Part shown: positions 1 through 64,000 of the stretch, piece after piece
Numbering within the stretch: the stretch's first letter is position 1
How the letters are laid out: each line of letters opens with the position of its first letter
Source: Ostreococcus lucimarinus
Lineage: Eukaryota
Length of the DNA stretch: 64,000 bases
Assembly (NCBI GenBank): GCA_000092065.1
Contig: CP000600.1
Direction: 5' to 3' (one strand)
The notes under the pieces: generated by a model
Databases searched by the model: none
Told to the model about the DNA's origin: nothing
The model's input: only the letters and a program-made list of their open reading frames with translations
Position numbers and translations under genes: made by a program

Positions 1-972
1 TGCGTAGAATATGACTGTGTTTGATCCCGAGAATGCAGCCAGCGCGCACAGCGATAGGCCAAGCGAAAGTGGTAAACGATTTTTGTCGTCTGAAATCAGC
101 TCCGACCACGTCGATAATTTTTGTTCCTTGCGTCTCGAGCGAGACAACTTTGATTTCGCAGGTTTCTCCGCCGCTGAGGACGCGCTAACTTCCGCATCGA
201 TTGACGTCGACGCACTATCGTCGTCGTCTAACGAACGCGAGCTGCTAAACGCGCTTCTTAAAGAATTTTGCCAAGTCACCGCGGCGCGGCCGCGAATGTT
301 CTGCAAAATCGCTAGCGAACGTCGAGATTTCTCCGCCGCCTTTTCATCACTCTGCGTCAGCAGCCAAACCGGAGTCTCTTGCGCCACGAACGCCGCGCCC
401 ACGGCTAGCATGAGCGCCGGTATCGCCGCATCGTAGAAAATCGGTCGCCACCAACCCTCCCCTCCAGTCTCCTTGAGCGGCGCCGCGAGTTGAAACGCCG
501 CCAAACAACCGAAGACGTACGCCAACCTTCGAAATCCGTTCAGCGTCCCCCGCAACGCCGGCGGCGCGATTTCACTGAGATACAGCGGCACAATTTGCGA
601 GCTCGCTCCCACGCCTAGTCCGCATATGAACCTCCCCGCGATCATCGTCACCGCGTTCGGCGCCATCCCGCTCAGCATCGTCCCCAGCGCGAGCGGCGCG
701 CTCGTCGCCGTCAACGCCCACTTCCGCCCGTATTTATCGCTCAGCCCACCCACGGTGAGCCCTCCGATCGCGCCTCCGATCACCAACGCCGACACCACCG
801 CGCCTTTCACGTAGTCATCGTCCGCGAATCCTAAATCTCGCGCCAGCGCGCTCAGCGGCGCGTTGCACGCCGCCGTGTGATACCCAAACAGAAACGCCCC
901 CAGACTCGCCGCGACCGCCGACGGCGCGAGACCCGGCCCGACGTCCGCGCCTCGCCGCGATTCCGTCGTCAT
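1..972 (-). CDS. MFS sugar/hexose transporter, partial; the 3' end lies beyond the window start
   Basis: Continuous minus-strand reading frame from an ATG at 972 down to position 1. It translates to MTTESRRGADVGPGLAPSAVAASLGAFLFGYHTAACNAPLS...GRFICGLGVGASSQIVPLYLSEIAPPALRGTLNG, a typical sugar-porter signature region. It is not in the ORF track because no stop falls inside the window. Confidence 0.75.
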   Translation of the reverse strand, partial: MTTESRRGADVGPGLAPSAVAASLGAFLFGYHTAACNAPLSALARDLGFADDDYVKGAVVSALVIGGAIGGLTVGGLSDKYGRKWALTATSAPLALGTMLSGMAPNAVTMIAGRFICGLGVGASSQIVPLYLSEIAPPALRGTLNGFRRLAYVFGCLAAFQLAAPLKETGGEGWWRPIFYDAAIPALMLAVGAAFVAQETPVWLLTQSDEKAAEKSRRSLAILQNIRGRAAVTWQNSLRSAFSSSRSLDDDDSASTSIDAEVSASSAAEKPAKSKLSRSRRKEQKLSTWSELISDDKNRLPLSLGLSLCALAAFSGSNTVIFYA

Positions 973-1224
973 CCGTCGTTCCGCTTCCAGCGCCGCGAAT
1001 CGTTCGCGCGCGCGCGTCGTCGCGTTTTCCCCATCGTCACCGCCGACGCGCGCGTCGCGCGCCTCGTCGTCTCTCCTCGCGCACCATCGCGCGCCGCGCG
1101 TCGCCGCGCGCCCGCGCGCGCGACGATGCGCGCGATGATGCGCGCGTCGCCGCGCGCGCGCCCCGCCGCCGACGTCGCGCGCGACGCGCCGGGCGTCGGA
1201 CGCGCGCGACGCGCGAGGCGTCAT

Positions 1225-2841
1225 ATGACGACGCTCGCGCGCGCGTTCGCCGTCTCCCGCGCGTCGCTCGCGCCGAGACGCCGGCGCGCGCGCGCGATGG
1301 CGACGCGCGAGGCGTCGTACGACGCGCTCAAGCGCGAGCTCGCGACGCTGAACGACCTGCGCTCGCTCGAGGGGCTCGCGGGATGGGACGAACTCGTGAT
1401 GATGCCGTCGGGCGACGGCGCGGCGAACGCGCGCGCGCGCGCGATGGCGACGCTCGCGGGCGTGATTCACGACAAGGCGACGTCGAAGGCGCTCGGTGCG
1501 CTGATCGAGGCGTGCGATGGGACGCCGCGCGGTAAGGATGGGACGCTGCGCGGTAAGGATGGGGCGAACGTGCGAAGAGCGAAGGAGAGCTACGCGAAGG
1601 CGACGGCGATTCCGAGCGAGATGGCGAAGAAACGAGCGGAGCTCGGCTCGCGCGGGTATCAGACGTGGGTGAAGGCGAGAGAGAGCGGAGAGTACGGCGC
1701 GTTCGCGCCGGTGCTGGAGGAATGGGTGGCGTTGACGAAGGCGCGGTGCGAATTGATCGCGCCGGGCGCGGACGCGTACGACGTCGCGTTGGACGACTAC
1801 GAGCGAGGGATGACTTCGGCGCGACTGCGTGAGATTTTCACCGTAGTGCGCGAGGGCGTGGTGCCGCTGATCGAAAAGGTGTACGCGAAAGATGGTCCAA
1901 AGGCGCTGAGAGGACGCGCGAATCCGCTCAGTGGGACGTTTGACGTCGATAAGCAGGCTGAACTCGCGAGAGACGTCGCGGTTGCTCTGGGATTTGATTT
2001 AACCAAGGGGCGCTTGGACGTCAGCGTGCATCCTTTCACGGGTGGTTGCGGGCCAGATGACGTCAGAATGACAACGAGGTACAAAGCAGATGATTTGCTC
2101 GAAGGTTTGTCAGGATGCGTGCACGAAGCCGGTCACAGCGCGTACGAGCAAGGACGCTCAGTCGACTACCGCGGGCAACCGGTGAGCGAAGCGCACTCGA
2201 TGGGTGTGCACGAATCGCAGTCGCTGCTCTGGGAGCGCATGGTGGCGCTGAGCGAGCCTTTTGCGCATTTCCTTCTCCCAAAGTTACAATCGACGTTTCC
2301 CGGGAGGTTCGATGGCGTCACCGAGGAAGCGCTTTATGCCGGGTACAACGTCGTGAAGAAGCCGAGCGTCATTCGCGTCGAATCCGACGAAGTCACCTAT
2401 CCCATGCATGTTATCCTACGAACGGAATTGGAGATGGATTTGTTGAGCGGTAAAATTACCGTACATGATTTGCCCAAGCTCTGGAACGCGAAGATGAAGG
2501 AATATCTGAACGTTGACATCGAGAACGACAAACAAGGAGTTTTACAAGACGTGCACTGGGGGTCTGGAGCCATCGGCTACTTCCCGACGTACATAATCGG
2601 CCAAATATTGGCGTGTCAAATCTTCAACGCCGCCAAACGCTCGATCGATGATTTGGACGGGCAGATCAAGCGAGGTGAATTCGCCCAACTCTTGGCTTGG
2701 TTGCGCGTCAACGTGCACGAGCGCGGATCAGAGTGCGACAGCGTAGACGAGTTGATGATGAAAGTCACAGGCAAGCCGCTCGATGCGGCAGAATTCGTGA
2801 CTTATTTGACTGAAAAGTACACCAAGCTCTATGATCTTTGA
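1225..2841 (+). CDS. M32 family metallocarboxypeptidase (carboxypeptidase Taq-like)
   Basis: ORF 877..2841. The C-terminal two thirds carry the M32 hallmarks HPFTGG, HEAGH (in CVHEAGHSAYEQG), GVHESQSLLWER and IRVESDEVTYPMHV. The N-terminal 115 codons of the ORF are Arg-rich low complexity. The start was placed at the internal ATG at 1225; the ATG at 1297 is also possible. Confidence 0.8.
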   Translation: MTTLARAFAVSRASLAPRRRRARAMATREASYDALKRELATLNDLRSLEGLAGWDELVMMPSGDGAANARARAMATLAGVIHDKATSKALGALIEACDGTPRGKDGTLRGKDGANVRRAKESYAKATAIPSEMAKKRAELGSRGYQTWVKARESGEYGAFAPVLEEWVALTKARCELIAPGADAYDVALDDYERGMTSARLREIFTVVREGVVPLIEKVYAKDGPKALRGRANPLSGTFDVDKQAELARDVAVALGFDLTKGRLDVSVHPFTGGCGPDDVRMTTRYKADDLLEGLSGCVHEAGHSAYEQGRSVDYRGQPVSEAHSMGVHESQSLLWERMVALSEPFAHFLLPKLQSTFPGRFDGVTEEALYAGYNVVKKPSVIRVESDEVTYPMHVILRTELEMDLLSGKITVHDLPKLWNAKMKEYLNVDIENDKQGVLQDVHWGSGAIGYFPTYIIGQILACQIFNAAKRSIDDLDGQIKRGEFAQLLAWLRVNVHERGSECDSVDELMMKVTGKPLDAAEFVTYLTEKYTKLYDL

Positions 2842-2859
2842 TTGAAATATCTACCTAAC

Positions 2860-3802
2860 CTACGCTAAAAACCTCTTGTGCTCGAGCGTTTTCCTCAGTC
2901 TGTCTGTTTCGGCCGCGAAGCCGGCGATGAACGCATCAAACTCGTCCGCGCCCGATACTATCCTCGAAGGCGGCGGCGGATACTCGTTCGAACTCACCCG
3001 ACGTCGCCGTTGAACATTTGATTTCTGCACCCCGCTCACCGACGCGACCAGATCGCGCATTTCGCGCTCGTGTTTTGCGCGCACCGTCTGCAACTCGTTC
3101 GAGCGCGCCCTTCGTTCCGTCGCGAGCTCCTCCTTGAGCGCGTTGATCTTCTTCGTCTGCCGCTCGCTCTTCGCCTGTAACTTTTTAAGTTCAGTTTCTA
3201 GCTCCTCCACTCGTCGTGTATCGCGCGGTCTCTCCCTCGCGACGACCACTGCCGGATACGAATCCTTCGCGTCGTCGCGAGACACGCGCCGCGACGCCGA
3301 CGCCGACGCCGACGCCTCAATCTCCACCATCCGTCGCATCTCCTCCGCGCGCGCGTCCTCGCCATCACCACTCACGCTCACGCGCACGCATGCGTCCTTC
3401 GCTCTCTCTCGAGCGCCACCACCGATCTCCCGCTCGACGTCGTCCTCGACGACCCTTCGCGTCAAATTCCAACCGACCGCGTCGTCCCTACAAAACCGTC
3501 CCACTCGCCCGCTCGGCGGCGCTCGATCGAACGGCCGCGCCAAACGCGGCGCGGCGTCCGAGCGCGTCGCTCGCAGCATCTCCAGCAGCAACCGCGCGTG
3601 CGCGTTTCTATTCTCCCGCAACGCGCGCACGCGCTCGCGCTGGTCCAGGTGTTGACACCACGCGCGCACGCGAATTCGCGTCGGTTTATCCCGCACCGCG
3701 TCCGCGCGAGCCCGCAGGCATCTCGCCAGTATCGCGTACTCGCGCTCGAGGTCGTCGTCGTCGACGTCCGCCGCGTCCGGCGCGCGCGCGGGCGGCGGCA
3801 TG
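2860..3802 (-). CDS. hypothetical coiled-coil protein
   Basis: Minus-strand ORF 2860..4344. The C-terminal coiled-coil segment is convincing (RVEELETELKKLQAKSERQTKKINALKEELATERRARSNELQTVRAKHEREMRDL). The start was set at the ATG at 3802 (MPPPARAP...) because the upstream part is Arg-rich and antisense to the neighbouring gene. Confidence 0.4.
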
Positions 3803-3885
3803 GAGTGTCCACCGCGCGCGTCGCCGCGCGCGGGTTCGATCGACGCGCGCGGGTTTGAATTTTCGCGATCGAACCTCGGCCAGCG

Positions 3886-3930
3886 GTCGGTCGATCGATC
3901 GATCGATCGAGCGCGCGAGCGATCGATCGC
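3886..3930. repeat. (GATC)n / TCGATCGA palindromic microsatellite in a divergent promoter
   Basis: The string gtcggtcgatcgatcgatcgatcga...gcgatcgatcgc lies between the divergent starts at 3802 and 3934. Confidence 0.85.
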
Positions 3931-3933
3931 ATC

Positions 3934-6900
3934 GTGCGCGCCCCGATGGTGACGCGCGGGAGACCGACGCGCGCGCGCGCGATGGACGCCGAGTCGCGAC
4001 GCGCGATGACGGCGGCGCGACGCCATCGCGCGGCGCGCGCGAGCGCGCGAGCGGACGCGGACGCGCGACGCGCGGATGCGGATGCGAAGGCTGCGCGACG
4101 ACGCGCGCGTGGACGCGCGACGCGAGGGCGCGCGAGGGCGTCGATTCGCGCGACGATCGCCGCGCTCGTGGGTGCGTGCGTCGTGATGTGCGTCCCGCGG
4201 GGTGGGTGCGCGGCGGAGGGCGTCGACGCGCACGGCGCGGTGGCGAAGAGAACGTCGACGAACACGAAGAGCGAGGGTGTTGGCGGGATGTTGAATGAGA
4301 TTAGCGAGCTCGTCGAGCGCCAACGCGCGTTTGAAGATGCACACGAGGGGTGTGAGAACGTGAGACTCGTGTTGCTAGAGGCGCCTAAGCGCGGACGGGT
4401 GTCGATCGCGCTTCGCGATGGGTCGAAGCTTTGGCAAAGGTTTGAGTTTCGAGACGCGGGGGCGCAGACGACGTGCGTGGACCTGAGCGAACCGAACGAT
4501 TTTGAAATCACGACCGCGGGCGCGCGAGGCGACGATGATGAGTATTCCATAAGAGTCGAGAAGGAGACGGGCGACGCGTTGCTGATGCGGCTTGGCGCCG
4601 ATGACGAGAATGGAGAGGCGCACACGACGTACGCGGCGCTCAAGCTGAGGACGGCGTCGGGTAAAAACGTGGGCGTTTTAGGTGATCGGTTCGAGTCATG
4701 CGAAGATGTGGTCGTGGACACCGCATTCGCGCGTCACGCAGGCGTCGCGCGAAGCATGCAGCACCGCTTATTGGATGACAGCGGTGACTTGCTGAGCAAG
4801 TGGACAAGCCACGCGACCGGGCAGAAGAAGATGTGCTTGCTTCGAGGTCGCGATTACACGCTCCATCTAAACGGAGCGATGTCTCGTGGACGTGTCGACG
4901 ACCAGTTGGCCGTGAGAGTCACGCGCGAAGAAGGTGATGAAAGCGACGGGTTTACATACTTGACCACGAGATCACAGGCAATGGTGAATGACAAAAATGA
5001 TGTGTACATCGGTGTGCAAGATGCGACGCAAGATAACATCGATTTGCGCGGCGTTTACCACTTTCATATCCCTTCAGCCTGCGCCATGGATGAAGTTGAG
5101 CTTTCTGTCGTTCTGAAAGCGTCGAAGTACGGTGATAGCGTGCCGCCCGAGGGTATGTCCTGGATAGTCCAGGATGAGGCGGGATCGCTCGTCATGAAAA
5201 CGGCGAAGCGGTTTAGGACACAAGACTACGGTGTCACTCGCCATCAGTCCATGTGCGTTCCGAAGGGCAAGTATGAATTCATTGCCTTTGCGTCCGATAA
5301 GAGAGGTTGGAAGTACGGTACTGAGCTCAAGATTTATCAGCGACTGCAGGGGGGTAAGAGACAGCTGCTCGCCTCGAGAGGGGGCAATGAGGAAGCCAGC
5401 GCCAGGGGTTTCTCGGCTCCTTGGTTTAGCGGCGCGTTGATTTCGGAACCGATTGAGCTCAGCGTTGGAACGGAGCAAAGTGCGGTTGCGAGCCAAGACG
5501 AACCATCGGTGAAAATCGCCTTTCAAGGGCCGAAAGCATTGCTTGGAAATGCTCGCTTTGTTCCTTCTCGTGCGTTGGTTCGCGCCGACGTCATGGCAAT
5601 TATTTCCGCGTGCGTCGCCGTGTGTGCGCTCGTTGCGTTACATAACGACACTAAGGATGGAGATGGAGAGGTGAAAATTTCGCTTGTTGATGGCAAAGCC
5701 AATTCAGCGTACGGCACGGACACTGCTAAGAAGACTGACGTCGGCGAGCATGTGTCAAGATCATCGAGCGGCAAAAGTCACGGTTTGGTCTCAAGATCAA
5801 GTTATCTTAAAATAGTGGCTGTCGGAGCATCGGCGCTTTCGGTCATGGCGATTGGCTCGATTGGATCAGTGCGATTAGATGAAACTTCGCGGCTTGGGAA
5901 TTCGACAGTTCGACAAGCGACGTGCGGTATGGGTGTCACAAAATGTCAATTTGTTCACTCTCCCGACTGTAGGAGTAAGACGATGTACGCGTATCGGAGC
6001 GGGAAATTGGCGCATGATCCTTTGCTCGTGCTCCCTTACGAGAGTAGTATCCTCGATGGATCAAGCATTGCTGCTGAAATAAAGTTTGATGCTAATTTCT
6101 GCGCCGTGCAGGGCATGAAGACGTGCAACGATTTGGGGGACACTTCAGCAGATACACTCACTGGCTGCTCTCAGGCGTGCAGAGCGAAGGATGGTTGTGA
6201 GAGTTTTAGTCTTCAAAGTACGGTGTGTCGTCTTTGCAGCACGGAACATGTCTCTCGTAGCGTAGCTACATCCACTGTTTCGGTCGCGCGTTGCATGCGT
6301 CCGTACCAGTTTGCTTTTCAAGGGGTTTCGCTCGATGAATGCGCAAAGGCTTGCGACGACACCGCTGCGTGTCGTGGCTTCAATTATTTTGAGAGGTCTC
6401 ACGCGATGTCTTCTCACTGCAGTCTCCTACGCGCACCTGCCCATTTCGAGGCACACGTCTGGCGAGATAGCGCGAGGACAAAAAGTGGCATCGTGGGCGC
6501 CGCGACATACTACAAGGTTCCAAGCATGGGCACCTTGTGCAAAGAGCGAGGTGAAGCAGTACAAGCACCTGCGCTTCCTTCCGGTTTAGGAATTGGCGAC
6601 TCCGCGGACGATGCAGTCATCACTTCTCGCGATGGTTATCCGCATGACAACTTTTATGCGGGTGACAAGGGATACCCGAATGACGAGGCACGTCCCCCGA
6701 ATCACGACGACAGCGATTTCGTGGCCGATTTCATGATCACGAGCGAAATTGAATTAATCGGCGTTACGGTCCATAGTCTTGAGAGCAATGACGTCTCGCG
6801 GCGTGCATTTGTTAAGGGATTGGCGATATTCTTCGGCATCACTTCTGATGAAGTTGTGATAATGGACGTGACGCCATCACAAGACGTGGGCACATCGCAT

Positions 6901-9900
6901 GGGGTCCATGTCGCATTCGTCATCTTGACCACGTCGTCACACAAGATGTCGCAAGTCGTGGGAGATATCAAGAGCGTGCTCGATGAACCAAACGATGAGG
7001 TTAGACTTCTGTTTAACGGAGCAGGCTTAACCGTCACGAAAGCCACCTTCCAAGAGCCACCATTGGTTACGGAACAGGAGGCAAGTCCGAGTCCGACGGC
7101 GAGTGACGAACTCGTCACGAATGTCTCGACAACTGTCGAAGGTAAGCCCGTGGCTCCGACGGCAAACACAACTCAAACGCCATCGAACGTCACGGAAAAC
7201 GAACCAGTTGCGACGAATTTGCCGCCGACGAGCATTCCTGGCGCGGATCTTGCGATTACGGGTGCTTTGCAGATCGTGGGATATACTCCCGAGGAGTTCG
7301 ACGCCACTGCGCGAGAGAGATTGCGTCGCTCCATGTTGACATTCTTCATGGCTCACAATGATGACATATCGATCGCTCTGATGCAGAACGCTTCGTTAGT
7401 CGAAGGGACTCAAGTGGCTTACAAAATGAAGGAGAATAATCCTCACAAAGCGACGATCATCGTTGAGGCTTTGTTACTGATGCAAGAGCCTAGCGCGATA
7501 TCAGAAAACTTCCTGCACGTCTTGCACTTTAAAGGATTGACAAACGTGCAAACTTCACTTACAATTGGGCATCCTCGCGTGGTTTTAGAGAAGCACATGC
7601 CGCCACCGCCGCCTTCGCCGCCACCGCCACCAAAGACGATTGTCATGGTGCAGAATATCACCAAGACTATCAACGTTGTTCAGTCTGCACTGGAGTTGAA
7701 GGGCATCAACGTGCAAACTTTCAATGAAGCCAAGAAAGACTTTCTGAAAGCCGGTCTGTCGGAGTTCATGAGCAAGGTTTTACAAAGAACAGTGACATCA
7801 GATTTGATCAGAGTCCTTTCCGTCAGTGGGCAAGGCTATATCAAATACTTTGACACCAATATTGTATCTTCGGGGGACGTCGCACAACTCGGAATTTCGT
7901 CATCCAACGTGAAAGTTAATTACGAAGTCATCGTCGGCGAAGAAGAAGACGCAAAGACGATGGCTCTCTTGAATGAATTATCTGGGGGGACGTCGACCCC
8001 GATTTCACGTGATGTCGACCAGGACGTGTACCCGTCAGAGGCGGATGCATACCCGTCAGAGGCGGATGCATATCCAGCAAGATCTCCCCCCATAGAGAGC
8101 GATGACCAATATCCATCGTCGACGTCCAACTCGGACTCGAGTCTCGTCACGAACGACTTACTTGGTACGCTCTTACTTGATATCAAAGAAAACGGCTTGG
8201 CAGAAGTCGAGGAGATCGAGATAGAAGAGTTGCCCGTCGCGAAGAAGCAAGAAGTCTCGGAGCAAGTTGAAATCGAGGTTCTCGCACCTGAGACTTCGAC
8301 GCCGGTCACGGAAGAGGAAGAACTAACAGATCTCAATGATGATGAGACGATAGAAACCAATTTCTTGAAAGCTCTTGACGAGATCAAGGTTTTATCTAAC
8401 GCATCAGATGCGGAAGTGTACTTGGTGGATAGCGTGCTTCGCATTGATGGTTACGACATGAACACATTTGATGCGGTATCCCGTAACGCCTTTACGGCAG
8501 GTATGGCAAGGTTTTTGGGGATTGCATTCGCGCATGTTCGCATAATCGACGTGACAGTAGTTCACACATCGACCGGTCGACGCTTACTGACGGATTTGCT
8601 CGACGTTGAGTTCGTCGCCGAGTTGCCGACTGAAGAGTCTGCCAACGCTGTGGCTCAAGAAATAACTGATCTCATGGACAGTGAAAATGCAGAAGCAATT
8701 CAGAACGAGCTCATGACTGATCTGCAAGAGGCTGGTCTGGATCAAGTGACGAACGGCGAAATGACGCAAGTACCCGTCATATCAAGTGCATCAAGCGAAC
8801 CATCCAGTCCGGTGCCGGGCGAGACGCCGAACGCGTACCCGACACAGAGCCCCGTGCCGGGCGAGACGCCGAACGCGTATCCGACACAGAGCCCCGTGCC
8901 GGGTGAGGCGCCGAACGCGTACCCGACGTCAAGTCCGAACGCGTATCCGACACAGAGCCCCGTGCCGGGCGAGGCGCCGAACGCATATCCGACACAGAGC
9001 CCCGTGCCGGGCGAGGCGCCGAACGCGTACCCGACGCCCAGTCCGAACGCGTATCCGACACAGAGCCCCGTGCCGGGCGAGGCGCCGAACGCGTATCCGA
9101 CACAGAGCCCCGTGCCGGGCGAGGCGCCGAACGCGTACCCGACGCCCAGTCCGAACGCGTATCCGACACAGAGCCCCGTGCCGGGCGAGGCGCCGAACGC
9201 ATATCCGACACAGAGCCCCGTGCCGGGCGAGACGCCGAACGCGTACCCGACGTCAAGTCCGAACGCGTATCCGACACAGAGCCCCGTGCCGGGCGAGGCG
9301 CCGAACGCATATCCGACACAGAGCCCCGTGCCGGGCGAGGCGCCGAACGCGTACCCGACGCCCAGTCCGAACGCGTATCCGACACAGAGCCCCGTGCCGG
9401 GCGAGGCGCCGAACGCATATCCGACACAGAGCCCCGTGCCGGGCGAGACGCCGAACGCGTACCCGACGTCAAGTCCGAACGCGTATCCGACACAGAGCCC
9501 CGTGCCGGGCGAGGCGCCGAACGCGTACCCGACGCCCAGTCCGAACGCGTATCCGACACAGAGCCCCGTGCCGGGCGAGGCGCCGAACGCGTATCCGACA
9601 CAGAGCCCCGTGCCGGGCGAGGCGCCGAACGCGTACCCGACGCCCAGTCCGAACGCGTATCCGACACAGAGCCCCGTGCCGGGCGAGGCGCCGAACGCAT
9701 ATCCGACACAGAGCCCCGTGCCGGGCGAGACGCCGAACGCGTACCCGACGTCAAGTCCGAACGCGTATCCGACACAGAGCCCCGTGCCGGGCGAGGCGCC
9801 GAACGCATATCCGACACAGAGCCCCGTGCCGGGCGAGACGCCGAACGCGTACCCGACGTCAAGTCCGAACGCGTATCCGACACAGAGCCCCGTGCCGGGC

Positions 9901-12900
9901 GAGGCGCCGAACGCGTATCCGACACAGAGCCCCGTGCCGGGCGAGGCGCCGAACGCGTACCCGACGCCCAGTCCGAACGCGTATCCGACACCGAGCCCCG
10001 TGCCGGGCGAGACGCCGAACGCGTATCCGACACAGAGCCCCGTGCCGGGCGAGGCGCCGAACGCATATCCGACACAGAGCCCCGTGCCGGGCGAGACGCC
10101 GAACGCGTACCCGACGTCAAGTCCGAACGCGTATCCGACACAGAGCCCCGTGCCGGGCGAGGCGCCGAACGCATATCCGACACAGAGCCCCGTGCCGGGC
10201 GAGACGCCGAACGCGTACCCGACGTCAAGTCCGAACGCGTATCCGACACAGAGCCCCGTGCCGGGCGAGGCGCCGAACGCATATCCGACACAGAGCCCCG
10301 TGCCGGGCGAGACGCCGAACGCGTACCCGACGCCCAGTCCGAACGCGTATCCGACACAGAGCCCCGTGCCGGGCGAGGCGCCGAACGCGTATCCGACACA
10401 GAGCCCCGTGCCGGGCGAGGCGCCGAACGCGTACCCGACGCCCAGTCCGAACGCGTATCCGACACAGAGCCCCGTGCCGGGCGAGGCGCCGAACGCGTAT
10501 CCGACACAGAGCCCCGTGCCGGGCGAGGCGCCGAACGCGTACCCGACGCCCAGTCCGAACGCGTATCCGACACAGAGCCCCGTGCCGGGCGAGGCGCCGA
10601 ATGCGTACCCGACGCCCAGTCCGAACGCGTACCCGACGCCCAGTCCGAGTGCGTACCCGACGCCCAGTCCAGAAGGTCCTTGCGAAGCCGTTTGCGCAGC
10701 GTTGAATAGTAAGAGCGGGCCAAACAATACAGCATCATGCGATATTCACTTTGGTTGCGTCTTTGACCACACGCAGATGAGCGGTCAAGGAGCGTGCATC
10801 TCTTTTGCGGCTGGTGGCGACGAACCTTGTCCTTCTCGAGCCGACTGGGATGCTATTGTACCTGGCCAAGACTGCAACACTGAGAACACGCCCACGTGCG
10901 CTCGGTTGTTTTACGGCGATGAATACGACAACGCAGTGGCTGGTACCCTTCCAGAGGACTGGGTCGGCGATTGGAGTGCGGTGCCGACACCAGAACCGTC
11001 AGTGCCTAGCGACAGTCATCCGACAACGGATTCGCATGCGTCTTTCTACCCAGCATCGAGCCCCGTGCCGGGCGAGACGCCGAACGCGTACCCGACGTCA
11101 AGTCCGAACGCGTATGACGTCGGTACGATGTCGTACGAAGAGTACGTGAAGACATACGGGGAGGATTTGGATGAAATTGCGAGCGCGTATCCGACACCGA
11201 GCCCCGTGCCGGGCGAGGCGCCGAACGCGTACCCGACGTCAAGTCCGAACGCGTATCCGACACAGAGCCCCGTGCCGGGCGAGGCGCCGAACGCGTATCC
11301 GACACAGAGCCCCGTGCCGGGTGAGGCGCCGAACGCGTACCCGACGTCAAGTCCGAACGCGTATGACGTCGGTACGATGTCGTACGAAGAGTACGTGAAG
11401 ACATACGGGGAGGATTTGGATGAAATTGCGAGCGCGTATCCGACACCGAGCCCCGTGCCGGGCGAGGCGCCGAACGCGTACCCGACGTCAAGTCCGAACG
11501 CGTATCCGACACAGAGCCCCGTGCCGGGCGAGGCGCCGAACGCGTATCCGACACAGAGCCCCGTGCCGGGTGAGGCGCCGAACGCGTACCCGACGTCAAG
11601 TCCGAACGCGTATGACGTCGGTACGATGTCGTACGAAGAGTACGTGAAGACATACGGGGAGGATTTGGATGAAATTGCGAGCGCGTATCCGACACCGAGC
11701 CCCGTGCCGGGCGAGGCGCCGAACGCGTACCCGACGTCAAGTCCGAACGCGTATCCGACACAGAGCCCCGTGCCGGGCGAGGCGCCGAACGCGTATCCGA
11801 CACAGAGCCCCGTGCCGGGTGAGGCGCCGAACGCGTACCCGACGTCAAGTCCGAACGCGTATCCGACACAGAGCCCCGTGCCGGGCGAGGCGCCGAACGC
11901 ATATCCGACACAGAGCCCCGTGCCGGGCGAGACGCCGAACGCGTACCCGACGTCAAGTCCGAACGCGTATCCGACACAGAGCCCCGTGCCGGGCGAGGCG
12001 CCGAACGCGTATCCGACACAGAGCCCCGTGCCGGGCGAGACGCCGAACGCGTATCCGACACAGAGCCCCGTGCCGGGTAAGGCGCCGAACGCGTACCCGA
12101 CGTCAAGTCCGAACGCGTATCCGACACAGAGCCCCGTGCCGGGCGAGGCGCCGAACGCATATCCGACACAGAGCCCCGTGCCGGGCGAGACGCCGAACGC
12201 GTACCCGACGTCAAGTCCGAACGCGTATCCGACACAGAGCCCCGTGCCGGGCGAGGCGCCGAACGCGTATCCGACACAGAGCCCCGTGCCGGGTGAGACG
12301 CCGAACGCGTACCCGACACCGAGCCCCGTGCCGGGCGAGACGCCGAACGCGTACCCGACACCGAGCCCCGTGCCGGGCGAGACGCCGAACGCATATCCGA
12401 CACCGAGCCCCGTGCCGGGTGAGACGCCGAACGCGTACCCGACACCGAGCCCCGTGCCGGGCGAGGCGCCGAACGCGTACCCGACACAGAGCCCCGTGCC
12501 GGGCGAGGCGCCGAACGCATATCCGACACAGAGCCCCGTGCCGGGCGAGACGCCGAACGCGTACCCGACGTCAAGTCCGAACGCGTATCCGACACAGAGC
12601 CCCGTGCCGGGCGAGACGCCGAACGCGTATCCGACGCCAAGTCCGAGCGCGTTCCCGACACCGAGCCCCGTGCCGGGCGAGACGCCAGCGGTAGGTCCGA
12701 CATATTCCGAACCGATCGCACAAATCGTGTATGAGACAAAGAGTGTGGTTAGACTTGTTGGCTACCACGCAGGCGCATTTGGCGAAACGCAGAGTCGGCT
12801 TTTCAAAGTTGGCATGGCCACATTTTACAAAGTCGCGCCAGAGGACATAAGCATCAGCTCTGTGAAGGATGTCGTCTCGTCGAGTAGTCGACGACTATTG

Positions 12901-13938
12901 CAAACATCGGCGATCGATGTGAACTACACCGTGACCTCGACGACGATCGAAAGTGTGTTAGAAGTCGCCAATCAAACCAACTCTGCTGTGACCACGACGC
13001 AAGGCGAAGTTTATGATGACTTACGCGCCGCCGGTTTGATCATCAGCGATGCCGTGATATTGTTGGAAGCACAAACTACTGAGAAAGCATCAGCGTTGGC
13101 ACCTTCGGGGCCATACGACATCAACGTCAACCTTCATCTTGACGTCGACGTCCACGTGGACAATGCGCCAGCGTCGCGTGAGCCTACGAGTTCAACACCT
13201 GGGGGAAATCCAGCTGACACGGAAGGCGGATATCCCTCGACGCCCACGTCATCCTATCCGGCGGGCGGATATCCCTCGACGCCCACGTCATCCTATCCGG
13301 CGGGCGGATATCCCTCGACGCCCACGTCATCCTATCCGGCGGGCGGATATCCCTCGACGCCCACGTCATCCTATCCGGCGGGCGGATATCCCTCGACGCC
13401 CACGTCATCCTATCCGGCGGCGCCTTCTGACTGTGTTCCAGTGAACACGGAAACAGAAGCGGCGCAATACTATCGAAACGAGTCGTTACAACACGAGGCA
13501 CTCGAAACGGCGCAGTCCTACGCTCGTCAAAATGATTTACCACTTCCGGACGCGCACACCTTTGTTCGTGCAAAGGTTTGCAACGCACCGCACATGCGAT
13601 GTTGCTCTGAGTTGAACTGGCGACAAGACAATCGAGTGAGATTTCCATTTGTCTGCGGTGACAGCGCGGGATGCGCAAAGAAGACGTTCGACGTCGCTAG
13701 AAAGAATTGTGTCGCCAGAGGTGGTGACTTGTGCCGCGGAAACGCGGTGAGTACGTCGATGCACGATCCATCGTGCGTGGGCACTAAGTCAGATTACGTA
13801 TGGACGCTCACGCACTGCGATGTCAATGGCGTGCACGGTCGCGTCATTCGTCCGAGCGCCGGCGGCGCGCCCGGAGCACTTTGCGAGACGAATCTGATGG
13901 CAAACCATCAGTCGAGATGCTGCTCCAACGTGTGTTGA
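3934..13938 (+). CDS. giant secreted/cell-surface mucin-like glycoprotein with PAN/apple modules, Pro-rich tandem repeats and Cys-rich C-terminal domains
   Basis: Single 3334-codon ORF. It has a hydrophobic signal-like stretch (IAALVGACVVMCV), two PAN/apple-like Cys modules (CRGFNYFE..., CQFVHSPDC...), Ser/Thr/Pro-rich stretches and a PPPPPSPPPPPK motif. About 130 copies of PVPGE[AT]PNAYPTQS / PNAYPT[PS]S repeats are present. A conserved roughly 45-aa module occurs four times. The C-terminal domain has about 16 Cys. The exact start is uncertain because about 70 Arg/Ala-rich codons precede the signal-like segment. Confidence 0.7.
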   Translation: MRAPMVTRGRPTRARAMDAESRRAMTAARRHRAARASARADADARRADADAKAARRRARGRATRGRARASIRATIAALVGACVVMCVPRGGCAAEGVDAHGAVAKRTSTNTKSEGVGGMLNEISELVERQRAFEDAHEGCENVRLVLLEAPKRGRVSIALRDGSKLWQRFEFRDAGAQTTCVDLSEPNDFEITTAGARGDDDEYSIRVEKETGDALLMRLGADDENGEAHTTYAALKLRTASGKNVGVLGDRFESCEDVVVDTAFARHAGVARSMQHRLLDDSGDLLSKWTSHATGQKKMCLLRGRDYTLHLNGAMSRGRVDDQLAVRVTREEGDESDGFTYLTTRSQAMVNDKNDVYIGVQDATQDNIDLRGVYHFHIPSACAMDEVELSVVLKASKYGDSVPPEGMSWIVQDEAGSLVMKTAKRFRTQDYGVTRHQSMCVPKGKYEFIAFASDKRGWKYGTELKIYQRLQGGKRQLLASRGGNEEASARGFSAPWFSGALISEPIELSVGTEQSAVASQDEPSVKIAFQGPKALLGNARFVPSRALVRADVMAIISACVAVCALVALHNDTKDGDGEVKISLVDGKANSAYGTDTAKKTDVGEHVSRSSSGKSHGLVSRSSYLKIVAVGASALSVMAIGSIGSVRLDETSRLGNSTVRQATCGMGVTKCQFVHSPDCRSKTMYAYRSGKLAHDPLLVLPYESSILDGSSIAAEIKFDANFCAVQGMKTCNDLGDTSADTLTGCSQACRAKDGCESFSLQSTVCRLCSTEHVSRSVATSTVSVARCMRPYQFAFQGVSLDECAKACDDTAACRGFNYFERSHAMSSHCSLLRAPAHFEAHVWRDSARTKSGIVGAATYYKVPSMGTLCKERGEAVQAPALPSGLGIGDSADDAVITSRDGYPHDNFYAGDKGYPNDEARPPNHDDSDFVADFMITSEIELIGVTVHSLESNDVSRRAFVKGLAIFFGITSDEVVIMDVTPSQDVGTSHGVHVAFVILTTSSHKMSQVVGDIKSVLDEPNDEVRLLFNGAGLTVTKATFQEPPLVTEQEASPSPTASDELVTNVSTTVEGKPVAPTANTTQTPSNVTENEPVATNLPPTSIPGADLAITGALQIVGYTPEEFDATARERLRRSMLTFFMAHNDDISIALMQNASLVEGTQVAYKMKENNPHKATIIVEALLLMQEPSAISENFLHVLHFKGLTNVQTSLTIGHPRVVLEKHMPPPPPSPPPPPKTIVMVQNITKTINVVQSALELKGINVQTFNEAKKDFLKAGLSEFMSKVLQRTVTSDLIRVLSVSGQGYIKYFDTNIVSSGDVAQLGISSSNVKVNYEVIVGEEEDAKTMALLNELSGGTSTPISRDVDQDVYPSEADAYPSEADAYPARSPPIESDDQYPSSTSNSDSSLVTNDLLGTLLLDIKENGLAEVEEIEIEELPVAKKQEVSEQVEIEVLAPETSTPVTEEEELTDLNDDETIETNFLKALDEIKVLSNASDAEVYLVDSVLRIDGYDMNTFDAVSRNAFTAGMARFLGIAFAHVRIIDVTVVHTSTGRRLLTDLLDVEFVAELPTEESANAVAQEITDLMDSENAEAIQNELMTDLQEAGLDQVTNGEMTQVPVISSASSEPSSPVPGETPNAYPTQSPVPGETPNAYPTQSPVPGEAPNAYPTSSPNAYPTQSPVPGEAPNAYPTQSPVPGEAPNAYPTPSPNAYPTQSPVPGEAPNAYPTQSPVPGEAPNAYPTPSPNAYPTQSPVPGEAPNAYPTQSPVPGETPNAYPTSSPNAYPTQSPVPGEAPNAYPTQSPVPGEAPNAYPTPSPNAYPTQSPVPGEAPNAYPTQSPVPGETPNAYPTSSPNAYPTQSPVPGEAPNAYPTPSPNAYPTQSPVPGEAPNAYPTQSPVPGEAPNAYPTPSPNAYPTQSPVPGEAPNAYPTQSPVPGETPNAYPTSSPNAYPTQSPVPGEAPNAYPTQSPVPGETPNAYPTSSPNAYPTQSPVPGEAPNAYPTQSPVPGEAPNAYPTPSPNAYPTPSPVPGETPNAYPTQSPVPGEAPNAYPTQSPVPGETPNAYPTSSPNAYPTQSPVPGEAPNAYPTQSPVPGETPNAYPTSSPNAYPTQSPVPGEAPNAYPTQSPVPGETPNAYPTPSPNAYPTQSPVPGEAPNAYPTQSPVPGEAPNAYPTPSPNAYPTQSPVPGEAPNAYPTQSPVPGEAPNAYPTPSPNAYPTQSPVPGEAPNAYPTPSPNAYPTPSPSAYPTPSPEGPCEAVCAALNSKSGPNNTASCDIHFGCVFDHTQMSGQGACISFAAGGDEPCPSRADWDAIVPGQDCNTENTPTCARLFYGDEYDNAVAGTLPEDWVGDWSAVPTPEPSVPSDSHPTTDSHASFYPASSPVPGETPNAYPTSSPNAYDVGTMSYEEYVKTYGEDLDEIASAYPTPSPVPGEAPNAYPTSSPNAYPTQSPVPGEAPNAYPTQSPVPGEAPNAYPTSSPNAYDVGTMSYEEYVKTYGEDLDEIASAYPTPSPVPGEAPNAYPTSSPNAYPTQSPVPGEAPNAYPTQSPVPGEAPNAYPTSSPNAYDVGTMSYEEYVKTYGEDLDEIASAYPTPSPVPGEAPNAYPTSSPNAYPTQSPVPGEAPNAYPTQSPVPGEAPNAYPTSSPNAYPTQSPVPGEAPNAYPTQSPVPGETPNAYPTSSPNAYPTQSPVPGEAPNAYPTQSPVPGETPNAYPTQSPVPGKAPNAYPTSSPNAYPTQSPVPGEAPNAYPTQSPVPGETPNAYPTSSPNAYPTQSPVPGEAPNAYPTQSPVPGETPNAYPTPSPVPGETPNAYPTPSPVPGETPNAYPTPSPVPGETPNAYPTPSPVPGEAPNAYPTQSPVPGEAPNAYPTQSPVPGETPNAYPTSSPNAYPTQSPVPGETPNAYPTPSPSAFPTPSPVPGETPAVGPTYSEPIAQIVYETKSVVRLVGYHAGAFGETQSRLFKVGMATFYKVAPEDISISSVKDVVSSSSRRLLQTSAIDVNYTVTSTTIESVLEVANQTNSAVTTTQGEVYDDLRAAGLIISDAVILLEAQTTEKASALAPSGPYDINVNLHLDVDVHVDNAPASREPTSSTPGGNPADTEGGYPSTPTSSYPAGGYPSTPTSSYPAGGYPSTPTSSYPAGGYPSTPTSSYPAGGYPSTPTSSYPAAPSDCVPVNTETEAAQYYRNESLQHEALETAQSYARQNDLPLPDAHTFVRAKVCNAPHMRCCSELNWRQDNRVRFPFVCGDSAGCAKKTFDVARKNCVARGGDLCRGNAVSTSMHDPSCVGTKSDYVWTLTHCDVNGVHGRVIRPSAGGAPGALCETNLMANHQSRCCSNVC
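8805..10670 (+). repeat. coding tandem repeat array 1 (42-nt and 24-nt units encoding PVPGE[AT]PNAYPTQS and PNAYPT[PS]S)
   Basis: Near-identical units run for about 1.9 kb. All six frames are open, which generates several spurious 600-aa ORFs in the track. Confidence 0.9.
11055..12690 (+). repeat. coding tandem repeat array 2, including a 249-nt higher-order repeat x3 (about 11106..11852)
   Basis: The same 42/24-nt units as array 1. Three copies of a 249-nt superunit each encode YDVGTMSYEEYVKTYGEDLDEIASAYPTPS. The phased small ORFs at 11171, 11420 and 11669 confirm the 249-nt period. Confidence 0.9.
13226..13420 (+). repeat. 39-nt coding repeat x5 (GGYPSTPTSSYPA)
   Basis: Five perfect copies of ggcggatatccctcgacgcccacgtcatcctatccggcg. 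Confidence 0.85.
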
Positions 13939-13978
13939 GCGAATCAAAAGATAAATTCACATGTAAACTAAACCAATG

Positions 13979-15052
13979 CTATATAGACCTCATGTCATCG
14001 AGCAGTAATTCGGCGAGGAAACTCGTCGCCGGCCCCACGCGCCCATCGCCTACCTGCCGTCCATCCCACGAAATGATTCCCTGCACACCCACCGCACTGC
14101 CGACGAGCATGGCTTCCTCAGCGCCCAGCACGACGAACGGGGATAACGGCTGTGAATCGTCGAAGCGTTTTATTCCCACCTTTCGGAGCGCTTTGCGATT
14201 GCTTTCGGTTTCGATCAACTCTCGCAGTCTTTGTATGGTGATTCCTCCGAGAACATTCGTCGCTGGTGGCGTTCGTAACGTGCCGTCTGGAGTCAGGAAC
14301 GCTACGTTCGCGCCAGGTCCTTCGCCAATCATTCCGTCTTGCGTCAAAAATACGCCGACATCGACCCCGTTCCCTCGCGCAATCTGAGCTACGTTTACGT
14401 TGGGCAAGTAATTCGTCGACTTCAACGTCGCGTAACGAGGCGGTTTGATCGGCACCGGCGACGACGACGCCGTTAACCCGCGCACAACCATCCAAGCGTC
14501 TGGATCCTTCTCGTACGCCACGACGTAATACGTCGGCGGCGAATCCGTCGCGCCGCACAGCGAAAAATTCTCCGACTCGCACCCGCTCGTCGCGTACATC
14601 CGAACTTGCCCGTGCGTCACGCCGCCCCGCGCCACGACTTCCAGCACCAGCGCCTCCATCGTCGCCAGCGCCTCGTCGTTCATCTCGCCGACGCCCGCCT
14701 CCCGCGCGCTTCGCGCGAATCTTCTCAGGTGCGCCGCCAACAGATGGCACCGTCCCTCGTGCACCGTGCACGCGTCGAACACGGCGTGCCCGCGCGTGAA
14801 TCCACGGTCGTACAGTCGCATCACCGGCGCGCATCGCGCGTCGTTCACTCGCACGATGACGTCCAGCGCGCCGTCGTACACCGCGCCGCGCATGGTCGCC
14901 GCCGCGTCGTGCTGCGCCACGAGGCGCCGCGCCACCTCTCTCGCGTACGCATCCGCGTCCACGACGCGCGTCGCGCGCGCCGTCGTTCGACGCGTCGTCG
15001 CGCGCGCGCGTCCCGCGACGCGCGGCGCGGCGCGCGCGCGAGCCGTCGTCAT
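13979..15052 (-). CDS. class IV (fold-type IV) PLP aminotransferase: branched-chain/D-amino-acid aminotransferase or ADC-lyase family
   Basis: 357-codon ORF with a transit-peptide-like N-terminus. The family is recognisable in the C-terminal half (GVFLTQDGMIGEGPGANVAFLTPDGTLRTPPATNVLGGITIQRL...). The gene is tail-to-tail with the giant gene, with only 40 bp between them. Confidence 0.65.
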   Translation of the reverse strand: MTTARARAAPRVAGRARATTRRTTARATRVVDADAYAREVARRLVAQHDAAATMRGAVYDGALDVIVRVNDARCAPVMRLYDRGFTRGHAVFDACTVHEGRCHLLAAHLRRFARSAREAGVGEMNDEALATMEALVLEVVARGGVTHGQVRMYATSGCESENFSLCGATDSPPTYYVVAYEKDPDAWMVVRGLTASSSPVPIKPPRYATLKSTNYLPNVNVAQIARGNGVDVGVFLTQDGMIGEGPGANVAFLTPDGTLRTPPATNVLGGITIQRLRELIETESNRKALRKVGIKRFDDSQPLSPFVVLGAEEAMLVGSAVGVQGIISWDGRQVGDGRVGPATSFLAELLLDDMRSI

Positions 15053-15106
15053 GCACTCGCGCGTCGACGCGCGACGAACTCGCGTCGCGACGCGCGTGCC
15101 GCGCGA

Positions 15107-15160
15107 TAACCCTAACCCTAACCCTAACCCTAGTCCTAACCCTAATTTACAAACCCTAAT
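15107..15160. promoter_or_regulatory. interstitial telomere-like (CCCTAA)n tract with an AAACCCTAA telo-box in a bidirectional promoter
   Basis: The sequence ataaccctaaccctaaccctaaccctagtcctaaccctaatttacaaaccctaatac lies inside the 128-bp spacer between the divergent ATGs at 15052 (minus) and 15181 (plus). Confidence 0.6.
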
Positions 15161-15180
15161 ACTTTATACCGCGACGCGCG

Positions 15181-16635
15181 ATGCGCGACGCGCGCGACGA
15201 CGACTTTCTCGATTGGATGCGCGCGCGCGGGGTGACGCGCGACGACGCGCGGTGCGCGGTGCGCGGCGACGGCGACCGCGGACGATTCGTCGAGTGCGCG
15301 CGCGCGACGCTGGCGGTCGGGACGACGCTGGCGACGATACCGAAGAGCGCGTGCCTGACGACGGCGACGAGCGCGCTGGGCGCCATCGAGGGCGCGCGCG
15401 GAAGCGGGGTCGTCGGTCTGTGCGTCGCGGTGGCGCACGAGCGGTCGTTGGGAGCGAAATCGACGTTTGCGGCGTATTTAAAGACGCTGCCGGCGCGAGA
15501 GGCGCTGCCGTCGACGTTCGCGGCGGACGACGAGGCGCGGAGAGCGCTGCGGGGGACGACGGTGGAGGGGATGCTCGGGGCGGACGAACGCGCCATCGCG
15601 GATGATTATCACGCGTTCGCGCGCGAGATGAAGGAGCGATTCGCGCGGCGCGGCGTGAAGATGCCGACGCTGGAGGAGTTCAGGGACGCGGCGACGCTCG
15701 TCGCGAGTCGCGCGTTCTTCGTGGACGACGCGCTCGGGCAGGGGTTGGTGCCTTTCGCTGATTTGTTTAATCATAAAGGCGGTTCAGACGGCGCTCATTT
15801 TAACGTCGTTGGATGCGATGACGCGGACGCGGATGCGCTGACGCTGGTGACGTGTCGAACGGCGAAGCGGGGCGAAGAATTATTCAACTCGTTCGGCGAC
15901 GACCACGACAACACCGTGTTGTTGTATAAATATGGGTTTGTCGAACGCGATAATCGCGTCGCTACGAGTTCATTCGGCTTTGGGCTGTTGCGCGACGCCG
16001 GCGACATCTCGTTCGAGAGCGTTCATAGTTGGATGACTGAGAGTTACGACGGGGTGGATGAGCTCGAAGTCGACGCCAACGGCGCCATGTCGCGCCCACT
16101 TTTAGCTTTACTTCGAATCGCGTCGTTCGAATTTCTTAGAGACGTGGACAGCGGTGATGACGAAAGTCATTCGGACGATGTAGACTATGATACATCGATC
16201 GGCGTTTTGCTCGAGCGCACGATGGCCGGAGACGAGTCCGAGGCTGAGATTCTGGCGAGTGTCGACGACTACGTCGTACTGGCGTTATTTCGTGGAAGAT
16301 TCAACGCATATCTCGACACAAAAGACGAAGATCGTTGTGATGACGATGTTTCATCTTTGTTACGAGATGTAGCGCGCGAGATCAAACGATGCGCAGACTT
16401 GGCGAATGATGCGAGCGGAGTACGTCAACAGTTTGGGTCTGGGATAAGCGGCGTGGCCGCTGCGTATCACGTTCGCGCGGACGAGCTCGGGTTACTCATG
16501 AAAGCAATAATTCGCGCGTTTGACTTCGGAGACGACGAAGAAACCAACGAAGACGTTCCAGATACAAAAAAGCCCAAATTAGTAGAAGTGGTGCCAGCGT
16601 ACGCGCCGACCATTTACATCAAACCGAAAGAGTAG
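15181..16635 (+). CDS. SET-domain protein-lysine methyltransferase, Rubisco-LSMT/SETD6-like
   Basis: SET core motifs are present (FFVDDALGQGLVPFADLFNHKGG...GEELFNSFG...LLYKYGF) with an LSMT-type C-terminal extension. The ATG at 15181 gives a family-typical N-terminus. Confidence 0.7.
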   Translation: MRDARDDDFLDWMRARGVTRDDARCAVRGDGDRGRFVECARATLAVGTTLATIPKSACLTTATSALGAIEGARGSGVVGLCVAVAHERSLGAKSTFAAYLKTLPAREALPSTFAADDEARRALRGTTVEGMLGADERAIADDYHAFAREMKERFARRGVKMPTLEEFRDAATLVASRAFFVDDALGQGLVPFADLFNHKGGSDGAHFNVVGCDDADADALTLVTCRTAKRGEELFNSFGDDHDNTVLLYKYGFVERDNRVATSSFGFGLLRDAGDISFESVHSWMTESYDGVDELEVDANGAMSRPLLALLRIASFEFLRDVDSGDDESHSDDVDYDTSIGVLLERTMAGDESEAEILASVDDYVVLALFRGRFNAYLDTKDEDRCDDDVSSLLRDVAREIKRCADLANDASGVRQQFGSGISGVAAAYHVRADELGLLMKAIIRAFDFGDDEETNEDVPDTKKPKLVEVVPAYAPTIYIKPKE

Positions 16636-16672
16636 AAATGCTATTTGAAAACTTCTAACGGTACCGGTAGTT

Positions 16673-18247
16673 TCACGTTGCATCTTTCAGCATTTGCACG
16701 AGGTCGTGCTTGATTCTGTTCAACTTGGTGTTCTTTGTGATGAGTTCGTTTTCGACGTCTTGACGAACACTCTCGATTTGGTTCGCGTGACACTCTCGTT
16801 CTTCATCCAAAATGCGACGCCAATATTCATCTCTTTCCGCGCTCGCGCGCGCGGCGGCTTCGCGCGTCGCGTCCCCTATTTCTAACCGCATCACTTCCGT
16901 CGCGTCGTCGTGCGTCAGGTGCATCATTTTCAAGTTCAACGAGAGTCGCTCGTGTTCAGCTTGAAGCATCGCGAGTTCTTTGCGATGTTCACCTCCGATC
17001 GCCTCCAGTCGTCTCGTGAGCTGCGCAACGCGAACTTCAGCGCGATCGAGTCGTTCTTTCAATTCTCGCGACGCCCCTTTGTTACCGAGCGAAACGGTGC
17101 TCGGTGATGTTTTTGAACGAGATTCGCTTGCTTCCAAAGCCGCCGCGGCAACAGCTTCACGCTTCTCCGCGCGTTCAGCGCGATGTTGCGTTTCCAACAG
17201 CCGCGCGCCGACGTCTTGAAGCTCAGCTCTCGTCGTCGTCAACGCCTCGAGCGCGCACTCGAGCTCTAAAACTAACATTTTATTCCCCGTGCCACCTTCG
17301 CCGACGCCGACTGCCGCGTCGTTCGGACGCATTTGCTTTAATGTCTCCGCCGCGTTTTTCCATTCGAGCGCTTCCGCCTTCGCGCTCGTCAAAGCCTCAT
17401 TCAGCGCCGTCGTTTCTTCCGCCAAGCCATTAGCCTCCGATTTCGACTTCGCGAGCGCCTGGCGCAAGTCACTGATCTCCGCCGTCAACAGCGCGTGCGC
17501 CTCGTCGTGATCTCGCAGTCTCCGCGCGCTCGACTCCGTCTCCGCTTGTAAGCGCGCCAACAACGCCTCCCGCATCGTCGCCTCTGACTTGGCCGCCTCT
17601 AACACCGCATCCAGCGTTCTAAAGTCCTCCAGCACCGCCTCCGCGTCCGCGAGCGTCATCTTCACCCCTCCCTCGCTCGCCGTCTTCCCCTCCCTCGCCC
17701 GCTCGACGAAGCGTTCCAGCGCGCGCCGCTCCCCTCCCCGTTCCGCCGCCGCGTACGCCGAAACCATCCTCGTCCCTCCCATCGCGTCCGCGCTCTCTCC
17801 GAAATCATCCCTCGCGCTCGTCTCGATCGTCGCGCACCCCGCCGCGGCTAAGATCAACCCGCGCGTTCGCGCGCGCTCCTCCTCTCGCCGTCTTCGCTCG
17901 GCGTCGAGCGCGCTCGTCGCCCGCAGCGCGTTCGTCTCCGCCTCCACCAACCGCGCGCGCGCGCGCGCCAGCTCATCGACGTCCTCCGCGCGAACGTCCG
18001 TCTCCCGCGCGTCCCCGCGTCCCGCGCGCGCGTCCACCGTCGCATCCGTCGCGTCGTCGTCGCCGAATGAAATCCACGCCTGTCGCGCGTCCCGCGCCGT
18101 CGCGCCCTCGCGCGTCGTCCCCGCGTCGCCCGCGTCGCCGTCGTCGCTCGCGGACATTATCGCGGACGCGCGCGCGGTCGCACGTCGCGCGCGCGGTCGC
18201 GATCTCGCGCGATCGACGCGCGATCGAGTGCGGATTGATGAATTCAA
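16673..18247 (-). CDS. hypothetical long coiled-coil protein
   Basis: 524-codon ORF with extended heptad-like Ala/Glu/Leu/Arg-rich sequence and a conserved-looking C-terminus. The 5' end is uncertain; an internal ATG near 18157 is an alternative start. Confidence 0.45.
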   Translation of the reverse strand: MNSSIRTRSRVDRARSRPRARRATARASAIMSASDDGDAGDAGTTREGATARDARQAWISFGDDDATDATVDARAGRGDARETDVRAEDVDELARARARLVEAETNALRATSALDAERRRREEERARTRGLILAAAGCATIETSARDDFGESADAMGGTRMVSAYAAAERGGERRALERFVERAREGKTASEGGVKMTLADAEAVLEDFRTLDAVLEAAKSEATMREALLARLQAETESSARRLRDHDEAHALLTAEISDLRQALAKSKSEANGLAEETTALNEALTSAKAEALEWKNAAETLKQMRPNDAAVGVGEGGTGNKMLVLELECALEALTTTRAELQDVGARLLETQHRAERAEKREAVAAAALEASESRSKTSPSTVSLGNKGASRELKERLDRAEVRVAQLTRRLEAIGGEHRKELAMLQAEHERLSLNLKMMHLTHDDATEVMRLEIGDATREAAARASAERDEYWRRILDEERECHANQIESVRQDVENELITKNTKLNRIKHDLVQMLKDAT

Positions 18248-18305
18248 AATCGCGCCGCGTCAGTCGGCGACGCGACGGTTGGCGTCGCGAATCGCGTCGC
18301 CCGCG

Positions 18306-19997
18306 ATGCTCGCGAGGGCGCTCGCGCGCGCGCGCGGGCGCGAGCGCGGCGAAAAATTTCGCATCGATCTGCGACCGGTCGATCTGACGTGGCGCGCGAT
18401 CGACGACGACGACGACGCGCGATCGCGATTTCGCGTGCGATGGTCGCGCGGGGCCAAGGTGCAGCGCACGACGACGGCGACGGCGACGGCGGGACGCGCG
18501 AACTGGGAGACGACGAGCGAGGACGGGGGGTGGACGACGGCGGTGGTGACGCTGCGACGGCGCGCGGCGCGCGACGGAGGGACGACGTTCGAGGCGAAGG
18601 CGTTCGACGTGAAGGCGGAGCGGGCGCGCGGCGACGGCGACGGCGAGGACGACGCGTTCGCGACGACGGCGAAGGCGAGCGTGGATTTCGCGAGATTCGC
18701 GACCGTGGAGACGGGAGGAGGATTGGGAGGGGAGGAGGCGTGCGTGATGACGCTGACGGTGAAGGATGGCGCGCGAGGCGTGGGAGGGGCGAAAACGATG
18801 ACGCTGCGGTGCCGAATACGGGCGACGTGGTTGAAGAATTACGCGAACGCGTCGGCGGACGGTGCGACGGAGCTGAGCATGGTGAGCGGCTTGGAGAGCG
18901 AGAGCTCCGCAGTGACGGATGCGACGCCTCCGAATCTGTTGCGAGAACAAGATTTAAGCGGATTTCAACAGCTTTTGAGCCCGGTGGCGGAGAGCGTTTC
19001 GCCCGTAATCGTGCGGCAGAGCGAGCGTCGCGAAGAACAGGCGCGTGCGGAGCTCGAGGCGCAGCGACGACTCAATGCGGACATGGAGGTGAGACTTGAG
19101 GCAGTGAGAAATGAACTCGAGAAGACGAAAGAAGAGCTCGCGACGCAGCGACGCGCGGTCGAGAACGAGTCGGCTCGCGCTCAATCAGAAATAGCGGCGG
19201 CGAAGGAGGAGGCGCAGAAAACGCTGCGCGAGAAGGAGCGCGCCATCGACAGAGTTCTTTCTGACATCGCGGCGATTGAAAAGGAACGGAACGCGGCTGT
19301 GCGAGCGAGTAAGGATCAAGGTTTTCATATCGAAGCTTTGGAACGTTCTCTTCGAGAAAGAGACTCGGACATCGCGCGGTTGAAGAGTCTAAAAGACACA
19401 GACGAAGCTACGGCGACGCTGGAGGCCGAGCGAATCGCACATTCGCGCGAGATTGAGCGATATAAATCGCAGTTGGACGCCGCGGACACACAGATCGAAA
19501 CATTGAGCAGAAGTCATAAGAACGCGCACGCTGCATTTCAGCGAAAATTAGATTCGCAGCTGAAACTTCGCGCTGAAGCCGAGAAGGTCTTCGAACGCGA
19601 GTTGGAGCAAAAGCACGTCGAGTGCGATGACTTGCGTCAGCAGTGCTCAAACATTGTCGCAGAAACTACCGCACTCACCACGGCATTGAAGCGTTCCGCG
19701 GATGAGCAGCACCGCGCGTCGACGAACACGGCAAAGGCGGAAGCCGCGCAGGCAAAGTGTGACTTGCGAGCCGTCTCCGAGGAGCTGTGCGACGTGCGTA
19801 AGGTTCTCGATGCGCATGTTATCGAGTTAGTCGAGGCAAAGTTGAATTTGGCCGAGTCGCAAGGCTCGCAGCTCGTATTGCGCCGAGAGTTGGCTCGTAC
19901 CAAAGGCAAGCTTACAGAATATGCAGCGCGCTGCACGCGCATGGAGAGTATGTACGCGACTATTATCGATGAATCTACCGGCACTACAGAAACTTAG
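18306..19997 (+). CDS. NT-C2 (EEIG1/EHBP1 N-terminal C2-like) domain protein with a C-terminal coiled coil
   Basis: ORF 17589..19997. The 5' 717 nt are antisense to the neighbouring gene and low complexity, so they were trimmed to the ATG at 18306. After that the sequence EKFRIDLRPVDLTWR...FRVRWSRGAKVQRT...EAKAFDVKAE...ASVDFARFAT resembles an NT-C2 domain, followed by about 330 aa of coiled coil. Confidence 0.45.
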   Translation: MLARALARARGRERGEKFRIDLRPVDLTWRAIDDDDDARSRFRVRWSRGAKVQRTTTATATAGRANWETTSEDGGWTTAVVTLRRRAARDGGTTFEAKAFDVKAERARGDGDGEDDAFATTAKASVDFARFATVETGGGLGGEEACVMTLTVKDGARGVGGAKTMTLRCRIRATWLKNYANASADGATELSMVSGLESESSAVTDATPPNLLREQDLSGFQQLLSPVAESVSPVIVRQSERREEQARAELEAQRRLNADMEVRLEAVRNELEKTKEELATQRRAVENESARAQSEIAAAKEEAQKTLREKERAIDRVLSDIAAIEKERNAAVRASKDQGFHIEALERSLRERDSDIARLKSLKDTDEATATLEAERIAHSREIERYKSQLDAADTQIETLSRSHKNAHAAFQRKLDSQLKLRAEAEKVFERELEQKHVECDDLRQQCSNIVAETTALTTALKRSADEQHRASTNTAKAEAAQAKCDLRAVSEELCDVRKVLDAHVIELVEAKLNLAESQGSQLVLRRELARTKGKLTEYAARCTRMESMYATIIDESTGTTET

Positions 19998-20054
19998 CTA
20001 AGAATTAGTATTCATTGTGGAAACAATTGTTTTCGACTCTACTGCGTGGTTTCT

Positions 20055-23000
20055 CTATCGTGCGCCAGAGGACGCACATCCCGTCGTGGAGGCGCTGTAG
20101 CCTTCGTTACACGTGCAGGTCGGTACGTTCGCATCGTTAAGCCCGCAAGTTCCGAAACCAGAACACGTCGTTCCCGCCGCGACGTCGTATCCAGGGCATT
20201 TGATGACGCAATAATCTCCAAGTTCGGTGGTGGTAGTGTCGAAAATCCCAGCGCACGTGACGCGCAGCTGCGCCGGATCTTGCTTGCACGCATCGCCCAA
20301 ACTCGCGTCTGGATCGCCGGTGAGGTACCATTTGCCCTTACACACACTCGGCCGCATGCTTTCGTAAAGCTCATCGAGGTACGCGACAGAGTAATCGTTT
20401 TTGTATTGTCTGTAGTAGTTGAACAGCGAGATTTGACGTTGTTCTTCGGCATTCACGTCCACAAACGTCCCGATACCAAACGAATCGAACCGAATGGACT
20501 CGCCCACAACTGTGGCCGAAGGATCCACTGCTTCTTGAACGTAATAGTCGGCTCGCACCAAAATTTCTGTGAGCGACGCCAAGCACCAAGCAAGATCGCT
20601 AAATGTGGCAGGGTTACCAGTCCGCGATAGACGGTTCGCCACAACTGCCTCGTAAACCTCTGGATAAACATCAAAGTCGAGGCGATCTCGCGCAATCTCT
20701 CTACCACTCGATTGCTGTAGTACTGTACCACCATCACTTCGACCAGTCGTATCTGTGACGATGGGTATGTCTGCAGCTAAGTTAAGCGTCGCCGCCGTCA
20801 AACCGGAAAATGGGTCATAGGGATTACCTGAGGTTCGAGTGGTGTAGACCGTTCCGTCCATGTAATGCACAGCGGGATCATTCGACCACTTGAACCCTGA
20901 AAGGACTGGCTCCAGGTTTTTCCATCCTGCACTTTCCAAGAGATCAACCTTGAAATTCAAACCGCATCTCGCCGCAGAGCAAGACGTCGGCGGATACCCC
21001 TTTTGATCAGAGTCAATTTTATATCCAAGAAAGACTTGCGGTGTGTTGAGGTACTGTTCCACGATTGCTATGGTCTGCGCACGCGAGAGTTGCTGATTCA
21101 GCCCGAGCTCTGGGAAATTTGTTCGGCTCCAATTATACACTTGATCGCGAGAACCCCACACTGGCACTTCGCGGTTGTACCGCGGTCGACCGCCCATGAG
21201 AATGATATCGTACGCCGATGTTTGATGCGCCTCCACATGCGCGGTCCCCGCGTTTGCCGCAGAATTTGCCGCTGACTCCACCATATACAATGAATACGTT
21301 ATCGAAGCGCCGTATGCATTTTTACTCAGCAAATCACCCGTGAATTTTTCGGGTGCGCGCAAGTACGCGAGTCCGTTCGTGGAATCGTCCGTCAACTTGT
21401 CCGTGAGGTGTAGATATCCGCTTATCCCTTCCCAGAGTAACCCGCTGTCGCCACCTGCGAACGCAAAATTGCACTCTCCGCGCATCAATTGCTCCGAATT
21501 GATCGCGAACGGGTCGTAGACATTGCCAGATAAAATTGATTCGGCGAGCTCACCCGAGCACGAATTATTGTACACCGTCCAGCCCTCTGGTCCCTCCGTG
21601 AATTCAGATTTGACGATGAATGAAGAAGCCTCGGGCCGAGAGCAGTCGACAAACGACCAACCATCTTGACATGCACACGATCCGTCCATCTGACAGTAGC
21701 CATTAACGCAAGGGTTACATTGAACATCGCAAGACAACCCAGTCCAACCGACGTCGCATTTGCACGTACCGTCGGTGAGGCAAGCGCCGTGATCGTAATT
21801 GCATGGGAGACATTCCGTAAAATTTCGAATGTCACAAGTCGTGCCCAACCATCCTTTATTGCAAAGGCAAGTGCTGTCTGCTTGGCACGCGCCGTTGTGG
21901 CACGGAGCACAGGGTACGAAACAATCTTCGCCAGAATATTGTACCCCTCCATCGTCGGTACCGCACACGCAAGTCCCGTCTCGCTTGCAGAATCCCCATG
22001 ATCGAATCTGCACTCCGTGTGCGGTCGTTTTGATGACTTCGGAAACACTACCATCTTCATTTGTGGCGTACTCTTTGAAGCAATTGCAGGACTTGTCACA
22101 CCTTTCTCCGTACCAACCGGTTTCACATTCGCACTTGCCATTCAGTTGACACGTCCCGTGATCTGGATCACACGCGTCGCACGCAATGGAACATGTTGTT
22201 CCCGTATAGGCGCCTGTTAATCCGGAATTCACACCGTGGATAAGCGTATTGATGATCCAAATCATTGTACGATCCGCGCCTGTCGTGCGCGTGGTCACAT
22301 ATTCTCCACTAGTCGCATCGTACATACCCGCTAGGAAGACGTTCATCAAACGCTGTCGCTCGTCTTTACTGTTTGTGTACCAGCGCTCCTGATCGGATGA
22401 CTCTGTCGCTATTTTTAGATCTACTCGAGTGGCTCCGATTGCTTCTTTACGCATCCGTAAGAAATGCGCCTTCAATGCGTCGTCGCAGTCCCAAGGATTG
22501 GCAGCTTCCCAGTCGTCGCCGCAGTTTGTGGTCGACGCGAGCGAAGCCATGCATTCGCCCGTCGTTGCGTCATTTTTATAGTCCAATTTCGAACAGATAT
22601 CGTCCGCGCGCATTGATTCGGGGATGTTGACAATGTCGTTTTGATACTGCAGAAGCTGCGCCTCGAGTGCGGTGCGAGTGGCTGCCCCAACGGCGTCAGC
22701 GGCGGTGGTTACACCGTACCGAAAGTACGTTTCATTTGGTCTGAAGGGTAACTTGGAATCAATTGTGCGGCTCGCGCAGTCAGGGCGATCAGCGCATACG
22801 GAATCGACGCCCCAGACGTAGTCTTCCACTTGAATCGCACTCATGTAATAAGGAGGAATGTACTCTCCCGAAGCTAGTTCACCGTTGGTTGCGTAATGTG
22901 GATCGCGATCAAGACGCAGAGCGAATGAGTGATCTCTAAGCCGTCTCGTTCCGTCGCACAGGCAACTACCGTCGTACTGACACGTGCCGTGAACACACGG

Positions 23001-26000
23001 CTCGCACGGTGTTAGGCAACGATACCCAGTCCAGCCATCGGCGCAGTCGCATGTACCCGTGGTCGAATTGCAGACGCCATTTCCCGAACACGGTGCGCAC
23101 GGGATGTCGCAAGTGGACCCGGCCCAACCTTGCCAATATTCATCGTAAACTTTCGATGTTAATGACTGTGAGCTTGGGAATTCACTTCTCCCCACGCTTA
23201 AGGCGTCGCACACGCAATATCCGCCAGTGATGGGCATTTGTGGCCCAGTTGTACTATCATCTGGAGCGCACACGGCGCCCGCGATAATCCCCCACTCAGT
23301 GTGTGACTTCAAGGCAGTGGGGTCCCGAATTATCGATCCATCCACTCGTTTCTCCACGTAAGGCATCGCGACGAGGTATTCGCCACCTTGACATGTGCCA
23401 TCAGCTACCAAAGTGCCCGAACATCCGTATCCACCGACTCCGTTTGGATCAACATTCGTCCAAGGCTGTCCCGTGCCCGCGACCATGGAGAAACCCGGAG
23501 CACACGTTGCGTTTACATACTCACCATTCATGGAACACGGATGCTTGATTGCACACGTGTGGTATGCCGCATCATAAAATAAGGACGATGTACCGCCAAT
23601 ATCAGCGGATTCGAACACACCATTGGAGCCTCCGGTCCACCACGGGTACGGAGTCACCGCAGCCGTACGGCCGACATCCGCCGTCGAACGCGTCGCAGGT
23701 TGCCAAATGTAACCGTAGTCGCAAACACACTCGCCGTCGTCCTGACAAGTCCCGAAGGCGCATGCGTCACATGCTTTGTTACAGTCACGTCCTCTACTGA
23801 CACTCCCGTCTGCGAGACGATTGACTTGCGGTAAGCCTGTCCAACCCGGTTTGCACACGACTTCCGTCATCCACGGATCTCCAAAGTCCGCATCGTTTGC
23901 GTCTTTCATGACGCATACGCCGTTTGCGGCGTTATACGAATAAGGACAAATGTAGTTGCACATCGGGCCCGTGAAGCCCTCGTTACATTCACACGTCACC
24001 GTGGTGCCAAGTAAGCCAAGTCCGTCCAATGCGCCGTTCAAGTTTCTCGTTCCTCGACTCAAGTAGATATCATCACCACACTCGATGTTGCAGTCGTTGC
24101 CAGAGTACCCTGCGTTACACACGCACGCGCCTGTCGGTCCACACGTCCCATGGACACATGGTACGCAAGTGATCGAGCAGTCTGCACCAGTAAATCCCGG
24201 AGAGCACACACAGTTGCCGTGCGTACCGTTGAATACGCAAGTGCCAAATGCGGAGCACGTGGCACATTGAACTTCGCAATAATCTCCGGTCCATCCGTCT
24301 TCGCAGTTGCAAAATGCAATTTCTCGTCCATCTGGACTCGTGTACTCGTGTACATCTGTCGTGTTGAATAACCCAGTCGAAGTCGCGTTTGGAAATCGAT
24401 CGGTCACCGTTGCGACTTCTTCGGACGTCAGGTACCTCACGGCCCCGTTCCCGTTACATGCCTGCGAACAATCTGCGCCTGTGTAACCAGGAAAGCACGA
24501 GCATGTTGCATTTTCAGTACACTCACCAAAGCCACAATCGGGACACGGTAAGTTGCACGTCGCTCCCGCCCGCACAAGTTTCCCATCCGCGCCCGCAAGA
24601 CATTTGCACAACGTCGTGATATTGTTTTCCTGATATGCCAAGGCGGCATCCTCACGCGCAGATTGATCCCCTATAGTCGTATCGGTATAGATTTCCATCA
24701 GTTTGTCTTTGATACCTGCAGCAAGCTCTGGTGGGGGGTAGCACTCTCCGTACGTACCACACTCGACAGTACATCCAATAGTGCAGTCGGCGCCGGTGTA
24801 GCCAGGATTGCAAATACAAATACCCTCACCTGATGCATCGGCACCGCAGGTACCTTGTTGCGCCAAGGGTTCCGTTGCGCAAGGACACTCTTGTGTGCAC
24901 GATGAACCGGAATATCCTAAAGAGCACGTACACTGCGGTTCCTTCAAAGTGTACTCCTTAGTCGCGGCGTTCCACGATGCCTCTGACGTCGCGGTGAGAG
25001 AGCATGTACCAGTTTCGGCTGAGCATGCGCCACAAACGACGCTGCAGTCTCTCCCAGTAAAGCCAACGTTACACTCACATACATTTGTAGAGGAGTTGTA
25101 GGTACCGTGCGCGTTGCACTCGATCCCACAGTTGCTACCTGAAAAACTATCGATGCAGTCGCATGTCTGGGTCGGACGATCGTACGTGCCGCGCTCCGAA
25201 CACACGTGCGTTTCGCACGCATCACCAGAGTATTCGGACTCTACCGCGGGCGGAATAATAGTGCAACTGCATACAGCGGAGTTCTTTCCGCGCTTACCGT
25301 TATTGTTGCAAAACAACGGATCGGTGATGAGTTCGTCGTACAAAGCATCGCCGACGCGAGAAGATTCTTGCACGTCAACGTTCGCAGTTGCCGTGACGGA
25401 ATTACCGGAAGAATCCGTGAGTGTGAAGTTAAACGCGCGAATTCCTGCTGTGAATTTAAGATTATTGGAGACTTGATCTCCCCCTCCTTCATACTGCGAT
25501 CCTGTCACTTGTTCCACGCTTCCTTCGTTGTGGTAACGAATGGTGCCGATAACTTTACAGTAGTTTGTCACGCTGTCGTAGTTTGAAAGCAATAATCTCT
25601 TTTGCGTGGAGTCCCATGCCGATGCGATGCTCGTTCCCGTGGTGTCTGCGGAAATATATTCGGCCGCACCGTCTGGAAGACTCCCAACATCAACGTTCGC
25701 AATGGCGGCGCTTGCGAGGACGACGTCGTCATCGTCACCGCACGCGTATTCCACATCAGTCAGCCTCACCCCAATCATACGCTCTTTCTCCGTTAACACC
25801 ACTGAGTACGTTTGTCCGTCTCGCGGTCCGTTCAAATCGAGCACAGGCGCCGCGTTTGTCCGACTCATCTTGATCGTCGCCAACGCTGGCGCGCTCATCC
25901 GCCCGGACGCATCCGTAACGATCGCCGTCACTCCTCGTGGTGTCATCGCGATGTTCTCTCCGTTGTGCACGTACGTGAGCGTTTTAAGCGTGTTCAATAT

Positions 26001-26420
26001 CGACGTCGTGCTATACGATTCCACCTCATCCGACGCGTAATTTTCGCTCCTCACGCTCAACGTCCAAGTCGTCGCATCGTACGTAACCGTCGTCCTTCCC
26101 TCATCCCCAATTGGTACCGTCGCCGCCAGCACCTCCTTCGCGCCGTCCATCGCGTTCACTATTTTTACACTCGCGCTGACGATCGCGCTCGCTGGCGTGC
26201 CCTCCGTCACCGTCGTCGAAGACGTCGCCAGCGTGAGCGCCGCGTCGCCCTCCAGATACGTCACCCGCCGCGCGACGGCGCTCTGGAATGTCACCACGGG
26301 CGGCGCCACGGTCACCGCACTCGCGCGCATGGATGTCCCACAAAGTGTTACGGCTACCACGCCGAGTGTCAGCGCGAGAGCGCGCGTGAGCGAGCGCTGC
26401 GCGCGCGTTTTCGAACCCAT
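20055..26420 (-). CDS. giant secreted EGF-repeat glycoprotein (tenascin/teneurin-type CxCxxG[FY][TS]GxxC modules)
   Basis: 2121-codon ORF. It has a clean N-terminal signal peptide (MGSKTRAQRSLTRALALTLGVVAVTLCGTSMRASA) and at least 15 EGF-like modules such as CECNVGFTGRDCS, CVCSPGFTGADCS and CVCNAGYSGNDCNIEC. A large Cys-poor C-terminal region is of unknown function. Confidence 0.75.
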   Translation of the reverse strand: MGSKTRAQRSLTRALALTLGVVAVTLCGTSMRASAVTVAPPVVTFQSAVARRVTYLEGDAALTLATSSTTVTEGTPASAIVSASVKIVNAMDGAKEVLAATVPIGDEGRTTVTYDATTWTLSVRSENYASDEVESYSTTSILNTLKTLTYVHNGENIAMTPRGVTAIVTDASGRMSAPALATIKMSRTNAAPVLDLNGPRDGQTYSVVLTEKERMIGVRLTDVEYACGDDDDVVLASAAIANVDVGSLPDGAAEYISADTTGTSIASAWDSTQKRLLLSNYDSVTNYCKVIGTIRYHNEGSVEQVTGSQYEGGGDQVSNNLKFTAGIRAFNFTLTDSSGNSVTATANVDVQESSRVGDALYDELITDPLFCNNNGKRGKNSAVCSCTIIPPAVESEYSGDACETHVCSERGTYDRPTQTCDCIDSFSGSNCGIECNAHGTYNSSTNVCECNVGFTGRDCSVVCGACSAETGTCSLTATSEASWNAATKEYTLKEPQCTCSLGYSGSSCTQECPCATEPLAQQGTCGADASGEGICICNPGYTGADCTIGCTVECGTYGECYPPPELAAGIKDKLMEIYTDTTIGDQSAREDAALAYQENNITTLCKCLAGADGKLVRAGATCNLPCPDCGFGECTENATCSCFPGYTGADCSQACNGNGAVRYLTSEEVATVTDRFPNATSTGLFNTTDVHEYTSPDGREIAFCNCEDGWTGDYCEVQCATCSAFGTCVFNGTHGNCVCSPGFTGADCSITCVPCVHGTCGPTGACVCNAGYSGNDCNIECGDDIYLSRGTRNLNGALDGLGLLGTTVTCECNEGFTGPMCNYICPYSYNAANGVCVMKDANDADFGDPWMTEVVCKPGWTGLPQVNRLADGSVSRGRDCNKACDACAFGTCQDDGECVCDYGYIWQPATRSTADVGRTAAVTPYPWWTGGSNGVFESADIGGTSSLFYDAAYHTCAIKHPCSMNGEYVNATCAPGFSMVAGTGQPWTNVDPNGVGGYGCSGTLVADGTCQGGEYLVAMPYVEKRVDGSIIRDPTALKSHTEWGIIAGAVCAPDDSTTGPQMPITGGYCVCDALSVGRSEFPSSQSLTSKVYDEYWQGWAGSTCDIPCAPCSGNGVCNSTTGTCDCADGWTGYRCLTPCEPCVHGTCQYDGSCLCDGTRRLRDHSFALRLDRDPHYATNGELASGEYIPPYYMSAIQVEDYVWGVDSVCADRPDCASRTIDSKLPFRPNETYFRYGVTTAADAVGAATRTALEAQLLQYQNDIVNIPESMRADDICSKLDYKNDATTGECMASLASTTNCGDDWEAANPWDCDDALKAHFLRMRKEAIGATRVDLKIATESSDQERWYTNSKDERQRLMNVFLAGMYDATSGEYVTTRTTGADRTMIWIINTLIHGVNSGLTGAYTGTTCSIACDACDPDHGTCQLNGKCECETGWYGERCDKSCNCFKEYATNEDGSVSEVIKTTAHGVQIRSWGFCKRDGTCVCGTDDGGVQYSGEDCFVPCAPCHNGACQADSTCLCNKGWLGTTCDIRNFTECLPCNYDHGACLTDGTCKCDVGWTGLSCDVQCNPCVNGYCQMDGSCACQDGWSFVDCSRPEASSFIVKSEFTEGPEGWTVYNNSCSGELAESILSGNVYDPFAINSEQLMRGECNFAFAGGDSGLLWEGISGYLHLTDKLTDDSTNGLAYLRAPEKFTGDLLSKNAYGASITYSLYMVESAANSAANAGTAHVEAHQTSAYDIILMGGRPRYNREVPVWGSRDQVYNWSRTNFPELGLNQQLSRAQTIAIVEQYLNTPQVFLGYKIDSDQKGYPPTSCSAARCGLNFKVDLLESAGWKNLEPVLSGFKWSNDPAVHYMDGTVYTTRTSGNPYDPFSGLTAATLNLAADIPIVTDTTGRSDGGTVLQQSSGREIARDRLDFDVYPEVYEAVVANRLSRTGNPATFSDLAWCLASLTEILVRADYYVQEAVDPSATVVGESIRFDSFGIGTFVDVNAEEQRQISLFNYYRQYKNDYSVAYLDELYESMRPSVCKGKWYLTGDPDASLGDACKQDPAQLRVTCAGIFDTTTTELGDYCVIKCPGYDVAAGTTCSGFGTCGLNDANVPTCTCNEGYSASTTGCASSGAR

Positions 26421-26760
26421 CGTGGCCGCGGGCGTTTAAATCACCAGGCGTTGGAAACGCGCGCGAGGCGTCGCGCAGAGGAAATTCGAGCGCCCGTACG
26501 CGCGGCACTGCGTCGAACGAATATGATTCCGCGAGTGTGCGGGATCAGACGCGCATCGCGCGCTTTCTAGACGCTTGAGACCGTCGCGCGTCGAGCGCTC
26601 GGCCGGAGTCGACGAGTGCGGTCTCGGCGAACCGAACGAAAAGTCGAAACGTGCGAAACGGCGAACACTCGTGAATTCCAACGTCGAGTGATTACGTCGA
26701 GTGATTAATTTATAACGCTATCTATTCATAACCGCTATCGATATGGCATATGGCATATCG

Positions 26761-27489
26761 CTATTTCAAGTACGTCTTCCCCGAGTACCGCCCGTTGTGC
26801 GTGTTGTTTTTCGCGTCCAAGCCTCCGTCCGCCTTCAAGTCTCGTATCCACACCTGAATCGGCGCCGATAACTCCTTCCCCAACCCGCTCGCCTCCGTCA
26901 CCGTTCGTATGAACCGCACCCTGCGTTCGGCCCTGGCTAGCGTTTTCCACGGCTCGCTCCGCGTCCCCAGCCACGCGTCGCTACCGTTGAACTCGTTGAC
27001 GTAAAACTCGTACGCGTATCCCACGCTCTCTCGCAAATCGTACCGCACCACGTCGTGATACAGCGACATGCACGTCTCCATCTCCACGTCACACGTCGCC
27101 AACCGCGCCCTCACCTCATCGTCCGTGCACGATTCGTAACACACCGCCGCCGCGTTTCGCACGCACGTCAAGTTTCCCGTCTCGCACGTCGCGCAAATCC
27201 CGCAGTACGCGCACTCGCTCGTCGACGCCGTCACGTCGTCCGCCTCGTACGCCGTGTTCGGGTCCCAAATCTGCGTCGAGTACTCGATGTTCGACGGCTC
27301 GCAGAACCACCCGTACGGCCCGACCTCGCACGTCGTCGCGTCGTTCGGGCTGTACGTCGTTCGGTAGAAGCTCGCCTCCTCCGCCGCCGTCGTCGCGCGC
27401 GTCGTCGTCGCTTCGAGCGCGAGCGCCGCGAGCGCCGCGACGAGCGCGCGCGTCGCCGTTCGCGTCGCCGTCGCGCGCCGTCGCGCCAT
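26761..27489 (-). CDS. small secreted cysteine-rich protein (hypothetical)
   Basis: The lower 729 nt of minus-strand ORF 26761..28422. The ATG at 27489 gives MARRRATATRTATRALVAALAALALEA (signal-like), followed by 14 Cys. The upstream part of the ORF is Arg-rich and antisense to the TPR gene region. Confidence 0.4.
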   Translation of the reverse strand: MARRRATATRTATRALVAALAALALEATTTRATTAAEEASFYRTTYSPNDATTCEVGPYGWFCEPSNIEYSTQIWDPNTAYEADDVTASTSECAYCGICATCETGNLTCVRNAAAVCYESCTDDEVRARLATCDVEMETCMSLYHDVVRYDLRESVGYAYEFYVNEFNGSDAWLGTRSEPWKTLARAERRVRFIRTVTEASGLGKELSAPIQVWIRDLKADGGLDAKNNTHNGRYSGKTYLK

Positions 27490-27825
27490 CGCGTCGCGCG
27501 CCGCGCGTCGCGGTCCGTCGCGCGCCCGCGGCTCGGTCTCACGACCGGGACAGGTACCACACGGATCATTCGTCCACAATCTCGCGCGCGCGGCGCGATC
27601 GTCGGCAGTGCGCGCGCGCGGCGACGCGCGGCGCGACGACGCGCGCGCGAACGGCGACGCGTCGAAACGCGCTCGCGTCGACGCGCGCGATCGCGGCGAC
27701 GCGGACGCGGACGCGCGCGGAGACACGCGAAAAGAAGGACGAACGCGGTGGACGATCGGCACCGCGCGCGACATCTTGCGACGGCGACGGCGATAGACGC
27801 GAGCGCGAGGCGAGCGCGAGGCGCG

Positions 27826-29361
27826 ATGGAGTCGCTGGCGCGCGCGGTGATGACGTCGATACCGCCGAACGCGATCGATCGACAGCGCGTGTGCGAGGTG
27901 ATCGGAAGGGCGGAGGGGGCGCGAGCGAGCGGACGACACCGAGACGCGGCGAAGATGTTGATCGACGTCGGAGGGGCGCTGACGCGGTTGCAACACGAGA
28001 CGGCGGTGGCGGTGGCGGAGCAGGCGTTTCAGTGCGCGGTGCAACAGGCGAGGTTGAACGATGAGGACGTGCCGGAGTACATGAAGAACGCGACGGAAGG
28101 GTCGAACGCGGAGCTGGGGGAGGCGTACGCGAGCCTCGGGAACTGCGAGCGCGCGTTGGGCAAGTTGGCGGACGCGGAGGGGCATTATAAGGCGGCGGTG
28201 AAAGCGGTTGAGGATGATGGATTGGAGCCGTTTTCTAATAAGTTCGTCCTTCGAGTGATGGTGACGAGAGTTCGAAAGGATTTCCAGAAACATGAACAAT
28301 TGTGCGACGCGTGGGAGGAGACGATTCGCAAGGCGGCGCGCGAGGGCACGGAGAGTCAAACCGCGCTCTTGGCGGCGACTGGAATCTGTTTGCAAGAGCG
28401 CGCCGGTGGGATGGCGGAACAAAAGAAGTTTAACGAAGCGGCAGAGCTGCGAGGCGGGAAGTTTTTGGAGACTGTGCTTCGCTTACAGGCGCACGGCTTG
28501 CGCACCAAGCCCGACGTGTTGCTGCCAAACGTGTACGATTCCATCGCGGCTTTGTATCTCCAAGCGAAAGACATTAAGAAGGCGCTCGGATTTTTGCACA
28601 GAGCTGTGGCGTCAACGGCGTGTACGGAGTGCTACGGCGATAAATTTATACCCGAGGGCGAAACGCGGGGGATCAAAGCCGAGGGCAAGTGGGACGATGT
28701 GTGCTGGCACCCGTCCCTTTTAGCGTCAAAAAAGGGTGTGGAACAAGACGAGGTGGATGTCGTCCCGCGCGCACCGTGGGAGGTGAGCCCGGAGGAGAAG
28801 AAAATCATCGACCAAATTTTAGGCGTCGGCGATAAGTGGACGATGAAGAAGGGTAAGGAAGGTCCGGAGCCGGCGCGAGGGGCCAACGCGCTCGGGCACA
28901 TCCTGTACACGCTCGGCAACCATCTCATGCAGGCAGCAAAGTGGGAAGAAGCCGGTCGTCCCTTGAAGACCGCAGCTGCGATGTTACAGAACGATTTGGA
29001 TATGCAAGGGAACTGTTTTCACTTGCTCGGCGTCGTTCACTTTCAGATCGCCAAGCTTCCCATGAATAGAGCGCGGGTGAAGGAGATTTTGCCGCGCGCG
29101 GCGAGCTCGTTTGCCTTGGCCGCAGATTGTAGAATCGTCGATGGCAAGTGTACAAAGAAAGGTGCAGCCGAATCGATTAACTCTCTATTGTTCTTAGGTC
29201 GATGCATGTTCGAACTCGGCGAGTTTGAGCAAACAGAACAAGTCACCGCTCAAGCCATCAGCCTCGGCCGACAAGTGCTCGGCGACAACGCTAAGGAAAC
29301 CAACGAGGCCATCAAGGCGATGATGGAGTTTAAACGCCAGATGTCGATGATGGGTCGATGA
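27826..29361 (+). CDS. TPR-like repeat protein (hypothetical)
   Basis: ORF 27055..29361 trimmed to the ATG at 27826 (MESLARAV...). It has an amphipathic helical-repeat composition and TPR-like A/G/Y/L periodicity (EAYASLGNCERALGKLADAEGHYKAAVKA). Confidence 0.5.
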   Translation: MESLARAVMTSIPPNAIDRQRVCEVIGRAEGARASGRHRDAAKMLIDVGGALTRLQHETAVAVAEQAFQCAVQQARLNDEDVPEYMKNATEGSNAELGEAYASLGNCERALGKLADAEGHYKAAVKAVEDDGLEPFSNKFVLRVMVTRVRKDFQKHEQLCDAWEETIRKAAREGTESQTALLAATGICLQERAGGMAEQKKFNEAAELRGGKFLETVLRLQAHGLRTKPDVLLPNVYDSIAALYLQAKDIKKALGFLHRAVASTACTECYGDKFIPEGETRGIKAEGKWDDVCWHPSLLASKKGVEQDEVDVVPRAPWEVSPEEKKIIDQILGVGDKWTMKKGKEGPEPARGANALGHILYTLGNHLMQAAKWEEAGRPLKTAAAMLQNDLDMQGNCFHLLGVVHFQIAKLPMNRARVKEILPRAASSFALAADCRIVDGKCTKKGAAESINSLLFLGRCMFELGEFEQTEQVTAQAISLGRQVLGDNAKETNEAIKAMMEFKRQMSMMGR

Positions 29362-29487
29362 TGGGACGATGAACGTAGCTTAGTAGTTAAATGTCGGATT
29401 TCAACAATCAATAATATGTCTATCTAGAAAAAATCGAGTCTACTGTAAAAATCTGCGTCAAAACAATTCTCCAGTTGTGTAAGGCCG

Positions 29488-31503
29488 TCACACGGTTTGG
29501 AAATCTTTCTTGGCGACGGGGTCGTCGTCTCCGTCTCTGTTCCCCGTCAACGCAGAAAGCGGCATGTATTGCTTGGACGTTCTACGCAATGCATTGAAGG
29601 CGAAAAAATGAATCCCAATTTGAAGCAAGTATTGCGCCATGATTTGTATTCCGACTTTCACGTCTTCGAACGCATACAGCTCGAGCACGGCGGCGCCAGT
29701 CTCCAAACATCTCGTAGTGCTAGACTCGCACGAGAAAGCAATAGGATCGCCACCGAATTCGTTCGACACGAGAGCGGAGTACGCATAGAATATTGGGTCC
29801 ATGAAGCGAATCCAACGCGCCCCAGCTGGGATGGAATCGATGTTCAAGTAAATGCCTCCGAAGAGCGTGAAAATTGTAATGCACGCTGGACCCAAGGCTA
29901 AAGCGGCGCCGATCGGCATCGCACTCGCCATGAGCAATCCGAGCGCGGTGAGCGACATAGCCTCGGCGATGATGATGGCGACAAAAATCCAAAAGTTGTA
30001 CTGCGTCTTACGCAGTCCGACGATCCAATACACGAGCGCGCAAAAGATCAATCTGGGAATCAATCTTGGGAGCTCCGTAACGTACTTGGACATGTAATAG
30101 GACGACCATTTGTACGCACCTGACGCGCGCTCTCTGACGACGATCCCTTTTTCTCCCGCAAACACGTTGATCGCTGGAAGTGCACTGGTGTAAGCGACGT
30201 TTAAGACGACGAAAAACAAGCAACCAATTCTATCTTGGACACCCTTTTGGTCGTGGCCGACGCCTCTGAAGAGCGCAGAAACGATGAGCGCGTACATCAT
30301 CTCCAAAGCTAACGTCACGCGAACGCCGATAAAGTCGCGTCTTTGATTTATCAATCCTCTTCGAACGAGCAAGACAAACTGCTGTATCCACGACGCGTGC
30401 GTGGGATCGTACTCCGTGGGGGCGGCGCTTCGAGCGCGATGCTGTTTGAGCGCAGACGCCACTGCCTTTTCGCCGAGACGCCTCGTCATCGCTTCAGTCG
30501 CGAAAAATTCTATTCTTTCTCTGCTCGACTTTTCTCGCTCGGGATTTCGCGCGTCCAAGGAGGTGATGTCCATGAAGTAATCCGCGGGGTTGGTGAGATT
30601 CGGGCACTCAAAGCGCAGCGACGCAAAGTAACCGACCGCGTCCTTGGCCTCGCCGATATACAGCAGCCGCCCTTCACTAATCAGCAACAACTGATCGAAC
30701 ATTCCATAAATCGACGAGCGCGGCTGATGAATCGTACACACGACCGTTCGTCCGACCGCCGCGAGCTGCCTGAGGGCGTAGACCACGCGCTGCGCCTGAA
30801 ACGAATCCAACCCACTCGTCGGCTCGTCCAAAAACAACGCCTCGGGATCGCCCACCATCTCGACGCCGATATTAACGCGTTTTCTCTCCCCCCCGCTCAC
30901 TCCTCGAGGTAATCCGCCCGGCCGCCCCACCGGACTCGCTCTGACCTTCGCCAAGCCGAGCTCCGCCACGATTTCCTCCACGCTCGCCGCCACCTCCGCC
31001 TCCGACAACCGCGCCCTCCGCAATCGACAGTGCAGCGTCAGCGTCTCCTCCACGCTCAAGAATGGAAACAGCAGTTCCTCCTGCATCACGTACGCCACCT
31101 TCTCCCGCATGAACGTCTCGTCTCGCCCCGCGTCGTCCACCGTGATCGTCCCTCGCAGCGTCCCCCCCAGCGGCGTCCGTCCCGCCAGCGCGTTCAACAG
31201 CGACGTCTTCCCGCTCCCCGTCGGTCCCATGAGCGCCAGCACTTCTCCCGGTCTCGCGCTCCCCGTGACGTCGCGCAGGATCGTCTTCGTCGTCGTCGCC
31301 TTTTCGCCGTCTCGCGTCGTCTCGACCTCGTACCGCAGCCGCTCGAACGCGAACGTCGCCCCGGCGCGCGCGCGGTTCGCGCCAAGCGTCGTCGACGCGC
31401 GGTGCAGCGCCTCGCGCGCGTACGCCTCGCGCACGTCCTCCGCGCTCGGGCGTCCCATCGCGTCGGCGCGTCGACGTGTGGCGACCGACCGCCCTTTTCT
31501 CAC
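29488..31503 (-). CDS. ABC transporter G family half-transporter (White/ABCG)
   Basis: Walker A (GPTGSGKTSLLNALAGR), ABC signature (VSGGERKRVNIG), Walker B (LFLDEPTSGLD) and the ABCG-typical IHQPRSSIY are present. A six-helix membrane domain follows. Confidence 0.85.
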   Translation of the reverse strand: MRKGRSVATRRRADAMGRPSAEDVREAYAREALHRASTTLGANRARAGATFAFERLRYEVETTRDGEKATTTKTILRDVTGSARPGEVLALMGPTGSGKTSLLNALAGRTPLGGTLRGTITVDDAGRDETFMREKVAYVMQEELLFPFLSVEETLTLHCRLRRARLSEAEVAASVEEIVAELGLAKVRASPVGRPGGLPRGVSGGERKRVNIGVEMVGDPEALFLDEPTSGLDSFQAQRVVYALRQLAAVGRTVVCTIHQPRSSIYGMFDQLLLISEGRLLYIGEAKDAVGYFASLRFECPNLTNPADYFMDITSLDARNPEREKSSRERIEFFATEAMTRRLGEKAVASALKQHRARSAAPTEYDPTHASWIQQFVLLVRRGLINQRRDFIGVRVTLALEMMYALIVSALFRGVGHDQKGVQDRIGCLFFVVLNVAYTSALPAINVFAGEKGIVVRERASGAYKWSSYYMSKYVTELPRLIPRLIFCALVYWIVGLRKTQYNFWIFVAIIIAEAMSLTALGLLMASAMPIGAALALGPACITIFTLFGGIYLNIDSIPAGARWIRFMDPIFYAYSALVSNEFGGDPIAFSCESSTTRCLETGAAVLELYAFEDVKVGIQIMAQYLLQIGIHFFAFNALRRTSKQYMPLSALTGNRDGDDDPVAKKDFQTV

Positions 31504-31576
31504 TGTTTGCGCACACGACTGGCGGACGACGCGCGCGGCACGTCCCGGCGCGATCGCCGCAGTCGCGCGCGCCCCG

Positions 31577-32647
31577 ATGCGCGCGTCGCCGCTCGCGACG
31601 CGGGCGTCGATCGACGCGCGCGCGATCGGCGCGCGACGCGACGCGAAGGCGCGGGCGCGACGCGCGCGAGACGCGCGCGCGGGCGCGACGCGGGACGACG
31701 ACGAATCGTGGGCGTTCGATCCGTTGGCGCTCGACGCGCGCGCGACGCGGGGCGCGACGCGGGGCGCGACGCGCGTCGCGAGCGGCGCGTGCGCGCTGGT
31801 GGCGGTGATCGCGTGCGGCGCGTCGGAGGACGCGCGCGCGGGCGGCGCGGCGATCGACCCGTTTTACGCGTTTTCGCCCGTGTGCCCGGCGAGCGACGGC
31901 GTGTTTCGAGTCGGACAGCGCGCGGCGATATCGCTCGCGGGAGACGAGAACATTGAAAATTATCGACCGTTGATAAATGATGTGCTGATACGGGTGCGGA
32001 CGGAGTTGTGCGTGTTGGAATCGTTCGTGCGAGAGACGGCGGTGCCGTTCGTGCGAGAGAAGGGCTTGGGATGGGTGCTGCCGAGGAGAGAGACGAGCGA
32101 GACGTATCTCGCGGGCGTGGTGTTCATGCTCGGCGCGAATTTCATTTTGCTCGGTTCGACCAAGGTTGTGGCCATCATGGCCATCTATCACGATCTGAGT
32201 CTTGGGTTGGCGACGCGCTTGTTTGGCTCGGCGCTCGGCGCGCTCGGGCCGACGAATGAGCGAGAAAAGCGCGAGAAGGAGTTGAACAAGGTGATGGATG
32301 AACAGATGAACGAGCTAAAGGGGGTGATGTCGAACTGGACGATCGGTAAAGACGATCGCGCGAGGAAGACGCAGGAAATTAACGACAAGTACGCGACGAA
32401 ACTGGAAGCTTTGCGCGGTTCGCAAGAGGAGCGAAGCGATCGCGACGACGCCGTCGGGTTGAGTAAATTCAGACAAGTCGCCGGCGTAGTCGCAGTTCCG
32501 CTCAAGGTGTACGGCACCGTCAGTTCGAAAGGCCGCCAAGTCTTAGAGGTCTTCGACACGTTCTGTTCGCGATATTTTGTCGCCTTCACGGTGACGTACA
32601 TAATCATCAAAACCGCGCATTACACGGTGTTGAAAGATTTCCCGTGA
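31577..32647 (+). CDS. hypothetical membrane/coiled-coil protein, possibly organelle-targeted
   Basis: ORF 31109..32647 trimmed to the ATG at 31577. It has an Arg/Ala-rich presequence, a conserved-looking block (PFYAFSPVCPASDGVF...ENIENYRPLINDVLIRV), one hydrophobic helix (AGVVFMLGANFILLGSTKVVAIMAIY) and a charged coiled-coil tail. Confidence 0.4.
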   Translation: MRASPLATRASIDARAIGARRDAKARARRARDARAGATRDDDESWAFDPLALDARATRGATRGATRVASGACALVAVIACGASEDARAGGAAIDPFYAFSPVCPASDGVFRVGQRAAISLAGDENIENYRPLINDVLIRVRTELCVLESFVRETAVPFVREKGLGWVLPRRETSETYLAGVVFMLGANFILLGSTKVVAIMAIYHDLSLGLATRLFGSALGALGPTNEREKREKELNKVMDEQMNELKGVMSNWTIGKDDRARKTQEINDKYATKLEALRGSQEERSDRDDAVGLSKFRQVAGVVAVPLKVYGTVSSKGRQVLEVFDTFCSRYFVAFTVTYIIIKTAHYTVLKDFP

Positions 32648-32708
32648 TTCGAGACGGTTAGTAATACATTGTAGTCTACACATCCACGCGCACCGTGCGG
32701 TGCCGATT

Positions 32709-33302
32709 TCACGTTTTCGGACGTCGAACGTAACGCGCCAACCGAGTGGCGTGCGCCCCCGTCGACGCGGCCAGCGCGCTCTCGCACGCGTCCTTCAGCG
32801 CCTTGAGCGTTTGATAATCCGTCTCCGCGAGCGTCGTCTTCTTCGTCCCGCCGTCGTCGCCGCGCGCCAATCCCAGTTTCAACAAATACTTCGCCTCGCT
32901 CTCCACCAGCGACGCTCGACTCGAGACGTTCGCATCTAATCGCCACTCCAACCCATCGTACGCGTCGCTTCTGTTCGTCGCCGTCCCTCGTCGCGTCGCC
33001 GCGCCTCGTTCGCCCCGCAGCGCCTCCTCCGCGTACCGCCTCGTCAGCGTCTCCGCCTTGGCGTCGTCGAACCCGAATCCCCGCATGCGCTTCCCGAACG
33101 CATCGCTCGTCACGCATCCTCGCGCGCACTCCGCGAACGCCCACGCGAGCGCCCTCGCGTCGCTCGCCGCGCGCTCGACCGCGCGCTCGCCCGACGCCAG
33201 CGCCATGGCGTCCTCGCACGCCGCGTCGACGACGTCGAGCGATCGCGCGGCGAGCGCGCGCAGGTCGCGCTCGATCGCTTTCGTCCACACCACGGGTTCC
33301 AT
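32709..33302 (-). CDS. COMM-domain-like protein (hypothetical)
   Basis: The lower 594 nt of ORF 32709..34508, starting at the ATG at 33302. The C-terminal segment (LEWRLDANVSSRASLVESEAKYLLKLGLA...KKTTLAETDYQTLKALKDACESAL) fits the COMM-domain pattern. The rest of the ORF is antisense to the transporter gene. Confidence 0.4.
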   Translation of the reverse strand: MEPVVWTKAIERDLRALAARSLDVVDAACEDAMALASGERAVERAASDARALAWAFAECARGCVTSDAFGKRMRGFGFDDAKAETLTRRYAEEALRGERGAATRRGTATNRSDAYDGLEWRLDANVSSRASLVESEAKYLLKLGLARGDDGGTKKTTLAETDYQTLKALKDACESALAASTGAHATRLARYVRRPKT

Positions 33303-33551
33303 GGCGCCGCGCGCGAGGCGACGCGCGACGCGACCGCGCGAACGTCTGCCGTCGATGGACGACGCCCAACACCCTCCGTTTGAGGACCGCAGTGCGCGAC
33401 GGTCGGACCGCGCGCGACGACGCGCGAGGCGGCGACGACGCGCGAACCGAAAGAAAGAACGAACGAACGCGCGCGCGCGACGACGCGCGGGTCGAACGCG
33501 CGCGAACGAAGCGACGACGCGCGCGCGAAAGAAGCGACGAGGGCGAACACC

Positions 33552-34562
33552 ATGAGCGACGTCGGCGGGAAGAGCGCGAAAGAGCTGTCGATGTCGGCGT
33601 ATCTCACGGCGATGACGTATGGGGTGGCGTACATCACCGCCGCGACGACGATCATCATGCTGAATAAGTACATGCTGAGCGTGACGGCGTTTCATTATCC
33701 CATCGTGTTGTCGTCGCTGGGCGTCGTCTGCGGGTGGACGCTGAGCCTGATCGGCGTGCACGTGACGAAGACGGTGGATATCTCCACGCACGGTGATATT
33801 ACGTTTACGACGTGGGTGAAGAACGTGTTGCCGATCGGGTTTTTTCAAGGAACGACGCTGATGCTCGGGAACATGGCGTACTTTCATCTCACGCTGTCGT
33901 TTTTGCAAATGGTCAAGGCGCTGTCGCCGGCGGTGTTGTTCTTCATCTTGTATCTCACTGGGTTGGATAAGTGGCACGCCAAAGTCGCCATGGCGGTGGC
34001 TGTTATTATTGGCGGTACGTTGATCGCGTCGCTCGGCGAGACGAGCTTCACGTGGGTCGGATTCGCTTTGATTTTTGGCGCAGAATTGACAGAGGCGTTT
34101 AAGAACGCGTTGATGCAATTCTTGCTCGCGAATAAAAAGTTCAGCATGTGGGAAGGGATGTACTTCATCTCCCCCGCCTCGCTTATCTTTCTTCTTCTCG
34201 CCGCGACGGCGTTCGAATTCAAGCACATGCGTGAGAACGACGCTTGGGGCATGATGGTGGACAAGCCTTACTTGTTCGTCGCCGCCGGCTTTTTGGGCTT
34301 CGTCGTCAACTTTTGTTCCCTCGGCGTCATCAAGCACATCGGTTCTCTCACCCTCAAAGTCCTCGCTCAGCTCCGATCGATTCTCATCATCGTCTTCGGC
34401 GTCGTCTTCTACCACGACGTCGTCACCCCGATGCAAATGTTCGGTTACGGCGTCGCCCTCGTCGGTTTCACCGCATACAACGTCGCCAAGGTGCAGGCCA
34501 AGGAGCAAGAGATTTTAGAAGAACAGCGCGAGGCGGGACTGAGCAAGCCGCTCTTACCCTGA
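33552..34562 (+). CDS. triose-phosphate/nucleotide-sugar transporter family (DMT superfamily, SLC35-like)
   Basis: 336 aa with about 10 TM helices. The sequence organisation is typical of the TPT/NST family (e.g. LGNMAYFHLTLSFLQMVKALSPAVLFF, FCSLGVIKHIGSLTLKVLAQLRSILIIVFGVVFYHD). Confidence 0.75.
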   Translation: MSDVGGKSAKELSMSAYLTAMTYGVAYITAATTIIMLNKYMLSVTAFHYPIVLSSLGVVCGWTLSLIGVHVTKTVDISTHGDITFTTWVKNVLPIGFFQGTTLMLGNMAYFHLTLSFLQMVKALSPAVLFFILYLTGLDKWHAKVAMAVAVIIGGTLIASLGETSFTWVGFALIFGAELTEAFKNALMQFLLANKKFSMWEGMYFISPASLIFLLLAATAFEFKHMRENDAWGMMVDKPYLFVAAGFLGFVVNFCSLGVIKHIGSLTLKVLAQLRSILIIVFGVVFYHDVVTPMQMFGYGVALVGFTAYNVAKVQAKEQEILEEQREAGLSKPLLP

Positions 34563-34724
34563 GCGCCGAACGATCGCATCTGATGTGTGTAGCTTTTCGT
34601 AGTCATGTATTCACTGATCTAGCTCTTCTTCCAATCGTTTCATCCGTCCCGCGCCGCCGCCTCGCGCGCGCGGTTTGAATGTCACCACGCATTCAAACCG
34701 CACTCGCGGTCGCGTCGGCTCGCC

Positions 34725-35499
34725 ATGGCGAGCACGAGCTTCGGCAAGAAGGCGTGCGAACTCGTGCGAGAGATCGCGGAGAGCGAGGCCGGGACGCTAC
34801 CGCCGTACAATCAGGATTTAATGCGCACGATCGCCGATCAGTGCGCGGACCACGGCGAGGCTATGCAGACGCTGGCGGTTCAGATTAACGAAGTGAACGA
34901 CGCCGAGGACGACGGCGCCGAGGACGCGGACGCGAGAGAAGATAAGACAGGGTCGTTGCGCACGGGGATGTTCGCGCATCATCAGGTGAGCGCGAGAGAT
35001 GCGGGAATCGAGGCGGCGAATCGAAGACGCGCGAGACGCGAGCGAAACGAATCAAACGAACGAACGAACGAACGAACGACGAACGAGCGACTGACTGCGT
35101 TTGCGTCGCGAATAGGCGATATTGCGGAATAAACGCGCGATGTTGGTGTACCTGAACGAGCGCATGAACAGGATAAAAGATCTTCGATGGCAAATCGGCA
35201 CCGGTTTGCCGGACAACGTGTCCTCCAACCTGAGTCACGGCGAACGCGCCTTCTTCACCAAGTACTCGGAAAATCTGAACGAATACATGCGAGAGGTGGA
35301 TTTGAACTTGACGTTAGATTTAGAACCGCCGAAGCATCACAAGATACAGGTGCGATGCTTGGAAGATCGCGGGGAGTTGTTCACCAGGGACGGCTCGGTG
35401 GATCTCAAGCGCAACACGGTGCACTTGATGTGGAGAGAGGAAGCGCAGCCGCTCATCCGCGAGGGCGTCCTCGAGCAGCTCGACGACGATGGGTGTTAG
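34725..35499 (+). CDS. GINS1: GINS complex subunit Psf1 (GINS1), two exons: 34725..34985 and 35116..35499
   Basis: Exon 1 ends at CAG|gtgagc. Exon 2 starts after aatag|GCG ATA TTG CGG AAT AAA CGC... The spliced product (…GMFAHHQ|AILRNKRAMLVYLNERMNRIKDLRW…KIQVRCLEDRGELFTRDGSVDLKRNTVHLMWREEAQPLIREGVLEQL) aligns along its length with human GINS1. The intron is 130 bp. Confidence 0.75.
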
Positions 35500-35610
35500 C
35501 GGCGTGTAGAATCAATTGAATTATAGGGAAGTAATATGCTATCCGTTCGTCGTTCGCGCTCGACGCGTCGTAATCCATTCCGTTTTCCGTCGGCTCGCTC
35601 CGCGACTCGC

Positions 35611-36117
35611 TCAAATCGCGAGCGGCGAGAGCACTCTCGGCAGCGCCTCGACGTTGGCCAAAAACGCGAAGAGCGAAAACAGCACCCCGAGCGTCGGCAT
35701 CAATCGCGGTCCCGGCCACTCGAGCGGATTTCTCGGCGTCTCGTCGAATCTCTTCGCGTACTGATAGCCCAACGCGAGCGTCGCGACCGCCCCCAGCGCC
35801 AGTCCCGCGGGCGACGCCAGTTCGTTATCGCTCTGGATCAGCGCGAACGCCCCGCACAGCGCACCGCTCGCCGGGCCGACGAACGCGAGATTCGGTCGTC
35901 CCGGCGTGCCCTCCGCGACGTTTTCCCGCGTGTTCAGCGCTTCGCCCATCACGCACAGCGCGAACGCGACGTCTTGCTGCGCCACGGCGTAGGCGACGTT
36001 CGCGTCCACCGCGCGCGCGGCGGTGCGTTCACCGCGCGCGAGCGACGCGCGCCTCGAGACGCGCGCGACGCGCGCTCGCGCGAGCGTCGTCGTCGTCGTC
36101 GACGTCGTCATCGCCAT
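35611..36117 (-). CDS. small hydrophobic membrane protein (hypothetical; weak TMEM14-like Gly/Ala-rich helices)
   Basis: ORF 35611..36498 trimmed to MAMTTSTTTT at 36117. It has Gly/Ala-rich hydrophobic segments (FVGPASGALCGAFALIQ, GLALGAVATLALGYQYAKRF). The start lies only 9 bp from the divergent neighbour. Confidence 0.3.
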   Translation of the reverse strand: MAMTTSTTTTTLARARVARVSRRASLARGERTAARAVDANVAYAVAQQDVAFALCVMGEALNTRENVAEGTPGRPNLAFVGPASGALCGAFALIQSDNELASPAGLALGAVATLALGYQYAKRFDETPRNPLEWPGPRLMPTLGVLFSLFAFLANVEALPRVLSPLAI

Positions 36118-36126
36118 CGCCGCAGA

Positions 36127-36882
36127 ATGAGGCGCACCGCCGCGCGCGCGGCGCGCGCGTCTCGAAGCGCGCGCGAGTACCTGCCGAAGGCGTTTCCGTC
36201 GCTCGACGCCGACGACGTCGCGCGCGAGCTCTTCGACGACGCGCGCGCGGTGGCGACGTTCGGCGCGAGCGACGAGGCGACGGCGCGAAAACAGCTGGGA
36301 CACGCGTGCGCGCAGGCGATCGGAGGCGAAGCGCGCCGGTGCAGGCACGGATACAGTCGCGCGCTGCTGTACGCGCCGGCGTCGACGACGACGACGGACG
36401 CGAGGGCGGCGCTCAAGGCGGAGCACGCGCTGTCGAGACTGAGCTGTCCCGAACTCATCGAAGCCGTCGACGCGTGGGAGCGCGAGGGAGGGATACACGC
36501 CGTCGCGGCGGCGTGCGACGCGGACGAAAGTTTATTCCAAAGCCTGGAGCGGGCGCATCGAGACGCGCCGAGGGTGCGAAACTGGTTGGTGGGCGAGGAG
36601 ACGAGCGCGCGGGTGCGCGAAGGCGAGACGAAAACGGATTTCATCGTCAACAGAACGGGGTTAGTTGGGGTGAGTTTAGAGGCGCTGACGAGCCAGAAGA
36701 CGTGGAAGAAGGTGAAATGTCTTCACGCGCACATAGCGGACACTTTGGTGCGGGGGAGAGGGAAGAATGCGGTCGGCGCGTTTGCGCTCGACGTTCTTCG
36801 CACGAGAAGAGGCGTCGACGTCGACGGAACGCCCGAGTGCTGGCGCAGATGCGCGCCAGGGGTAGCGGAGAGTAGAAAGTAG
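36127..36882 (+). CDS. conserved hypothetical protein (possibly a cyanobacterial-type DUF)
   Basis: ORF 35536..36882 trimmed to the ATG at 36127. It has a structured non-repetitive C-terminal 200 aa (KVKCLHAHIADTLVRGRGKNAVGAFALDVL). No family can be named with confidence. Confidence 0.35.
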   Translation: MRRTAARAARASRSAREYLPKAFPSLDADDVARELFDDARAVATFGASDEATARKQLGHACAQAIGGEARRCRHGYSRALLYAPASTTTTDARAALKAEHALSRLSCPELIEAVDAWEREGGIHAVAAACDADESLFQSLERAHRDAPRVRNWLVGEETSARVREGETKTDFIVNRTGLVGVSLEALTSQKTWKKVKCLHAHIADTLVRGRGKNAVGAFALDVLRTRRGVDVDGTPECWRRCAPGVAESRK

Positions 36883-36946
36883 AATGCGCTAGGGTAGAGT
36901 ATTAATAGAAAATAGCATAGCTGCGAGGGAACGAGCGGGGCGAGCG

Positions 36947-37990
36947 CTATCGACAAAACGACGAACTCAACGCTTTGGAGACGGAAATTCTCTGCGACCT
37001 GTTCGCCACGAGACCGCACACTAATTTCCAACCCGCCCCGTCGTTTTCATCGAGAATCGCGAAATCGCTTTGCCTGCGCTCGGGCAGGCTCGCTCGCCAG
37101 GCTTCGCAGTCGTACGCCCAAGTTTTCAATTCTCCTCGAACGCCCTTCATGCCATTCTTTTTCCGAAACGCCGGAACGCTCACTTGCAAGATCACCATGC
37201 CCACCGAGAACGCGTCGAATAAATCGGGTTTATTCTTGTTCCACTCCCCAGCCCCTCCACCGCCGCCAAACTTCCCCGTGAGATATCGCTCGGGCGGCCC
37301 GTAGACGGGATCGAAAACCGTCTCCGCCTCGTCGTAGTTTTGCCCCGTCTTCAAATCTGCCGCCCCACCGAGATCGATCAGCCGCAATCCGTTCTTCGTG
37401 AGCAACACGTTGTTAGGTTTCACGTCCCTGTGAATGATCTTTTTGTCGTGAAGCCCCTTGACGCACTTGAGGAGTTCGCGACTCACCTTCTTGCACGCCT
37501 GCGCCTCCGTGGCGCACCCCAGCGCCTCCGCGAACGCCGCGCCGTCTCGTCCGCCTCCGAACACTCCCCCGAGTCCACCACCGCCGAGCGCGCCCTCGAG
37601 CGTGTCGCGTCCCTCGTCTTCGAACACGAGGTACGCGTTCGCGCCCGCGACGCCCAGAAACGTCGCGCCGCCGCGCCACCCCCTCGCGCGCCGCCAGATT
37701 CGCCCCTCCGCCTCGACGAACCGCGCGCCGCCTCGAAACGCGCTGCCCTCTTTCAGCACCACCGCCGTGCGCCCGCGGAGCGTGCCCGCGAAGACGTCGC
37801 CGAACGAGCCCGCGCCGATCTTCTCGCCGCGTCGCACGTCCGCGAGCGCGATGTCCCCGGCAAAGTCGCGCCCGCCGTCGTCGGACTCCGCGAACGCGCG
37901 CGGCGGCGGCGGCGACGCGCGGCGCGTCGAGCGGCGCGGCGCGCGCGCGCGCGGGGTCGTCGGAACGCGCGAGGTCGAGGCGACGCGCAT
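36947..37990 (-). CDS. Ser/Thr protein kinase, STN7/STN8-like (thylakoid state-transition kinase type)
   Basis: Gly loop GAGSFGDVF, VLKE, catalytic IIHRDVKPNNVLL, and the STN-characteristic LIDLGGAADL (DLG in place of DFG) followed by NYDEAETVFDPVYGPPERY. The presequence is transit-peptide-like. Confidence 0.65.
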   Translation of the reverse strand: MRVASTSRVPTTPRARAPRRSTRRASPPPPRAFAESDDGGRDFAGDIALADVRRGEKIGAGSFGDVFAGTLRGRTAVVLKEGSAFRGGARFVEAEGRIWRRARGWRGGATFLGVAGANAYLVFEDEGRDTLEGALGGGGLGGVFGGGRDGAAFAEALGCATEAQACKKVSRELLKCVKGLHDKKIIHRDVKPNNVLLTKNGLRLIDLGGAADLKTGQNYDEAETVFDPVYGPPERYLTGKFGGGGGAGEWNKNKPDLFDAFSVGMVILQVSVPAFRKKNGMKGVRGELKTWAYDCEAWRASLPERRQSDFAILDENDGAGWKLVCGLVANRSQRISVSKALSSSFCR

Positions 37991-38034
37991 GGGTGTGACG
38001 CCGCAGAGCGCGACGGCGAGCGCGCGCGCGCGGC

Positions 38035-39717
38035 ATGGCGAGCGAACGCGCGCGCGACGGCGACGACGGCGACGATGCGATGCGCGCGATGGGGACGCAG
38101 CGCGCGCGCGCGGTGACGCTCGTCGCGCGCGCGCGCGCGGAAGATGCCGCGGACGTCGAGCGCGAATCCGAAGACTTTGACGACGCGCGGCGACGCGCGC
38201 GGCGCGAGGCGAGCGGTGCGGAGGGCGGGAAGAGCGCGCGCGAGGGCGCGATGACGCCCGCGGGGTACAGAGCGACGCTGCGCGACGAGGACGGGGAAGA
38301 TTACGCGTCGATGCGACACGCCCTCGACGCGCTTCGGAACATCGATAAAGTCGACGCGTCGGGAGGTGCGGACGCGCGCGGTGCGTCGAACGCGGCGCGC
38401 GAGGGATGGGCGAGCGCGCGGGCGAGCGCGATCGCGGGCGACGCGGACCGCGGGACGTACGAGGTGGTCGAGACGCTGCGCGCGGGCGGAGCGGCGTCGA
38501 GCGCGAGTTTTAGTAAAGTCGGCGAGAGGAGTCTGGCGATCGGTGATCGCGCTGGATCGATCCTCGTGAGGCGATGCGCGACGGATGATATGGCGTGCGC
38601 GTCGACGAGCGAGGTCGGGGCGCACGATGGGGAGATTGTTGGCATGGATTGGAGTTTGAACGGCGGACGCCTGGTAACTGTAGGCAAGGTGGGGGAAGTG
38701 AAAACGTGGAACGTGACGCACACGTCCAAGACGACGATACAAATGACGAAGCAGAGCGCTTTTAAGGTGCATACTGAGGTGACGTGTGTTCTGTTTCACG
38801 CGGCGAAAGACGATCTCGTTTTTGTGGGCACGAAGTTGCGAGAGGTGCTCGTCGTCGACGTCCAGGTCGGAGTCCTCTTGGACAAGTTCACGATGAACGC
38901 GGTACCGCTTTGCATGGAATCCAACACATCAGGGTGTGTTCTGTTCGTCGGTGACGCTGAGGGCAATATCAGCGTGTTGACGTGCGACGCTCGAATGAAG
39001 AAGACGCTGTCACTCAAGTCTGAAGGCGACGCTGCGGTTGAAAATCCACTTCAGCGCGTCATCAATGAAAGATCGGCGAGTCAATCAGAGAGGATGAGCG
39101 TGGTCGGGCATCAACAGCTGCCTGATGAAGATGGAAGTGACCCGTCGACGGTAGGATCGAAACTCCGCTCGACACTCGCATCGATGCTTTCAAAGGCAAA
39201 AACCGCGGTGCCCGTGCCGCGGGTGGCTCAAGTGAAGACTGGGTATCGCTTGCGAGCGGCAAAAACGATTTCTGCAGAAAAATCGCCGATTCGCGCGATA
39301 CGCTATTGTCCGTTCGTTACAATCACGGGTAGAGCTGCGTTGTTGAGCTTCCATGAGTGCGGTATCGTGCGTATGTATCACGCAAACGATTTGCGGTACT
39401 CGTCTTTTAACTCTTTCACCCACGGACAAATACACGATTGGACCACTCCGGCCCGCGGTAGTGGCGCCGTTTCTTTCGCACACGGACACTCCATCGATCT
39501 GCCCCTCTTATCCGCCTCTAGAGCCAATCGAACGGCACTATACGTCATGCCCACTATTCCCGAAGCACCGATCCAGGCCTTGCAGTTCACCGACGATGTA
39601 GAAGAGAATAGCGAACAAGCTGTGGATATTGCAACCGTATCGGAATGGTCGCACGATTCCACCGAGCTTGTTATCGGTTATGCGTCGGGTAAATTGGTCG
39701 TCTGGCGCAAGATGTGA
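38035..39717 (+). CDS. WD40-repeat protein
   Basis: 560 aa with several WD-like blades (GKVGEVKTWNV, LVIGYASGKLVVWRKM at the C-terminus). Confidence 0.6.
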   Translation: MASERARDGDDGDDAMRAMGTQRARAVTLVARARAEDAADVERESEDFDDARRRARREASGAEGGKSAREGAMTPAGYRATLRDEDGEDYASMRHALDALRNIDKVDASGGADARGASNAAREGWASARASAIAGDADRGTYEVVETLRAGGAASSASFSKVGERSLAIGDRAGSILVRRCATDDMACASTSEVGAHDGEIVGMDWSLNGGRLVTVGKVGEVKTWNVTHTSKTTIQMTKQSAFKVHTEVTCVLFHAAKDDLVFVGTKLREVLVVDVQVGVLLDKFTMNAVPLCMESNTSGCVLFVGDAEGNISVLTCDARMKKTLSLKSEGDAAVENPLQRVINERSASQSERMSVVGHQQLPDEDGSDPSTVGSKLRSTLASMLSKAKTAVPVPRVAQVKTGYRLRAAKTISAEKSPIRAIRYCPFVTITGRAALLSFHECGIVRMYHANDLRYSSFNSFTHGQIHDWTTPARGSGAVSFAHGHSIDLPLLSASRANRTALYVMPTIPEAPIQALQFTDDVEENSEQAVDIATVSEWSHDSTELVIGYASGKLVVWRKM

Positions 39718-39786
39718 TGTTTTCTGTATTCAAATTATCCTGTTGTTGCAATTTTAAATTTGAGCTCGCTGCGCGATGTTTTCTTT

Positions 39787-39863
39787 TCCTCTTCCAATCC
39801 TCTTCCAATCCTCTTCCAATCCTCTTCCAATCCTCTTCCAATCCTCTTCCAATCCTCTTCCAA
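39787..39863. repeat. 11-nt tandem repeat (tcctcttccaa) x7
   Basis: Perfect copies lie in the convergent 3' intergenic/UTR region between the WD40 gene and the transportin gene. Confidence 0.9.
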
Positions 39864-39962
39864 ATCCCATATCTCTCCTTCAACCATCTCCCTACTTCCT
39901 AAACAATTCCTAAAAGTCCTTACCCTGACCTTTTCCAATCTGGCTGCGTCCTCATGCAACCG

Positions 39963-40112
39963 CTTCCTCTTCCTCTTCCTCTTCCTCTTCCTCTTCCTCT
40001 TCCTCTTCCTCTTCCTCTTCCTCTTCCTCTTCCTCTTCCTCTTCCTCTTCCTCTTCCTCTTCCTCTTCCTCTTCCTCTTCCTCTTCCTCTTCCTCTTCCT
40101 CTTCCTCTTCCT
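39963..40112. repeat. (CTTCCT)n hexanucleotide microsatellite, about 25 copies
   Basis: 150 nt of a perfect cttcct repeat ends 5 bp from the transportin stop codon (minus strand). Confidence 0.9.
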
Positions 40113-40116
40113 CCAC

Positions 40117-42849
40117 TTAAACGCCGTACTGCTCAGCTAATTTTCTCATCACACCAGGTTCGAGATCCCGTACAACCATCGCCCACTGGTCGGTCCCAAC
40201 GTGATCCTTGAAGCCGCGCACAAGTTGACCCATGGTCGCGACGAGTTCATTGTTGCGGCACTGTCTCCACGACGCAACGGCCTCGACAAATGCGCTCAAA
40301 CCACTCGTCGCGCCCGACGGATTCATCTGAATCAACTTGCAAAGCCCCATGAAGCCGTGTTCTTTTTCAACGCCATCGCGAAGTCGTCTCAGAGCAGAGC
40401 ACCAAGACGTGATGAAATGCGCGAGACCACCTTGTAATTCTTCAGGACACGTCATCGAAAGTCGACCAAGACTTATGGCGGCATTTTCGCCAAGGGCTCT
40501 GTTCACCATTCGCATGTCGAGAATTTGAACCAAACATTGCGCCAGTGGCGCTACAAATGGACGCAATACGTCGCTTGACGTTCGAATGGCGATCTCGCCG
40601 GCGGCCCAGCTTGCGTTATTGCATACAGACATGTTCATGGATATGACCATCGCTGGCTGCAACTGCGCAACAATGAGCTCCATCAACTGTTGCAAAGACG
40701 GAGTCAAGTGCGCAGTACTCGAACGTGTGAGATCGCCCACGAGTGCGAATGCGCTACGTCTGACTCCTGGGGACTCATCCATGCACGAAGCGATGAGAAT
40801 ATCTCGAATAGGCGACTGCGCGACGAGCGGCTCGATGGCTTGTCCCATGCCTTCGCATAAACCAGAAAGCAAGTCCAAGGTACAAATGACGATGTCGATT
40901 GCGTACTCTTCGGCTGGCATCTCGCCGCGTTGCACTGCAGTGCGCTGCTGAAGCTGGTATGTCAAAGCGGAAATGCATTTTGCGAAAATCCCAGACGAGA
41001 ACTCGGCCGATGCCTGCCCGAGGCCGACGATTATCGCCGTGAGGCACTCGAGCAAATGATACAGCTCAGGGTCCACCTTGTTCGCATTCTCCCACTTTTG
41101 AAGCATTCCTGGTAAGATCGCACCGGCGTACCGCGCATCCTCAATCGACGGACCGATATTCTCCGCGAGCATGGTCAGTGCGTCGTACAAGTTGCGCATA
41201 TTCTTCCGCTGGTATGTAGCCAGCGCCTGGGTGAGCGTCTGCACGATAGTTTCGGTCCAAGGCGCCAGCGTGTCTTGACCTTCGGCGAGAAGGGTCGCGA
41301 TCGCGCCGCAAGCTGCGGCTTGAACGTGTTTGTTGTGATCCAAGCACCTCTTGCAAAGCGCTGTCGTCAGCGTGTTGAGCTGCTCCATACCTTGCTGCTG
41401 GGGCATCGCGTTTGGATCGTTCGACGGCCTCGCGCACTGCAACGTCCATCGAGAGAATCGACTGAGCGTCCAGCAAGTCGTTGAGCGCACCAACGGACGG
41501 GCGTCATCCAGCATCGGTAAGAGGAAATTGATTAGCATCGGGAGGTATTGCAGCAAGCCGCCTGAACAGCCCTCAGCGACGGCGCCAAGGGCCAAAATAG
41601 CGCTCTCACGGATCTCCCACCTCGACTCGCGTAGTCTCTGCTCGACGACGGGTAGCAGAAGAGGCAGAAGCTCGTCGCCAAAGACGTTCGACAGGATGTC
41701 CAAACCATTTGCAGAACTCTTTCGGAGGTTCCACACGAAGTCATCGCTGTCGTCTTGGCCGTCATCCTCTCCTTCTCCTTGTGAGCCTTTATCCTTGGTA
41801 TCACGAAACGTGGGTTTGATGTCTTGATCTCTGTCTTCCCTTCCCACGTTCACTTCGTCGTCCTCGGCCGAAATCACTTCCTCGTCGTCCTCCGTGTACG
41901 CCATGTTTGTCAACAACACTGGGATGAGTCTCGGCGTAAACTCGCGCAAAATTTGCACATAATCATCACCCAGTTCGGCCTCACAGAACGCTCCCCAGAA
42001 CTCGCACGACTCCATGGCGACGTCTTTATCCTCGTCGTCCTGCCTTTCGAGCATGTACACGATGATTTCCCGCAAATTCGGCGCCAACTTTTCTGGACAA
42101 ATGTGAATCAACATGACCAAGCCCGAGCACACCAGCCTTCGAACGTCGTTGTCCGGATCGTTCGCGAGCGAAAACAATCCTTGCAAGTAACTATCCAACA
42201 GCGCGTAGTGGTTTTCCGGCCAGCACGGCGCGATCATGTTCACCACGCCGACCGCTTGCTGGCGCACCTTGGCCGCCGGCGAGGAGAACAACGCGAACAG
42301 TCGCGGAATCACCATCCCCGCGGGCGAATCCGGCAACCCGGGCACTTTGACGTCCAATCTCCCGTTCACCTCCTCGCACGCCTTGTACAGCGCGCCCAGG
42401 GCACCGTCTCGAGAATTCTCGTCCCCCGCCTCGACCGCTCTCACGAGCGTCGGCCACAGGTCGCCCCAATTTTCAACCCCCCCGCACCGCACGATCACCG
42501 CCACGCACGTCCCGCACGTCCCCCTGATCAATCTCGACGGGTGTCCCAGCGCTCTCAGCAGCGTTTCTCGCACGTACGTCCTGTACTCTTCGCTCATCGT
42601 CGTCGTCCACGACGTCTTCAGATTATTCTTCAACAGCAGTCCCGCGCTCTGTCGCACGTCCTCCCTCCGTCCCGCGTCCTCGTCGCTCGTCAGCACGTGC
42701 GCGAGGTAGTTATTAAAGTCCGGAAACCCCGCGCATTGCTCCAGCCTGCCCAGCATCTCTCGCTGATTCGCGCGCGGGTCCAAGTATTCGGCGATCATCT
42801 GAATGATTCGCGCCGCCCCGTCCCCGTTCGGGGTCCACGCCGTCGCCAT
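40117..42849 (-). CDS. TNPO1: transportin-1 / importin-beta-2 (karyopherin)
   Basis: 910 aa. The N-terminus (MATAWTPNGDGAARIIQMIAEYLDP...QCAGFPDFNNYLAHVL) matches the transportin-1 N-terminal importin-beta motif (QYPDFNNYL). HEAT-repeat architecture runs throughout. Confidence 0.8.
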   Translation of the reverse strand: MATAWTPNGDGAARIIQMIAEYLDPRANQREMLGRLEQCAGFPDFNNYLAHVLTSDEDAGRREDVRQSAGLLLKNNLKTSWTTTMSEEYRTYVRETLLRALGHPSRLIRGTCGTCVAVIVRCGGVENWGDLWPTLVRAVEAGDENSRDGALGALYKACEEVNGRLDVKVPGLPDSPAGMVIPRLFALFSSPAAKVRQQAVGVVNMIAPCWPENHYALLDSYLQGLFSLANDPDNDVRRLVCSGLVMLIHICPEKLAPNLREIIVYMLERQDDEDKDVAMESCEFWGAFCEAELGDDYVQILREFTPRLIPVLLTNMAYTEDDEEVISAEDDEVNVGREDRDQDIKPTFRDTKDKGSQGEGEDDGQDDSDDFVWNLRKSSANGLDILSNVFGDELLPLLLPVVEQRLRESRWEIRESAILALGAVAEGCSGGLLQYLPMLINFLLPMLDDARPLVRSTTCWTLSRFSRWTLQCARPSNDPNAMPQQQGMEQLNTLTTALCKRCLDHNKHVQAAACGAIATLLAEGQDTLAPWTETIVQTLTQALATYQRKNMRNLYDALTMLAENIGPSIEDARYAGAILPGMLQKWENANKVDPELYHLLECLTAIIVGLGQASAEFSSGIFAKCISALTYQLQQRTAVQRGEMPAEEYAIDIVICTLDLLSGLCEGMGQAIEPLVAQSPIRDILIASCMDESPGVRRSAFALVGDLTRSSTAHLTPSLQQLMELIVAQLQPAMVISMNMSVCNNASWAAGEIAIRTSSDVLRPFVAPLAQCLVQILDMRMVNRALGENAAISLGRLSMTCPEELQGGLAHFITSWCSALRRLRDGVEKEHGFMGLCKLIQMNPSGATSGLSAFVEAVASWRQCRNNELVATMGQLVRGFKDHVGTDQWAMVVRDLEPGVMRKLAEQYGV

Positions 42850-43037
42850 CGCGCGCGGGAGCGCGCGTCGCGCGTCGCGTCGCGTCGCTCGACGCGCTCG
42901 CGTCGCGGTCGCGCTCGCGTCGCGCTGTGCGGGACGACGGATCGATCGCCGCGCGCGTCGGCGTCGGATAACCTCACGGCGCGACGCGCGACGCGCGCTC
43001 CGCGAGCGCGCGTCGAGCGACGACGACGACGCGCGCG

Positions 43038-44138
43038 ATGACGACGATGATGACGCGCGCGACGGCGACGACGCGCGCGACGGCGGGCGGACGCGCGAGC
43101 GGGAGCGCGGACGCGCGGACGACGCGACGCGTCGCGATGCCGAGCCGGGACGCGGCGACGACGGCGCGCGCGCGACGCGACGCGCGAGCGCGAGCGATGA
43201 AGCGGGTGTTCATCGATGGCGAGGCCGGAACCACGGGGCTTCAGGTGCGCGAACGGTTGGAGGCGCGAGGGGACGTCGAGCTGATTCAACTGGATGAGGG
43301 CTCGAGAAAGAATCTCGAGGCGAGACGCGCGGCGTTGAACGAGTGCGACGCGGCGATTCTGTGCCTTCCCGATCAGGCGGCGGAGGAGGCGGTGAAATTG
43401 GTGGAGAATGAGACGACGGTGGTGATCGATGCGTCGACGGCTTTTCGCGTCGCCGATGGTTGGACGTACGGATTCCCGGAGCTGGCGCCAGGGCATCGAG
43501 AGTTGGTCAAGGCGTCGAAGAGAATCTCAAATCCGGGGTGCTATCCCACCGGGTTCATCGCACTCACTAGACCATTGGTTGACGCGGGCATCCTGTCTCC
43601 AGGCGCGGCGTTGACGGTGAACGCGGTGAGCGGGTACACGGGCGGCGGTAAGGCGCTCATCAAGGTGTACGAGGAGGAAGAACACGAGCCGTGGGGCGCT
43701 TACGGATTTAATCTCGAACACAAGCACTTGCCAGAGATGGCGAAATGGAGCATGATCGGTCGTGAACCAATTTTCATGCCATCTGTCGGTTCCTTCGCGC
43801 AAGGTATGGTGGTGAGCGTACCGTTGCATTACGATCAACTTGCCGCCGACGCTCGCAGCGCCAAGCGTCTGCATGAGTGCTTACGCGCGCGGTACGCGCA
43901 GAGTACGTACGTTTCGGTGCGAGATTTGAACAAGATGGACGACCTCGAGCGTGGAGCTTTCATGAGACCAGACTCTTTGGCGAACACGAACAAGCTCGAG
44001 TTAAGTGTTTACGCCAACGACTCAAAGCGAACCGCCGTTCTCGTGGCAAGGTTAGATAATTTGGGCAAAGGTGCTTCGGGTGCGGCGGTGCAAAACATGA
44101 ACTTGGCGCTTGGACTGGATGAAACAATGGGATTGTAG
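43038..44138 (+). CDS. argC: N-acetyl-gamma-glutamyl-phosphate reductase (ArgC), with presequence
   Basis: Rossmann N-terminus MKRVFIDGEAGTTGLQ, catalytic-Cys motif ISNPGCYPTGFIALTRPLV and NAVSGYTGGGK are present. The Thr/Arg/Ala-rich N-terminal 55 aa look like a transit peptide. Confidence 0.7.
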   Translation: MTTMMTRATATTRATAGGRASGSADARTTRRVAMPSRDAATTARARRDARARAMKRVFIDGEAGTTGLQVRERLEARGDVELIQLDEGSRKNLEARRAALNECDAAILCLPDQAAEEAVKLVENETTVVIDASTAFRVADGWTYGFPELAPGHRELVKASKRISNPGCYPTGFIALTRPLVDAGILSPGAALTVNAVSGYTGGGKALIKVYEEEEHEPWGAYGFNLEHKHLPEMAKWSMIGREPIFMPSVGSFAQGMVVSVPLHYDQLAADARSAKRLHECLRARYAQSTYVSVRDLNKMDDLERGAFMRPDSLANTNKLELSVYANDSKRTAVLVARLDNLGKGASGAAVQNMNLALGLDETMGL

Positions 44139-44263
44139 GCATTACGAGACAGTATGTTAACATATTATGCTAAGATATACCACGATGAACCATGAAAATA
44201 TTATAGTACCACTAGAATCGTAGTGGCAGAGAATCAGAGCGACGCGCGGTCGCACAAGCTATC

Positions 44264-44587
44264 TCACTTATCAAATAGTGATGGGCGAATCGCGCCGCCA
44301 AGATTCGACGGGAACAACTTCCTCACAAAGCAACCCACTTTCGAACGGTGCTTGTAAATTTTCGTCCGGATTCTGTTGAATGCCTCCGGTGAGCGGACAG
44401 AATCGAATGTTCCAGTGCGTAAGAACATTCCTTCTAGCGCGCGCGCGTACTTTTCTAGAGTGTCAAGATCTTCCAGCAAATCCGTCATAGCGTAATCCAT
44501 CCTGAGAAACGCCGAGCGCGCACGGTGCGAATAATAATTCACATCGCACATCTCCATATCATCGATGCTGTATTCAAACTGCGCCAA
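44264..44587 (-). CDS. hypothetical small protein (107 aa)
   Basis: Non-repetitive ORF with balanced composition in an otherwise gene-dense context. No family recognised. It could be an exon of a spliced gene together with ORF 44893..45213. Confidence 0.25.
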   Translation of the reverse strand: MAQFEYSIDDMEMCDVNYYSHRARSAFLRMDYAMTDLLEDLDTLEKYARALEGMFLRTGTFDSVRSPEAFNRIRTKIYKHRSKVGCFVRKLFPSNLGGAIRPSLFDK

Positions 44588-44892
44588 CGTATGCTATCGT
44601 GTCACGCACGCATATTGTTACTTTAGTCAGTCATCAATCTCTCCGTGCGTCGTCGAAATCACGACTCGCGTGTAGTCGTATCGCTCGCATCGCTCGTCCC
44701 GTCGCACCTGCATGAGCTGCGCAATGTATTCGTGGCAACCCACCACCGCTTGCGCGTGACGATGCGGCCATCGCGTTACGCCCGCTTTTCTACACCTACA
44801 CTCACCGCGAACCAGACGCGCATCGTCAGTCACGCGGTCCGTGCGAGCGACAAAGACTCTCAAAAAAGTCAAAAAAAAATCGCGCGCTGGGC

Positions 44893-45213
44893 TCAAAAAC
44901 ACAATAAAGCGACGAAAGACACGTGCGCTTTGACGTACTGCAGCCTGAATGATCCAGAGGGCATCCCAAACGCCTTCGCGACTTTGTCCGCGGGCATCAT
45001 CAGGAACGCGTACAGCTCGTGCAAGTCGAACGGCTCGTCCAACTCCTCGTCGATCGCCAACGCCTCGCGTTCGGCAAACTGTTTCGCGACGAGCGCCGCT
45101 CGCCTCGCCCGTTGATCATCATCGATTATCCCCAATCGATGATCTAAGATCGCGCGCGCCGCGCGCGCCTCCGTCGCCGCGAGCGCGTCGCGTTCGTTCG
45201 CAATCGTTCTCAT
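44893..45213 (-). CDS. hypothetical small protein or exon (106 aa)
   Basis: ORF with a structured C-terminal half (LDEPFDLHELYAFLMMPADKVAKAFGMPSGSFRLQYVK). No family recognised. Confidence 0.2.
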   Translation of the reverse strand: MRTIANERDALAATEARAARAILDHRLGIIDDDQRARRAALVAKQFAEREALAIDEELDEPFDLHELYAFLMMPADKVAKAFGMPSGSFRLQYVKAHVSFVALLCF

Positions 45214-45592
45214 CGCGCGTGCGCGCGCGTCGCAGCCACGCGCGCCGCGCCGGGCGAGCGCACCACGGCCTCGCGCCTCGGAATAAAAAAACCCTCCGGT
45301 GGCATCGCGCGCGCCTTCCCGCGTCGCGCGCTTTCACTCGGCACGTTCATCGCACCGTCGATACCCTTTCGATTCGCGCTTGTACGGCGTCTTCGCCGCG
45401 CGCGGTGGCGATAAACGTTCGTGCGCTTTTTCGCCACTTTTTCGGTCTTTTCGGTCTGTTCGACGGCGACCGGTCGACAGTCGGAGATTTAACTTGTCGT
45501 ATGCGTAAACAGTCAGAATAAGGACGTATGCGTAAACAGTTCGAGACCCGTGCGCGCGCGCGCCGGGCGCGCCGGCGTCCCGGACCGCACTC

Positions 45593-45626
<34 letters not shown>

Positions 45627-45631
45627 GCGCC

Positions 45632-46918
45632 ATGCGCCGCGCGCTGGACGACGACGATGATCTCGGAGGCGCGCGTCGACGACGCGACGGCGCGCGAGCG
45701 CGCGCGGGGGCGCGAACGAGCGCGGCGAAGGCGGATGGGGACGGTTGCGCCGCGCGCGGTGCGTCGGCGGCGGCGCGCGAGGAGAACGGCGGCGCGGCGG
45801 CGCCGGGCGAGGGCGAGGGCGCGGGAGGGGCGATGCGCGTCGCGCGCGAGTGGGTCGGGGGTGATGGCGCGAAGGCGCGCGCGAGGGGCGTGGGGAGCGG
45901 GGGCGCGGCGAGGCGGGCGGCGCGCGGGCTAAATATAGCGACGACGACCGCGGTCGGGATGTACGTGTATTGGATACTCATGGGGACGGTGGCTTGGATC
46001 TCGCACTTGGGCGAACGCGCGCCGTGGTTGAGGTTCGCGCTACCGGCGGAAGGATATCCGGGAAACGCGCCGTCGAGCGCGGGGGCGCTCGGATTCGTCG
46101 CGAGAAACGTGCCGCTGAGTCTCATCTTTGTCGTGCCGCATTCAGTGTTTTTGCCGAGTCGATTGCGGAAGATTTTCGGAAAACATGGGCGTTTGATGTA
46201 TAATTTCGTGTCTGCGGCGACGTTGCACTTCTTCTTGTTGAATTTTACGCCGTTGAAGACGCCGGTGGTGATGACGATTCCATTCAACACGAATTTTCAC
46301 AACGCGCTCTCGATTGGATGTCTCGCTTACGCGTCGTATGCGTTCCTCAGCTCACCCGCAACGTTAGGTTTATTAGGTGTGAGCTCGGCGCTCGAGCTTC
46401 GCGACAGTAAATACTCCAATCCAGCGGCTGGCATGGACGCCATCACGTGGATGGGCGTGACGACGTGGCGGCTCGGCGGCGCCTCCGCCTTTGTATTGTT
46501 CACCGGTCTATCCATCATCCCGCGCGAGCTCACGTTGGGTGACTGCATCACGAGATGTGTTGCTGCGGTGTATTTACGTCAGCGCTCGCGATCGTTCCGC
46601 GAGTGGGTGGAAAAGATCGAGGGCGTCCACCTCTTGACGTGGATTTTACGAGGCACGCTCTTGTCCTTCGCGTGTCACGGCGCCTTGCAAGGCGGTGGAA
46701 ACGTTCGCACAGTGGGATGGATTTTATTCGGCGCCGCGAGTTTAGCGGGAATTCTGCGTCTCGCCGAGTCAGAGAGTCCGAACGCTAAGAAGAAACCCAT
46801 TTCTCGCGCCGCGTCCTTTGACGTCGCCGAAGCCGCGCCCGCGGCGCTCGACGACGTCGCCCGAGTCAATCGCCCGGAGCGCTGGCACGCGTGGAACCCG
46901 CACGCTCGCATGACGTGA
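45632..46918 (+). CDS. polytopic membrane protein, NnrU-family-like (15-cis-zeta-carotene isomerase Z-ISO-like?)
   Basis: Several TM helices. The segment VPHSVFLPSRLRKIFGKHGRLMYNFVSAATL fits the NnrU HSxxxSxxxK...YRxxYN pattern. The N-terminal 70 codons are Arg/Ala/Gly low complexity. The start is uncertain; the ATG at 45833 is an alternative. Confidence 0.4.
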   Translation: MRRALDDDDDLGGARRRRDGARARAGARTSAAKADGDGCAARGASAAAREENGGAAAPGEGEGAGGAMRVAREWVGGDGAKARARGVGSGGAARRAARGLNIATTTAVGMYVYWILMGTVAWISHLGERAPWLRFALPAEGYPGNAPSSAGALGFVARNVPLSLIFVVPHSVFLPSRLRKIFGKHGRLMYNFVSAATLHFFLLNFTPLKTPVVMTIPFNTNFHNALSIGCLAYASYAFLSSPATLGLLGVSSALELRDSKYSNPAAGMDAITWMGVTTWRLGGASAFVLFTGLSIIPRELTLGDCITRCVAAVYLRQRSRSFREWVEKIEGVHLLTWILRGTLLSFACHGALQGGGNVRTVGWILFGAASLAGILRLAESESPNAKKKPISRAASFDVAEAAPAALDDVARVNRPERWHAWNPHARMT

Positions 46919-47084
46919 CGCGACAAAGCGTTCGTTCTGTTGTCAACTTTAGTTTACCGCTCACTCGCGTTCGCGCGAATCGTTTCGCCTTCGACGCCGC
47001 GCTTCGCGCTCGCGTCCCGCTCGCCCGAGCGCAGCCGCCACTCGCCGACGCGTCGTTCGCGCTTTCGCTTTCGCGCGACGGGTC

Positions 47085-49046
47085 ATGGCCGCGCCCGCGC
47101 CGTGGGAGCCCGCGGCGGCTAAAGCCGAGGGTCCACCGTTCGAAGATCTCGTCCCCGCCCTGCGCGCGTCCTCGCTCGCCGTCCTCGAGCGCGCCGGTTT
47201 CGCGCGCTCGACGCCGGTCCAGGCCGCCACCGTCCCGCTGCTCTGCTCGCACAAGGACGTCTCCGTCGAGGCGTGCACGGGGTCGGGGAAGACGCTGGCG
47301 TTCGTGCTGCCGATGATTGAGATTCTGGCGCGAGCGAAGCGCGAGCTGAAGCGATACCAGGTCGGGGCGGTGATCGTGAGCCCGACGCGAGAGCTGGCAA
47401 AGCAAATTCACGAAGTCGCGGCGCCGTTCGTGCGGACGCTGGGGAAAGAACGGAGCGAGACGAATGAGGGTGAAGGAGATTTAGCGATGTTGCTCGTGGG
47501 AGGAACGGATGTGGCGAAGGATGTGGCGACGTTCGCGGCGACGTCGCCGCTGGTGCTCATCGCGACGCCGGGGCGCTTGTGGGACGTGATGCAGCGAAGC
47601 AAAGAGCTGGACGGGAAGAAGTGTGAATTGCTCATATTGGACGAAGCCGATCGATTGCTCGGGATGGGATTCATGGCGACTTTGAATAATATTATATCGC
47701 GACTACCCAAGCAGCGAAGGACTGGGTTGTTCAGTGCGACACAGACGGAAGAGGTGGCGGAACTCGCGAGAGCGGGCTTGCGGAACCCGGTGCGAGTGAC
47801 GGTGCGAGACGCGTTGAACTCGGCTGCAAAGGCGGCGGGTGAGAAGGCTGGGAAGCTTCCGACGCAGCTGCAGCTGCTTTATCGTATATGTTCCGTAGAT
47901 TCCAAGCTGTGGCATTTCGTGAACTTCATCAAGGAGCATCGCGAGTGTAAAGTCATCGTCTACTTTTTGACATGCGCGTGCGTGGACTTTTACGAATCGG
48001 CGCTCAAAGAACTTTTGCCAGAGTCCACCGCCATCGCGCTGCACGGAAAAATGAAACAAAGCGCCCGGGAAAGCGCTTTGGGTAAATTCACCGAACAAAA
48101 GTCGGGTATTCTGATGTGTACTGACATCGCGGCTCGCGGTTTAGACATTCCAGGCGTCGATTGGATTGTGCAATTTGATCCACCGCAAGACCCGGCGGCG
48201 TTTGTGCATCGTGTCGGAAGAACTGCGCGCATGGGTCGAGATGGAAGTGCATTAGTGTTTTTATCGCCGAATTCGGAGGCCAGCTATGTGGACTTTTTGC
48301 GAATTCGCGGTGTAGAGATCAAGCCGGCTCCGGGAACGCGCGAAGGTTACGCCGAGGAGGCAGCCGCGGCAAAGGATGGCGGCGACGACAACGGCGAAAT
48401 TGAACTAGCATCAGAGATCGTCGACGCTTTGGAGAAAGATGCGAGCGATGAGAGAAAAGGTGCGGCGCACGTGCATGCGGTGTTGCGAAAAGCGAGCGAA
48501 AAAAAACGGGAAATTATGGAGAAGGGCGTGCGAGCGTACGTCTCATTCATTCGCGGGTACAAGGAGCATCACTGTCGATTCATTTTCCGATTTAAAGAGC
48601 TCGAATACGGCGCGCTCGCCATGTCCATGGGTCTGCTTCGTCTTCCGAAGATGAAGGAAATTCGCAAGGCACCGAAAAAGTTTATGGAATGCTTCGTCGA
48701 ATCATCCGTCCACGCCGATTCGGTGGCTTTCGAGGACAAGGCTCGCGAAAAGCAACGTCAAAGAACCCTCAAGGAGCAAGAAGAAGCGGCCGAGGCGCAG
48801 CGTTTATTGGATGCGGATAAACCCAAACCTAAGAAGGAAAAGGTCAAGGAGGAAAAGCGCCAGACAGCCTTCAAACGTCGCAAGGAAGAGTCCAGAGCCG
48901 ACATCGAAGAGATGGAGGACGATTACCGCGCCCTCAAAAAGTTGAAAAAGGGCAAGATGACGGAGGAAGAGTTCGATCTCGAGATCGGTTTTGACGAAGT
49001 CGAGAAGTCAAACAACAAGAAACCTAGCAAGCGCGCGGGGCGATAG
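47085..49046 (+). CDS. DEAD-box ATP-dependent RNA helicase, DDX55/Spb4 type
   Basis: Q motif region, motif I ACTGSGKTLAF, DEAD box LILDEADRLL, SAT LFSATQT, ARGLD, HRVGRTAR, plus the Lys-rich C-terminal tail typical of DDX55/Spb4. Confidence 0.85.
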   Translation: MAAPAPWEPAAAKAEGPPFEDLVPALRASSLAVLERAGFARSTPVQAATVPLLCSHKDVSVEACTGSGKTLAFVLPMIEILARAKRELKRYQVGAVIVSPTRELAKQIHEVAAPFVRTLGKERSETNEGEGDLAMLLVGGTDVAKDVATFAATSPLVLIATPGRLWDVMQRSKELDGKKCELLILDEADRLLGMGFMATLNNIISRLPKQRRTGLFSATQTEEVAELARAGLRNPVRVTVRDALNSAAKAAGEKAGKLPTQLQLLYRICSVDSKLWHFVNFIKEHRECKVIVYFLTCACVDFYESALKELLPESTAIALHGKMKQSARESALGKFTEQKSGILMCTDIAARGLDIPGVDWIVQFDPPQDPAAFVHRVGRTARMGRDGSALVFLSPNSEASYVDFLRIRGVEIKPAPGTREGYAEEAAAAKDGGDDNGEIELASEIVDALEKDASDERKGAAHVHAVLRKASEKKREIMEKGVRAYVSFIRGYKEHHCRFIFRFKELEYGALAMSMGLLRLPKMKEIRKAPKKFMECFVESSVHADSVAFEDKAREKQRQRTLKEQEEAAEAQRLLDADKPKPKKEKVKEEKRQTAFKRRKEESRADIEEMEDDYRALKKLKKGKMTEEEFDLEIGFDEVEKSNNKKPSKRAGR

Positions 49047-49102
49047 AGCCTCAGTGGAGAGATTCATCTTTAGTAGAACAAGTTTAGATAGTACAACACG
49101 CG

Positions 49103-49670
49103 TCAATCTCTCGAAAGCTGTTTGCGAATCACGCCGCCCCACTTTGCCAACAACGCGTCCACGTCGCCATTCATTCGCGTTCCCACGCCACCCCACACCA
49201 ATAAATCCGGTATATCGCGCAATCCGTTCTCGCCCACCACGCGCACGGTTTCAAACCCCAATCGACCGTAATACCTCACCAATTTCTCCGCGTACCCGTT
49301 CCCGTCGTCGATCGCGAGCAACTCGCACTTTTTACACCCCGCCTCCGCCCCCTCGAGCAGAGACATCGTCCCGAGCAAAATCGCGATCCCAAACGTGCTT
49401 CGCATCTTCCCGCGCTCGCGCTCGCTCACTTTAGAGTTATACACGCGCATGCTATCCATGTGCAATATCCCAAACGGCGGCGGCGCCACGAACCCGTCGT
49501 GCGTCGCCACGACGTCCGCCTCTCCCTCCCCCCCCCGCCCCGTCCTCATCCGTCGCGCCTCCATCTTGAACACCGGTCCGTAAAACTTCGTCTCCAGCGT
49601 CAATCCTCGCGCGTTCGCCGCGCGTTCGATCTCTTCCCGCGTCACGCGCGTCCCGTCGCCGCGTCCTCGT

Positions 49671-49703
<33 letters not shown>

Positions 49704-49891
49704 TCGCGCCTTCCCGTCGCGCGCGCGACGCGCGCCGCGCGCCGTCGCCTCGCCCGCGTCGCCCGCGTCGTCCGCGTCGCGCATCGCGTCGACTCGGCGC
49801 GCGTCGACGGCCGTCGCGCGCGCATCGCGCGTCGCCGAGCGTCGCGCAGTCGCGCGTAACAACCTCGGCGTCGTCGTCGTCGTCGTCGCAC
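49103..49891 (-). CDS. hypothetical protein, weak GNAT-like acetyltransferase resemblance
   Basis: The C-terminal 130 aa are structured (GCKKCELLAIDDGNGYAEKLVRYYGRLGFETV). The N-terminus is Arg-rich with a (DE)n run from a CCTCGT microsatellite. The true start may be an internal ATG. Confidence 0.3.
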
Positions 49892-49907
49892 AGCGCGACG
49901 CGACGCG

Positions 49908-50030
49908 ATGCGCGCGAGCGGCGCGTCGTCGTCGCTCGAGCGCGGCGTCGTCGTCGATGGACGACGCGCGCGACCGCGCGACGCGCGCGCGACGGCGACG
50001 GCGAGGACGCGGATCGCGACGACGCGAATC

Positions 50031-50065
<35 letters not shown>

Positions 50066-51548
50066 ACGGACGAGGACGAGGACGCGCGCGACGGCGACGC
50101 GCGTCGATGAGAAAGACGTCGATGAGGACGACGAGGAGGACGACGCGTACTACACGTGGCGCGTGGGGGGGGCGAACGATTTGAAGATCACGCACCTGCG
50201 GGACGTGCATCGCGGCGACGCGCCGCCGCGAGCGAGGCCGAGCCCGTTCTGCACGAAGAGCTCGTGCCCGCTGAACGTCGGACCGAGAACGTCGCTGACG
50301 TTTAATAGTAACTTTGTGAGCAATAGTGATCGGATATTGCTGAACTCGGTGGCGTACGGGAGCGCGGCGGATCCGACGCAGACGTGCTCGTTGTCGAGCG
50401 ACGTGTACGACCCGAGCGGGTGCGATTACGTGCCGGAGTGGGTCGTCCGGGCGGGACCGAGGGCGGAGGTTTATTTCGATCCAGAGGAAGTGCACGCGGC
50501 GGTGGTGACGTGCGGAGGATTGTGCCCGGGAATCAATGACGTCATTCGATCGCTCGTGAACACCCTGGAGGTTGGCTACGGGGTGAAGAAGATTAGCGGC
50601 GTGCGATACGGATTTAAAGGGTTCTTCTCCGGCGACGAATTCATGCCGTTGAACAGGAAGGTGGTGAGAAACATTCACAACATCGGTGGGTCTGCGCTTG
50701 GATCCGGCAGAGGCGGTGGAGACGTGGAGAAAATCGTGGAATCTATCGTAAATAACGGAATCAACATGGTTTTCGTCATCGGCGGCAACGGCACGCACGC
50801 CGGGGCAAACGCGATAAGTAATGAATGCGCCAAGCGAGGGGTCAAGGTCTCCGTAGTGGGCGTCCCGAAGACGATAGATAACGATATCCTTCTTCTGGAT
50901 AAGACTTTTGGGTTCGACACCGCGGTCGAAGAGGCACAGAAAGCGATTCAAGCCGCGGCCATTGAGGCGCAGAGCGCCTATCGCGGCGTCGGCGTGGTGA
51001 AGCTCATGGGACGTCAGAGCGGATTTATAGCCATGTTCGCGACGCTGGCGAACGGACAAGTCGATTGCTGTTTGATTCCCGAGATTAGCTGGGCGGCACA
51101 CGGCCCGAATGGCGTGGTCGAGTACGTTCGAAACATGTTGGACGCTCAAGGTCACGCCGTCGTCGTCCTCGCCGAGGGCGCCGGCCAAGAGTTCGTCTCC
51201 GCCGGCGGCACCGACGCCGGCGGTAACCCCAAGCTCGGTGACATCGGTCAATGGTTTTGCAAGCAACTCAAAGCCGAGATCAAGTGCGACGTCAAGTACA
51301 TCGATCCCACGTACATGGTTCGCGGTTGCGTCGCCAACGCCCACGATTCCATCATGTGCACCGTCCTCGGCCAAAACGCCGTCCACGGCGCCTTCGCCGG
51401 TTTCACCGGCATCTCCGTCGGCTCCGTCAGCGCGCACACCGCGTTTTTACCGATCCCTCGCATGATCGAGCGCGAGCGTTTGGTCGATCCCGACGGTCGC
51501 ATGTGGCACCGCACCCTGGCCAGCACCGGGCAGCCAGACTTCTTCTGA
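49908..51548 (+). CDS. pfk: ATP-dependent 6-phosphofructokinase (plant-type PFK)
   Basis: Motifs VVTCGGLCPGINDVIR, VIGGNGTHAGA, GVPKTIDNDI and MGRQSGFIAM are present. The N-terminal extension contains poly-Thr from an (ACG)n repeat. Confidence 0.8.
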
Positions 51549-51657
51549 CTTTGTCTGTTTGTAACGCCACGCACCCGCGACGCGGATTCAAACCCTGTGT
51601 TTTTTGTCCCGCGTCGACGCGACGCGACGCGCGACAGCGACGCGCGCGCGATCGAAC

Positions 51658-53578
51658 ATGGCCGACGCCGCCGATGAACCGACGCTGAAGGAGTTCCCGG
51701 AGTTCCCGGGCGAGCCGATGAGCAAGAGGTGCGGCGCGACGCGCGCGAAAGACGCGACGACGACGGCGGATGGCGCGATGGCTGGCGCGATGGATGGATG
51801 GCGCGACGGCGCGACGGTGACGCGCGACGCGAACGAGGACGACGACGACGGACGCGAGACTGACGACGCACTCGCGCGCGCGATGACGACGACGGCGCAG
51901 TGAGTATAAGAAACGGCTGAAACAGAGACAAAACGAAGAGAAGAAGGCGGCCAAGGACGCGGCCAAGGCGGAGGCGGAGGCGGCAAAGCCGAAGAAGGAG
52001 AAGAGCGAAGAGGACGACGAAGCGGATTTGGACCCGACGCAGTACACGCAAAATCGAATTAATAAGGTGCTTAGCGCGAAAGCGAAGGGAGAGTCGCCGT
52101 ATCCGCACAAGTATCACGTCGATACGCGCGTGGGGGAGTTTATCGAAAAGTATTCCGGGTTGGCGGATGGGACGACGGCCGAGGGCGAGAGCGCGTCCGT
52201 GGCGGGACGCATCATGTCTAAACGGGCGAGCGGGAAGAAATTGTACTTTTACGATCTTATTGCGGATGGTAAGAAGATTCAAGTGACCGCGGATGAGGGT
52301 GCGGCATCGGGATATGATTTCCAAAAGATTCACAGCGCGACGAGACGCGGGGACATTGTCGGCGTCAAGGGTACGCCCGGGAAGACGAAACGTGGGGAGC
52401 TCTCGCTGTTCCCGTCTAATTTTGAGATCTTGACCCCGTGCTTGAAGATGCTTCCCGGTTTTTCGGGGTTGAAGGATGTCGAAACGCGCTTCCGCATGCG
52501 CTTTTTGGATTTGATGATGAACAACGAAGTTCGCGACACGTTTTACATCCGATCCAACATCATTCGATACATCCGCAAGTACTTGGATGATCGCGATTTC
52601 CTTGAGGTTGAGACGCCGATGATGAATATGATCGCCGGTGGTGCCACCGCGCGACCGTTCATCACCCACCACAACGACTTGAACATGACGCTCTACATGC
52701 GCATCGCGCCCGAGCTTTACCTCAAACAGCTCGTCGTCGGAGGTATCGAGCGCGTGTACGAAATCGGTCGTCAGTTCCGTAACGAAGGGATCGATATGAC
52801 GCATAACCCTGAGTTTACCACTTGTGAGTTCTATCAAGCGTACGCCGATTACGATGACTTGATGCAAATGACTGAAGAGATGATCTCCGGCATGGTGTAC
52901 GCCATCAAGGGCTCGTACAAGATTCAATACCACGCCAAGGGCCCGGATGAGGATCCGATTGAGATTGATTTCACGCCGCCGTTCCGCCGCATCTCCATGG
53001 TTAGCGGTCTCGAAGAAGCGCTCAACATCAAGTTCCCATCCACTGACTTCTCTACGCAAGAAAACGAAGATTTCTTGAAGGAATTAATCAAGAAGTTGGG
53101 CGTCGAAATGTCTCCACCGTACACCACGGCGCGTATGCTCGATGAGCTCGTCGGCGAATACTTGGAGTCTCAACTCGTCAACCCGGGTTTCATTTGCGAC
53201 CATCCGCAAATTATGTCCCCTTTGGCCAAGTATCATCGCAATATTCCCGGTATGACCGAGCGTTTCGAGCTCTTCGTGAACACGAAGGAGCTTTGCAACG
53301 CGTACACCGAGTTGAACGATCCTATCGATCAACGCGAGCGCTTTGACGAGCAAGCCAAGGCGAAATCTAGCGGCGATGACGAAGCGATGCTTATCGATGA
53401 AGTGTTCGTGCAATCTTTGGAGTACGGTTTGCCGCCCACCGGGGGCTGGGGCTTGGGCGTCGATCGCCTCACGATGCTTCTCGCGGACAAGAACAACATC
53501 AAGGAGGTCTTGCTCTTCCCGGCGATGAAACCGGAAGAAAACATCCCGGCCGACGGGATGAAGAATCTGTCCGTGTAA
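51658..53578 (+). CDS. KARS: lysyl-tRNA synthetase (class II), two exons: 51658..51728 and 51901..53578
   Basis: The large ORF begins with a TTG pseudo-start, but its frame stays open upstream and encodes the Lys-rich eukaryotic N-terminal extension ([20 protein letters not shown]...). The ATG exon [23 protein letters not shown] ends at AAGAG|gtgcgg. The acceptor gcgcag|T restores the frame. The intron is 172 bp. The class II core motifs are [10 protein letters not shown] and [20 protein letters not shown]. Confidence 0.8.
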
Positions 53579-53708
53579 CCCCTACGCGATGGACGCGCAC
53601 GATTAAGAGATATCTACAGACGACGAATGAAATAATTAATTCCTAGAAAAGTGAGTCTCAAATCACAACAAATTATAAAAGCCACGGCGCGCGTTCGCTC
53701 GGCGCCGT

Positions 53709-53978
53709 TTACTCCTTCTTCACCGGCGAATCCATGGTTTCGACCGCCGAGAGGTCACCGAGGTCGCCGAAGCGATTGGCGAAGCGGCTCACTTGACCCG
53801 CATCCGTCATGATCGCCGACGATCGTCCTTGAAAGAACGGGTGGTTGCCGCTCCAAATATCCACGACGTACTCCGCTTGCGTGCCTCCCACCGTCATGAC
53901 TTCCTCCCCGTTGCAGAAAACCTTCGCTTCCTCGAACCACTCCGGCTGTTCCTTCGCGCCTTCCTTCTTCGCGTGCAT
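53709..53978 (-). CDS. rpmE: ribosomal protein L31, bacterial/organellar type (rpmE-like, nuclear-encoded)
   Basis: EEAKVFCNGEEVMTVGGTQAEYVVDIWSGNHPFFQGRSSAIMTDAGQVSRFANRFG matches the L31 consensus (CxG...T...VDxWSGNHPFxxG...RFxxRxG). The ORF track starts at a GTG; the first ATG is at 53978. No transit peptide lies within the ORF. Confidence 0.7.
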   Translation of the reverse strand: MHAKKEGAKEQPEWFEEAKVFCNGEEVMTVGGTQAEYVVDIWSGNHPFFQGRSSAIMTDAGQVSRFANRFGDLGDLSAVETMDSPVKKE

Positions 53979-54484
53979 CTTCACCGACGCCCGTCGGGCC
54001 TGCGCATCATCGAAACGAAACGCTCAAAGTCAGTCTCCCTCGCGGCGCGAATAGGTTTTATTTTATCTACGCCAGCCATCCACCGCGCGCGTCCCGCGGT
54101 CGTCTCCCGCGCCCCGCGCCCGATCTCGCGTTCGTTTCCGCGCGCGCGCGAGATTTAAAATTATCCCGCGCCCCGTCCTCGCGCCGCCGTCCTCGCCCGA
54201 TCCCGCGCGCGCGCGTCCCTCGTCCGTCGTCGTCGCGCGCGCGTCGCTAGGGTCGTCCCCGTCGTGACGTCGCGCCGCGTTCGCGGTCGCTCGCGTCGTC
54301 GTCGCGCACCTCTCGTCGCTGCGCGCGCGCGCCGGCGGTGGCGGTAAATCTCGTCGTCGTCGTCGTCGTCGTCGCGTGCATCGCGTCGATCGCGTCGCGC
54401 GTCGCGGTGTCCCAATCGCGTCGCCGCGCGCGACGCCCGGCGTCGCCGAGCGAGACCTTCCCGTGAACGCGCCACACGGATCTT

Positions 54485-54511
54485 TTGAGACCACGAGACG
54501 GCGACGTCCCG

Positions 54512-54549
<38 letters not shown>

Positions 54550-55519
54550 CGCGCAGACGACGACGCGCGCGCGGACGACGGGCGCGATGTCCGCGCACGC
54601 GGTGACGGCGACGACCGCGAGCGATGGGACGTGCGCGACGACGGACGAGCCGAGCGAGTGCGCGTCGAGGAAGCGCGGACGCGGTGGCGCGACGGCGACG
54701 ACGACGAGCGAACGCGACTGCGGGACGAGGGACGGACCGGAGTCGAGCGCGGGACAGGGGACGACGCTGTATAAGCGACGACAGCGACAGGCGCGGAGAA
54801 GCGTGAATGGACGAGAGTTCGCGCGGCGATTGATTGATTTTCGAGGATTTGACTTGAGCGAGACGCAGGCGAACGACATCGCGCGGTTTATTGAATTGTT
54901 GCCGGAGGAGATGGAAGAACGCGTGCGTGAGACGCTGGAGAATTGTAGTGATATTGATGATGCGATCGGGAAGCTGGCGAGCGTGAAGATGGTGGAGCAG
55001 ACGGCGCAGTGCTCGGTGGGCGATTTCGTGAGCGAGGCGGCGATCTCCGAGGCGGCGAATAGCGCGGGAGGCGAGGGGAACGCGGGAGATGTTGGTGAAC
55101 GCGAAATGGGGACGGCCACGTCGAGCGCGCCCGTGTTGACGATGGAGTGGGTAAACGCGATCGTGAACGAGATGGGAGCCTCGGTGGACGTGTCGGATGC
55201 GCAGAATCGCGCTTCGCGAGTCTTGCAAACATTTGAGGGCGCCGTGAGACAGAGATGCGCGGAGTTTAACGATTATAGCAAAGTGATGAAGATGAAGCGA
55301 GAGAACGCTTTGTTGAAGCGTGCGGTGGCGATTCAGAACTCACGCATGCAAGACTTGGCGCCGCTTCAGGCCCGCGTGCGCGAACTCGAAGCCGCGTGCG
55401 CGCAGTACGACGACAGGCTCAAGACGGCGGAGAGACAAAATTACTCGCTCAGCGTCAACTTAAGGCTCGCTATGGCGGAACAGTCGCCGTTTGGTTCGAA
55501 AAACCACGATGTATTTTGA
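54485..55519 (+). CDS. hypothetical protein with a C-terminal coiled coil
   Basis: The N-terminal 100 codons are Arg/Thr-rich. After that comes a structured region (LIDFRGFDLSETQANDIARFIELLPEEMEERVRETLENCSDIDDAIGKL; VLTMEWVNAIVNEMGASVDVSDAQNRASRVLQ) and a coiled coil. The start is uncertain. Confidence 0.35.
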
Positions 55520-55606
55520 TAGAGAGTGCGGACGTTGACGCTGCAAAAGCGCGATAGCTTTCCAACTCTACGATGTAATAAATGTACACAAAAATCGCTA
55601 CTATTG

Positions 55607-57334
55607 TTATACTTGCGACGTCGTCGCGTCGTCGTCGTCCTGGCGCCATCCCGGTGGACCTCTAAGGTATCGAAACGTGATATTGATTCGTTCTTTTCCG
55701 TTCGTCGGGACGCGATTCTTCGGCACCGCGTGATAATGAGTGTGCTGCAAGGAACCGTCCATCACCATCAGCGAGCCGTGCTCGAGAAAGATTGATGTCT
55801 TCTTCTTCGCTCGAGATTTCACCTGAACGTCAAACTTTCTCGTGTGACCGACGCTCACGGCCGCGATACACGCGTTTTTACCGAGTTCGGGTTCGTCATC
55901 GGCGTGAAACGCCATGGAATCGTCCCCATCGCGATAACGATTTAAAAGTATATGGTTGAACGTCGCGCCGCATTTCGCCTCAACCGCGGTCTGCAGGCGG
56001 CGCAACACCTCAGGCACGGGTACCGGATCGAGCGTCTGGCCACTATATTTGTACGGTAGATCGCCCGCCCACGACACGAGTCTCGGTTGGACGACTTCTT
56101 TCGTGACGCCTTTGTCGGGTTGCCAAACGACGATGGAGCGCTGCGCCCATGTCACGGGCGGCGACGACACGAGGCTAGACAACAGTTCGTTCGCCGCGTC
56201 TTCGTCGAGGAATTGACGACAAATGCCTAATCTCCCATCGGACTCCTCTGGGTCGACGACTTTGTACACTAACTCGGTCGGATTGTCGTCGAATCCTTCG
56301 AAACTGCTAACGATTTGCCGCTCGAGTTCCGCCTCGACGTTGCGTCGCTGTTCTTCCACGTTCACGCCGAAAAATTCGAGCAAAATCGCTTCCATCTCGT
56401 CGTAGTGCGCAACATCTTCCCGTAATCGTGAAACAGCGACGGCGTCGCCCGCGTCCGCGAGCCGCTCGAGTCGCGTCAAGTTTAGGCTCGACTGCCTGCG
56501 CACCTCGCGAACCCATTCCAGACGTTTTTTGACGTACAACTTGAGCAACGGCGACTCTTTCGGAGATTGTGCGCCCAAACACGGGCCTATGATTTCATCT
56601 CTCATCGTGAACGGTCGTTTCGTCGCAGCCGTCTCGTTCTCCGCGCACAGAATCAGATGCATCGTTCCGTTTTCCACGACGAGCCGCTCGTCGACGACGC
56701 GATAGTCGTTCGCGCGCAACCATCGACGCACTTGCGCGCCATCTTTCGCCGGCGGATTCAACACTACGCGCTTTAAACTTCCGCGTCGGTTTCCCGACCC
56801 CCCACACCCGCCCTCCTCGAGCACGCGCGCCATGGTATTCGCCCCCACGCCCGCGACGACCAAGACGTCGACGCGCTCGTCGTCCCGCAGCGCCGACAAC
56901 CCGTCGCCCAGTCTCAAATCCACCGTATCCACCGCCGCGCCATCACCGCCGACCATCTCCACTTCTTTTTTCGCCCTCGCCACGTTCTTTTTCGCGCGTT
57001 CAATCTCCGCCTCGCTTCGATCGATCGCGACGACTCGCGTCGCGTTCGCCTCGGACGCGCAGCCGAGCGCCAGCAGCGCGTGTCCGCAGCAGCAATCCAC
57101 CACGACGCCCTCCCCGTCGCCGTCTTCGATCGCGCTCATCGCTCGCAGCGCTTGCAACCGAGACGACCACGCCCACGACGCCGCGCGCGGGACGTCGTCG
57201 CGGTCGAGCGCGGGCGCGTCCGGGGCGTCGCGCGCTCTGAACCGCGCGCGCGCGTCCCCGCGGCGGCGACGTCCCGCCGCGCGACGAGGCGTCGACGTCG
57301 ACGTCGCGCTCGACGCGCGCGCGCTCGACCGCAT
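55607..57334 (-). CDS. fusion protein: TrmK-family tRNA (adenine-N1) methyltransferase domain + AlkB-family 2OG/Fe(II) dioxygenase domain
   Basis: ORF 55607..58306 trimmed to the ATG at 57334, because the upper part is antisense to MAD2. Residues about 55-235 align with bacterial TrmK/YqfN (SSRLQAL...VVVDCCCGHALLALG...RLGDGLSAL...VDVLVVAGVGANTMARVLEEG...LKRVVLNPPAKDGAQVRRWLRANDYRVVDERLVVENGTMHLIL). The C-terminal 120 aa carry the AlkB HxD...H...RxxxxxR triad (MAFHADDEP, LEHGSLMVMDG, HTHYHAVPK, RINITFRYL). Confidence 0.65.
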   Translation of the reverse strand: MRSSARASSATSTSTPRRAAGRRRRGDARARFRARDAPDAPALDRDDVPRAASWAWSSRLQALRAMSAIEDGDGEGVVVDCCCGHALLALGCASEANATRVVAIDRSEAEIERAKKNVARAKKEVEMVGGDGAAVDTVDLRLGDGLSALRDDERVDVLVVAGVGANTMARVLEEGGCGGSGNRRGSLKRVVLNPPAKDGAQVRRWLRANDYRVVDERLVVENGTMHLILCAENETAATKRPFTMRDEIIGPCLGAQSPKESPLLKLYVKKRLEWVREVRRQSSLNLTRLERLADAGDAVAVSRLREDVAHYDEMEAILLEFFGVNVEEQRRNVEAELERQIVSSFEGFDDNPTELVYKVVDPEESDGRLGICRQFLDEDAANELLSSLVSSPPVTWAQRSIVVWQPDKGVTKEVVQPRLVSWAGDLPYKYSGQTLDPVPVPEVLRRLQTAVEAKCGATFNHILLNRYRDGDDSMAFHADDEPELGKNACIAAVSVGHTRKFDVQVKSRAKKKTSIFLEHGSLMVMDGSLQHTHYHAVPKNRVPTNGKERINITFRYLRGPPGWRQDDDDATTSQV

Positions 57335-57476
57335 GGTCGACGCCGCGACGCGCCGGCGCCCGCGAGCGCGCGACGTCGGCGTGTGCGCGGCGTCGCGAGG
57401 GCGACGGACGCTCGCGCTCGACCTCGACGTCCAGGCGCCGACGTCGAGCGCGGGATCGGTTTGAATCGAAACCGCA

Positions 57477-57893
57477 GTGAAACGCGCGCTCGAGCGCGCC
57501 GACGCCGCGACGCTCGAACGCGACATGGCGCAAGAGCAACGGCGCGGCGCGACGTCGAGCGCGATCACGCTCCGAGGGTCGACCGAGCTCGTGACGGAGT
57601 TTTTCGGGTACGCGGTGAACACCATCTTGTACCAGCGCGGGGTGTACCCGGCGGAGGAGTTTGAACGAAAGAAAAAGTACGGACTCGGGGTGATGGTGAC
57701 GAACGAACCGAAATTAAAGGAATACTTGGTCGCCGCGCTCGAACGCGTGAACGCGTGGTTGATGGAGAAGGATTTGAAAAAGTTGGTGCTGGTGCTCGCG
57801 GACGCGAAGACTGGGGAGACGCTGGAGCGCTGGACGTTCGACGTGGAGACGGATGCGGAGATCGTGGATGAGAACGGTGGTGATGCGAACGGA

Positions 57894-57943
<50 letters not shown>

Positions 57944-58208
57944 GGAGAAGCCGGAGAAGGAAATTATGCAAGAGATACAAGCCATCATTCGGCAAATCAC
58001 GGCTTCGGTGACGTTTTTGCCTCTGCTCGATCGCGAGTGCGCGTTCGAACTCTTGGCGTACACGGACGCGGCGAGCGCGACGCCGGAGGAGTGCGAAGAG
58101 AGCGATCCGAAGTATGTTCGAGACGGCGTCGAGATGCGGTTGCGTTCGTTTAGCACGAAGATCCATACCGTCGACGCGGGGGTGTCGTACAAGACGGAGG
58201 ACGACTGA
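57477..58208 (+). CDS. MAD2: mitotic spindle assembly checkpoint protein MAD2 (HORMA domain)
   Basis: ITLRGSTELVTEFFGYAVNTILYQRGVYPAEEFERKKKYGLGVMVT...LERWTFDVE...IRQITASVTFLPLL...EMRLRSFSTKIHTV aligns along its length with human MAD2L1. Confidence 0.85.
57894..57941 (+). repeat. (ACG)16 trinucleotide repeat encoding poly-Thr inside MAD2
   Basis: The perfect acg repeat is translated as T x16 between ENGGDANG and REKPEKE. Confidence 0.9.
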
Positions 58209-59144
58209 ACCGCGAGCGAGAGCGACATTTGTAATATCAACCAACGAAGCCGACGCAACGCGCAGCGCGTACGGTGAATGCGGTACGCGCTCGACGCCCA
58301 ATTCAACTCGCATCGTCCGACGAACGCTAAGTCTTTACGTACAAGCCGAAATTAAACGCGCCGACGTCGGCCGGCGCGCGCGACGCGACGCGCGACGTTG
58401 ACCGAGCTCACCCCGAATCGGCGTCCGATGTCGACGAAAAGTTAGGACAAGCTAGAACGTGTAACTCTCGTGTCGTCACAAAAGTTTCGGCGACGTTCGC
58501 GCCGTCGAGCGGTGCGAAGTCGCGCCGAACCATCGCGAGCAAACCATCACACACCATCTCAAATGATGCAAAATCCATCATTCGGGCGCTTAAATCGCGT
58601 CCGAATTCGACGAAAAGTTGGGAAAAGCTGGAGAACGAAAAGTTCTCGCCGTCGGCGCGAAAAGCATAAAGAAACCAAGCGATACCGGGGGTTCCTGACG
58701 TCTTCCGACATCGGTACTTATCCGGCCCACGCGGTCTTAACTGAGAAGTTCCGATGGGTTTCTGTGATTTTCCGCGGGTGTGGTCGCTTGATGACACCAT
58801 GTGCCGCACGACCCTTTAGCCGCGCACCACGCGGGGTCACGGCGCGAACGTTACGGGTACTTTTGACGCCGTGTCGGTACTTTAAGAGTCGAAAACCTAT
58901 ACATTCACAAAATGCACCCCTCAATTATCGCGTCATCGCATCGCCGCTCGCGATTAGGCGCTTAAAAACCTCGATGTACGTGAATTCATCGCCCTTTTTT
59001 CGTTTCGTTCCCTGACTTTACCCTGTTTACCCCGTCTGACTGTTTACCCATAGATACCATAGAATTCAAGCGGTCGCAAACAACAACACGGATCCCCACC
59101 CCCCCTCGACACGCGCGCATGCCCCCCTGTGCCGCGGTCGTTGA

Positions 59145-60350
59145 GTGGATAATCGCGATCGGTCGACGATCGACGCCGCGCGACGCCGCACATTCGCGCG
59201 CCGAATCCACACCGCACACGCTCTCACGCACACGATGCACGCCGCTCGAGCGCTCCCGACGCAGTTCGCGAACGCGAAGACTTTCGTCGCGAACGCGAAC
59301 GCGACGACACCGACACGTCACGGACGACGGGCGACGATGACGACGACGCGCGCGACGATGGTGCCGATCGAAGAGCTGAAGACGACGACGACGAAGGCGA
59401 TTCGAGGGATCGGGTACAACGAAAAGGACGCCAAGGTGATTTTGGACGTGCTCATGTACGCGCAGTTGCGAGGGAACAACCAAGGGATCATCAAGGTGAC
59501 GACGAACGGGCTCGCGATGGCGCCGGACGCGGAACCGATGGTGGTGACGCACGAAACGAAGCTTTCGGCGGCGATCGACGGTAAGAAAACGCAAGGTATG
59601 CTTGTTTTGGCCGAAGCGACGCGCGTGGCGCACGAAAAGGCGAAGGAACACGGGTTCGGGATCGTGGGGACGTGCAACACGAGCACGTCCACGGGGGCGC
59701 TCGGGTATTATTGCAAATCCGTCGCCGACCAAGGCATGATCTCCATCTGCTTCGCGCAATCCCCGGAATTCGTCGCCCCGGCCGGGAGCTCGAAGGCTAT
59801 TTTCGGCACCAACCCGATCGGCGTGGGCATTCCCTCGTCCGAAGGCGCCATGGTGCTCGACATGGCCACGAGCGCGTACAGCTGGTTCGGCGTGCTCGAG
59901 GCGAAGACCGCGGGACGCGAACTCCCGGATGGTGCGGCTCAAGACAAGAACGGCGTGTTGACCAAGGACCCGAATGAAGTTCTCGACGGTGGTGCCATCC
60001 GAACTTTCGATGGTGGTTACAAGAGCAGCAACTTGGCGCTCGTCATCGAGCTCCTCGCCGGTCCGCTCGTCGGCGCCGCCATCGAAGGCAAGCTCGCGGC
60101 GAAGAACTGGGGTAACTTGATCATGGTGATCGACCCGAAGATGCTCGGCCAAGCTGATTTCGAGAAGAACGCCGCGTTCGTGATGAACCGCGTGCGCAAC
60201 GCGCCCAAGCAACCGGGCGTCGATGCCATCAACCTTCCGGGCGAGCGCGGCGACGCCATCGCCAAGGCGAACGAAGCAAAGGGCGAAATTGACGTCGAGA
60301 CCAACCTCTGGAACAATTTGAAGAAGGCTGCCGAGGCGTTCTCGGGCTAA
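59145..60350 (+). CDS. Ldh_2 family (malate/L-lactate/L-sulfolactate dehydrogenase-like) NAD(P)H-dependent oxidoreductase
   Basis: Family blocks GYNEKDAKVILDVLMYAQLRGNNQGIIKV, AIFGTNPIGVGIPS and LDGGAIRTFDGGYKSSNLALVIELLAGPL are present. The N-terminal 70 aa are a presequence-like extension; the mature start is probably near MVPIEEL (about 59353). Confidence 0.7.
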   Translation: MDNRDRSTIDAARRRTFARRIHTAHALTHTMHAARALPTQFANAKTFVANANATTPTRHGRRATMTTTRATMVPIEELKTTTTKAIRGIGYNEKDAKVILDVLMYAQLRGNNQGIIKVTTNGLAMAPDAEPMVVTHETKLSAAIDGKKTQGMLVLAEATRVAHEKAKEHGFGIVGTCNTSTSTGALGYYCKSVADQGMISICFAQSPEFVAPAGSSKAIFGTNPIGVGIPSSEGAMVLDMATSAYSWFGVLEAKTAGRELPDGAAQDKNGVLTKDPNEVLDGGAIRTFDGGYKSSNLALVIELLAGPLVGAAIEGKLAAKNWGNLIMVIDPKMLGQADFEKNAAFVMNRVRNAPKQPGVDAINLPGERGDAIAKANEAKGEIDVETNLWNNLKKAAEAFSG

Positions 60351-60491
60351 GCACGCGCGCATTGTTGGAATATTATCCTCTTCATCACGATTTCAAACGA
60401 TGATTTCATTTAATTAAACTGTTTCTAAATTCCTCAACTCATGAACGCTTGCAAGCATTTTTTGCGTACGACGCCGCGCCGCGCTATGGAT

Positions 60492-63400
60492 TTAAGCAGT
60501 GGCTTCAACTCCAGCCTTAACATCGTTCGTCGCCTCCGGCGTGTTCGCCTCAGACGGCGGAACTAACTGCCAGAACTTGGGCAAATAGTTGGCCCAGTCA
60601 GCGAGGATAGCCTTCGCCTTCGGCGAGTTCGTCTTCTCGGCGTGCGCGGAGATGAGACCCTTGAGTTGGGCCTCACCCGCCGGCGTGATCACGCGCTGCA
60701 TGGCGACAATCTCGCCGTTCACCTTGGATTCGAACGTACCGTCTTCGTCGAGGAAGTAACCGATGCCACCAGTCATACCCGCGCCAACGTTGCGGCCAAC
60801 CTTGCCGATCGCGACGACGCAACCACCCGTCATGTATTCGCAGCAGTGGTCGCCAGTGCCTTCAACGACCGCTTCACCGAGCGAGTTACGGACGGCGAAG
60901 CGTTCACCAGCGCGACCGCTGATAAACACTTGACCACCAGTGGCGCCGTACAAGCACGCGTTACCCGCGATGCTCGCCGACTCCGGCGCGAACGGAGAGT
61001 TCGGAGGAGGCATGATGGCAATCTCACCGCCACTCATGCTCTTCGCCACGTAATCGTTCGCTTCACCCACAAGTCGCACTTTCAGGCCACCGACAACGAA
61101 AGCACCGAAAGATTGACCGCTGGAACCCTCGATGTCTAAGGTGAGAGAACCAGCGAAGCCATTGTCGCCGTACTTCTTGGCGATTTGACCGGCGACGCGC
61201 GCCGTCGCGCAACGGTCGACGTTGACAATCTCCACCTTCTTCGTGTACGTGCCTTCGGTTTCGATGCACTTTTGGACTTCCGGATCGCTAAGGATCTTGT
61301 CATCGAGAACGATACCGTCGTTGTGCACCGGTTGCGCGATGCGGTCCGAGGAAGCGCCAGCCTCGCCAGAGGACGTGGTGAGGAAGGACAAGTCGAGAGA
61401 CGAAGTCTTCGCCGGCGCCTTGTCAATTTGGCTGAGCAAGTCGTTGCGACCGATGATCTCATCGAGAGATCTGTAACCCATTTGGGCGAGGATCTCGCGC
61501 ACTTCTTGCGCGGCGTACATGAAGAAGTTGACAAGATCGCTTGGCGCACCGGGGAAGCGCGCGCGAAGCTCTTCGCGCTGGGACGCAACACCAACGGGGC
61601 AGTTGTTGGTGTGGCAAATACGAGCCATGACGCAGCCAGTGGCAATCATCGCAACGGTACCGAAACCGTATTCATCGGCACCCATGAGAGCGGTTTGGAT
61701 GACGTCAAGACCGGAGCGGCAGCCACCATCGGCGCGCAAGACGACGCGCTCGCGAAGGCCATTCTCAACGAGAGTTCTGTGCGATTCGACGAGACCCATC
61801 TCCAACGGACCACCGCAGTGCTTGATGGACGACAAAGGAGACGCGCCGGTACCACCATCGCCACCCGAAATTTGGATGATGTCGGCGTTCGCCTTGGCGA
61901 CGCCGGACGCCACCGTGCCGATGCCCGCTTGGGACACGAGCTTCACGGACACCTTCGAGTTCTTGTTGACCATGTGCAAGTCATAGATGAGCTGCGCGAG
62001 ATCCTCAATGGAGTAGATGTCGTGATGCGGCGGCGGGGAGATGAGCGGGACACCAGCCTTGGATCGGCGGAGCCAGGCAATGTACGGGGAAACCTTCTTA
62101 CCCGGAAGCTGACCACCTTCTCCCGGCTTGGCACCTTGCGCCACCTTGATTTCGGTCTGGTTGGCAGACATCAAGAACGACGTCGTGACACCAAAGCGAC
62201 CGGAAGCGACTTGCTTGATAGCGGAAGACGCGACGTCGCCATTCTCCATGCCTCGAAGGTACGGGAACGTTTCAGACTTGCCATCCGCGGTGGCGTCAGT
62301 GATGGTTTCGAATCGCTTCGGGTCTTCGCCACCTTCACCAGAGTTGGATTTACCACCGATGCGGTTCATCGCGATGGCGATAGATTCGTGGCACTCTTGG
62401 GAGATAGCACCGAGAGACATACCACCCGTGCAGAAGCGCGTGCAAATGTCAGCGACGGATTCGACCTCATCGACGGAGATCGGTTGGCGGTCAGACTTGA
62501 TTTCGAGTTGATCGCGCAAGCACGTGTACGGACGATCGTTGCGGTGCGCTTGGTAGGCGCTCCAGAACTCATCATTCTTTTCACCACCACCGAGGCCAAC
62601 AGCCTTGTGAAGAAGCTTAGACATCTCTTGGTTGTTGCCGTGGTATTCCAATCCCGGCTTGACTTGGAACATACCGCGCGCCTCAACCTTGGCCATCTCT
62701 TCAGCCTCACCCGGGAAAGCGGACTGGACAAACATGTGCGTCTCCGCGGCAACTTCATCCATGGTGAGACCACCGATGCGGGAAACGGTGCCCTTGAAGG
62801 CGGTGTTGATGACTTCAGGCCCAAGACCGTAGCACTCGAAAATTTGCGCGCCTTGGTACGAGGTGATCAAAGAGATACCCATCTTAGACAAGATCTTCTT
62901 GAGACCCTTGTTGAGGGCATTCTTGAAGTTGACTTGCACACCTTCCACAGAGACATCACCCATCTTACCGCGCTGGATGGCGGTCTCGACCTTCGGGGAC
63001 TTTCTCCATGACCGGCAGGTTTCCAAAGCCAACCACGGGCACACAGCGTGTGCGCCGAAACCAACCAAGGTGGCAATGTGGTGCGTGCTGAACGCCGAAG
63101 CAGACTCCACGACGATAGACGCGCGGGTTCGAAGACCTTGCGCGATCAAGTAGTGGTGCACGGTACCAACAGCGAGAAGCGAGGGAATCGCGGGCGAGTC
63201 CGGACCTTGATCCGGACGATCCGTGATGACGATGCACTCGCTGCCGGCGCGAATCGCCGCGGCGGCCTCTTCGCAAAGCTTGTCAAGGCCAGCCTTGAGG
63301 GCACCAGCGGCACCACCAGCGGCGTAACGCGCGGCAATAGTTTGCGTCTTCAGCTTCGGGTGGTTCTTAATGTGCTCCAACTCAGAGTCGAAGAGGACCG

Positions 63401-64000
63401 GGGAGTCGAGCATGACCGGCGGCGTTTCCTTGCCTTGCGTGTCGAGCAAGTTGCCCTTCGCACCAAGAGTCATGGCCAAGGACATGACGAGACCCTCGCG
63501 AAGAGGGTCGATGGCGGGGTTGGTAACTTGCGCGAAGCGTTGCTTGAAGTAGTCATAAAGCAAGCGCGGTCGGCCAGACAAGACGGGCATCGGGGTGTCG
63601 TCGCCCATCGACCAAGTGGGTTCGATGGCATCGGACGCCATCGATTCAATGATCATCGTGATGTCTTCGGCGGCGTAACCGGCGCGAGCTTGGCACTCGA
63701 TGAGTTGGATCGGGTCCAGTTGCGTCGCGCCAATGGGTTCGATGCCCTTGACGCGATCGATGGCCTTCATCCATTCGCCGTACGGGAGGCGCGCGGAGAC
63801 TTCCTTCGCGATTTCCGTATTTTCCTTGAACTCGCCCGTCTCCAAATCAGCGTAAATCATCATACCCGGGCCGAGACGGCCCTTGGAGACGACATTGGAC
63901 GCGTTGGACATGACATCACCGAGGACACCAACTTCCGAGGCGACGTAGATGTAATCATCGGACGTGCGCCAGAAGCGCGCCGGGCGCAACCCGTTGCGGT
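60492..64000 (-). CDS. GLU: ferredoxin-dependent glutamate synthase (Fd-GOGAT), partial; the 5' end lies beyond the window end
   Basis: The central and FMN domains ([26 protein letters not shown]) and the C-terminal GXGXG beta-helix domain are present. The protein ends without a small-subunit-like NAD(P)H domain, as expected for the Fd type. The amidotransferase-domain sequence continues past 63989 with no start in the window. Confidence 0.9.

Follow-up and report, generated by a model that had tools for sequence, protein, structure and literature searches.

The gene occupying positions 3934 to 13938 of the window (the 64,000-nucleotide stretch of Ostreococcus lucimarinus DNA analysed here) probably encodes, at a rough probability of 0.6, a giant, putatively glycosylated mucin-like protein tethered to the membrane at the cell surface, from an uncharacterised family of Mamiellales-type algae. 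The architecture fits the mucin-like surface glycoprotein proposed in the preliminary description, as arrays rich in Pro, Ser and Thr (and Tyr), PAN modules and Cys-rich domains are combined in one product. The hydropathy profile suggests that the chain starts with an Arg-rich tail in the cytoplasm, followed by a first hydrophobic segment and a 450-residue all-β ectodomain, after which a TM-loop-TM hairpin would send the chain back outside and leave the remaining ~2,690 residues exposed. The exposed portion would begin with two PAN/apple modules near the membrane and four ferredoxin/SEA-like α/β modules with acidic Tyr-Pro linkers between them, continue with array 1, a Cys-rich module and array 2, and close with the fifth α/β module, the small third array and a C-terminal knob rich in Cys. 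Arrays 1 and 2 are likely to form extended, heavily O-glycosylated stalks with a predicted length of ~130–190 nm each and ~290–360 nm together (at 0.25–0.31 nm per residue), which would keep the distal binding domains off the ~1 µm cell and make up a glycocalyx. The most likely role of such a protein would be in surface recognition or adhesion, as a steric barrier, or both.

Gene and genomic surroundings

The open reading frame (3934..13938, + strand; coordinates including the stop codon) runs uninterrupted for 3,334 codons, in agreement with the preliminary description. The first ATG lies at 3946, the identical Met at which other gene models begin, and the 3,330 amino acid product from this codon has an unmodified mass of ~351 kDa and a pI of 4.6. 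The 10 kb gene is free of introns. A (TCGA)n microsatellite (3887..3934) abuts the start codon upstream, within a ~145-bp divergent intergenic region in which the SNPs and indels relative to another strain, L002, are concentrated. The neighbours on the 549-kb contig are housekeeping genes, with no glycosyltransferase cluster around the gene, and no mating-type linkage is evident within the window. The proteins encoded by neighbouring genes are exact matches to entries of the 'naked' O. lucimarinus CCE9901, in agreement with the earlier suggestion of an alga thought to be wall-less. Neither the exact protein nor any NCBI or UniProt model of the gene is found in a 15-billion-protein collection that includes the neighbouring reference proteins, and the public reference proteome appears to lack a protein model for this gene. 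No description of the gene was found in the literature searched, which excluded the original genome paper.

N-terminal region and predicted membrane topology

The N-terminal tail (aa 1–65; 3946..4140, +) is rich in Arg and Ala, with 22 Lys and Arg residues against six Asp and Glu residues, and is predicted to be cytoplasmic. It is followed by a first hydrophobic segment (aa 66–86; 4141..4203, +; Kyte-Doolittle: 2.06), a putative signal anchor or signal peptide that precedes the sequence PRGGCAA/EG. The N-terminal ectodomain (aa 95–545; 4228..5580, +) is predicted to be all-β and can be divided by eye into three units, each with a Cys pair. The motifs of the third of these, β unit C (MSW, C.P.G.Y and GW.YG), are invariant in the aligned family members. 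An AF2 model from the single sequence reached a pLDDT of ~41.5 and is read for secondary structure only. The ectodomain matches no known family, with β unit C giving Pfam noise only and no meaningful match among PDB sequences. Following β unit C, a KRQLL motif (aa 472–476; 5359..5373, +) matches the position of the RRRLL/RRALL sequences ahead of the first hairpin TM in family members.

The predicted transmembrane hairpin (5584..5862, +) consists of TM2 (aa 547–565), a 55-residue Ser/Lys/Gly-rich loop and TM3 (aa 621–639), and a hairpin is likewise visible ahead of the PAN pair in the relatives P0174, P0178, P0179 and P0180. The 19-residue Kyte-Doolittle windows of the three hydrophobic segments score 2.06, 2.46 and 1.88, and together these segments predict membrane anchorage via the TM hairpin, in a topology that derives from a simple hydropathy scan and begins with a 65-residue Arg-rich leader of a kind unusual for a signal sequence. 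The same scan detected no hydrophobic segment after aa 639, so that a C-terminal single-pass TM with a cytoplasmic tail is absent and the protein ends in a Cys-rich domain. The three membrane-type segments had been overlooked in the preliminary description.

Globular modules of the predicted exposed region

A region with 17 Cys residues (aa 660–865; 5923..6540, +) harbors two PAN/apple modules, with scores above the Pfam gathering thresholds within aa 641–880 for both PAN_4 (PF14295; 29.4 bits versus 27, two stretches) and PAN_1 (PF00024; 26.1 versus 21.4). Five α/β modules, which had also escaped the first reading, are located further downstream on the + strand: m1 (aa 924–1045; 6715..7080), m2 (aa 1099–1220; 7240..7605), m3 (aa 1240–1375; 7663..8070), m4 (aa 1489–1613; 8410..8784) and m5 (aa 2924–3048; 12715..13089). 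Module m2 is followed by the PPPPPSPPPPP motif (aa 1219–1229; 7600–7632), while m3 ends in a (YPSEADA)2 mini-repeat (8029–8072). The PAN pair, the proline motif and the Cys-rich C-terminus are thus all present as previously described. All five modules are recognised by a profile HMM derived from m4 and m5, and the AF2 model of m5 shows a β-α-β-β-α-β order with block-mean pLDDT values of 72–93 outside a low-confidence β2-β3 loop. No module matches the Pfam SEA domain (PF01390) at E ≤ 1, and the G/SVVV autoproteolysis motif of SEA domains is absent from all five, with m4 and m5 carrying RRLL in that loop instead. In m5 this RRLL lies in the exposed β2-β3 loop and in m4 at the aligned loop position; the motif is shared by the two modules at only 31% overall identity, and P0174 has RRRLL in its only module. 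Cleavage by S1P is known to occur at RRLL, which fits the consensus R-(R/K/H)-L-(A/L/S/T/F) (PMC2685025). More speculatively, the loops of m4 and m5 may represent candidate sites for an S1P-type subtilase, with putative cleavage after aa 1548 and 2985, which would allow SEA-like processing into two chains and shedding.

The protein has two further Cys-rich domains. The central module and its linker (10669..11061, +; 8 Cys within aa 2246–2318) are present in one copy in the window and in three tandem copies in both P0010 and the sister lineage (L003), and the module matches no known family, with nothing meaningful from a search of PDB sequences. The C-terminal domain (13432..13935, +; 14 Cys) ranks as one of the two best-conserved parts of the protein, with 98% identity to the sister lineage (dN/dS 0.12) and 64% identity to the compact orthologue P0174. 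Its AF2 model remained below a pLDDT of 50, and because AF2 failed on both this domain and the N-terminal ectodomain, the putative binding domains carry no fold assignment. Phmmer and profile searches of PDB sequences returned nothing meaningful for the C-terminal domain or the PAN region, and Foldseek gave no match against the PDB at E ≤ 0.001. A C-type lectin reading of KTFDVARKNCVARGGDLC was rejected, as hhalign of a nine-sequence profile against the rat MBP-A CRD gave a probability of 0.2% and a PDB profile search returned nothing at E ≤ 10. Relative to the sister lineage, dN/dS is 0.12–0.14 in the Cys domains, 0.28 in the PAN region and 0.35 in modules 1–4, and reaches 0.6–1.2, from few sites and substitutions, in the N-terminal ectodomain, the TM hairpin and m5.

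Tandem arrays and their composition

Array 1 (8809..10668, +) comprises 51 units (33 of 42 nt and 18 of 24 nt), arranged mostly in a 108-nt 'LLs' higher-order repeat (16.5 copies, 94% identity). Array 2 (11062..12666, +) comprises 36 units (27 of 42 nt and nine of 24 nt), including three copies of a 249-nt higher-order repeat (3.2 copies, 99%) which contains a 33-residue acidic non-repeat insert (NAYDVGTMSYEEYVKTYGEDLDEIASAYPTPS). The combined span of 3,465 nt bears out the earlier figure of about 3.5 kb, but the units number 87 (60 of 42 nt and 27 of 24 nt; 3,168 nt of unit DNA) rather than the ~130 given previously. Matches to the core CCGAACGCGTAYCCGAC with no more than one mismatch number 85, all inside 8827–12635, against none expected from shuffled sequences. 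At the protein level, the units vary only by A/T at position 6, Q/P/S at position 13 and one E-to-K change, with the remaining variable columns falling at third codon positions; the claim of synonymous or A/T and Q/P/S variation only was accordingly accurate but for the single E-to-K. The term 'near-perfect' holds for the 108-nt and 249-nt higher-order repeats and not for the 42-nt units, which comprise 16 distinct DNA variants and whose pairwise identity averages 0.90. A third array within this reading frame (array 3; 13225..13420, +), consisting of five perfect copies (100% identity) of a 39-nt unit (GGYPSTPTSSYPA), had not been noticed before.

The 1,155 residues of arrays 1 and 2 include 322 Pro (28%), 232 Ser and Thr (20%) and 101 Tyr residues, and 80 acidic against four basic residues. 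Tyr is followed by Pro in 104 of the 121 cases located in linkers or arrays, compared to two of 38 in the globular domains. The units contain non-contiguous SP, TP, AP and VP dipeptides and one Tyr each. This composition is relevant to an alternative that we consider unlikely, namely that the protein is a secreted AGP- or extensin-like hydroxyproline-rich glycoprotein (HRGP) which leaves the membrane, becomes cross-linked via its Tyr residues and contributes to the structure of a scale layer, a cryptic wall or an extracellular matrix. In common with HRGPs such as the AGPs, extensins, Chlamydomonas agglutinins and the mastigoneme protein, it is a green-lineage secretory protein with Pro/Ala/Ser/Thr-rich repeats, and its non-contiguous X-Pro dipeptides resemble those to which arabinogalactan is attached in plants. 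Content of Pro, Ala, Ser and Thr (PAST) above 50% together with non-contiguous Ala-Pro, Ser-Pro and Thr-Pro, as used to recognise AGPs, is observed in the arrays (57–62%) but not in the whole protein (42%), and the one Tyr per unit is potentially cross-linking. With this AGP-like composition, the arrays may carry hydroxyproline or arabinogalactan. A chimeric organisation, in which a rod is joined to globular Cys-rich domains, is likewise shared with HRGPs (cf. PMC11015965). Furthermore, cleavage at RRLL or KRQLL, if it occurs, could shed the distal part into a matrix, and the nakedness of Ostreococcus has already been questioned, with extensin-like sequences reported in O. lucimarinus (PMC3355577, PMC4769139). 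Extensins, however, are recognised by repeated Ser-Pro(3–5) motifs and Tyr cross-linking motifs (YXY), whereas the 3,330 residues here contain a single SP(3+) motif (SPPPPP, within PPPPPSPPPPP) and the arrays have neither SP(3+) nor YXY; an extensin-type HRGP, one sense of the earlier hydroxyproline-rich label, is not supported. No sequence similarity to HRGPs was detected, and globular modules such as the PAN, SEA-like and Cys-rich ones are characteristic of receptors and adhesion proteins and not of wall polymers. The three hydrophobic segments, with a hairpin also visible in several relatives, argue for membrane tethering, and Ostreococcus has not been reported to bear scales (PMC3355577); an extracellular matrix or scale-type protein, as first proposed, is thus disfavored relative to a membrane-tethered surface protein.

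Relatives and comparison with known systems

Among 1.84 billion representative proteins, only 11 matches were identified. The protein P0174 (1,325 aa; e-value: 2e-179; 42% identity over query residues 21–833, corresponding to protein aa 110–922), is a compact orthologue with one α/β module and a different Pro/Ser/Thr repeat, while P0179 carries its parts in the same order as the window protein. The compact relatives (1,325–1,491 aa) share a common frame with other repeats or none, and homology within the family, as seen with P0174 and P0179, runs collinearly through the N-terminal ectodomain, hairpin, PAN pair and C-terminal Cys domain. A word-index search with the five-module profile yielded only two fragments, apparently from close Ostreococcus, one of which (P0172) is near-identical, and a search with the C-terminal domain yielded six metagenomic proteins or fragments (62–79% identity), neither set shedding light on distant relatives. 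The protein most likely belongs to an uncharacterised Mamiellales-type family defined by β units, a TM hairpin, two PAN modules, a stalk and a Cys knob. By sequence comparison, no part of this family other than PAN matches a known one. A viral origin is unsupported, as the 2.9 million viral contigs of IMG/VR contain neither a match to the repeat unit nor a homologue of the C-terminal domain.

The arrays conform to the Pro/Thr/Ser-rich, copy-number polymorphic VNTR by which tethered mucins are recognised (87 units in the window and 74 in strain L002). In contrast to MUC1 and MUC16, with which there is no sequence homology, the protein has no Pfam SEA match and carries RRLL in place of G/SVVV in the relevant loop. 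The mucins are anchored by a C-terminal single-pass segment, whereas a mid-protein TM hairpin is predicted here, and the acidic, Tyr-Pro-rich units, the PAN pair and the two novel Cys-rich domains set the protein further apart, the latter two having no mucin counterpart. Dystroglycan differs in its domain order, its single TM and its lack of tandem-array polymorphism, and shares 3–9% sequence identity. The micronemal proteins of apicomplexans and the CBEL protein of oomycetes, which are implicated in protein or carbohydrate binding, are likewise secreted or located at the surface and also carry PAN/apple modules in pairs (cf. PMC3532174, PMC2575384). The PAN modules, however, make up only ~6% of the window protein. 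No such protist adhesin is known to join its PAN modules to a TM hairpin together with SEA-like modules and arrays of kilobase scale. What characterises the family is the combination of its double-ectodomain TM hairpin with a PAN pair, a stalk that varies and a Cys-rich knob of a novel type.

Array length variation between strains

Intact orthologous reading frames with matching synteny are present in strain L002 (3,093 aa; independent chromosome-scale contig of 545 kb) and in the sister lineage (2,864 aa). Across 6 kb of coding sequence outside the repeats, the window and L002 differ by one SNP, yet they have 87 and 74 repeat units, respectively, in agreement with the copy-number polymorphism that had been anticipated. 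The differences consist of whole units in the array interiors only, while the array edges are identical; array 3 has five copies in the window and six in L002. In the sister lineage, the units follow a separate consensus (PVPGESPNAYPTSS) and only one 8-residue unit is present versus 27 in the window, supporting the proposal of very recent expansion or ongoing concerted evolution. As judged by these sequence comparisons, the length of the stalk changes rapidly by in-frame gain and loss of whole units, in a manner compatible with unequal exchange or replication slippage, and the array edges are fixed and the globular domains under purifying selection. The FLO and ALS adhesins of fungi contain intragenic tandem repeats which expand and contract by recombination, resulting in functional length variation among strains. 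The gain and loss of units between the window and L002 represents the same behaviour, although the sequences are unrelated, the organisms distant, and the fungal proteins are GPI- or wall-anchored where a TM hairpin is predicted here.

A more specialised surface-protein role, which we regard as improbable, would be as a determinant of virus interaction, either as an attachment receptor for the prasinoviruses of O. lucimarinus or as a steric or decoy shield, with stalk length as a contingency mechanism. The difference in stalk length between near-identical strains, the predicted reach of ~130–190 nm per array and the elevated dN/dS (0.6–1.2) of the N-terminal ectodomain and m5 are consistent with this role, as is the main correlation of prasinovirus resistance in O. 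tauri with surface glycans and glycosyltransferases (PMC5082852). The dN/dS values, however, are based on few substitutions, and resistant and susceptible O. tauri lines show no difference in adsorption (PMC5082852). The gene is furthermore situated among housekeeping genes and not in a resistance-linked glycosyltransferase cluster such as that on O. tauri chromosome 19, and the viral contigs contain no homologue or repeat match. In a more far-reaching proposal, to which we attach a low probability, the supposedly naked ~1 µm alga would carry a filamentous coat of this protein, and a hypermutable minisatellite that stays in frame would determine the strain-specific stalk length of ~290–360 nm, equal to one third of the diameter of the cell. 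Cleavage of S1P type at the RRLL inside the SEA-like modules would shed or remodel this coat, in convergence with the SEA autoproteolysis of animal mucins and dystroglycan, and stalk length would tune the access of viruses, grazers or partner cells, making the gene a contingency locus outside glycosyltransferase clusters like those on the 'immunity chromosome' of O. tauri.

In Chlamydomonas, the sexual agglutinins are giant fibrous molecules with a rod-like glycosylated shaft and a terminal Cys-rich head. By analogy, the window protein might serve in cell-cell adhesion or gamete recognition, a role that we consider quite improbable. A long Pro-rich shaft is here similarly combined with a terminal Cys-rich knob under strong constraint (dN/dS 0.12), PAN domains are adhesion modules in many lineages, and the shaft and linkers diverge fast between the species and the sister lineage; the window, however, shows no evident linkage to a mating type. 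Ostreococcus serves as a standard model of the minimal eukaryotic cell and of marine virus-host interactions, and is usually described as lacking a cell covering. If expressed, the 351-kDa product (before glycosylation) of the predicted mucin-like gene would constitute a major and structurally unusual surface component, and its difference in length between otherwise near-identical strains is a concrete candidate to explain why strains might differ in aggregation, mating, grazing or the adsorption of viruses.

Collapse of the arrays in short-read assemblies

In short-read metagenome assemblies, the arrays are reduced to 3–21 units and array 3 to 0–3 copies, with the central Cys-rich module also dropped in some, and the encoded proteins (1,755–2,726 aa) all differ from one another, with several frameshifted within the repeats. 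As L002 has 74 units and these assemblies keep 3–21, both the polymorphism and the assembly collapse predicted from the sequence are confirmed. That the array lengths or the long reading frame are themselves an artefact of assembly or annotation, with the true gene much shorter or split, is very improbable, since the disagreement among the much shorter, partly frameshifted short-read versions and the missing protein models are outweighed by the intact 3,093-residue frame of L002 (similar array sizes, identical edges and whole-unit differences only), the intact 2,864-residue frame of the sister lineage, the maintenance of frame across 3.5 kb of repeats, and a collapse pattern, central-module loss included, which is the expected behaviour of short reads. 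Virtually all short-read assemblies examined have the locus either collapsed or frameshifted, and with the apparent lack of a protein model, surveys based on annotation or short-read MAGs will therefore miss or mis-measure it. Large antisense or off-frame reading frames over the arrays (e.g. 8742–10727, minus strand) were rejected as genes and represent by-products of the stop-free repeats; off-frame peptides (RTRIRHRAPCRARR...) occur only in the frameshifted assemblies.

Gene model and repeat composition

The open reading frame at 3934..13938 (+) comprises 3,334 uninterrupted codons. Its first ATG, at 3946 (MVTRGR...), is also the start in most other gene models of the locus, and the translated product is 3,330 aa in length (~351 kDa; pI 4.6). 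The gene is intact and conserved and carries mucin-like arrays, and the length of the encoded stalk shifts by whole repeat units between strains. No exact match to the protein was found in a collection of 15 billion proteins, and none of the relatives found is an NCBI, UniRef or EukProt model of this gene (3946-13935); the flanking genes of O. lucimarinus CCE9901 do have such entries. The locus is probably missing from the reference annotation or very differently modelled there, and a literature search found no description of the gene. A (TCGA)n microsatellite of ~12 copies (3887-3934) lies directly upstream of the start codon.

Tandem Repeats Finder placed two large arrays on the + strand, at 8809-10668 and 11062-12666, and a peptide tokeniser gave concordant results. 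Their 87 units, 3,168 nt in total, are of two sizes: 42 nt (PVPG[EK][AT]PNAYPT[QPS]S, 60 units) and 24 nt (P[NS]A[YF]PT[QPS]S, 27 units). The preliminary description had estimated ~130 units. A 17-nt unit core occurs 85 times at ≤1 mismatch, exclusively within the arrays, and was absent from 100 shuffles. Among the 42-nt units, 16 variants were distinguished at the DNA level and seven at the peptide level, and pairwise identity averages 0.90; the arrays can therefore be called near-perfect, as they had been, only with respect to their higher-order repeats. These are the 108-nt LLs unit (16.5 copies; 94%) and a 249-nt unit (3.2 copies; 99%) which contains a 33-aa acidic non-repeat insert. Variation among units is confined to third codon positions, unit positions 6 (A/T) and 13 (Q/P/S), and one E-to-K replacement. 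The ORF also contains a third array, at 13225-13420 (+), that the preliminary description overlooked; there a 39-nt unit encoding GGYPSTPTSSYPA is repeated five times without mismatch. Six copies are found in the closely related contig L002, one to three in short-read assemblies and one degenerate copy in the 99%-identity group.

Array length variation between strains

The non-repeat N-terminal 1,609 aa retrieved 17 relatives, all 85-100% identical in that part, with total lengths of 1,755-2,726 aa; on tokenisation, almost all of the length differences proved to lie within the repeats. Short-read ENA assemblies retain only 3-21 repeat units, with several collapsed over arrays 1 and 2 and lacking the central Cys module, and several others passing into off-frame repeat peptides. 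An independent chromosome-scale contig (L002; JGI 3300046167; 544,997 bp), syntenic with the window, contains an intact ORF of 3,093 aa, with 74 units against 87 in the window and one acidic insert against three. Point differences and small indels relative to the window are scattered across its flanking genes and intergenic regions, and L002 represents a distinct but very close strain. In a unit-by-unit map the two strains have the same array edges (start, LJGa...; end of array 1, ...aBDaBDaKbc; array 2, F#HaBG...IQEFaRd) and rearranged interiors, in which every difference consists of whole units in frame. This is a classic minisatellite pattern, unlike assembly noise.

The ~6 kb of non-repeat coding sequence differs between the window and L002 by one nonsynonymous change (6811) and no synonymous change. 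Position 6811 is G in the window (Val, AFVKGL) and A (Ile, AFIKGL) in all of the O. lucimarinus-type sequences (P0001-P0009, P0016 and L002), the minority allele being that of the reference strain; the next residue varies in more divergent variants (AFIRGL, AFIHGL and AFIQGL). SNPs and indels relative to L002 are concentrated in the intergenic region 5′ of the gene (3820-3925), and the next 4.9 kb of coding sequence holds one SNP.

A sister lineage (contig L003, protein P0170) shares 82-99% amino acid identity with the window over the regions compared (dS 0.03-0.2). Its intact ORF of 2,864 aa carries 35 units of the 14-aa type and a single 8-aa unit, and its unit consensus, PVPGESPNAYPTSS, differs from that of the window. 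This distinct consensus and unit make-up fit lineage-specific homogenisation. The L002 map, the short-read collapse and the sister-lineage consensus thus bear out the copy-number polymorphism, assembly collapse and recent turnover that had been anticipated for these arrays. The central Cys module (~117 aa) is present as one copy in the window and L002 and as a tandem triplicate in P0170 and in P0010, a 99%-identity population variant on contig L001, and as such whole-domain copy number varies too.

Protein architecture

A hydropathy scan located three membrane-type segments (aa 66-86, 547-565 and 621-639), the first preceded by a 65-residue tail with 22 basic and six acidic residues. In the simplest topology, the tail would be cytoplasmic, a 450-residue ectodomain would lie outside, the second and third segments would form a TM-loop-TM hairpin, and the last 2,690 residues would again lie outside. 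An all-beta structure is predicted for the N-ectodomain, whose AF2 model (pLDDT 41) is too weak for fold assignment; by eye, the domain comprises three units with one Cys pair each. A 17-Cys region after the hairpin contains two PAN/apple modules scoring over the Pfam thresholds. Five paralogous modules of ~120 aa (m1-m5) start at aa 924, 1099, 1240, 1489 and 2924, and an HMM trained on two of these recovers the remaining three. Neither Pfam nor PDB sequences gave a match to the central Cys module, with 8 Cys, or to the C-terminal Cys domain, with 14; a C-type lectin assignment for the latter was rejected (hhalign probability 0.2%). Pro follows 104/121 Tyr residues outside the globular domains and 2/38 inside them, and this Tyr-Pro signature extends through all linkers and arrays (6540-13430). 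It could represent a modification or cross-linking motif. The sister lineage and the shorter family member P0174 have the same YP-rich linkers.

Family members and selection

An exhaustive phmmer search with aa 90-1289 against 1.84 billion representative proteins yielded 11 matches. P0174 (1,325 aa; 42% identity; E = 2e-179) is a compact orthologue: it shares the ectodomain, the hairpin, both PAN modules and, at 64% identity, the C-terminal Cys domain, but has a single alpha/beta module, and its short PST repeat is a different one. P0179, an Ala-rich protein perhaps derived, judging by composition, from a Micromonas-like alga, shows beta units, RRALL, hairpin, two PAN modules, a disordered S/T/A-rich stalk and a homologous Cys knob. 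P0180 follows the same order as far as the stalk, PAN pair included, and stops there without the knob. In P0178 a cassette of the third beta unit (unit C), hairpin and PAN is joined to a protease of the papain type and a tail rich in Pro. These shared parts indicate that the frame is conserved and that the stalk is the variable element, which in O. lucimarinus has grown from one module to five, plus ~1,150 residues of PNAYPT arrays. Between the window and the sister lineage, dN/dS is 0.12-0.14 for the Cys domains, 0.28 for the PAN pair, 0.35 for modules 1-4 and 0.6-1.2, on few sites, for the N-ectodomain, hairpin and module 5.

Candidate proteolytic sites

The motif RRLL occurs at 8578-8589 (+; aa 1545-1548, m4) and 12889-12900 (+; aa 2982-2985, m5), and KRQLL follows beta unit C at 5359-5373 (+). 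SEA domains and dystroglycan are cleaved in the beta2-beta3 loop. The RRLL of m5 is predicted to lie in an exposed, low-confidence beta2-beta3 loop, and alignment suggests the same placement in m4. RRLL is an established site-1 protease (S1P) motif, with the consensus R-(R/K/H)-L-(A/L/S/T/F) (PMC2685025). The single module of P0174 has RRRLL, a [KRH][RQ].LL motif is located just after beta unit C in all family members examined, and the related motifs RRRLL, RRALL and HRQLL are found at matching positions in P0174, P0178, P0179 and P0180. With an S1P motif at the place of SEA/dystroglycan cleavage, two-chain processing and shedding is therefore a testable hypothesis only.

Comparison with known systems and putative function

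Among recognised classes, the PAN assignment alone holds for the giant protein, which on testing matched neither the SEA sequence profile and autoproteolysis motif nor extensins, a CTLD or classical mucin anchorage; AGP-like composition is restricted to the arrays. Its closest functional analogues are tethered mucins and dystroglycan, the points of comparison being PTS arrays, putatively SEA-like modules and predicted membrane anchorage, and fungal repeat adhesins, which share its repeat-driven length variation. Earlier literature has already put forward the idea that Ostreococcus may not be truly naked and that it contains extensin-like sequences (PMC3355577, PMC4769139). Tandem-repeat surface glycoproteins with VNTR behaviour are a familiar class; the architecture of this protein is novel and its family lineage-restricted and unannotated, and its function is throughout one that we infer.

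In the two large arrays Pro accounts for 322 residues, Ser+Thr for 232 and Tyr for 101, and 80 residues are acidic and four basic. The protein is most likely a membrane-tethered glycoprotein in which these arrays would serve as acidic, O-glycosylated stalks in an extended state. Assuming 0.25-0.31 nm per residue, their computed extended lengths are ~155-192 nm and 134-166 nm, and together they would span a sizeable fraction of the ~1 micrometre cell. Such stalks would hold the central module and C-terminal knob far out, with the PAN pair near the membrane, and the putative role would be in adhesion/recognition, as a steric barrier, or both.

Genomic neighbourhood

Several neighbouring ORFs are exact matches to O. 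lucimarinus CCE9901 proteins (XP_001422546.1, XP_001422714.1 and XP_001422715.1; 549,133-bp record). The neighbours are ordinary genes, encoding an M32 carboxypeptidase, DUF4485, Aminotran_4 (source name 4-amino-4-deoxychorismate lyase) and SET-domain proteins, an ABC transporter, transportin and others. They do not form a glycosyltransferase cluster of the type associated with viral resistance in O. tauri. Another giant gene of the surface type (20055-26420, -; 2,121 aa) is located 6 kb downstream; its product has EGF repeats resembling those of teneurins (EGF_Teneurin, E = 1e-30; EGF_TEN; EGF_2) and matches Laminin_B weakly. The DUF4485 gene (-), upstream of and divergent to the giant gene, shows a 9-bp in-frame indel relative to L002 (3359-3367). 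An interstitial telomere-like repeat, (TAACCC) x 6.5, at 15107-15145 lies within the divergent promoter of 128 bp that separates the Aminotran_4 gene (-; aminodeoxychorismate lyase-like) from the SET-domain gene (+), and L002 carries indels just 3′ of it, at 15144-15159.

Follow-up and report, generated by a model that had tools for sequence, protein, structure and literature searches.

A hypervariable telomere-like repeat in a divergent gene spacer of Ostreococcus lucimarinus, probably a young and species-specific microsatellite

The short spacer that separates two divergently transcribed genes of Ostreococcus lucimarinus contains a tract of AACCCT units resembling telomeric DNA. We analysed this tract in a 64-kb stretch of O. 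lucimarinus DNA (hereafter the window), in further contigs of the same species and in the orthologous spacers of related algae. It is probably a compound hexanucleotide microsatellite that is young and restricted to this species, with (AACCCT)n followed by a degenerate tail; it would evolve by slippage and microhomology-mediated indels and would be fixed, and tolerated, in a promoter spacer older than itself. The best reading of the tract is, in effect, that of a short interstitial telomere-like repeat. It is the only one of its kind in the window, it is absent from the orthologous spacers, and it is hypervariable within the species.

The tract, its flanking genes and the host telomere unit

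Direct reading of the spacer revealed six AACCCT units at positions 15108-15143, one of them degenerate (AGTCCT), and a tail that extends towards the SET-domain gene (Table 1). Tandem Repeats Finder reported a repeat of period 6 at 15107-15145, with 6.5 copies, 87% matches and a score of 64. The tract thereby fits the definition of a hexanucleotide microsatellite, namely head-to-tail units of 1-6 nt in at least four copies. The telomere-type hexamers and the exact plant telo-box described here in the initial annotation are both present, as five CCCTAA and one AAACCCTAA. The tail also carries a TATA-like string on the minus strand, TATAAAG, which may be a functional element, judging by its sequence.

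Table 1. Position of the tract, of its parts and of neighbouring features in the window.
Feature	Position	Strand	Remarks
Giant ORF, 3334 aa	3934-13938	+	Largely tandem repeats
Class IV aminotransferase, 4-amino-4-deoxychorismate-lyase-like, 357-aa ORF	13979-15052	-	Pfam PF01063 Aminotran_4, E=3.3e-27
N-terminal extension of the aminotransferase	14894-15052	-	53 residues preceding M54
CG-rich left part of the spacer	15053-15107		Invariant in 25/25 O. lucimarinus-type contigs (alignments and regex extraction)
AT	from 15106		Precedes the first AACCCT unit; spacer context ...GCGCGAT
(AACCCT)x4, perfect units	15108-15131	+	Sequence read, Tandem Repeats Finder
G4 motif (G3N1-7)3G3	15110-15130	-	(TTAGGG)n
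AGTCCT	15132-15137	+	Degenerate unit
AACCCT	15138-15143	+	Final perfect unit
AATTTAC	15144-15150	+	Between the repeat units and AAACCCTAA
AAACCCTAA	15151-15159	+	Exact plant telo-box 9-mer; equals 9 nt of a host-type heptamer array
T ACTTTATAC	15160-15169		Directly 3' of AAACCCTAA
CGCGACGCGCG	15170-15180		Directly before the SET ATG at 15181
Hypervariable SET-proximal part of the tract	15132-15168	+	AGTCCT, AACCCT, AATTTAC, AAACCCTAA, TACTTTATA
TATAAAG, TATA-like string	15162-15168	-	CTTTATA on the plus strand; lies ~110 nt before the aminotransferase ATG
CG-rich right edge of the spacer, CCGCGACGCGCG	15169-15180		Invariant
SETD6-like SET-domain gene, 484 aa	15181-16635	+	Exact match to XP_001422546.1 ('SET domain-containing protein')
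5S rRNA gene	58674-58791	-	Rfam RF00001, 71 bits

The spacer is bounded on its left by the start codon of the aminotransferase and on its right by that of the SET gene, and the tract thus lies in the shared 5' region of a divergent pair, as had been annotated. The exact aminotransferase protein was found on 276 contigs, and a shorter NCBI model of 304 aa (XP_001422707.1), which starts at M54, falls in the same cluster. The spacer length of 128 bp given by the initial annotation holds from ATG to ATG for the 357-aa ORF, but it becomes 287 bp with the NCBI model. The N-terminal extension that makes the difference is rich in Arg, Ala and Thr and resembles a transit peptide, and its frame has stayed open in the relatives, whose products measure 349-370 aa. 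Since the relatives keep this extension open, the annotated aminotransferase start probably lies too far downstream. As for the second gene, described as Rubisco-LSMT-like, its product is indeed a SET protein, but its best match among solved structures is human SETD6 (PDB 3qxy, E=2.6e-10) and we therefore regard it as SETD6-like, not specifically Rubisco-LSMT-like. JGI names its homologues SETD6 as well, and the N-termini of the relatives' SET proteins align at the same start as the ORF beginning at 15181.

Two other features of the neighbourhood were recorded. The giant ORF on the far side of the aminotransferase gene consists largely of 42/66/108-bp tandem repeats of the PNAYPTQSPVPGE type and is rich in Pro, Thr and Ser. 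Its called length varies greatly across O. lucimarinus contigs, from 2041 to more than 3093 aa, so that a second hypervariable repeat stands directly beside the aminotransferase gene. In an Rfam scan, the surroundings of the tract yielded neither an ncRNA nor a Pol III gene; the sole match in the window was the 5S rRNA gene, located 43 kb away among protein-coding genes. The USE consensus of snRNA/Pol III genes in O. lucimarinus, CCCRTAA, is present in 716 genome copies (Fajkus et al. 2021), and one inserted purine separates it from the CCCTAA found at 15110-15159 in the tract. This resemblance is probably coincidental, because no ncRNA gene lies near the tract.

Motif recurrence was measured over the 64 kb of the window, out of a 13-Mb genome, and over the orthologous loci. 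All five exact CCCTAA hexamers of the window are located inside the tract, and so are all 6 matches to AACCCTA, against 1.39 expected; a count of 6 was reached in 0 of 100 shuffles. AAACCCTAA occurs once in the window, in the spacer, and the dimer CCCTAACCCTAA with at most 2 mismatches was found 6 times against 0.73 expected. No telomere-like word was detected outside the tract in these 64 kb (~25 genes), where the other promoters lack the motif. The heptamer dimer was absent from the whole window, and a search of the window for further copies of the tract flanks, as for a MITE-like element, found none.

The tract also forms an AT-rich island, with a GC content of 38% that ranks in the lowest 1.2% of the 60-mers of the window. 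It stands in a 5'-5' spacer, whereas two other 5'-5' spacers that were read, a 44-bp one at 37991-38034 and a 188-bp one at 42850-43037, consist purely of CG-rich sequence and contain no such element; the tract is therefore atypical of promoters in this stretch of the genome. The AT-rich 60-mers that were checked against ORF ends (13907-14023, 16598-16701 and 19945-20064) are all at gene-end junctions, and further AT-rich 60-bp islands occur at 29353-29490, 44107-44244 and 60347-60474. The intergenic regions of this genome look compositionally asymmetric, with CG-rich 5'-5' spacers and AT-rich gene-end junctions.

Exact protein matches (XP_001422546.1, XP_001422714.1 and XP_001422715.1) assign the window to O. 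lucimarinus CCE9901. The telomere motif of O. lucimarinus is CCCTAAA/TTTAGGG (PMC8287931 Table 1; PMC11106453), a motif general in Mamiellophyceae (PMC8287931 Table 1; PMC11106453; PMC3318450), and O. lucimarinus POT1 binds GGGTTTAGGGT (PMC2794166). The host unit being a heptamer, a tract built on 6-nt units is not host-type; the initial annotation had foreseen a foreign-type repeat in the event that the two units differed, and this is the case. Host-type sequence is matched, within the tract of the window, by AAACCCTAA alone, and the heptamer dimer was found in none of the 16 tract alleles described below.

Orthologous spacers and variation within the species

The divergent aminotransferase/SET pair is conserved in O. 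tauri and in four other lineages of Mamiellales. In the closest lineage, L004, protein identity amounts to 88% for SET and 94% for the aminotransferase, and L018 and L019/20 show ~39-42% SET identity. The pair is conserved together with both outer neighbours in L004, L018 and L019; L016/17 have the SET gene with an upstream minus-strand ORF. O. tauri was represented by L021 (GCA_002158475.1), L022/23 being O. tauri-like contigs. P0004 (a SET fragment with 91% identity) and L005 (77%) have no upstream sequence and were left out of the spacer comparison.

The spacers of the relatives measure 34, 105, 66, 207 and 222 bp, the 34-bp spacer being that of L004. Neither CCCTAA nor AACCCTA nor AAACCCTA was found in the orthologous spacers of L004, L016-L020 and L021-L023. 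Between ...GAACTCGCG and CGATG... the O. lucimarinus spacer exceeds that of L004 by ~95 bp, which correspond to the tract and to CG-rich filler. The orthologous site is thus empty in L004 and in the outgroups, as is required of an interstitial telomeric sequence (ITS), and the tract can be placed as a gain on the O. lucimarinus branch, since all outgroups are empty. A protein search at the 90%-identity cluster level found no lineage with 94-99% aminotransferase identity; the gain can therefore be dated only to after the split from the closest sampled relative. The initial annotation had named a recent insertion, absent from other strains, as grounds against its own reading, and our result agrees with this in spirit, at the level of the species and not of the strain. 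As the spacers of the relatives lack the tract, the spacer must have served as a promoter before the tract arose, and it can do so without it.

Variation within the species was assessed on 25 O. lucimarinus-type copies, 23 of them independent, since the window, L001 and L002 do not differ anywhere. These contigs were retrieved via the aminotransferase protein, a SET variant, a metagenome word scan and earlier look-ups. The 23 independent contigs displayed 16 tract alleles and spacers of 111-128 bp, with 55 invariant bp to the left of the tract and 12 to the right. The only sequence common to all 16 alleles is AACCCTAACCCTAACCCTA, that is the first three units and an A. Perfect leading units number 3 to 7 per allele, and since some alleles have no more than three, the first four units cannot be regarded as invariant. 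Fourth and fifth units carry A-to-G and C-to-T changes (AGCCCT, AGTCCT), and the tails are scrambled, with duplications of ACTTT or ACTTTAAT, a 14-nt ATTTACAAACCCTA block that is present or absent and, in one allele, ACTTTACAAATACTTTTTTCCCATA. From contig to contig the tract changes by substitutions, by gain or loss of units and by indels of 3-17 bp. This variation is one-sided: the left boundary is constant and the right side scrambled.

In a 2657-bp alignment of 13 copies, nearly all columns of 15133-15166 vary, whereas the remaining 2623 bp contain 12 variable sites. Rough estimates of theta gave ~22 for the tract under the infinite-alleles model versus ~0.0015 (Watterson) per flanking site, a flank diversity biased downward by retrieval through identical flanking proteins. 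Polymorphism is thus far above that of the flanks, as defines a microsatellite, and the mutation rate of the tract locus would exceed the per-base rate of the flanks by roughly four orders of magnitude, as is usual among microsatellites. That the variation is not assembly noise follows from the recurrence of several alleles across independent assemblies (four times for the L013 type, three times each for the L009 and L146 types). No empty allele was encountered among the 23 independent contigs. The metagenome scan with a 27-nt word of the left flank yielded 2 contigs and, with them, two added alleles, none of which is empty.

Proposed history of the tract and alternative readings

We propose that the tract was gained in the short 5' spacer shared by an old, conserved pair, the ADC-lyase-like aminotransferase and the SETD6-like methyltransferase genes, after O. 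lucimarinus had split from its closest sampled relative, and that it has since become fixed in the species. Per locus, it would mutate about ten thousand times faster than one flanking base. Changes would occur by slippage, with gain or loss of units, by base changes within units and, at the SET-proximal edge of the tract, by small duplications and deletions between short repeats, as expected from microhomology-mediated indels. In doing so the tract would lengthen the spacer, cause its length to vary and add an AT-richer patch to an otherwise CG-rich sequence. We infer that it evolves by this mutational mechanism close to neutrality, and that it arose either by birth of a microsatellite from a seed or by a filler/repair insertion. 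A seed extended by slippage and a heptamer insert that has degenerated, of which CAAACCCTAA might be the relic, appear equally possible.

With regard to function, the tract is most likely a tolerated insert, which would at most modulate a promoter that the relatives run without it. Since it shifts the spacing of the start codons by up to 17 bp and since TATAAAG is present on the minus strand in 11 of the 16 alleles, the tract may modulate the expression of the flanking genes.

Compatible with the microsatellite reading, and concerning its origin, is a repair scar: a single event at a double-strand break, in which telomerase acted or telomeric DNA was captured, would have put the tract in place, and degeneration would have followed. 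We regard this origin as possible, if doubtful. One-step insertion at double-strand breaks and VNTR polymorphism are known from short ITSs of primates, rodents and horse (PMC7215372, PMC2246262), and the hallmark used in these studies, an occupied site in one species with empty orthologous positions in its relatives, is what we observed. A host-type fragment, AAACCCTAA or CAAACCCT, moreover survives in some alleles. However, host telomerase makes CCCTAAA heptamers, whereas the array is hexameric and no allele contains a heptamer dimer. The insertion relative to L004 also comprises ~40 bp of non-telomeric, CG-rich sequence, and the direct repeat that flanks it is a common word with 26 copies in the window. 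This word, CGCGACGCGCG, is found on both sides of the tract (15086-15096 and 15170-15180), and transposition with a target-site duplication was considered on that account; as it is a common low-complexity word, we claim no target-site duplication. A viral or foreign source gained no support: (AACCCT)4A gave >120 matches in IMG/VR contigs, none of them in an Ostreococcus-like CG-rich context. The same scan returned several long arrays near the ends of viral genome records of 135-290 kb.

The tract could alternatively be a selected structural or tunable element, which we consider unlikely. At least four TTAGGG units would form a G-quadruplex on the minus strand, and an i-motif on the plus strand, at the start of the aminotransferase transcription unit; they would affect transcription or translation and stall replication forks, with one-sided error-prone repair as a consequence, or else the tract would act as a tuning knob of expression. 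The G4 motif matches in 16/16 alleles, all of which retain four or more C3 runs separated by loops of at most 7 nt, and it is the only G4 motif of the window with TTA loops. Such motifs, searched as (G3+N1-7)x4 on both strands, are depleted in the window, with 5 observed against 15.9 ± 3.6 in shuffles of local composition. The one-sided variation and the fixation of the tract are also in keeping with a structural role, and this fixation and the four or more C3 runs of every allele could reflect selection rather than mere youth. Yet four retained C3 runs are equally expected from shared ancestry of an array of 6-7 units, 16 alleles from related haplotypes are too few to demonstrate constraint, and the two genes are expressed in the relatives with no motif of this kind. 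That selection maintains (TTAGGG)≥4 as a G4/i-motif element, and that this element itself causes the one-sided hypermutation next to it, seems quite improbable. If true, a wild marine picoalga with an otherwise G4-depleted genome would offer a natural, population-scale case of a promoter tuning knob or of polar instability driven by G4.

The initial annotation saw in the tract an ancient telo-box of the green lineage at the core of a bidirectional promoter, that is a conserved cis-element of plant type recruiting telomere-repeat-binding Myb factors and then Polycomb or activators. Our data make this very unlikely. The exact AAACCCTAA does precede the SET ATG by 22-30 nt, and it has the sense orientation that plant telo-boxes typically show. 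In addition, two TRFL-type Myb proteins (XP_001421395.1 and XP_001416857.1; PMC3400083) and PRC2 subunits (PMC8788455) have been reported in O. lucimarinus, and a factor could therefore conceivably bind to the tract. But AAACCCTAA is carried by only 2 of the 16 alleles (5 of the 23 contigs) and the 8-mer AAACCCTA by 3 of the 16, and the motif, which should be conserved at orthologous promoters, is missing from all orthologous spacers, including that of O. tauri. Nor is there a second instance in the 64 kb and ~25 genes of the window, where 1.39 AACCCTA are expected by chance. The hexamer array is also devoid of the GGGTTT core of the host-type repeat, which we take to be the target of RTBP1/TBP1-type Myb domains. 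Finally, the TRB proteins, which in Arabidopsis connect telo-boxes with Polycomb, are reported to originate in Streptophyta, the family being traced to Klebsormidiophyceae/Streptophyta (bioRxiv 10.1101/2022.11.23.517682).

A scaffold mis-join or an assembled chromosome end, both envisaged by the initial annotation, or the scar of an ancestral chromosome fusion could be suspected from the telomere-like sequence itself and from one metagenome contig (L151) that is chimeric or rearranged nearby, but conserved synteny refutes them and leaves them a negligible probability: flanks and gene order on either side are the same in the 25 contigs, which come from independent assemblies, four chromosome-scale JGI contigs (543-560 kb) place the locus ~240 kb inside, gene order is conserved in species without the tract, and the array is neither at a sequence end nor at a synteny break. 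L151 (ENA ERZ17101349 NODE_786850, positions 1-1393) follows the normal locus to ~75 nt inside the aminotransferase CDS and continues with a raffinose-synthase-like ORF (PF05691). We considered it as a second tract-bearing locus with a different upstream neighbour and discarded it, the junction being inside the aminotransferase CDS and not at the tract. Either L151 was assembled chimerically, at CG-rich low-complexity sequence, or it reflects a genuine rearrangement.

Comparison with known systems

The microsatellite of O. lucimarinus resembles several systems in part. Like the plant telo-box, AAACCCTA(A), which is bound by Myb proteins of the TRB and TRFL types, it presents an exact, sense-oriented 9-mer a short distance before a start codon, in an organism of the green lineage. 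In contrast to the plant element, its match is not conserved at orthologues, is found in a minority of alleles and does not recur in 64 kb; the TRB family has not been reported outside Streptophyta, and the plant telo-box derives from the heptamer whereas the bulk of the tract is hexameric. The resemblance of the tract to the plant telo-box is therefore confined to the string itself. Finding a telo-box string in the promoter of a chlorophyte is thus not evidence for an ancient plant telo-box system: in O. lucimarinus the 9-mer is younger than the species split and associated with a non-host unit, and most alleles have already lost it.

Tandem repeats in yeast promoters act as 'tuning knobs' of expression that favour evolvability. 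The O. lucimarinus tract is comparable to them as a hypervariable, AT-richer tandem repeat located in a short spacer whose length differs among isolates; the tract is a single locus, not a demonstrated class in its genome. With the human-telomere-type G-quadruplex, (GGGTTA)3GGG, it shares a canonical motif on the minus strand of every allele, a match at the level of sequence only. The locus provides a marker of ~50 bp, extremely polymorphic between invariant flanks, that could resolve O. lucimarinus strains directly in metagenomes, and it is a candidate site for measuring mutation associated with microsatellites or G4 motifs in mutation-accumulation lines of Mamiellophyceae.

The vertebrate short ITSs (Nergadze/Giulotto: PMC2246262, PMC7215372, PMC8537989) are likewise internal TTAGGG/CCCTAA arrays of <100 bp, filled in one lineage and empty at the orthologous site of its relatives, with polymorphic alleles of the hexanucleotide VNTR type. 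The internal position and intact flanking synteny of ITSs are found here too, ~240 kb inside and between the same neighbours as in the relatives. They differ in that the vertebrate unit is the product of the host telomerase, whereas O. lucimarinus makes TTTAGGG and the array is no copy of the host telomere. We accordingly classify the tract as a telomere-like promoter microsatellite, which lacks one defining feature of an ITS, a unit identical to that of the host telomere (6-nt array versus CCCTAAA). For horse ITSs 2-6 alleles have been reported, and the O. lucimarinus tract, with its 16 alleles in 23 samples, is far more diverse.
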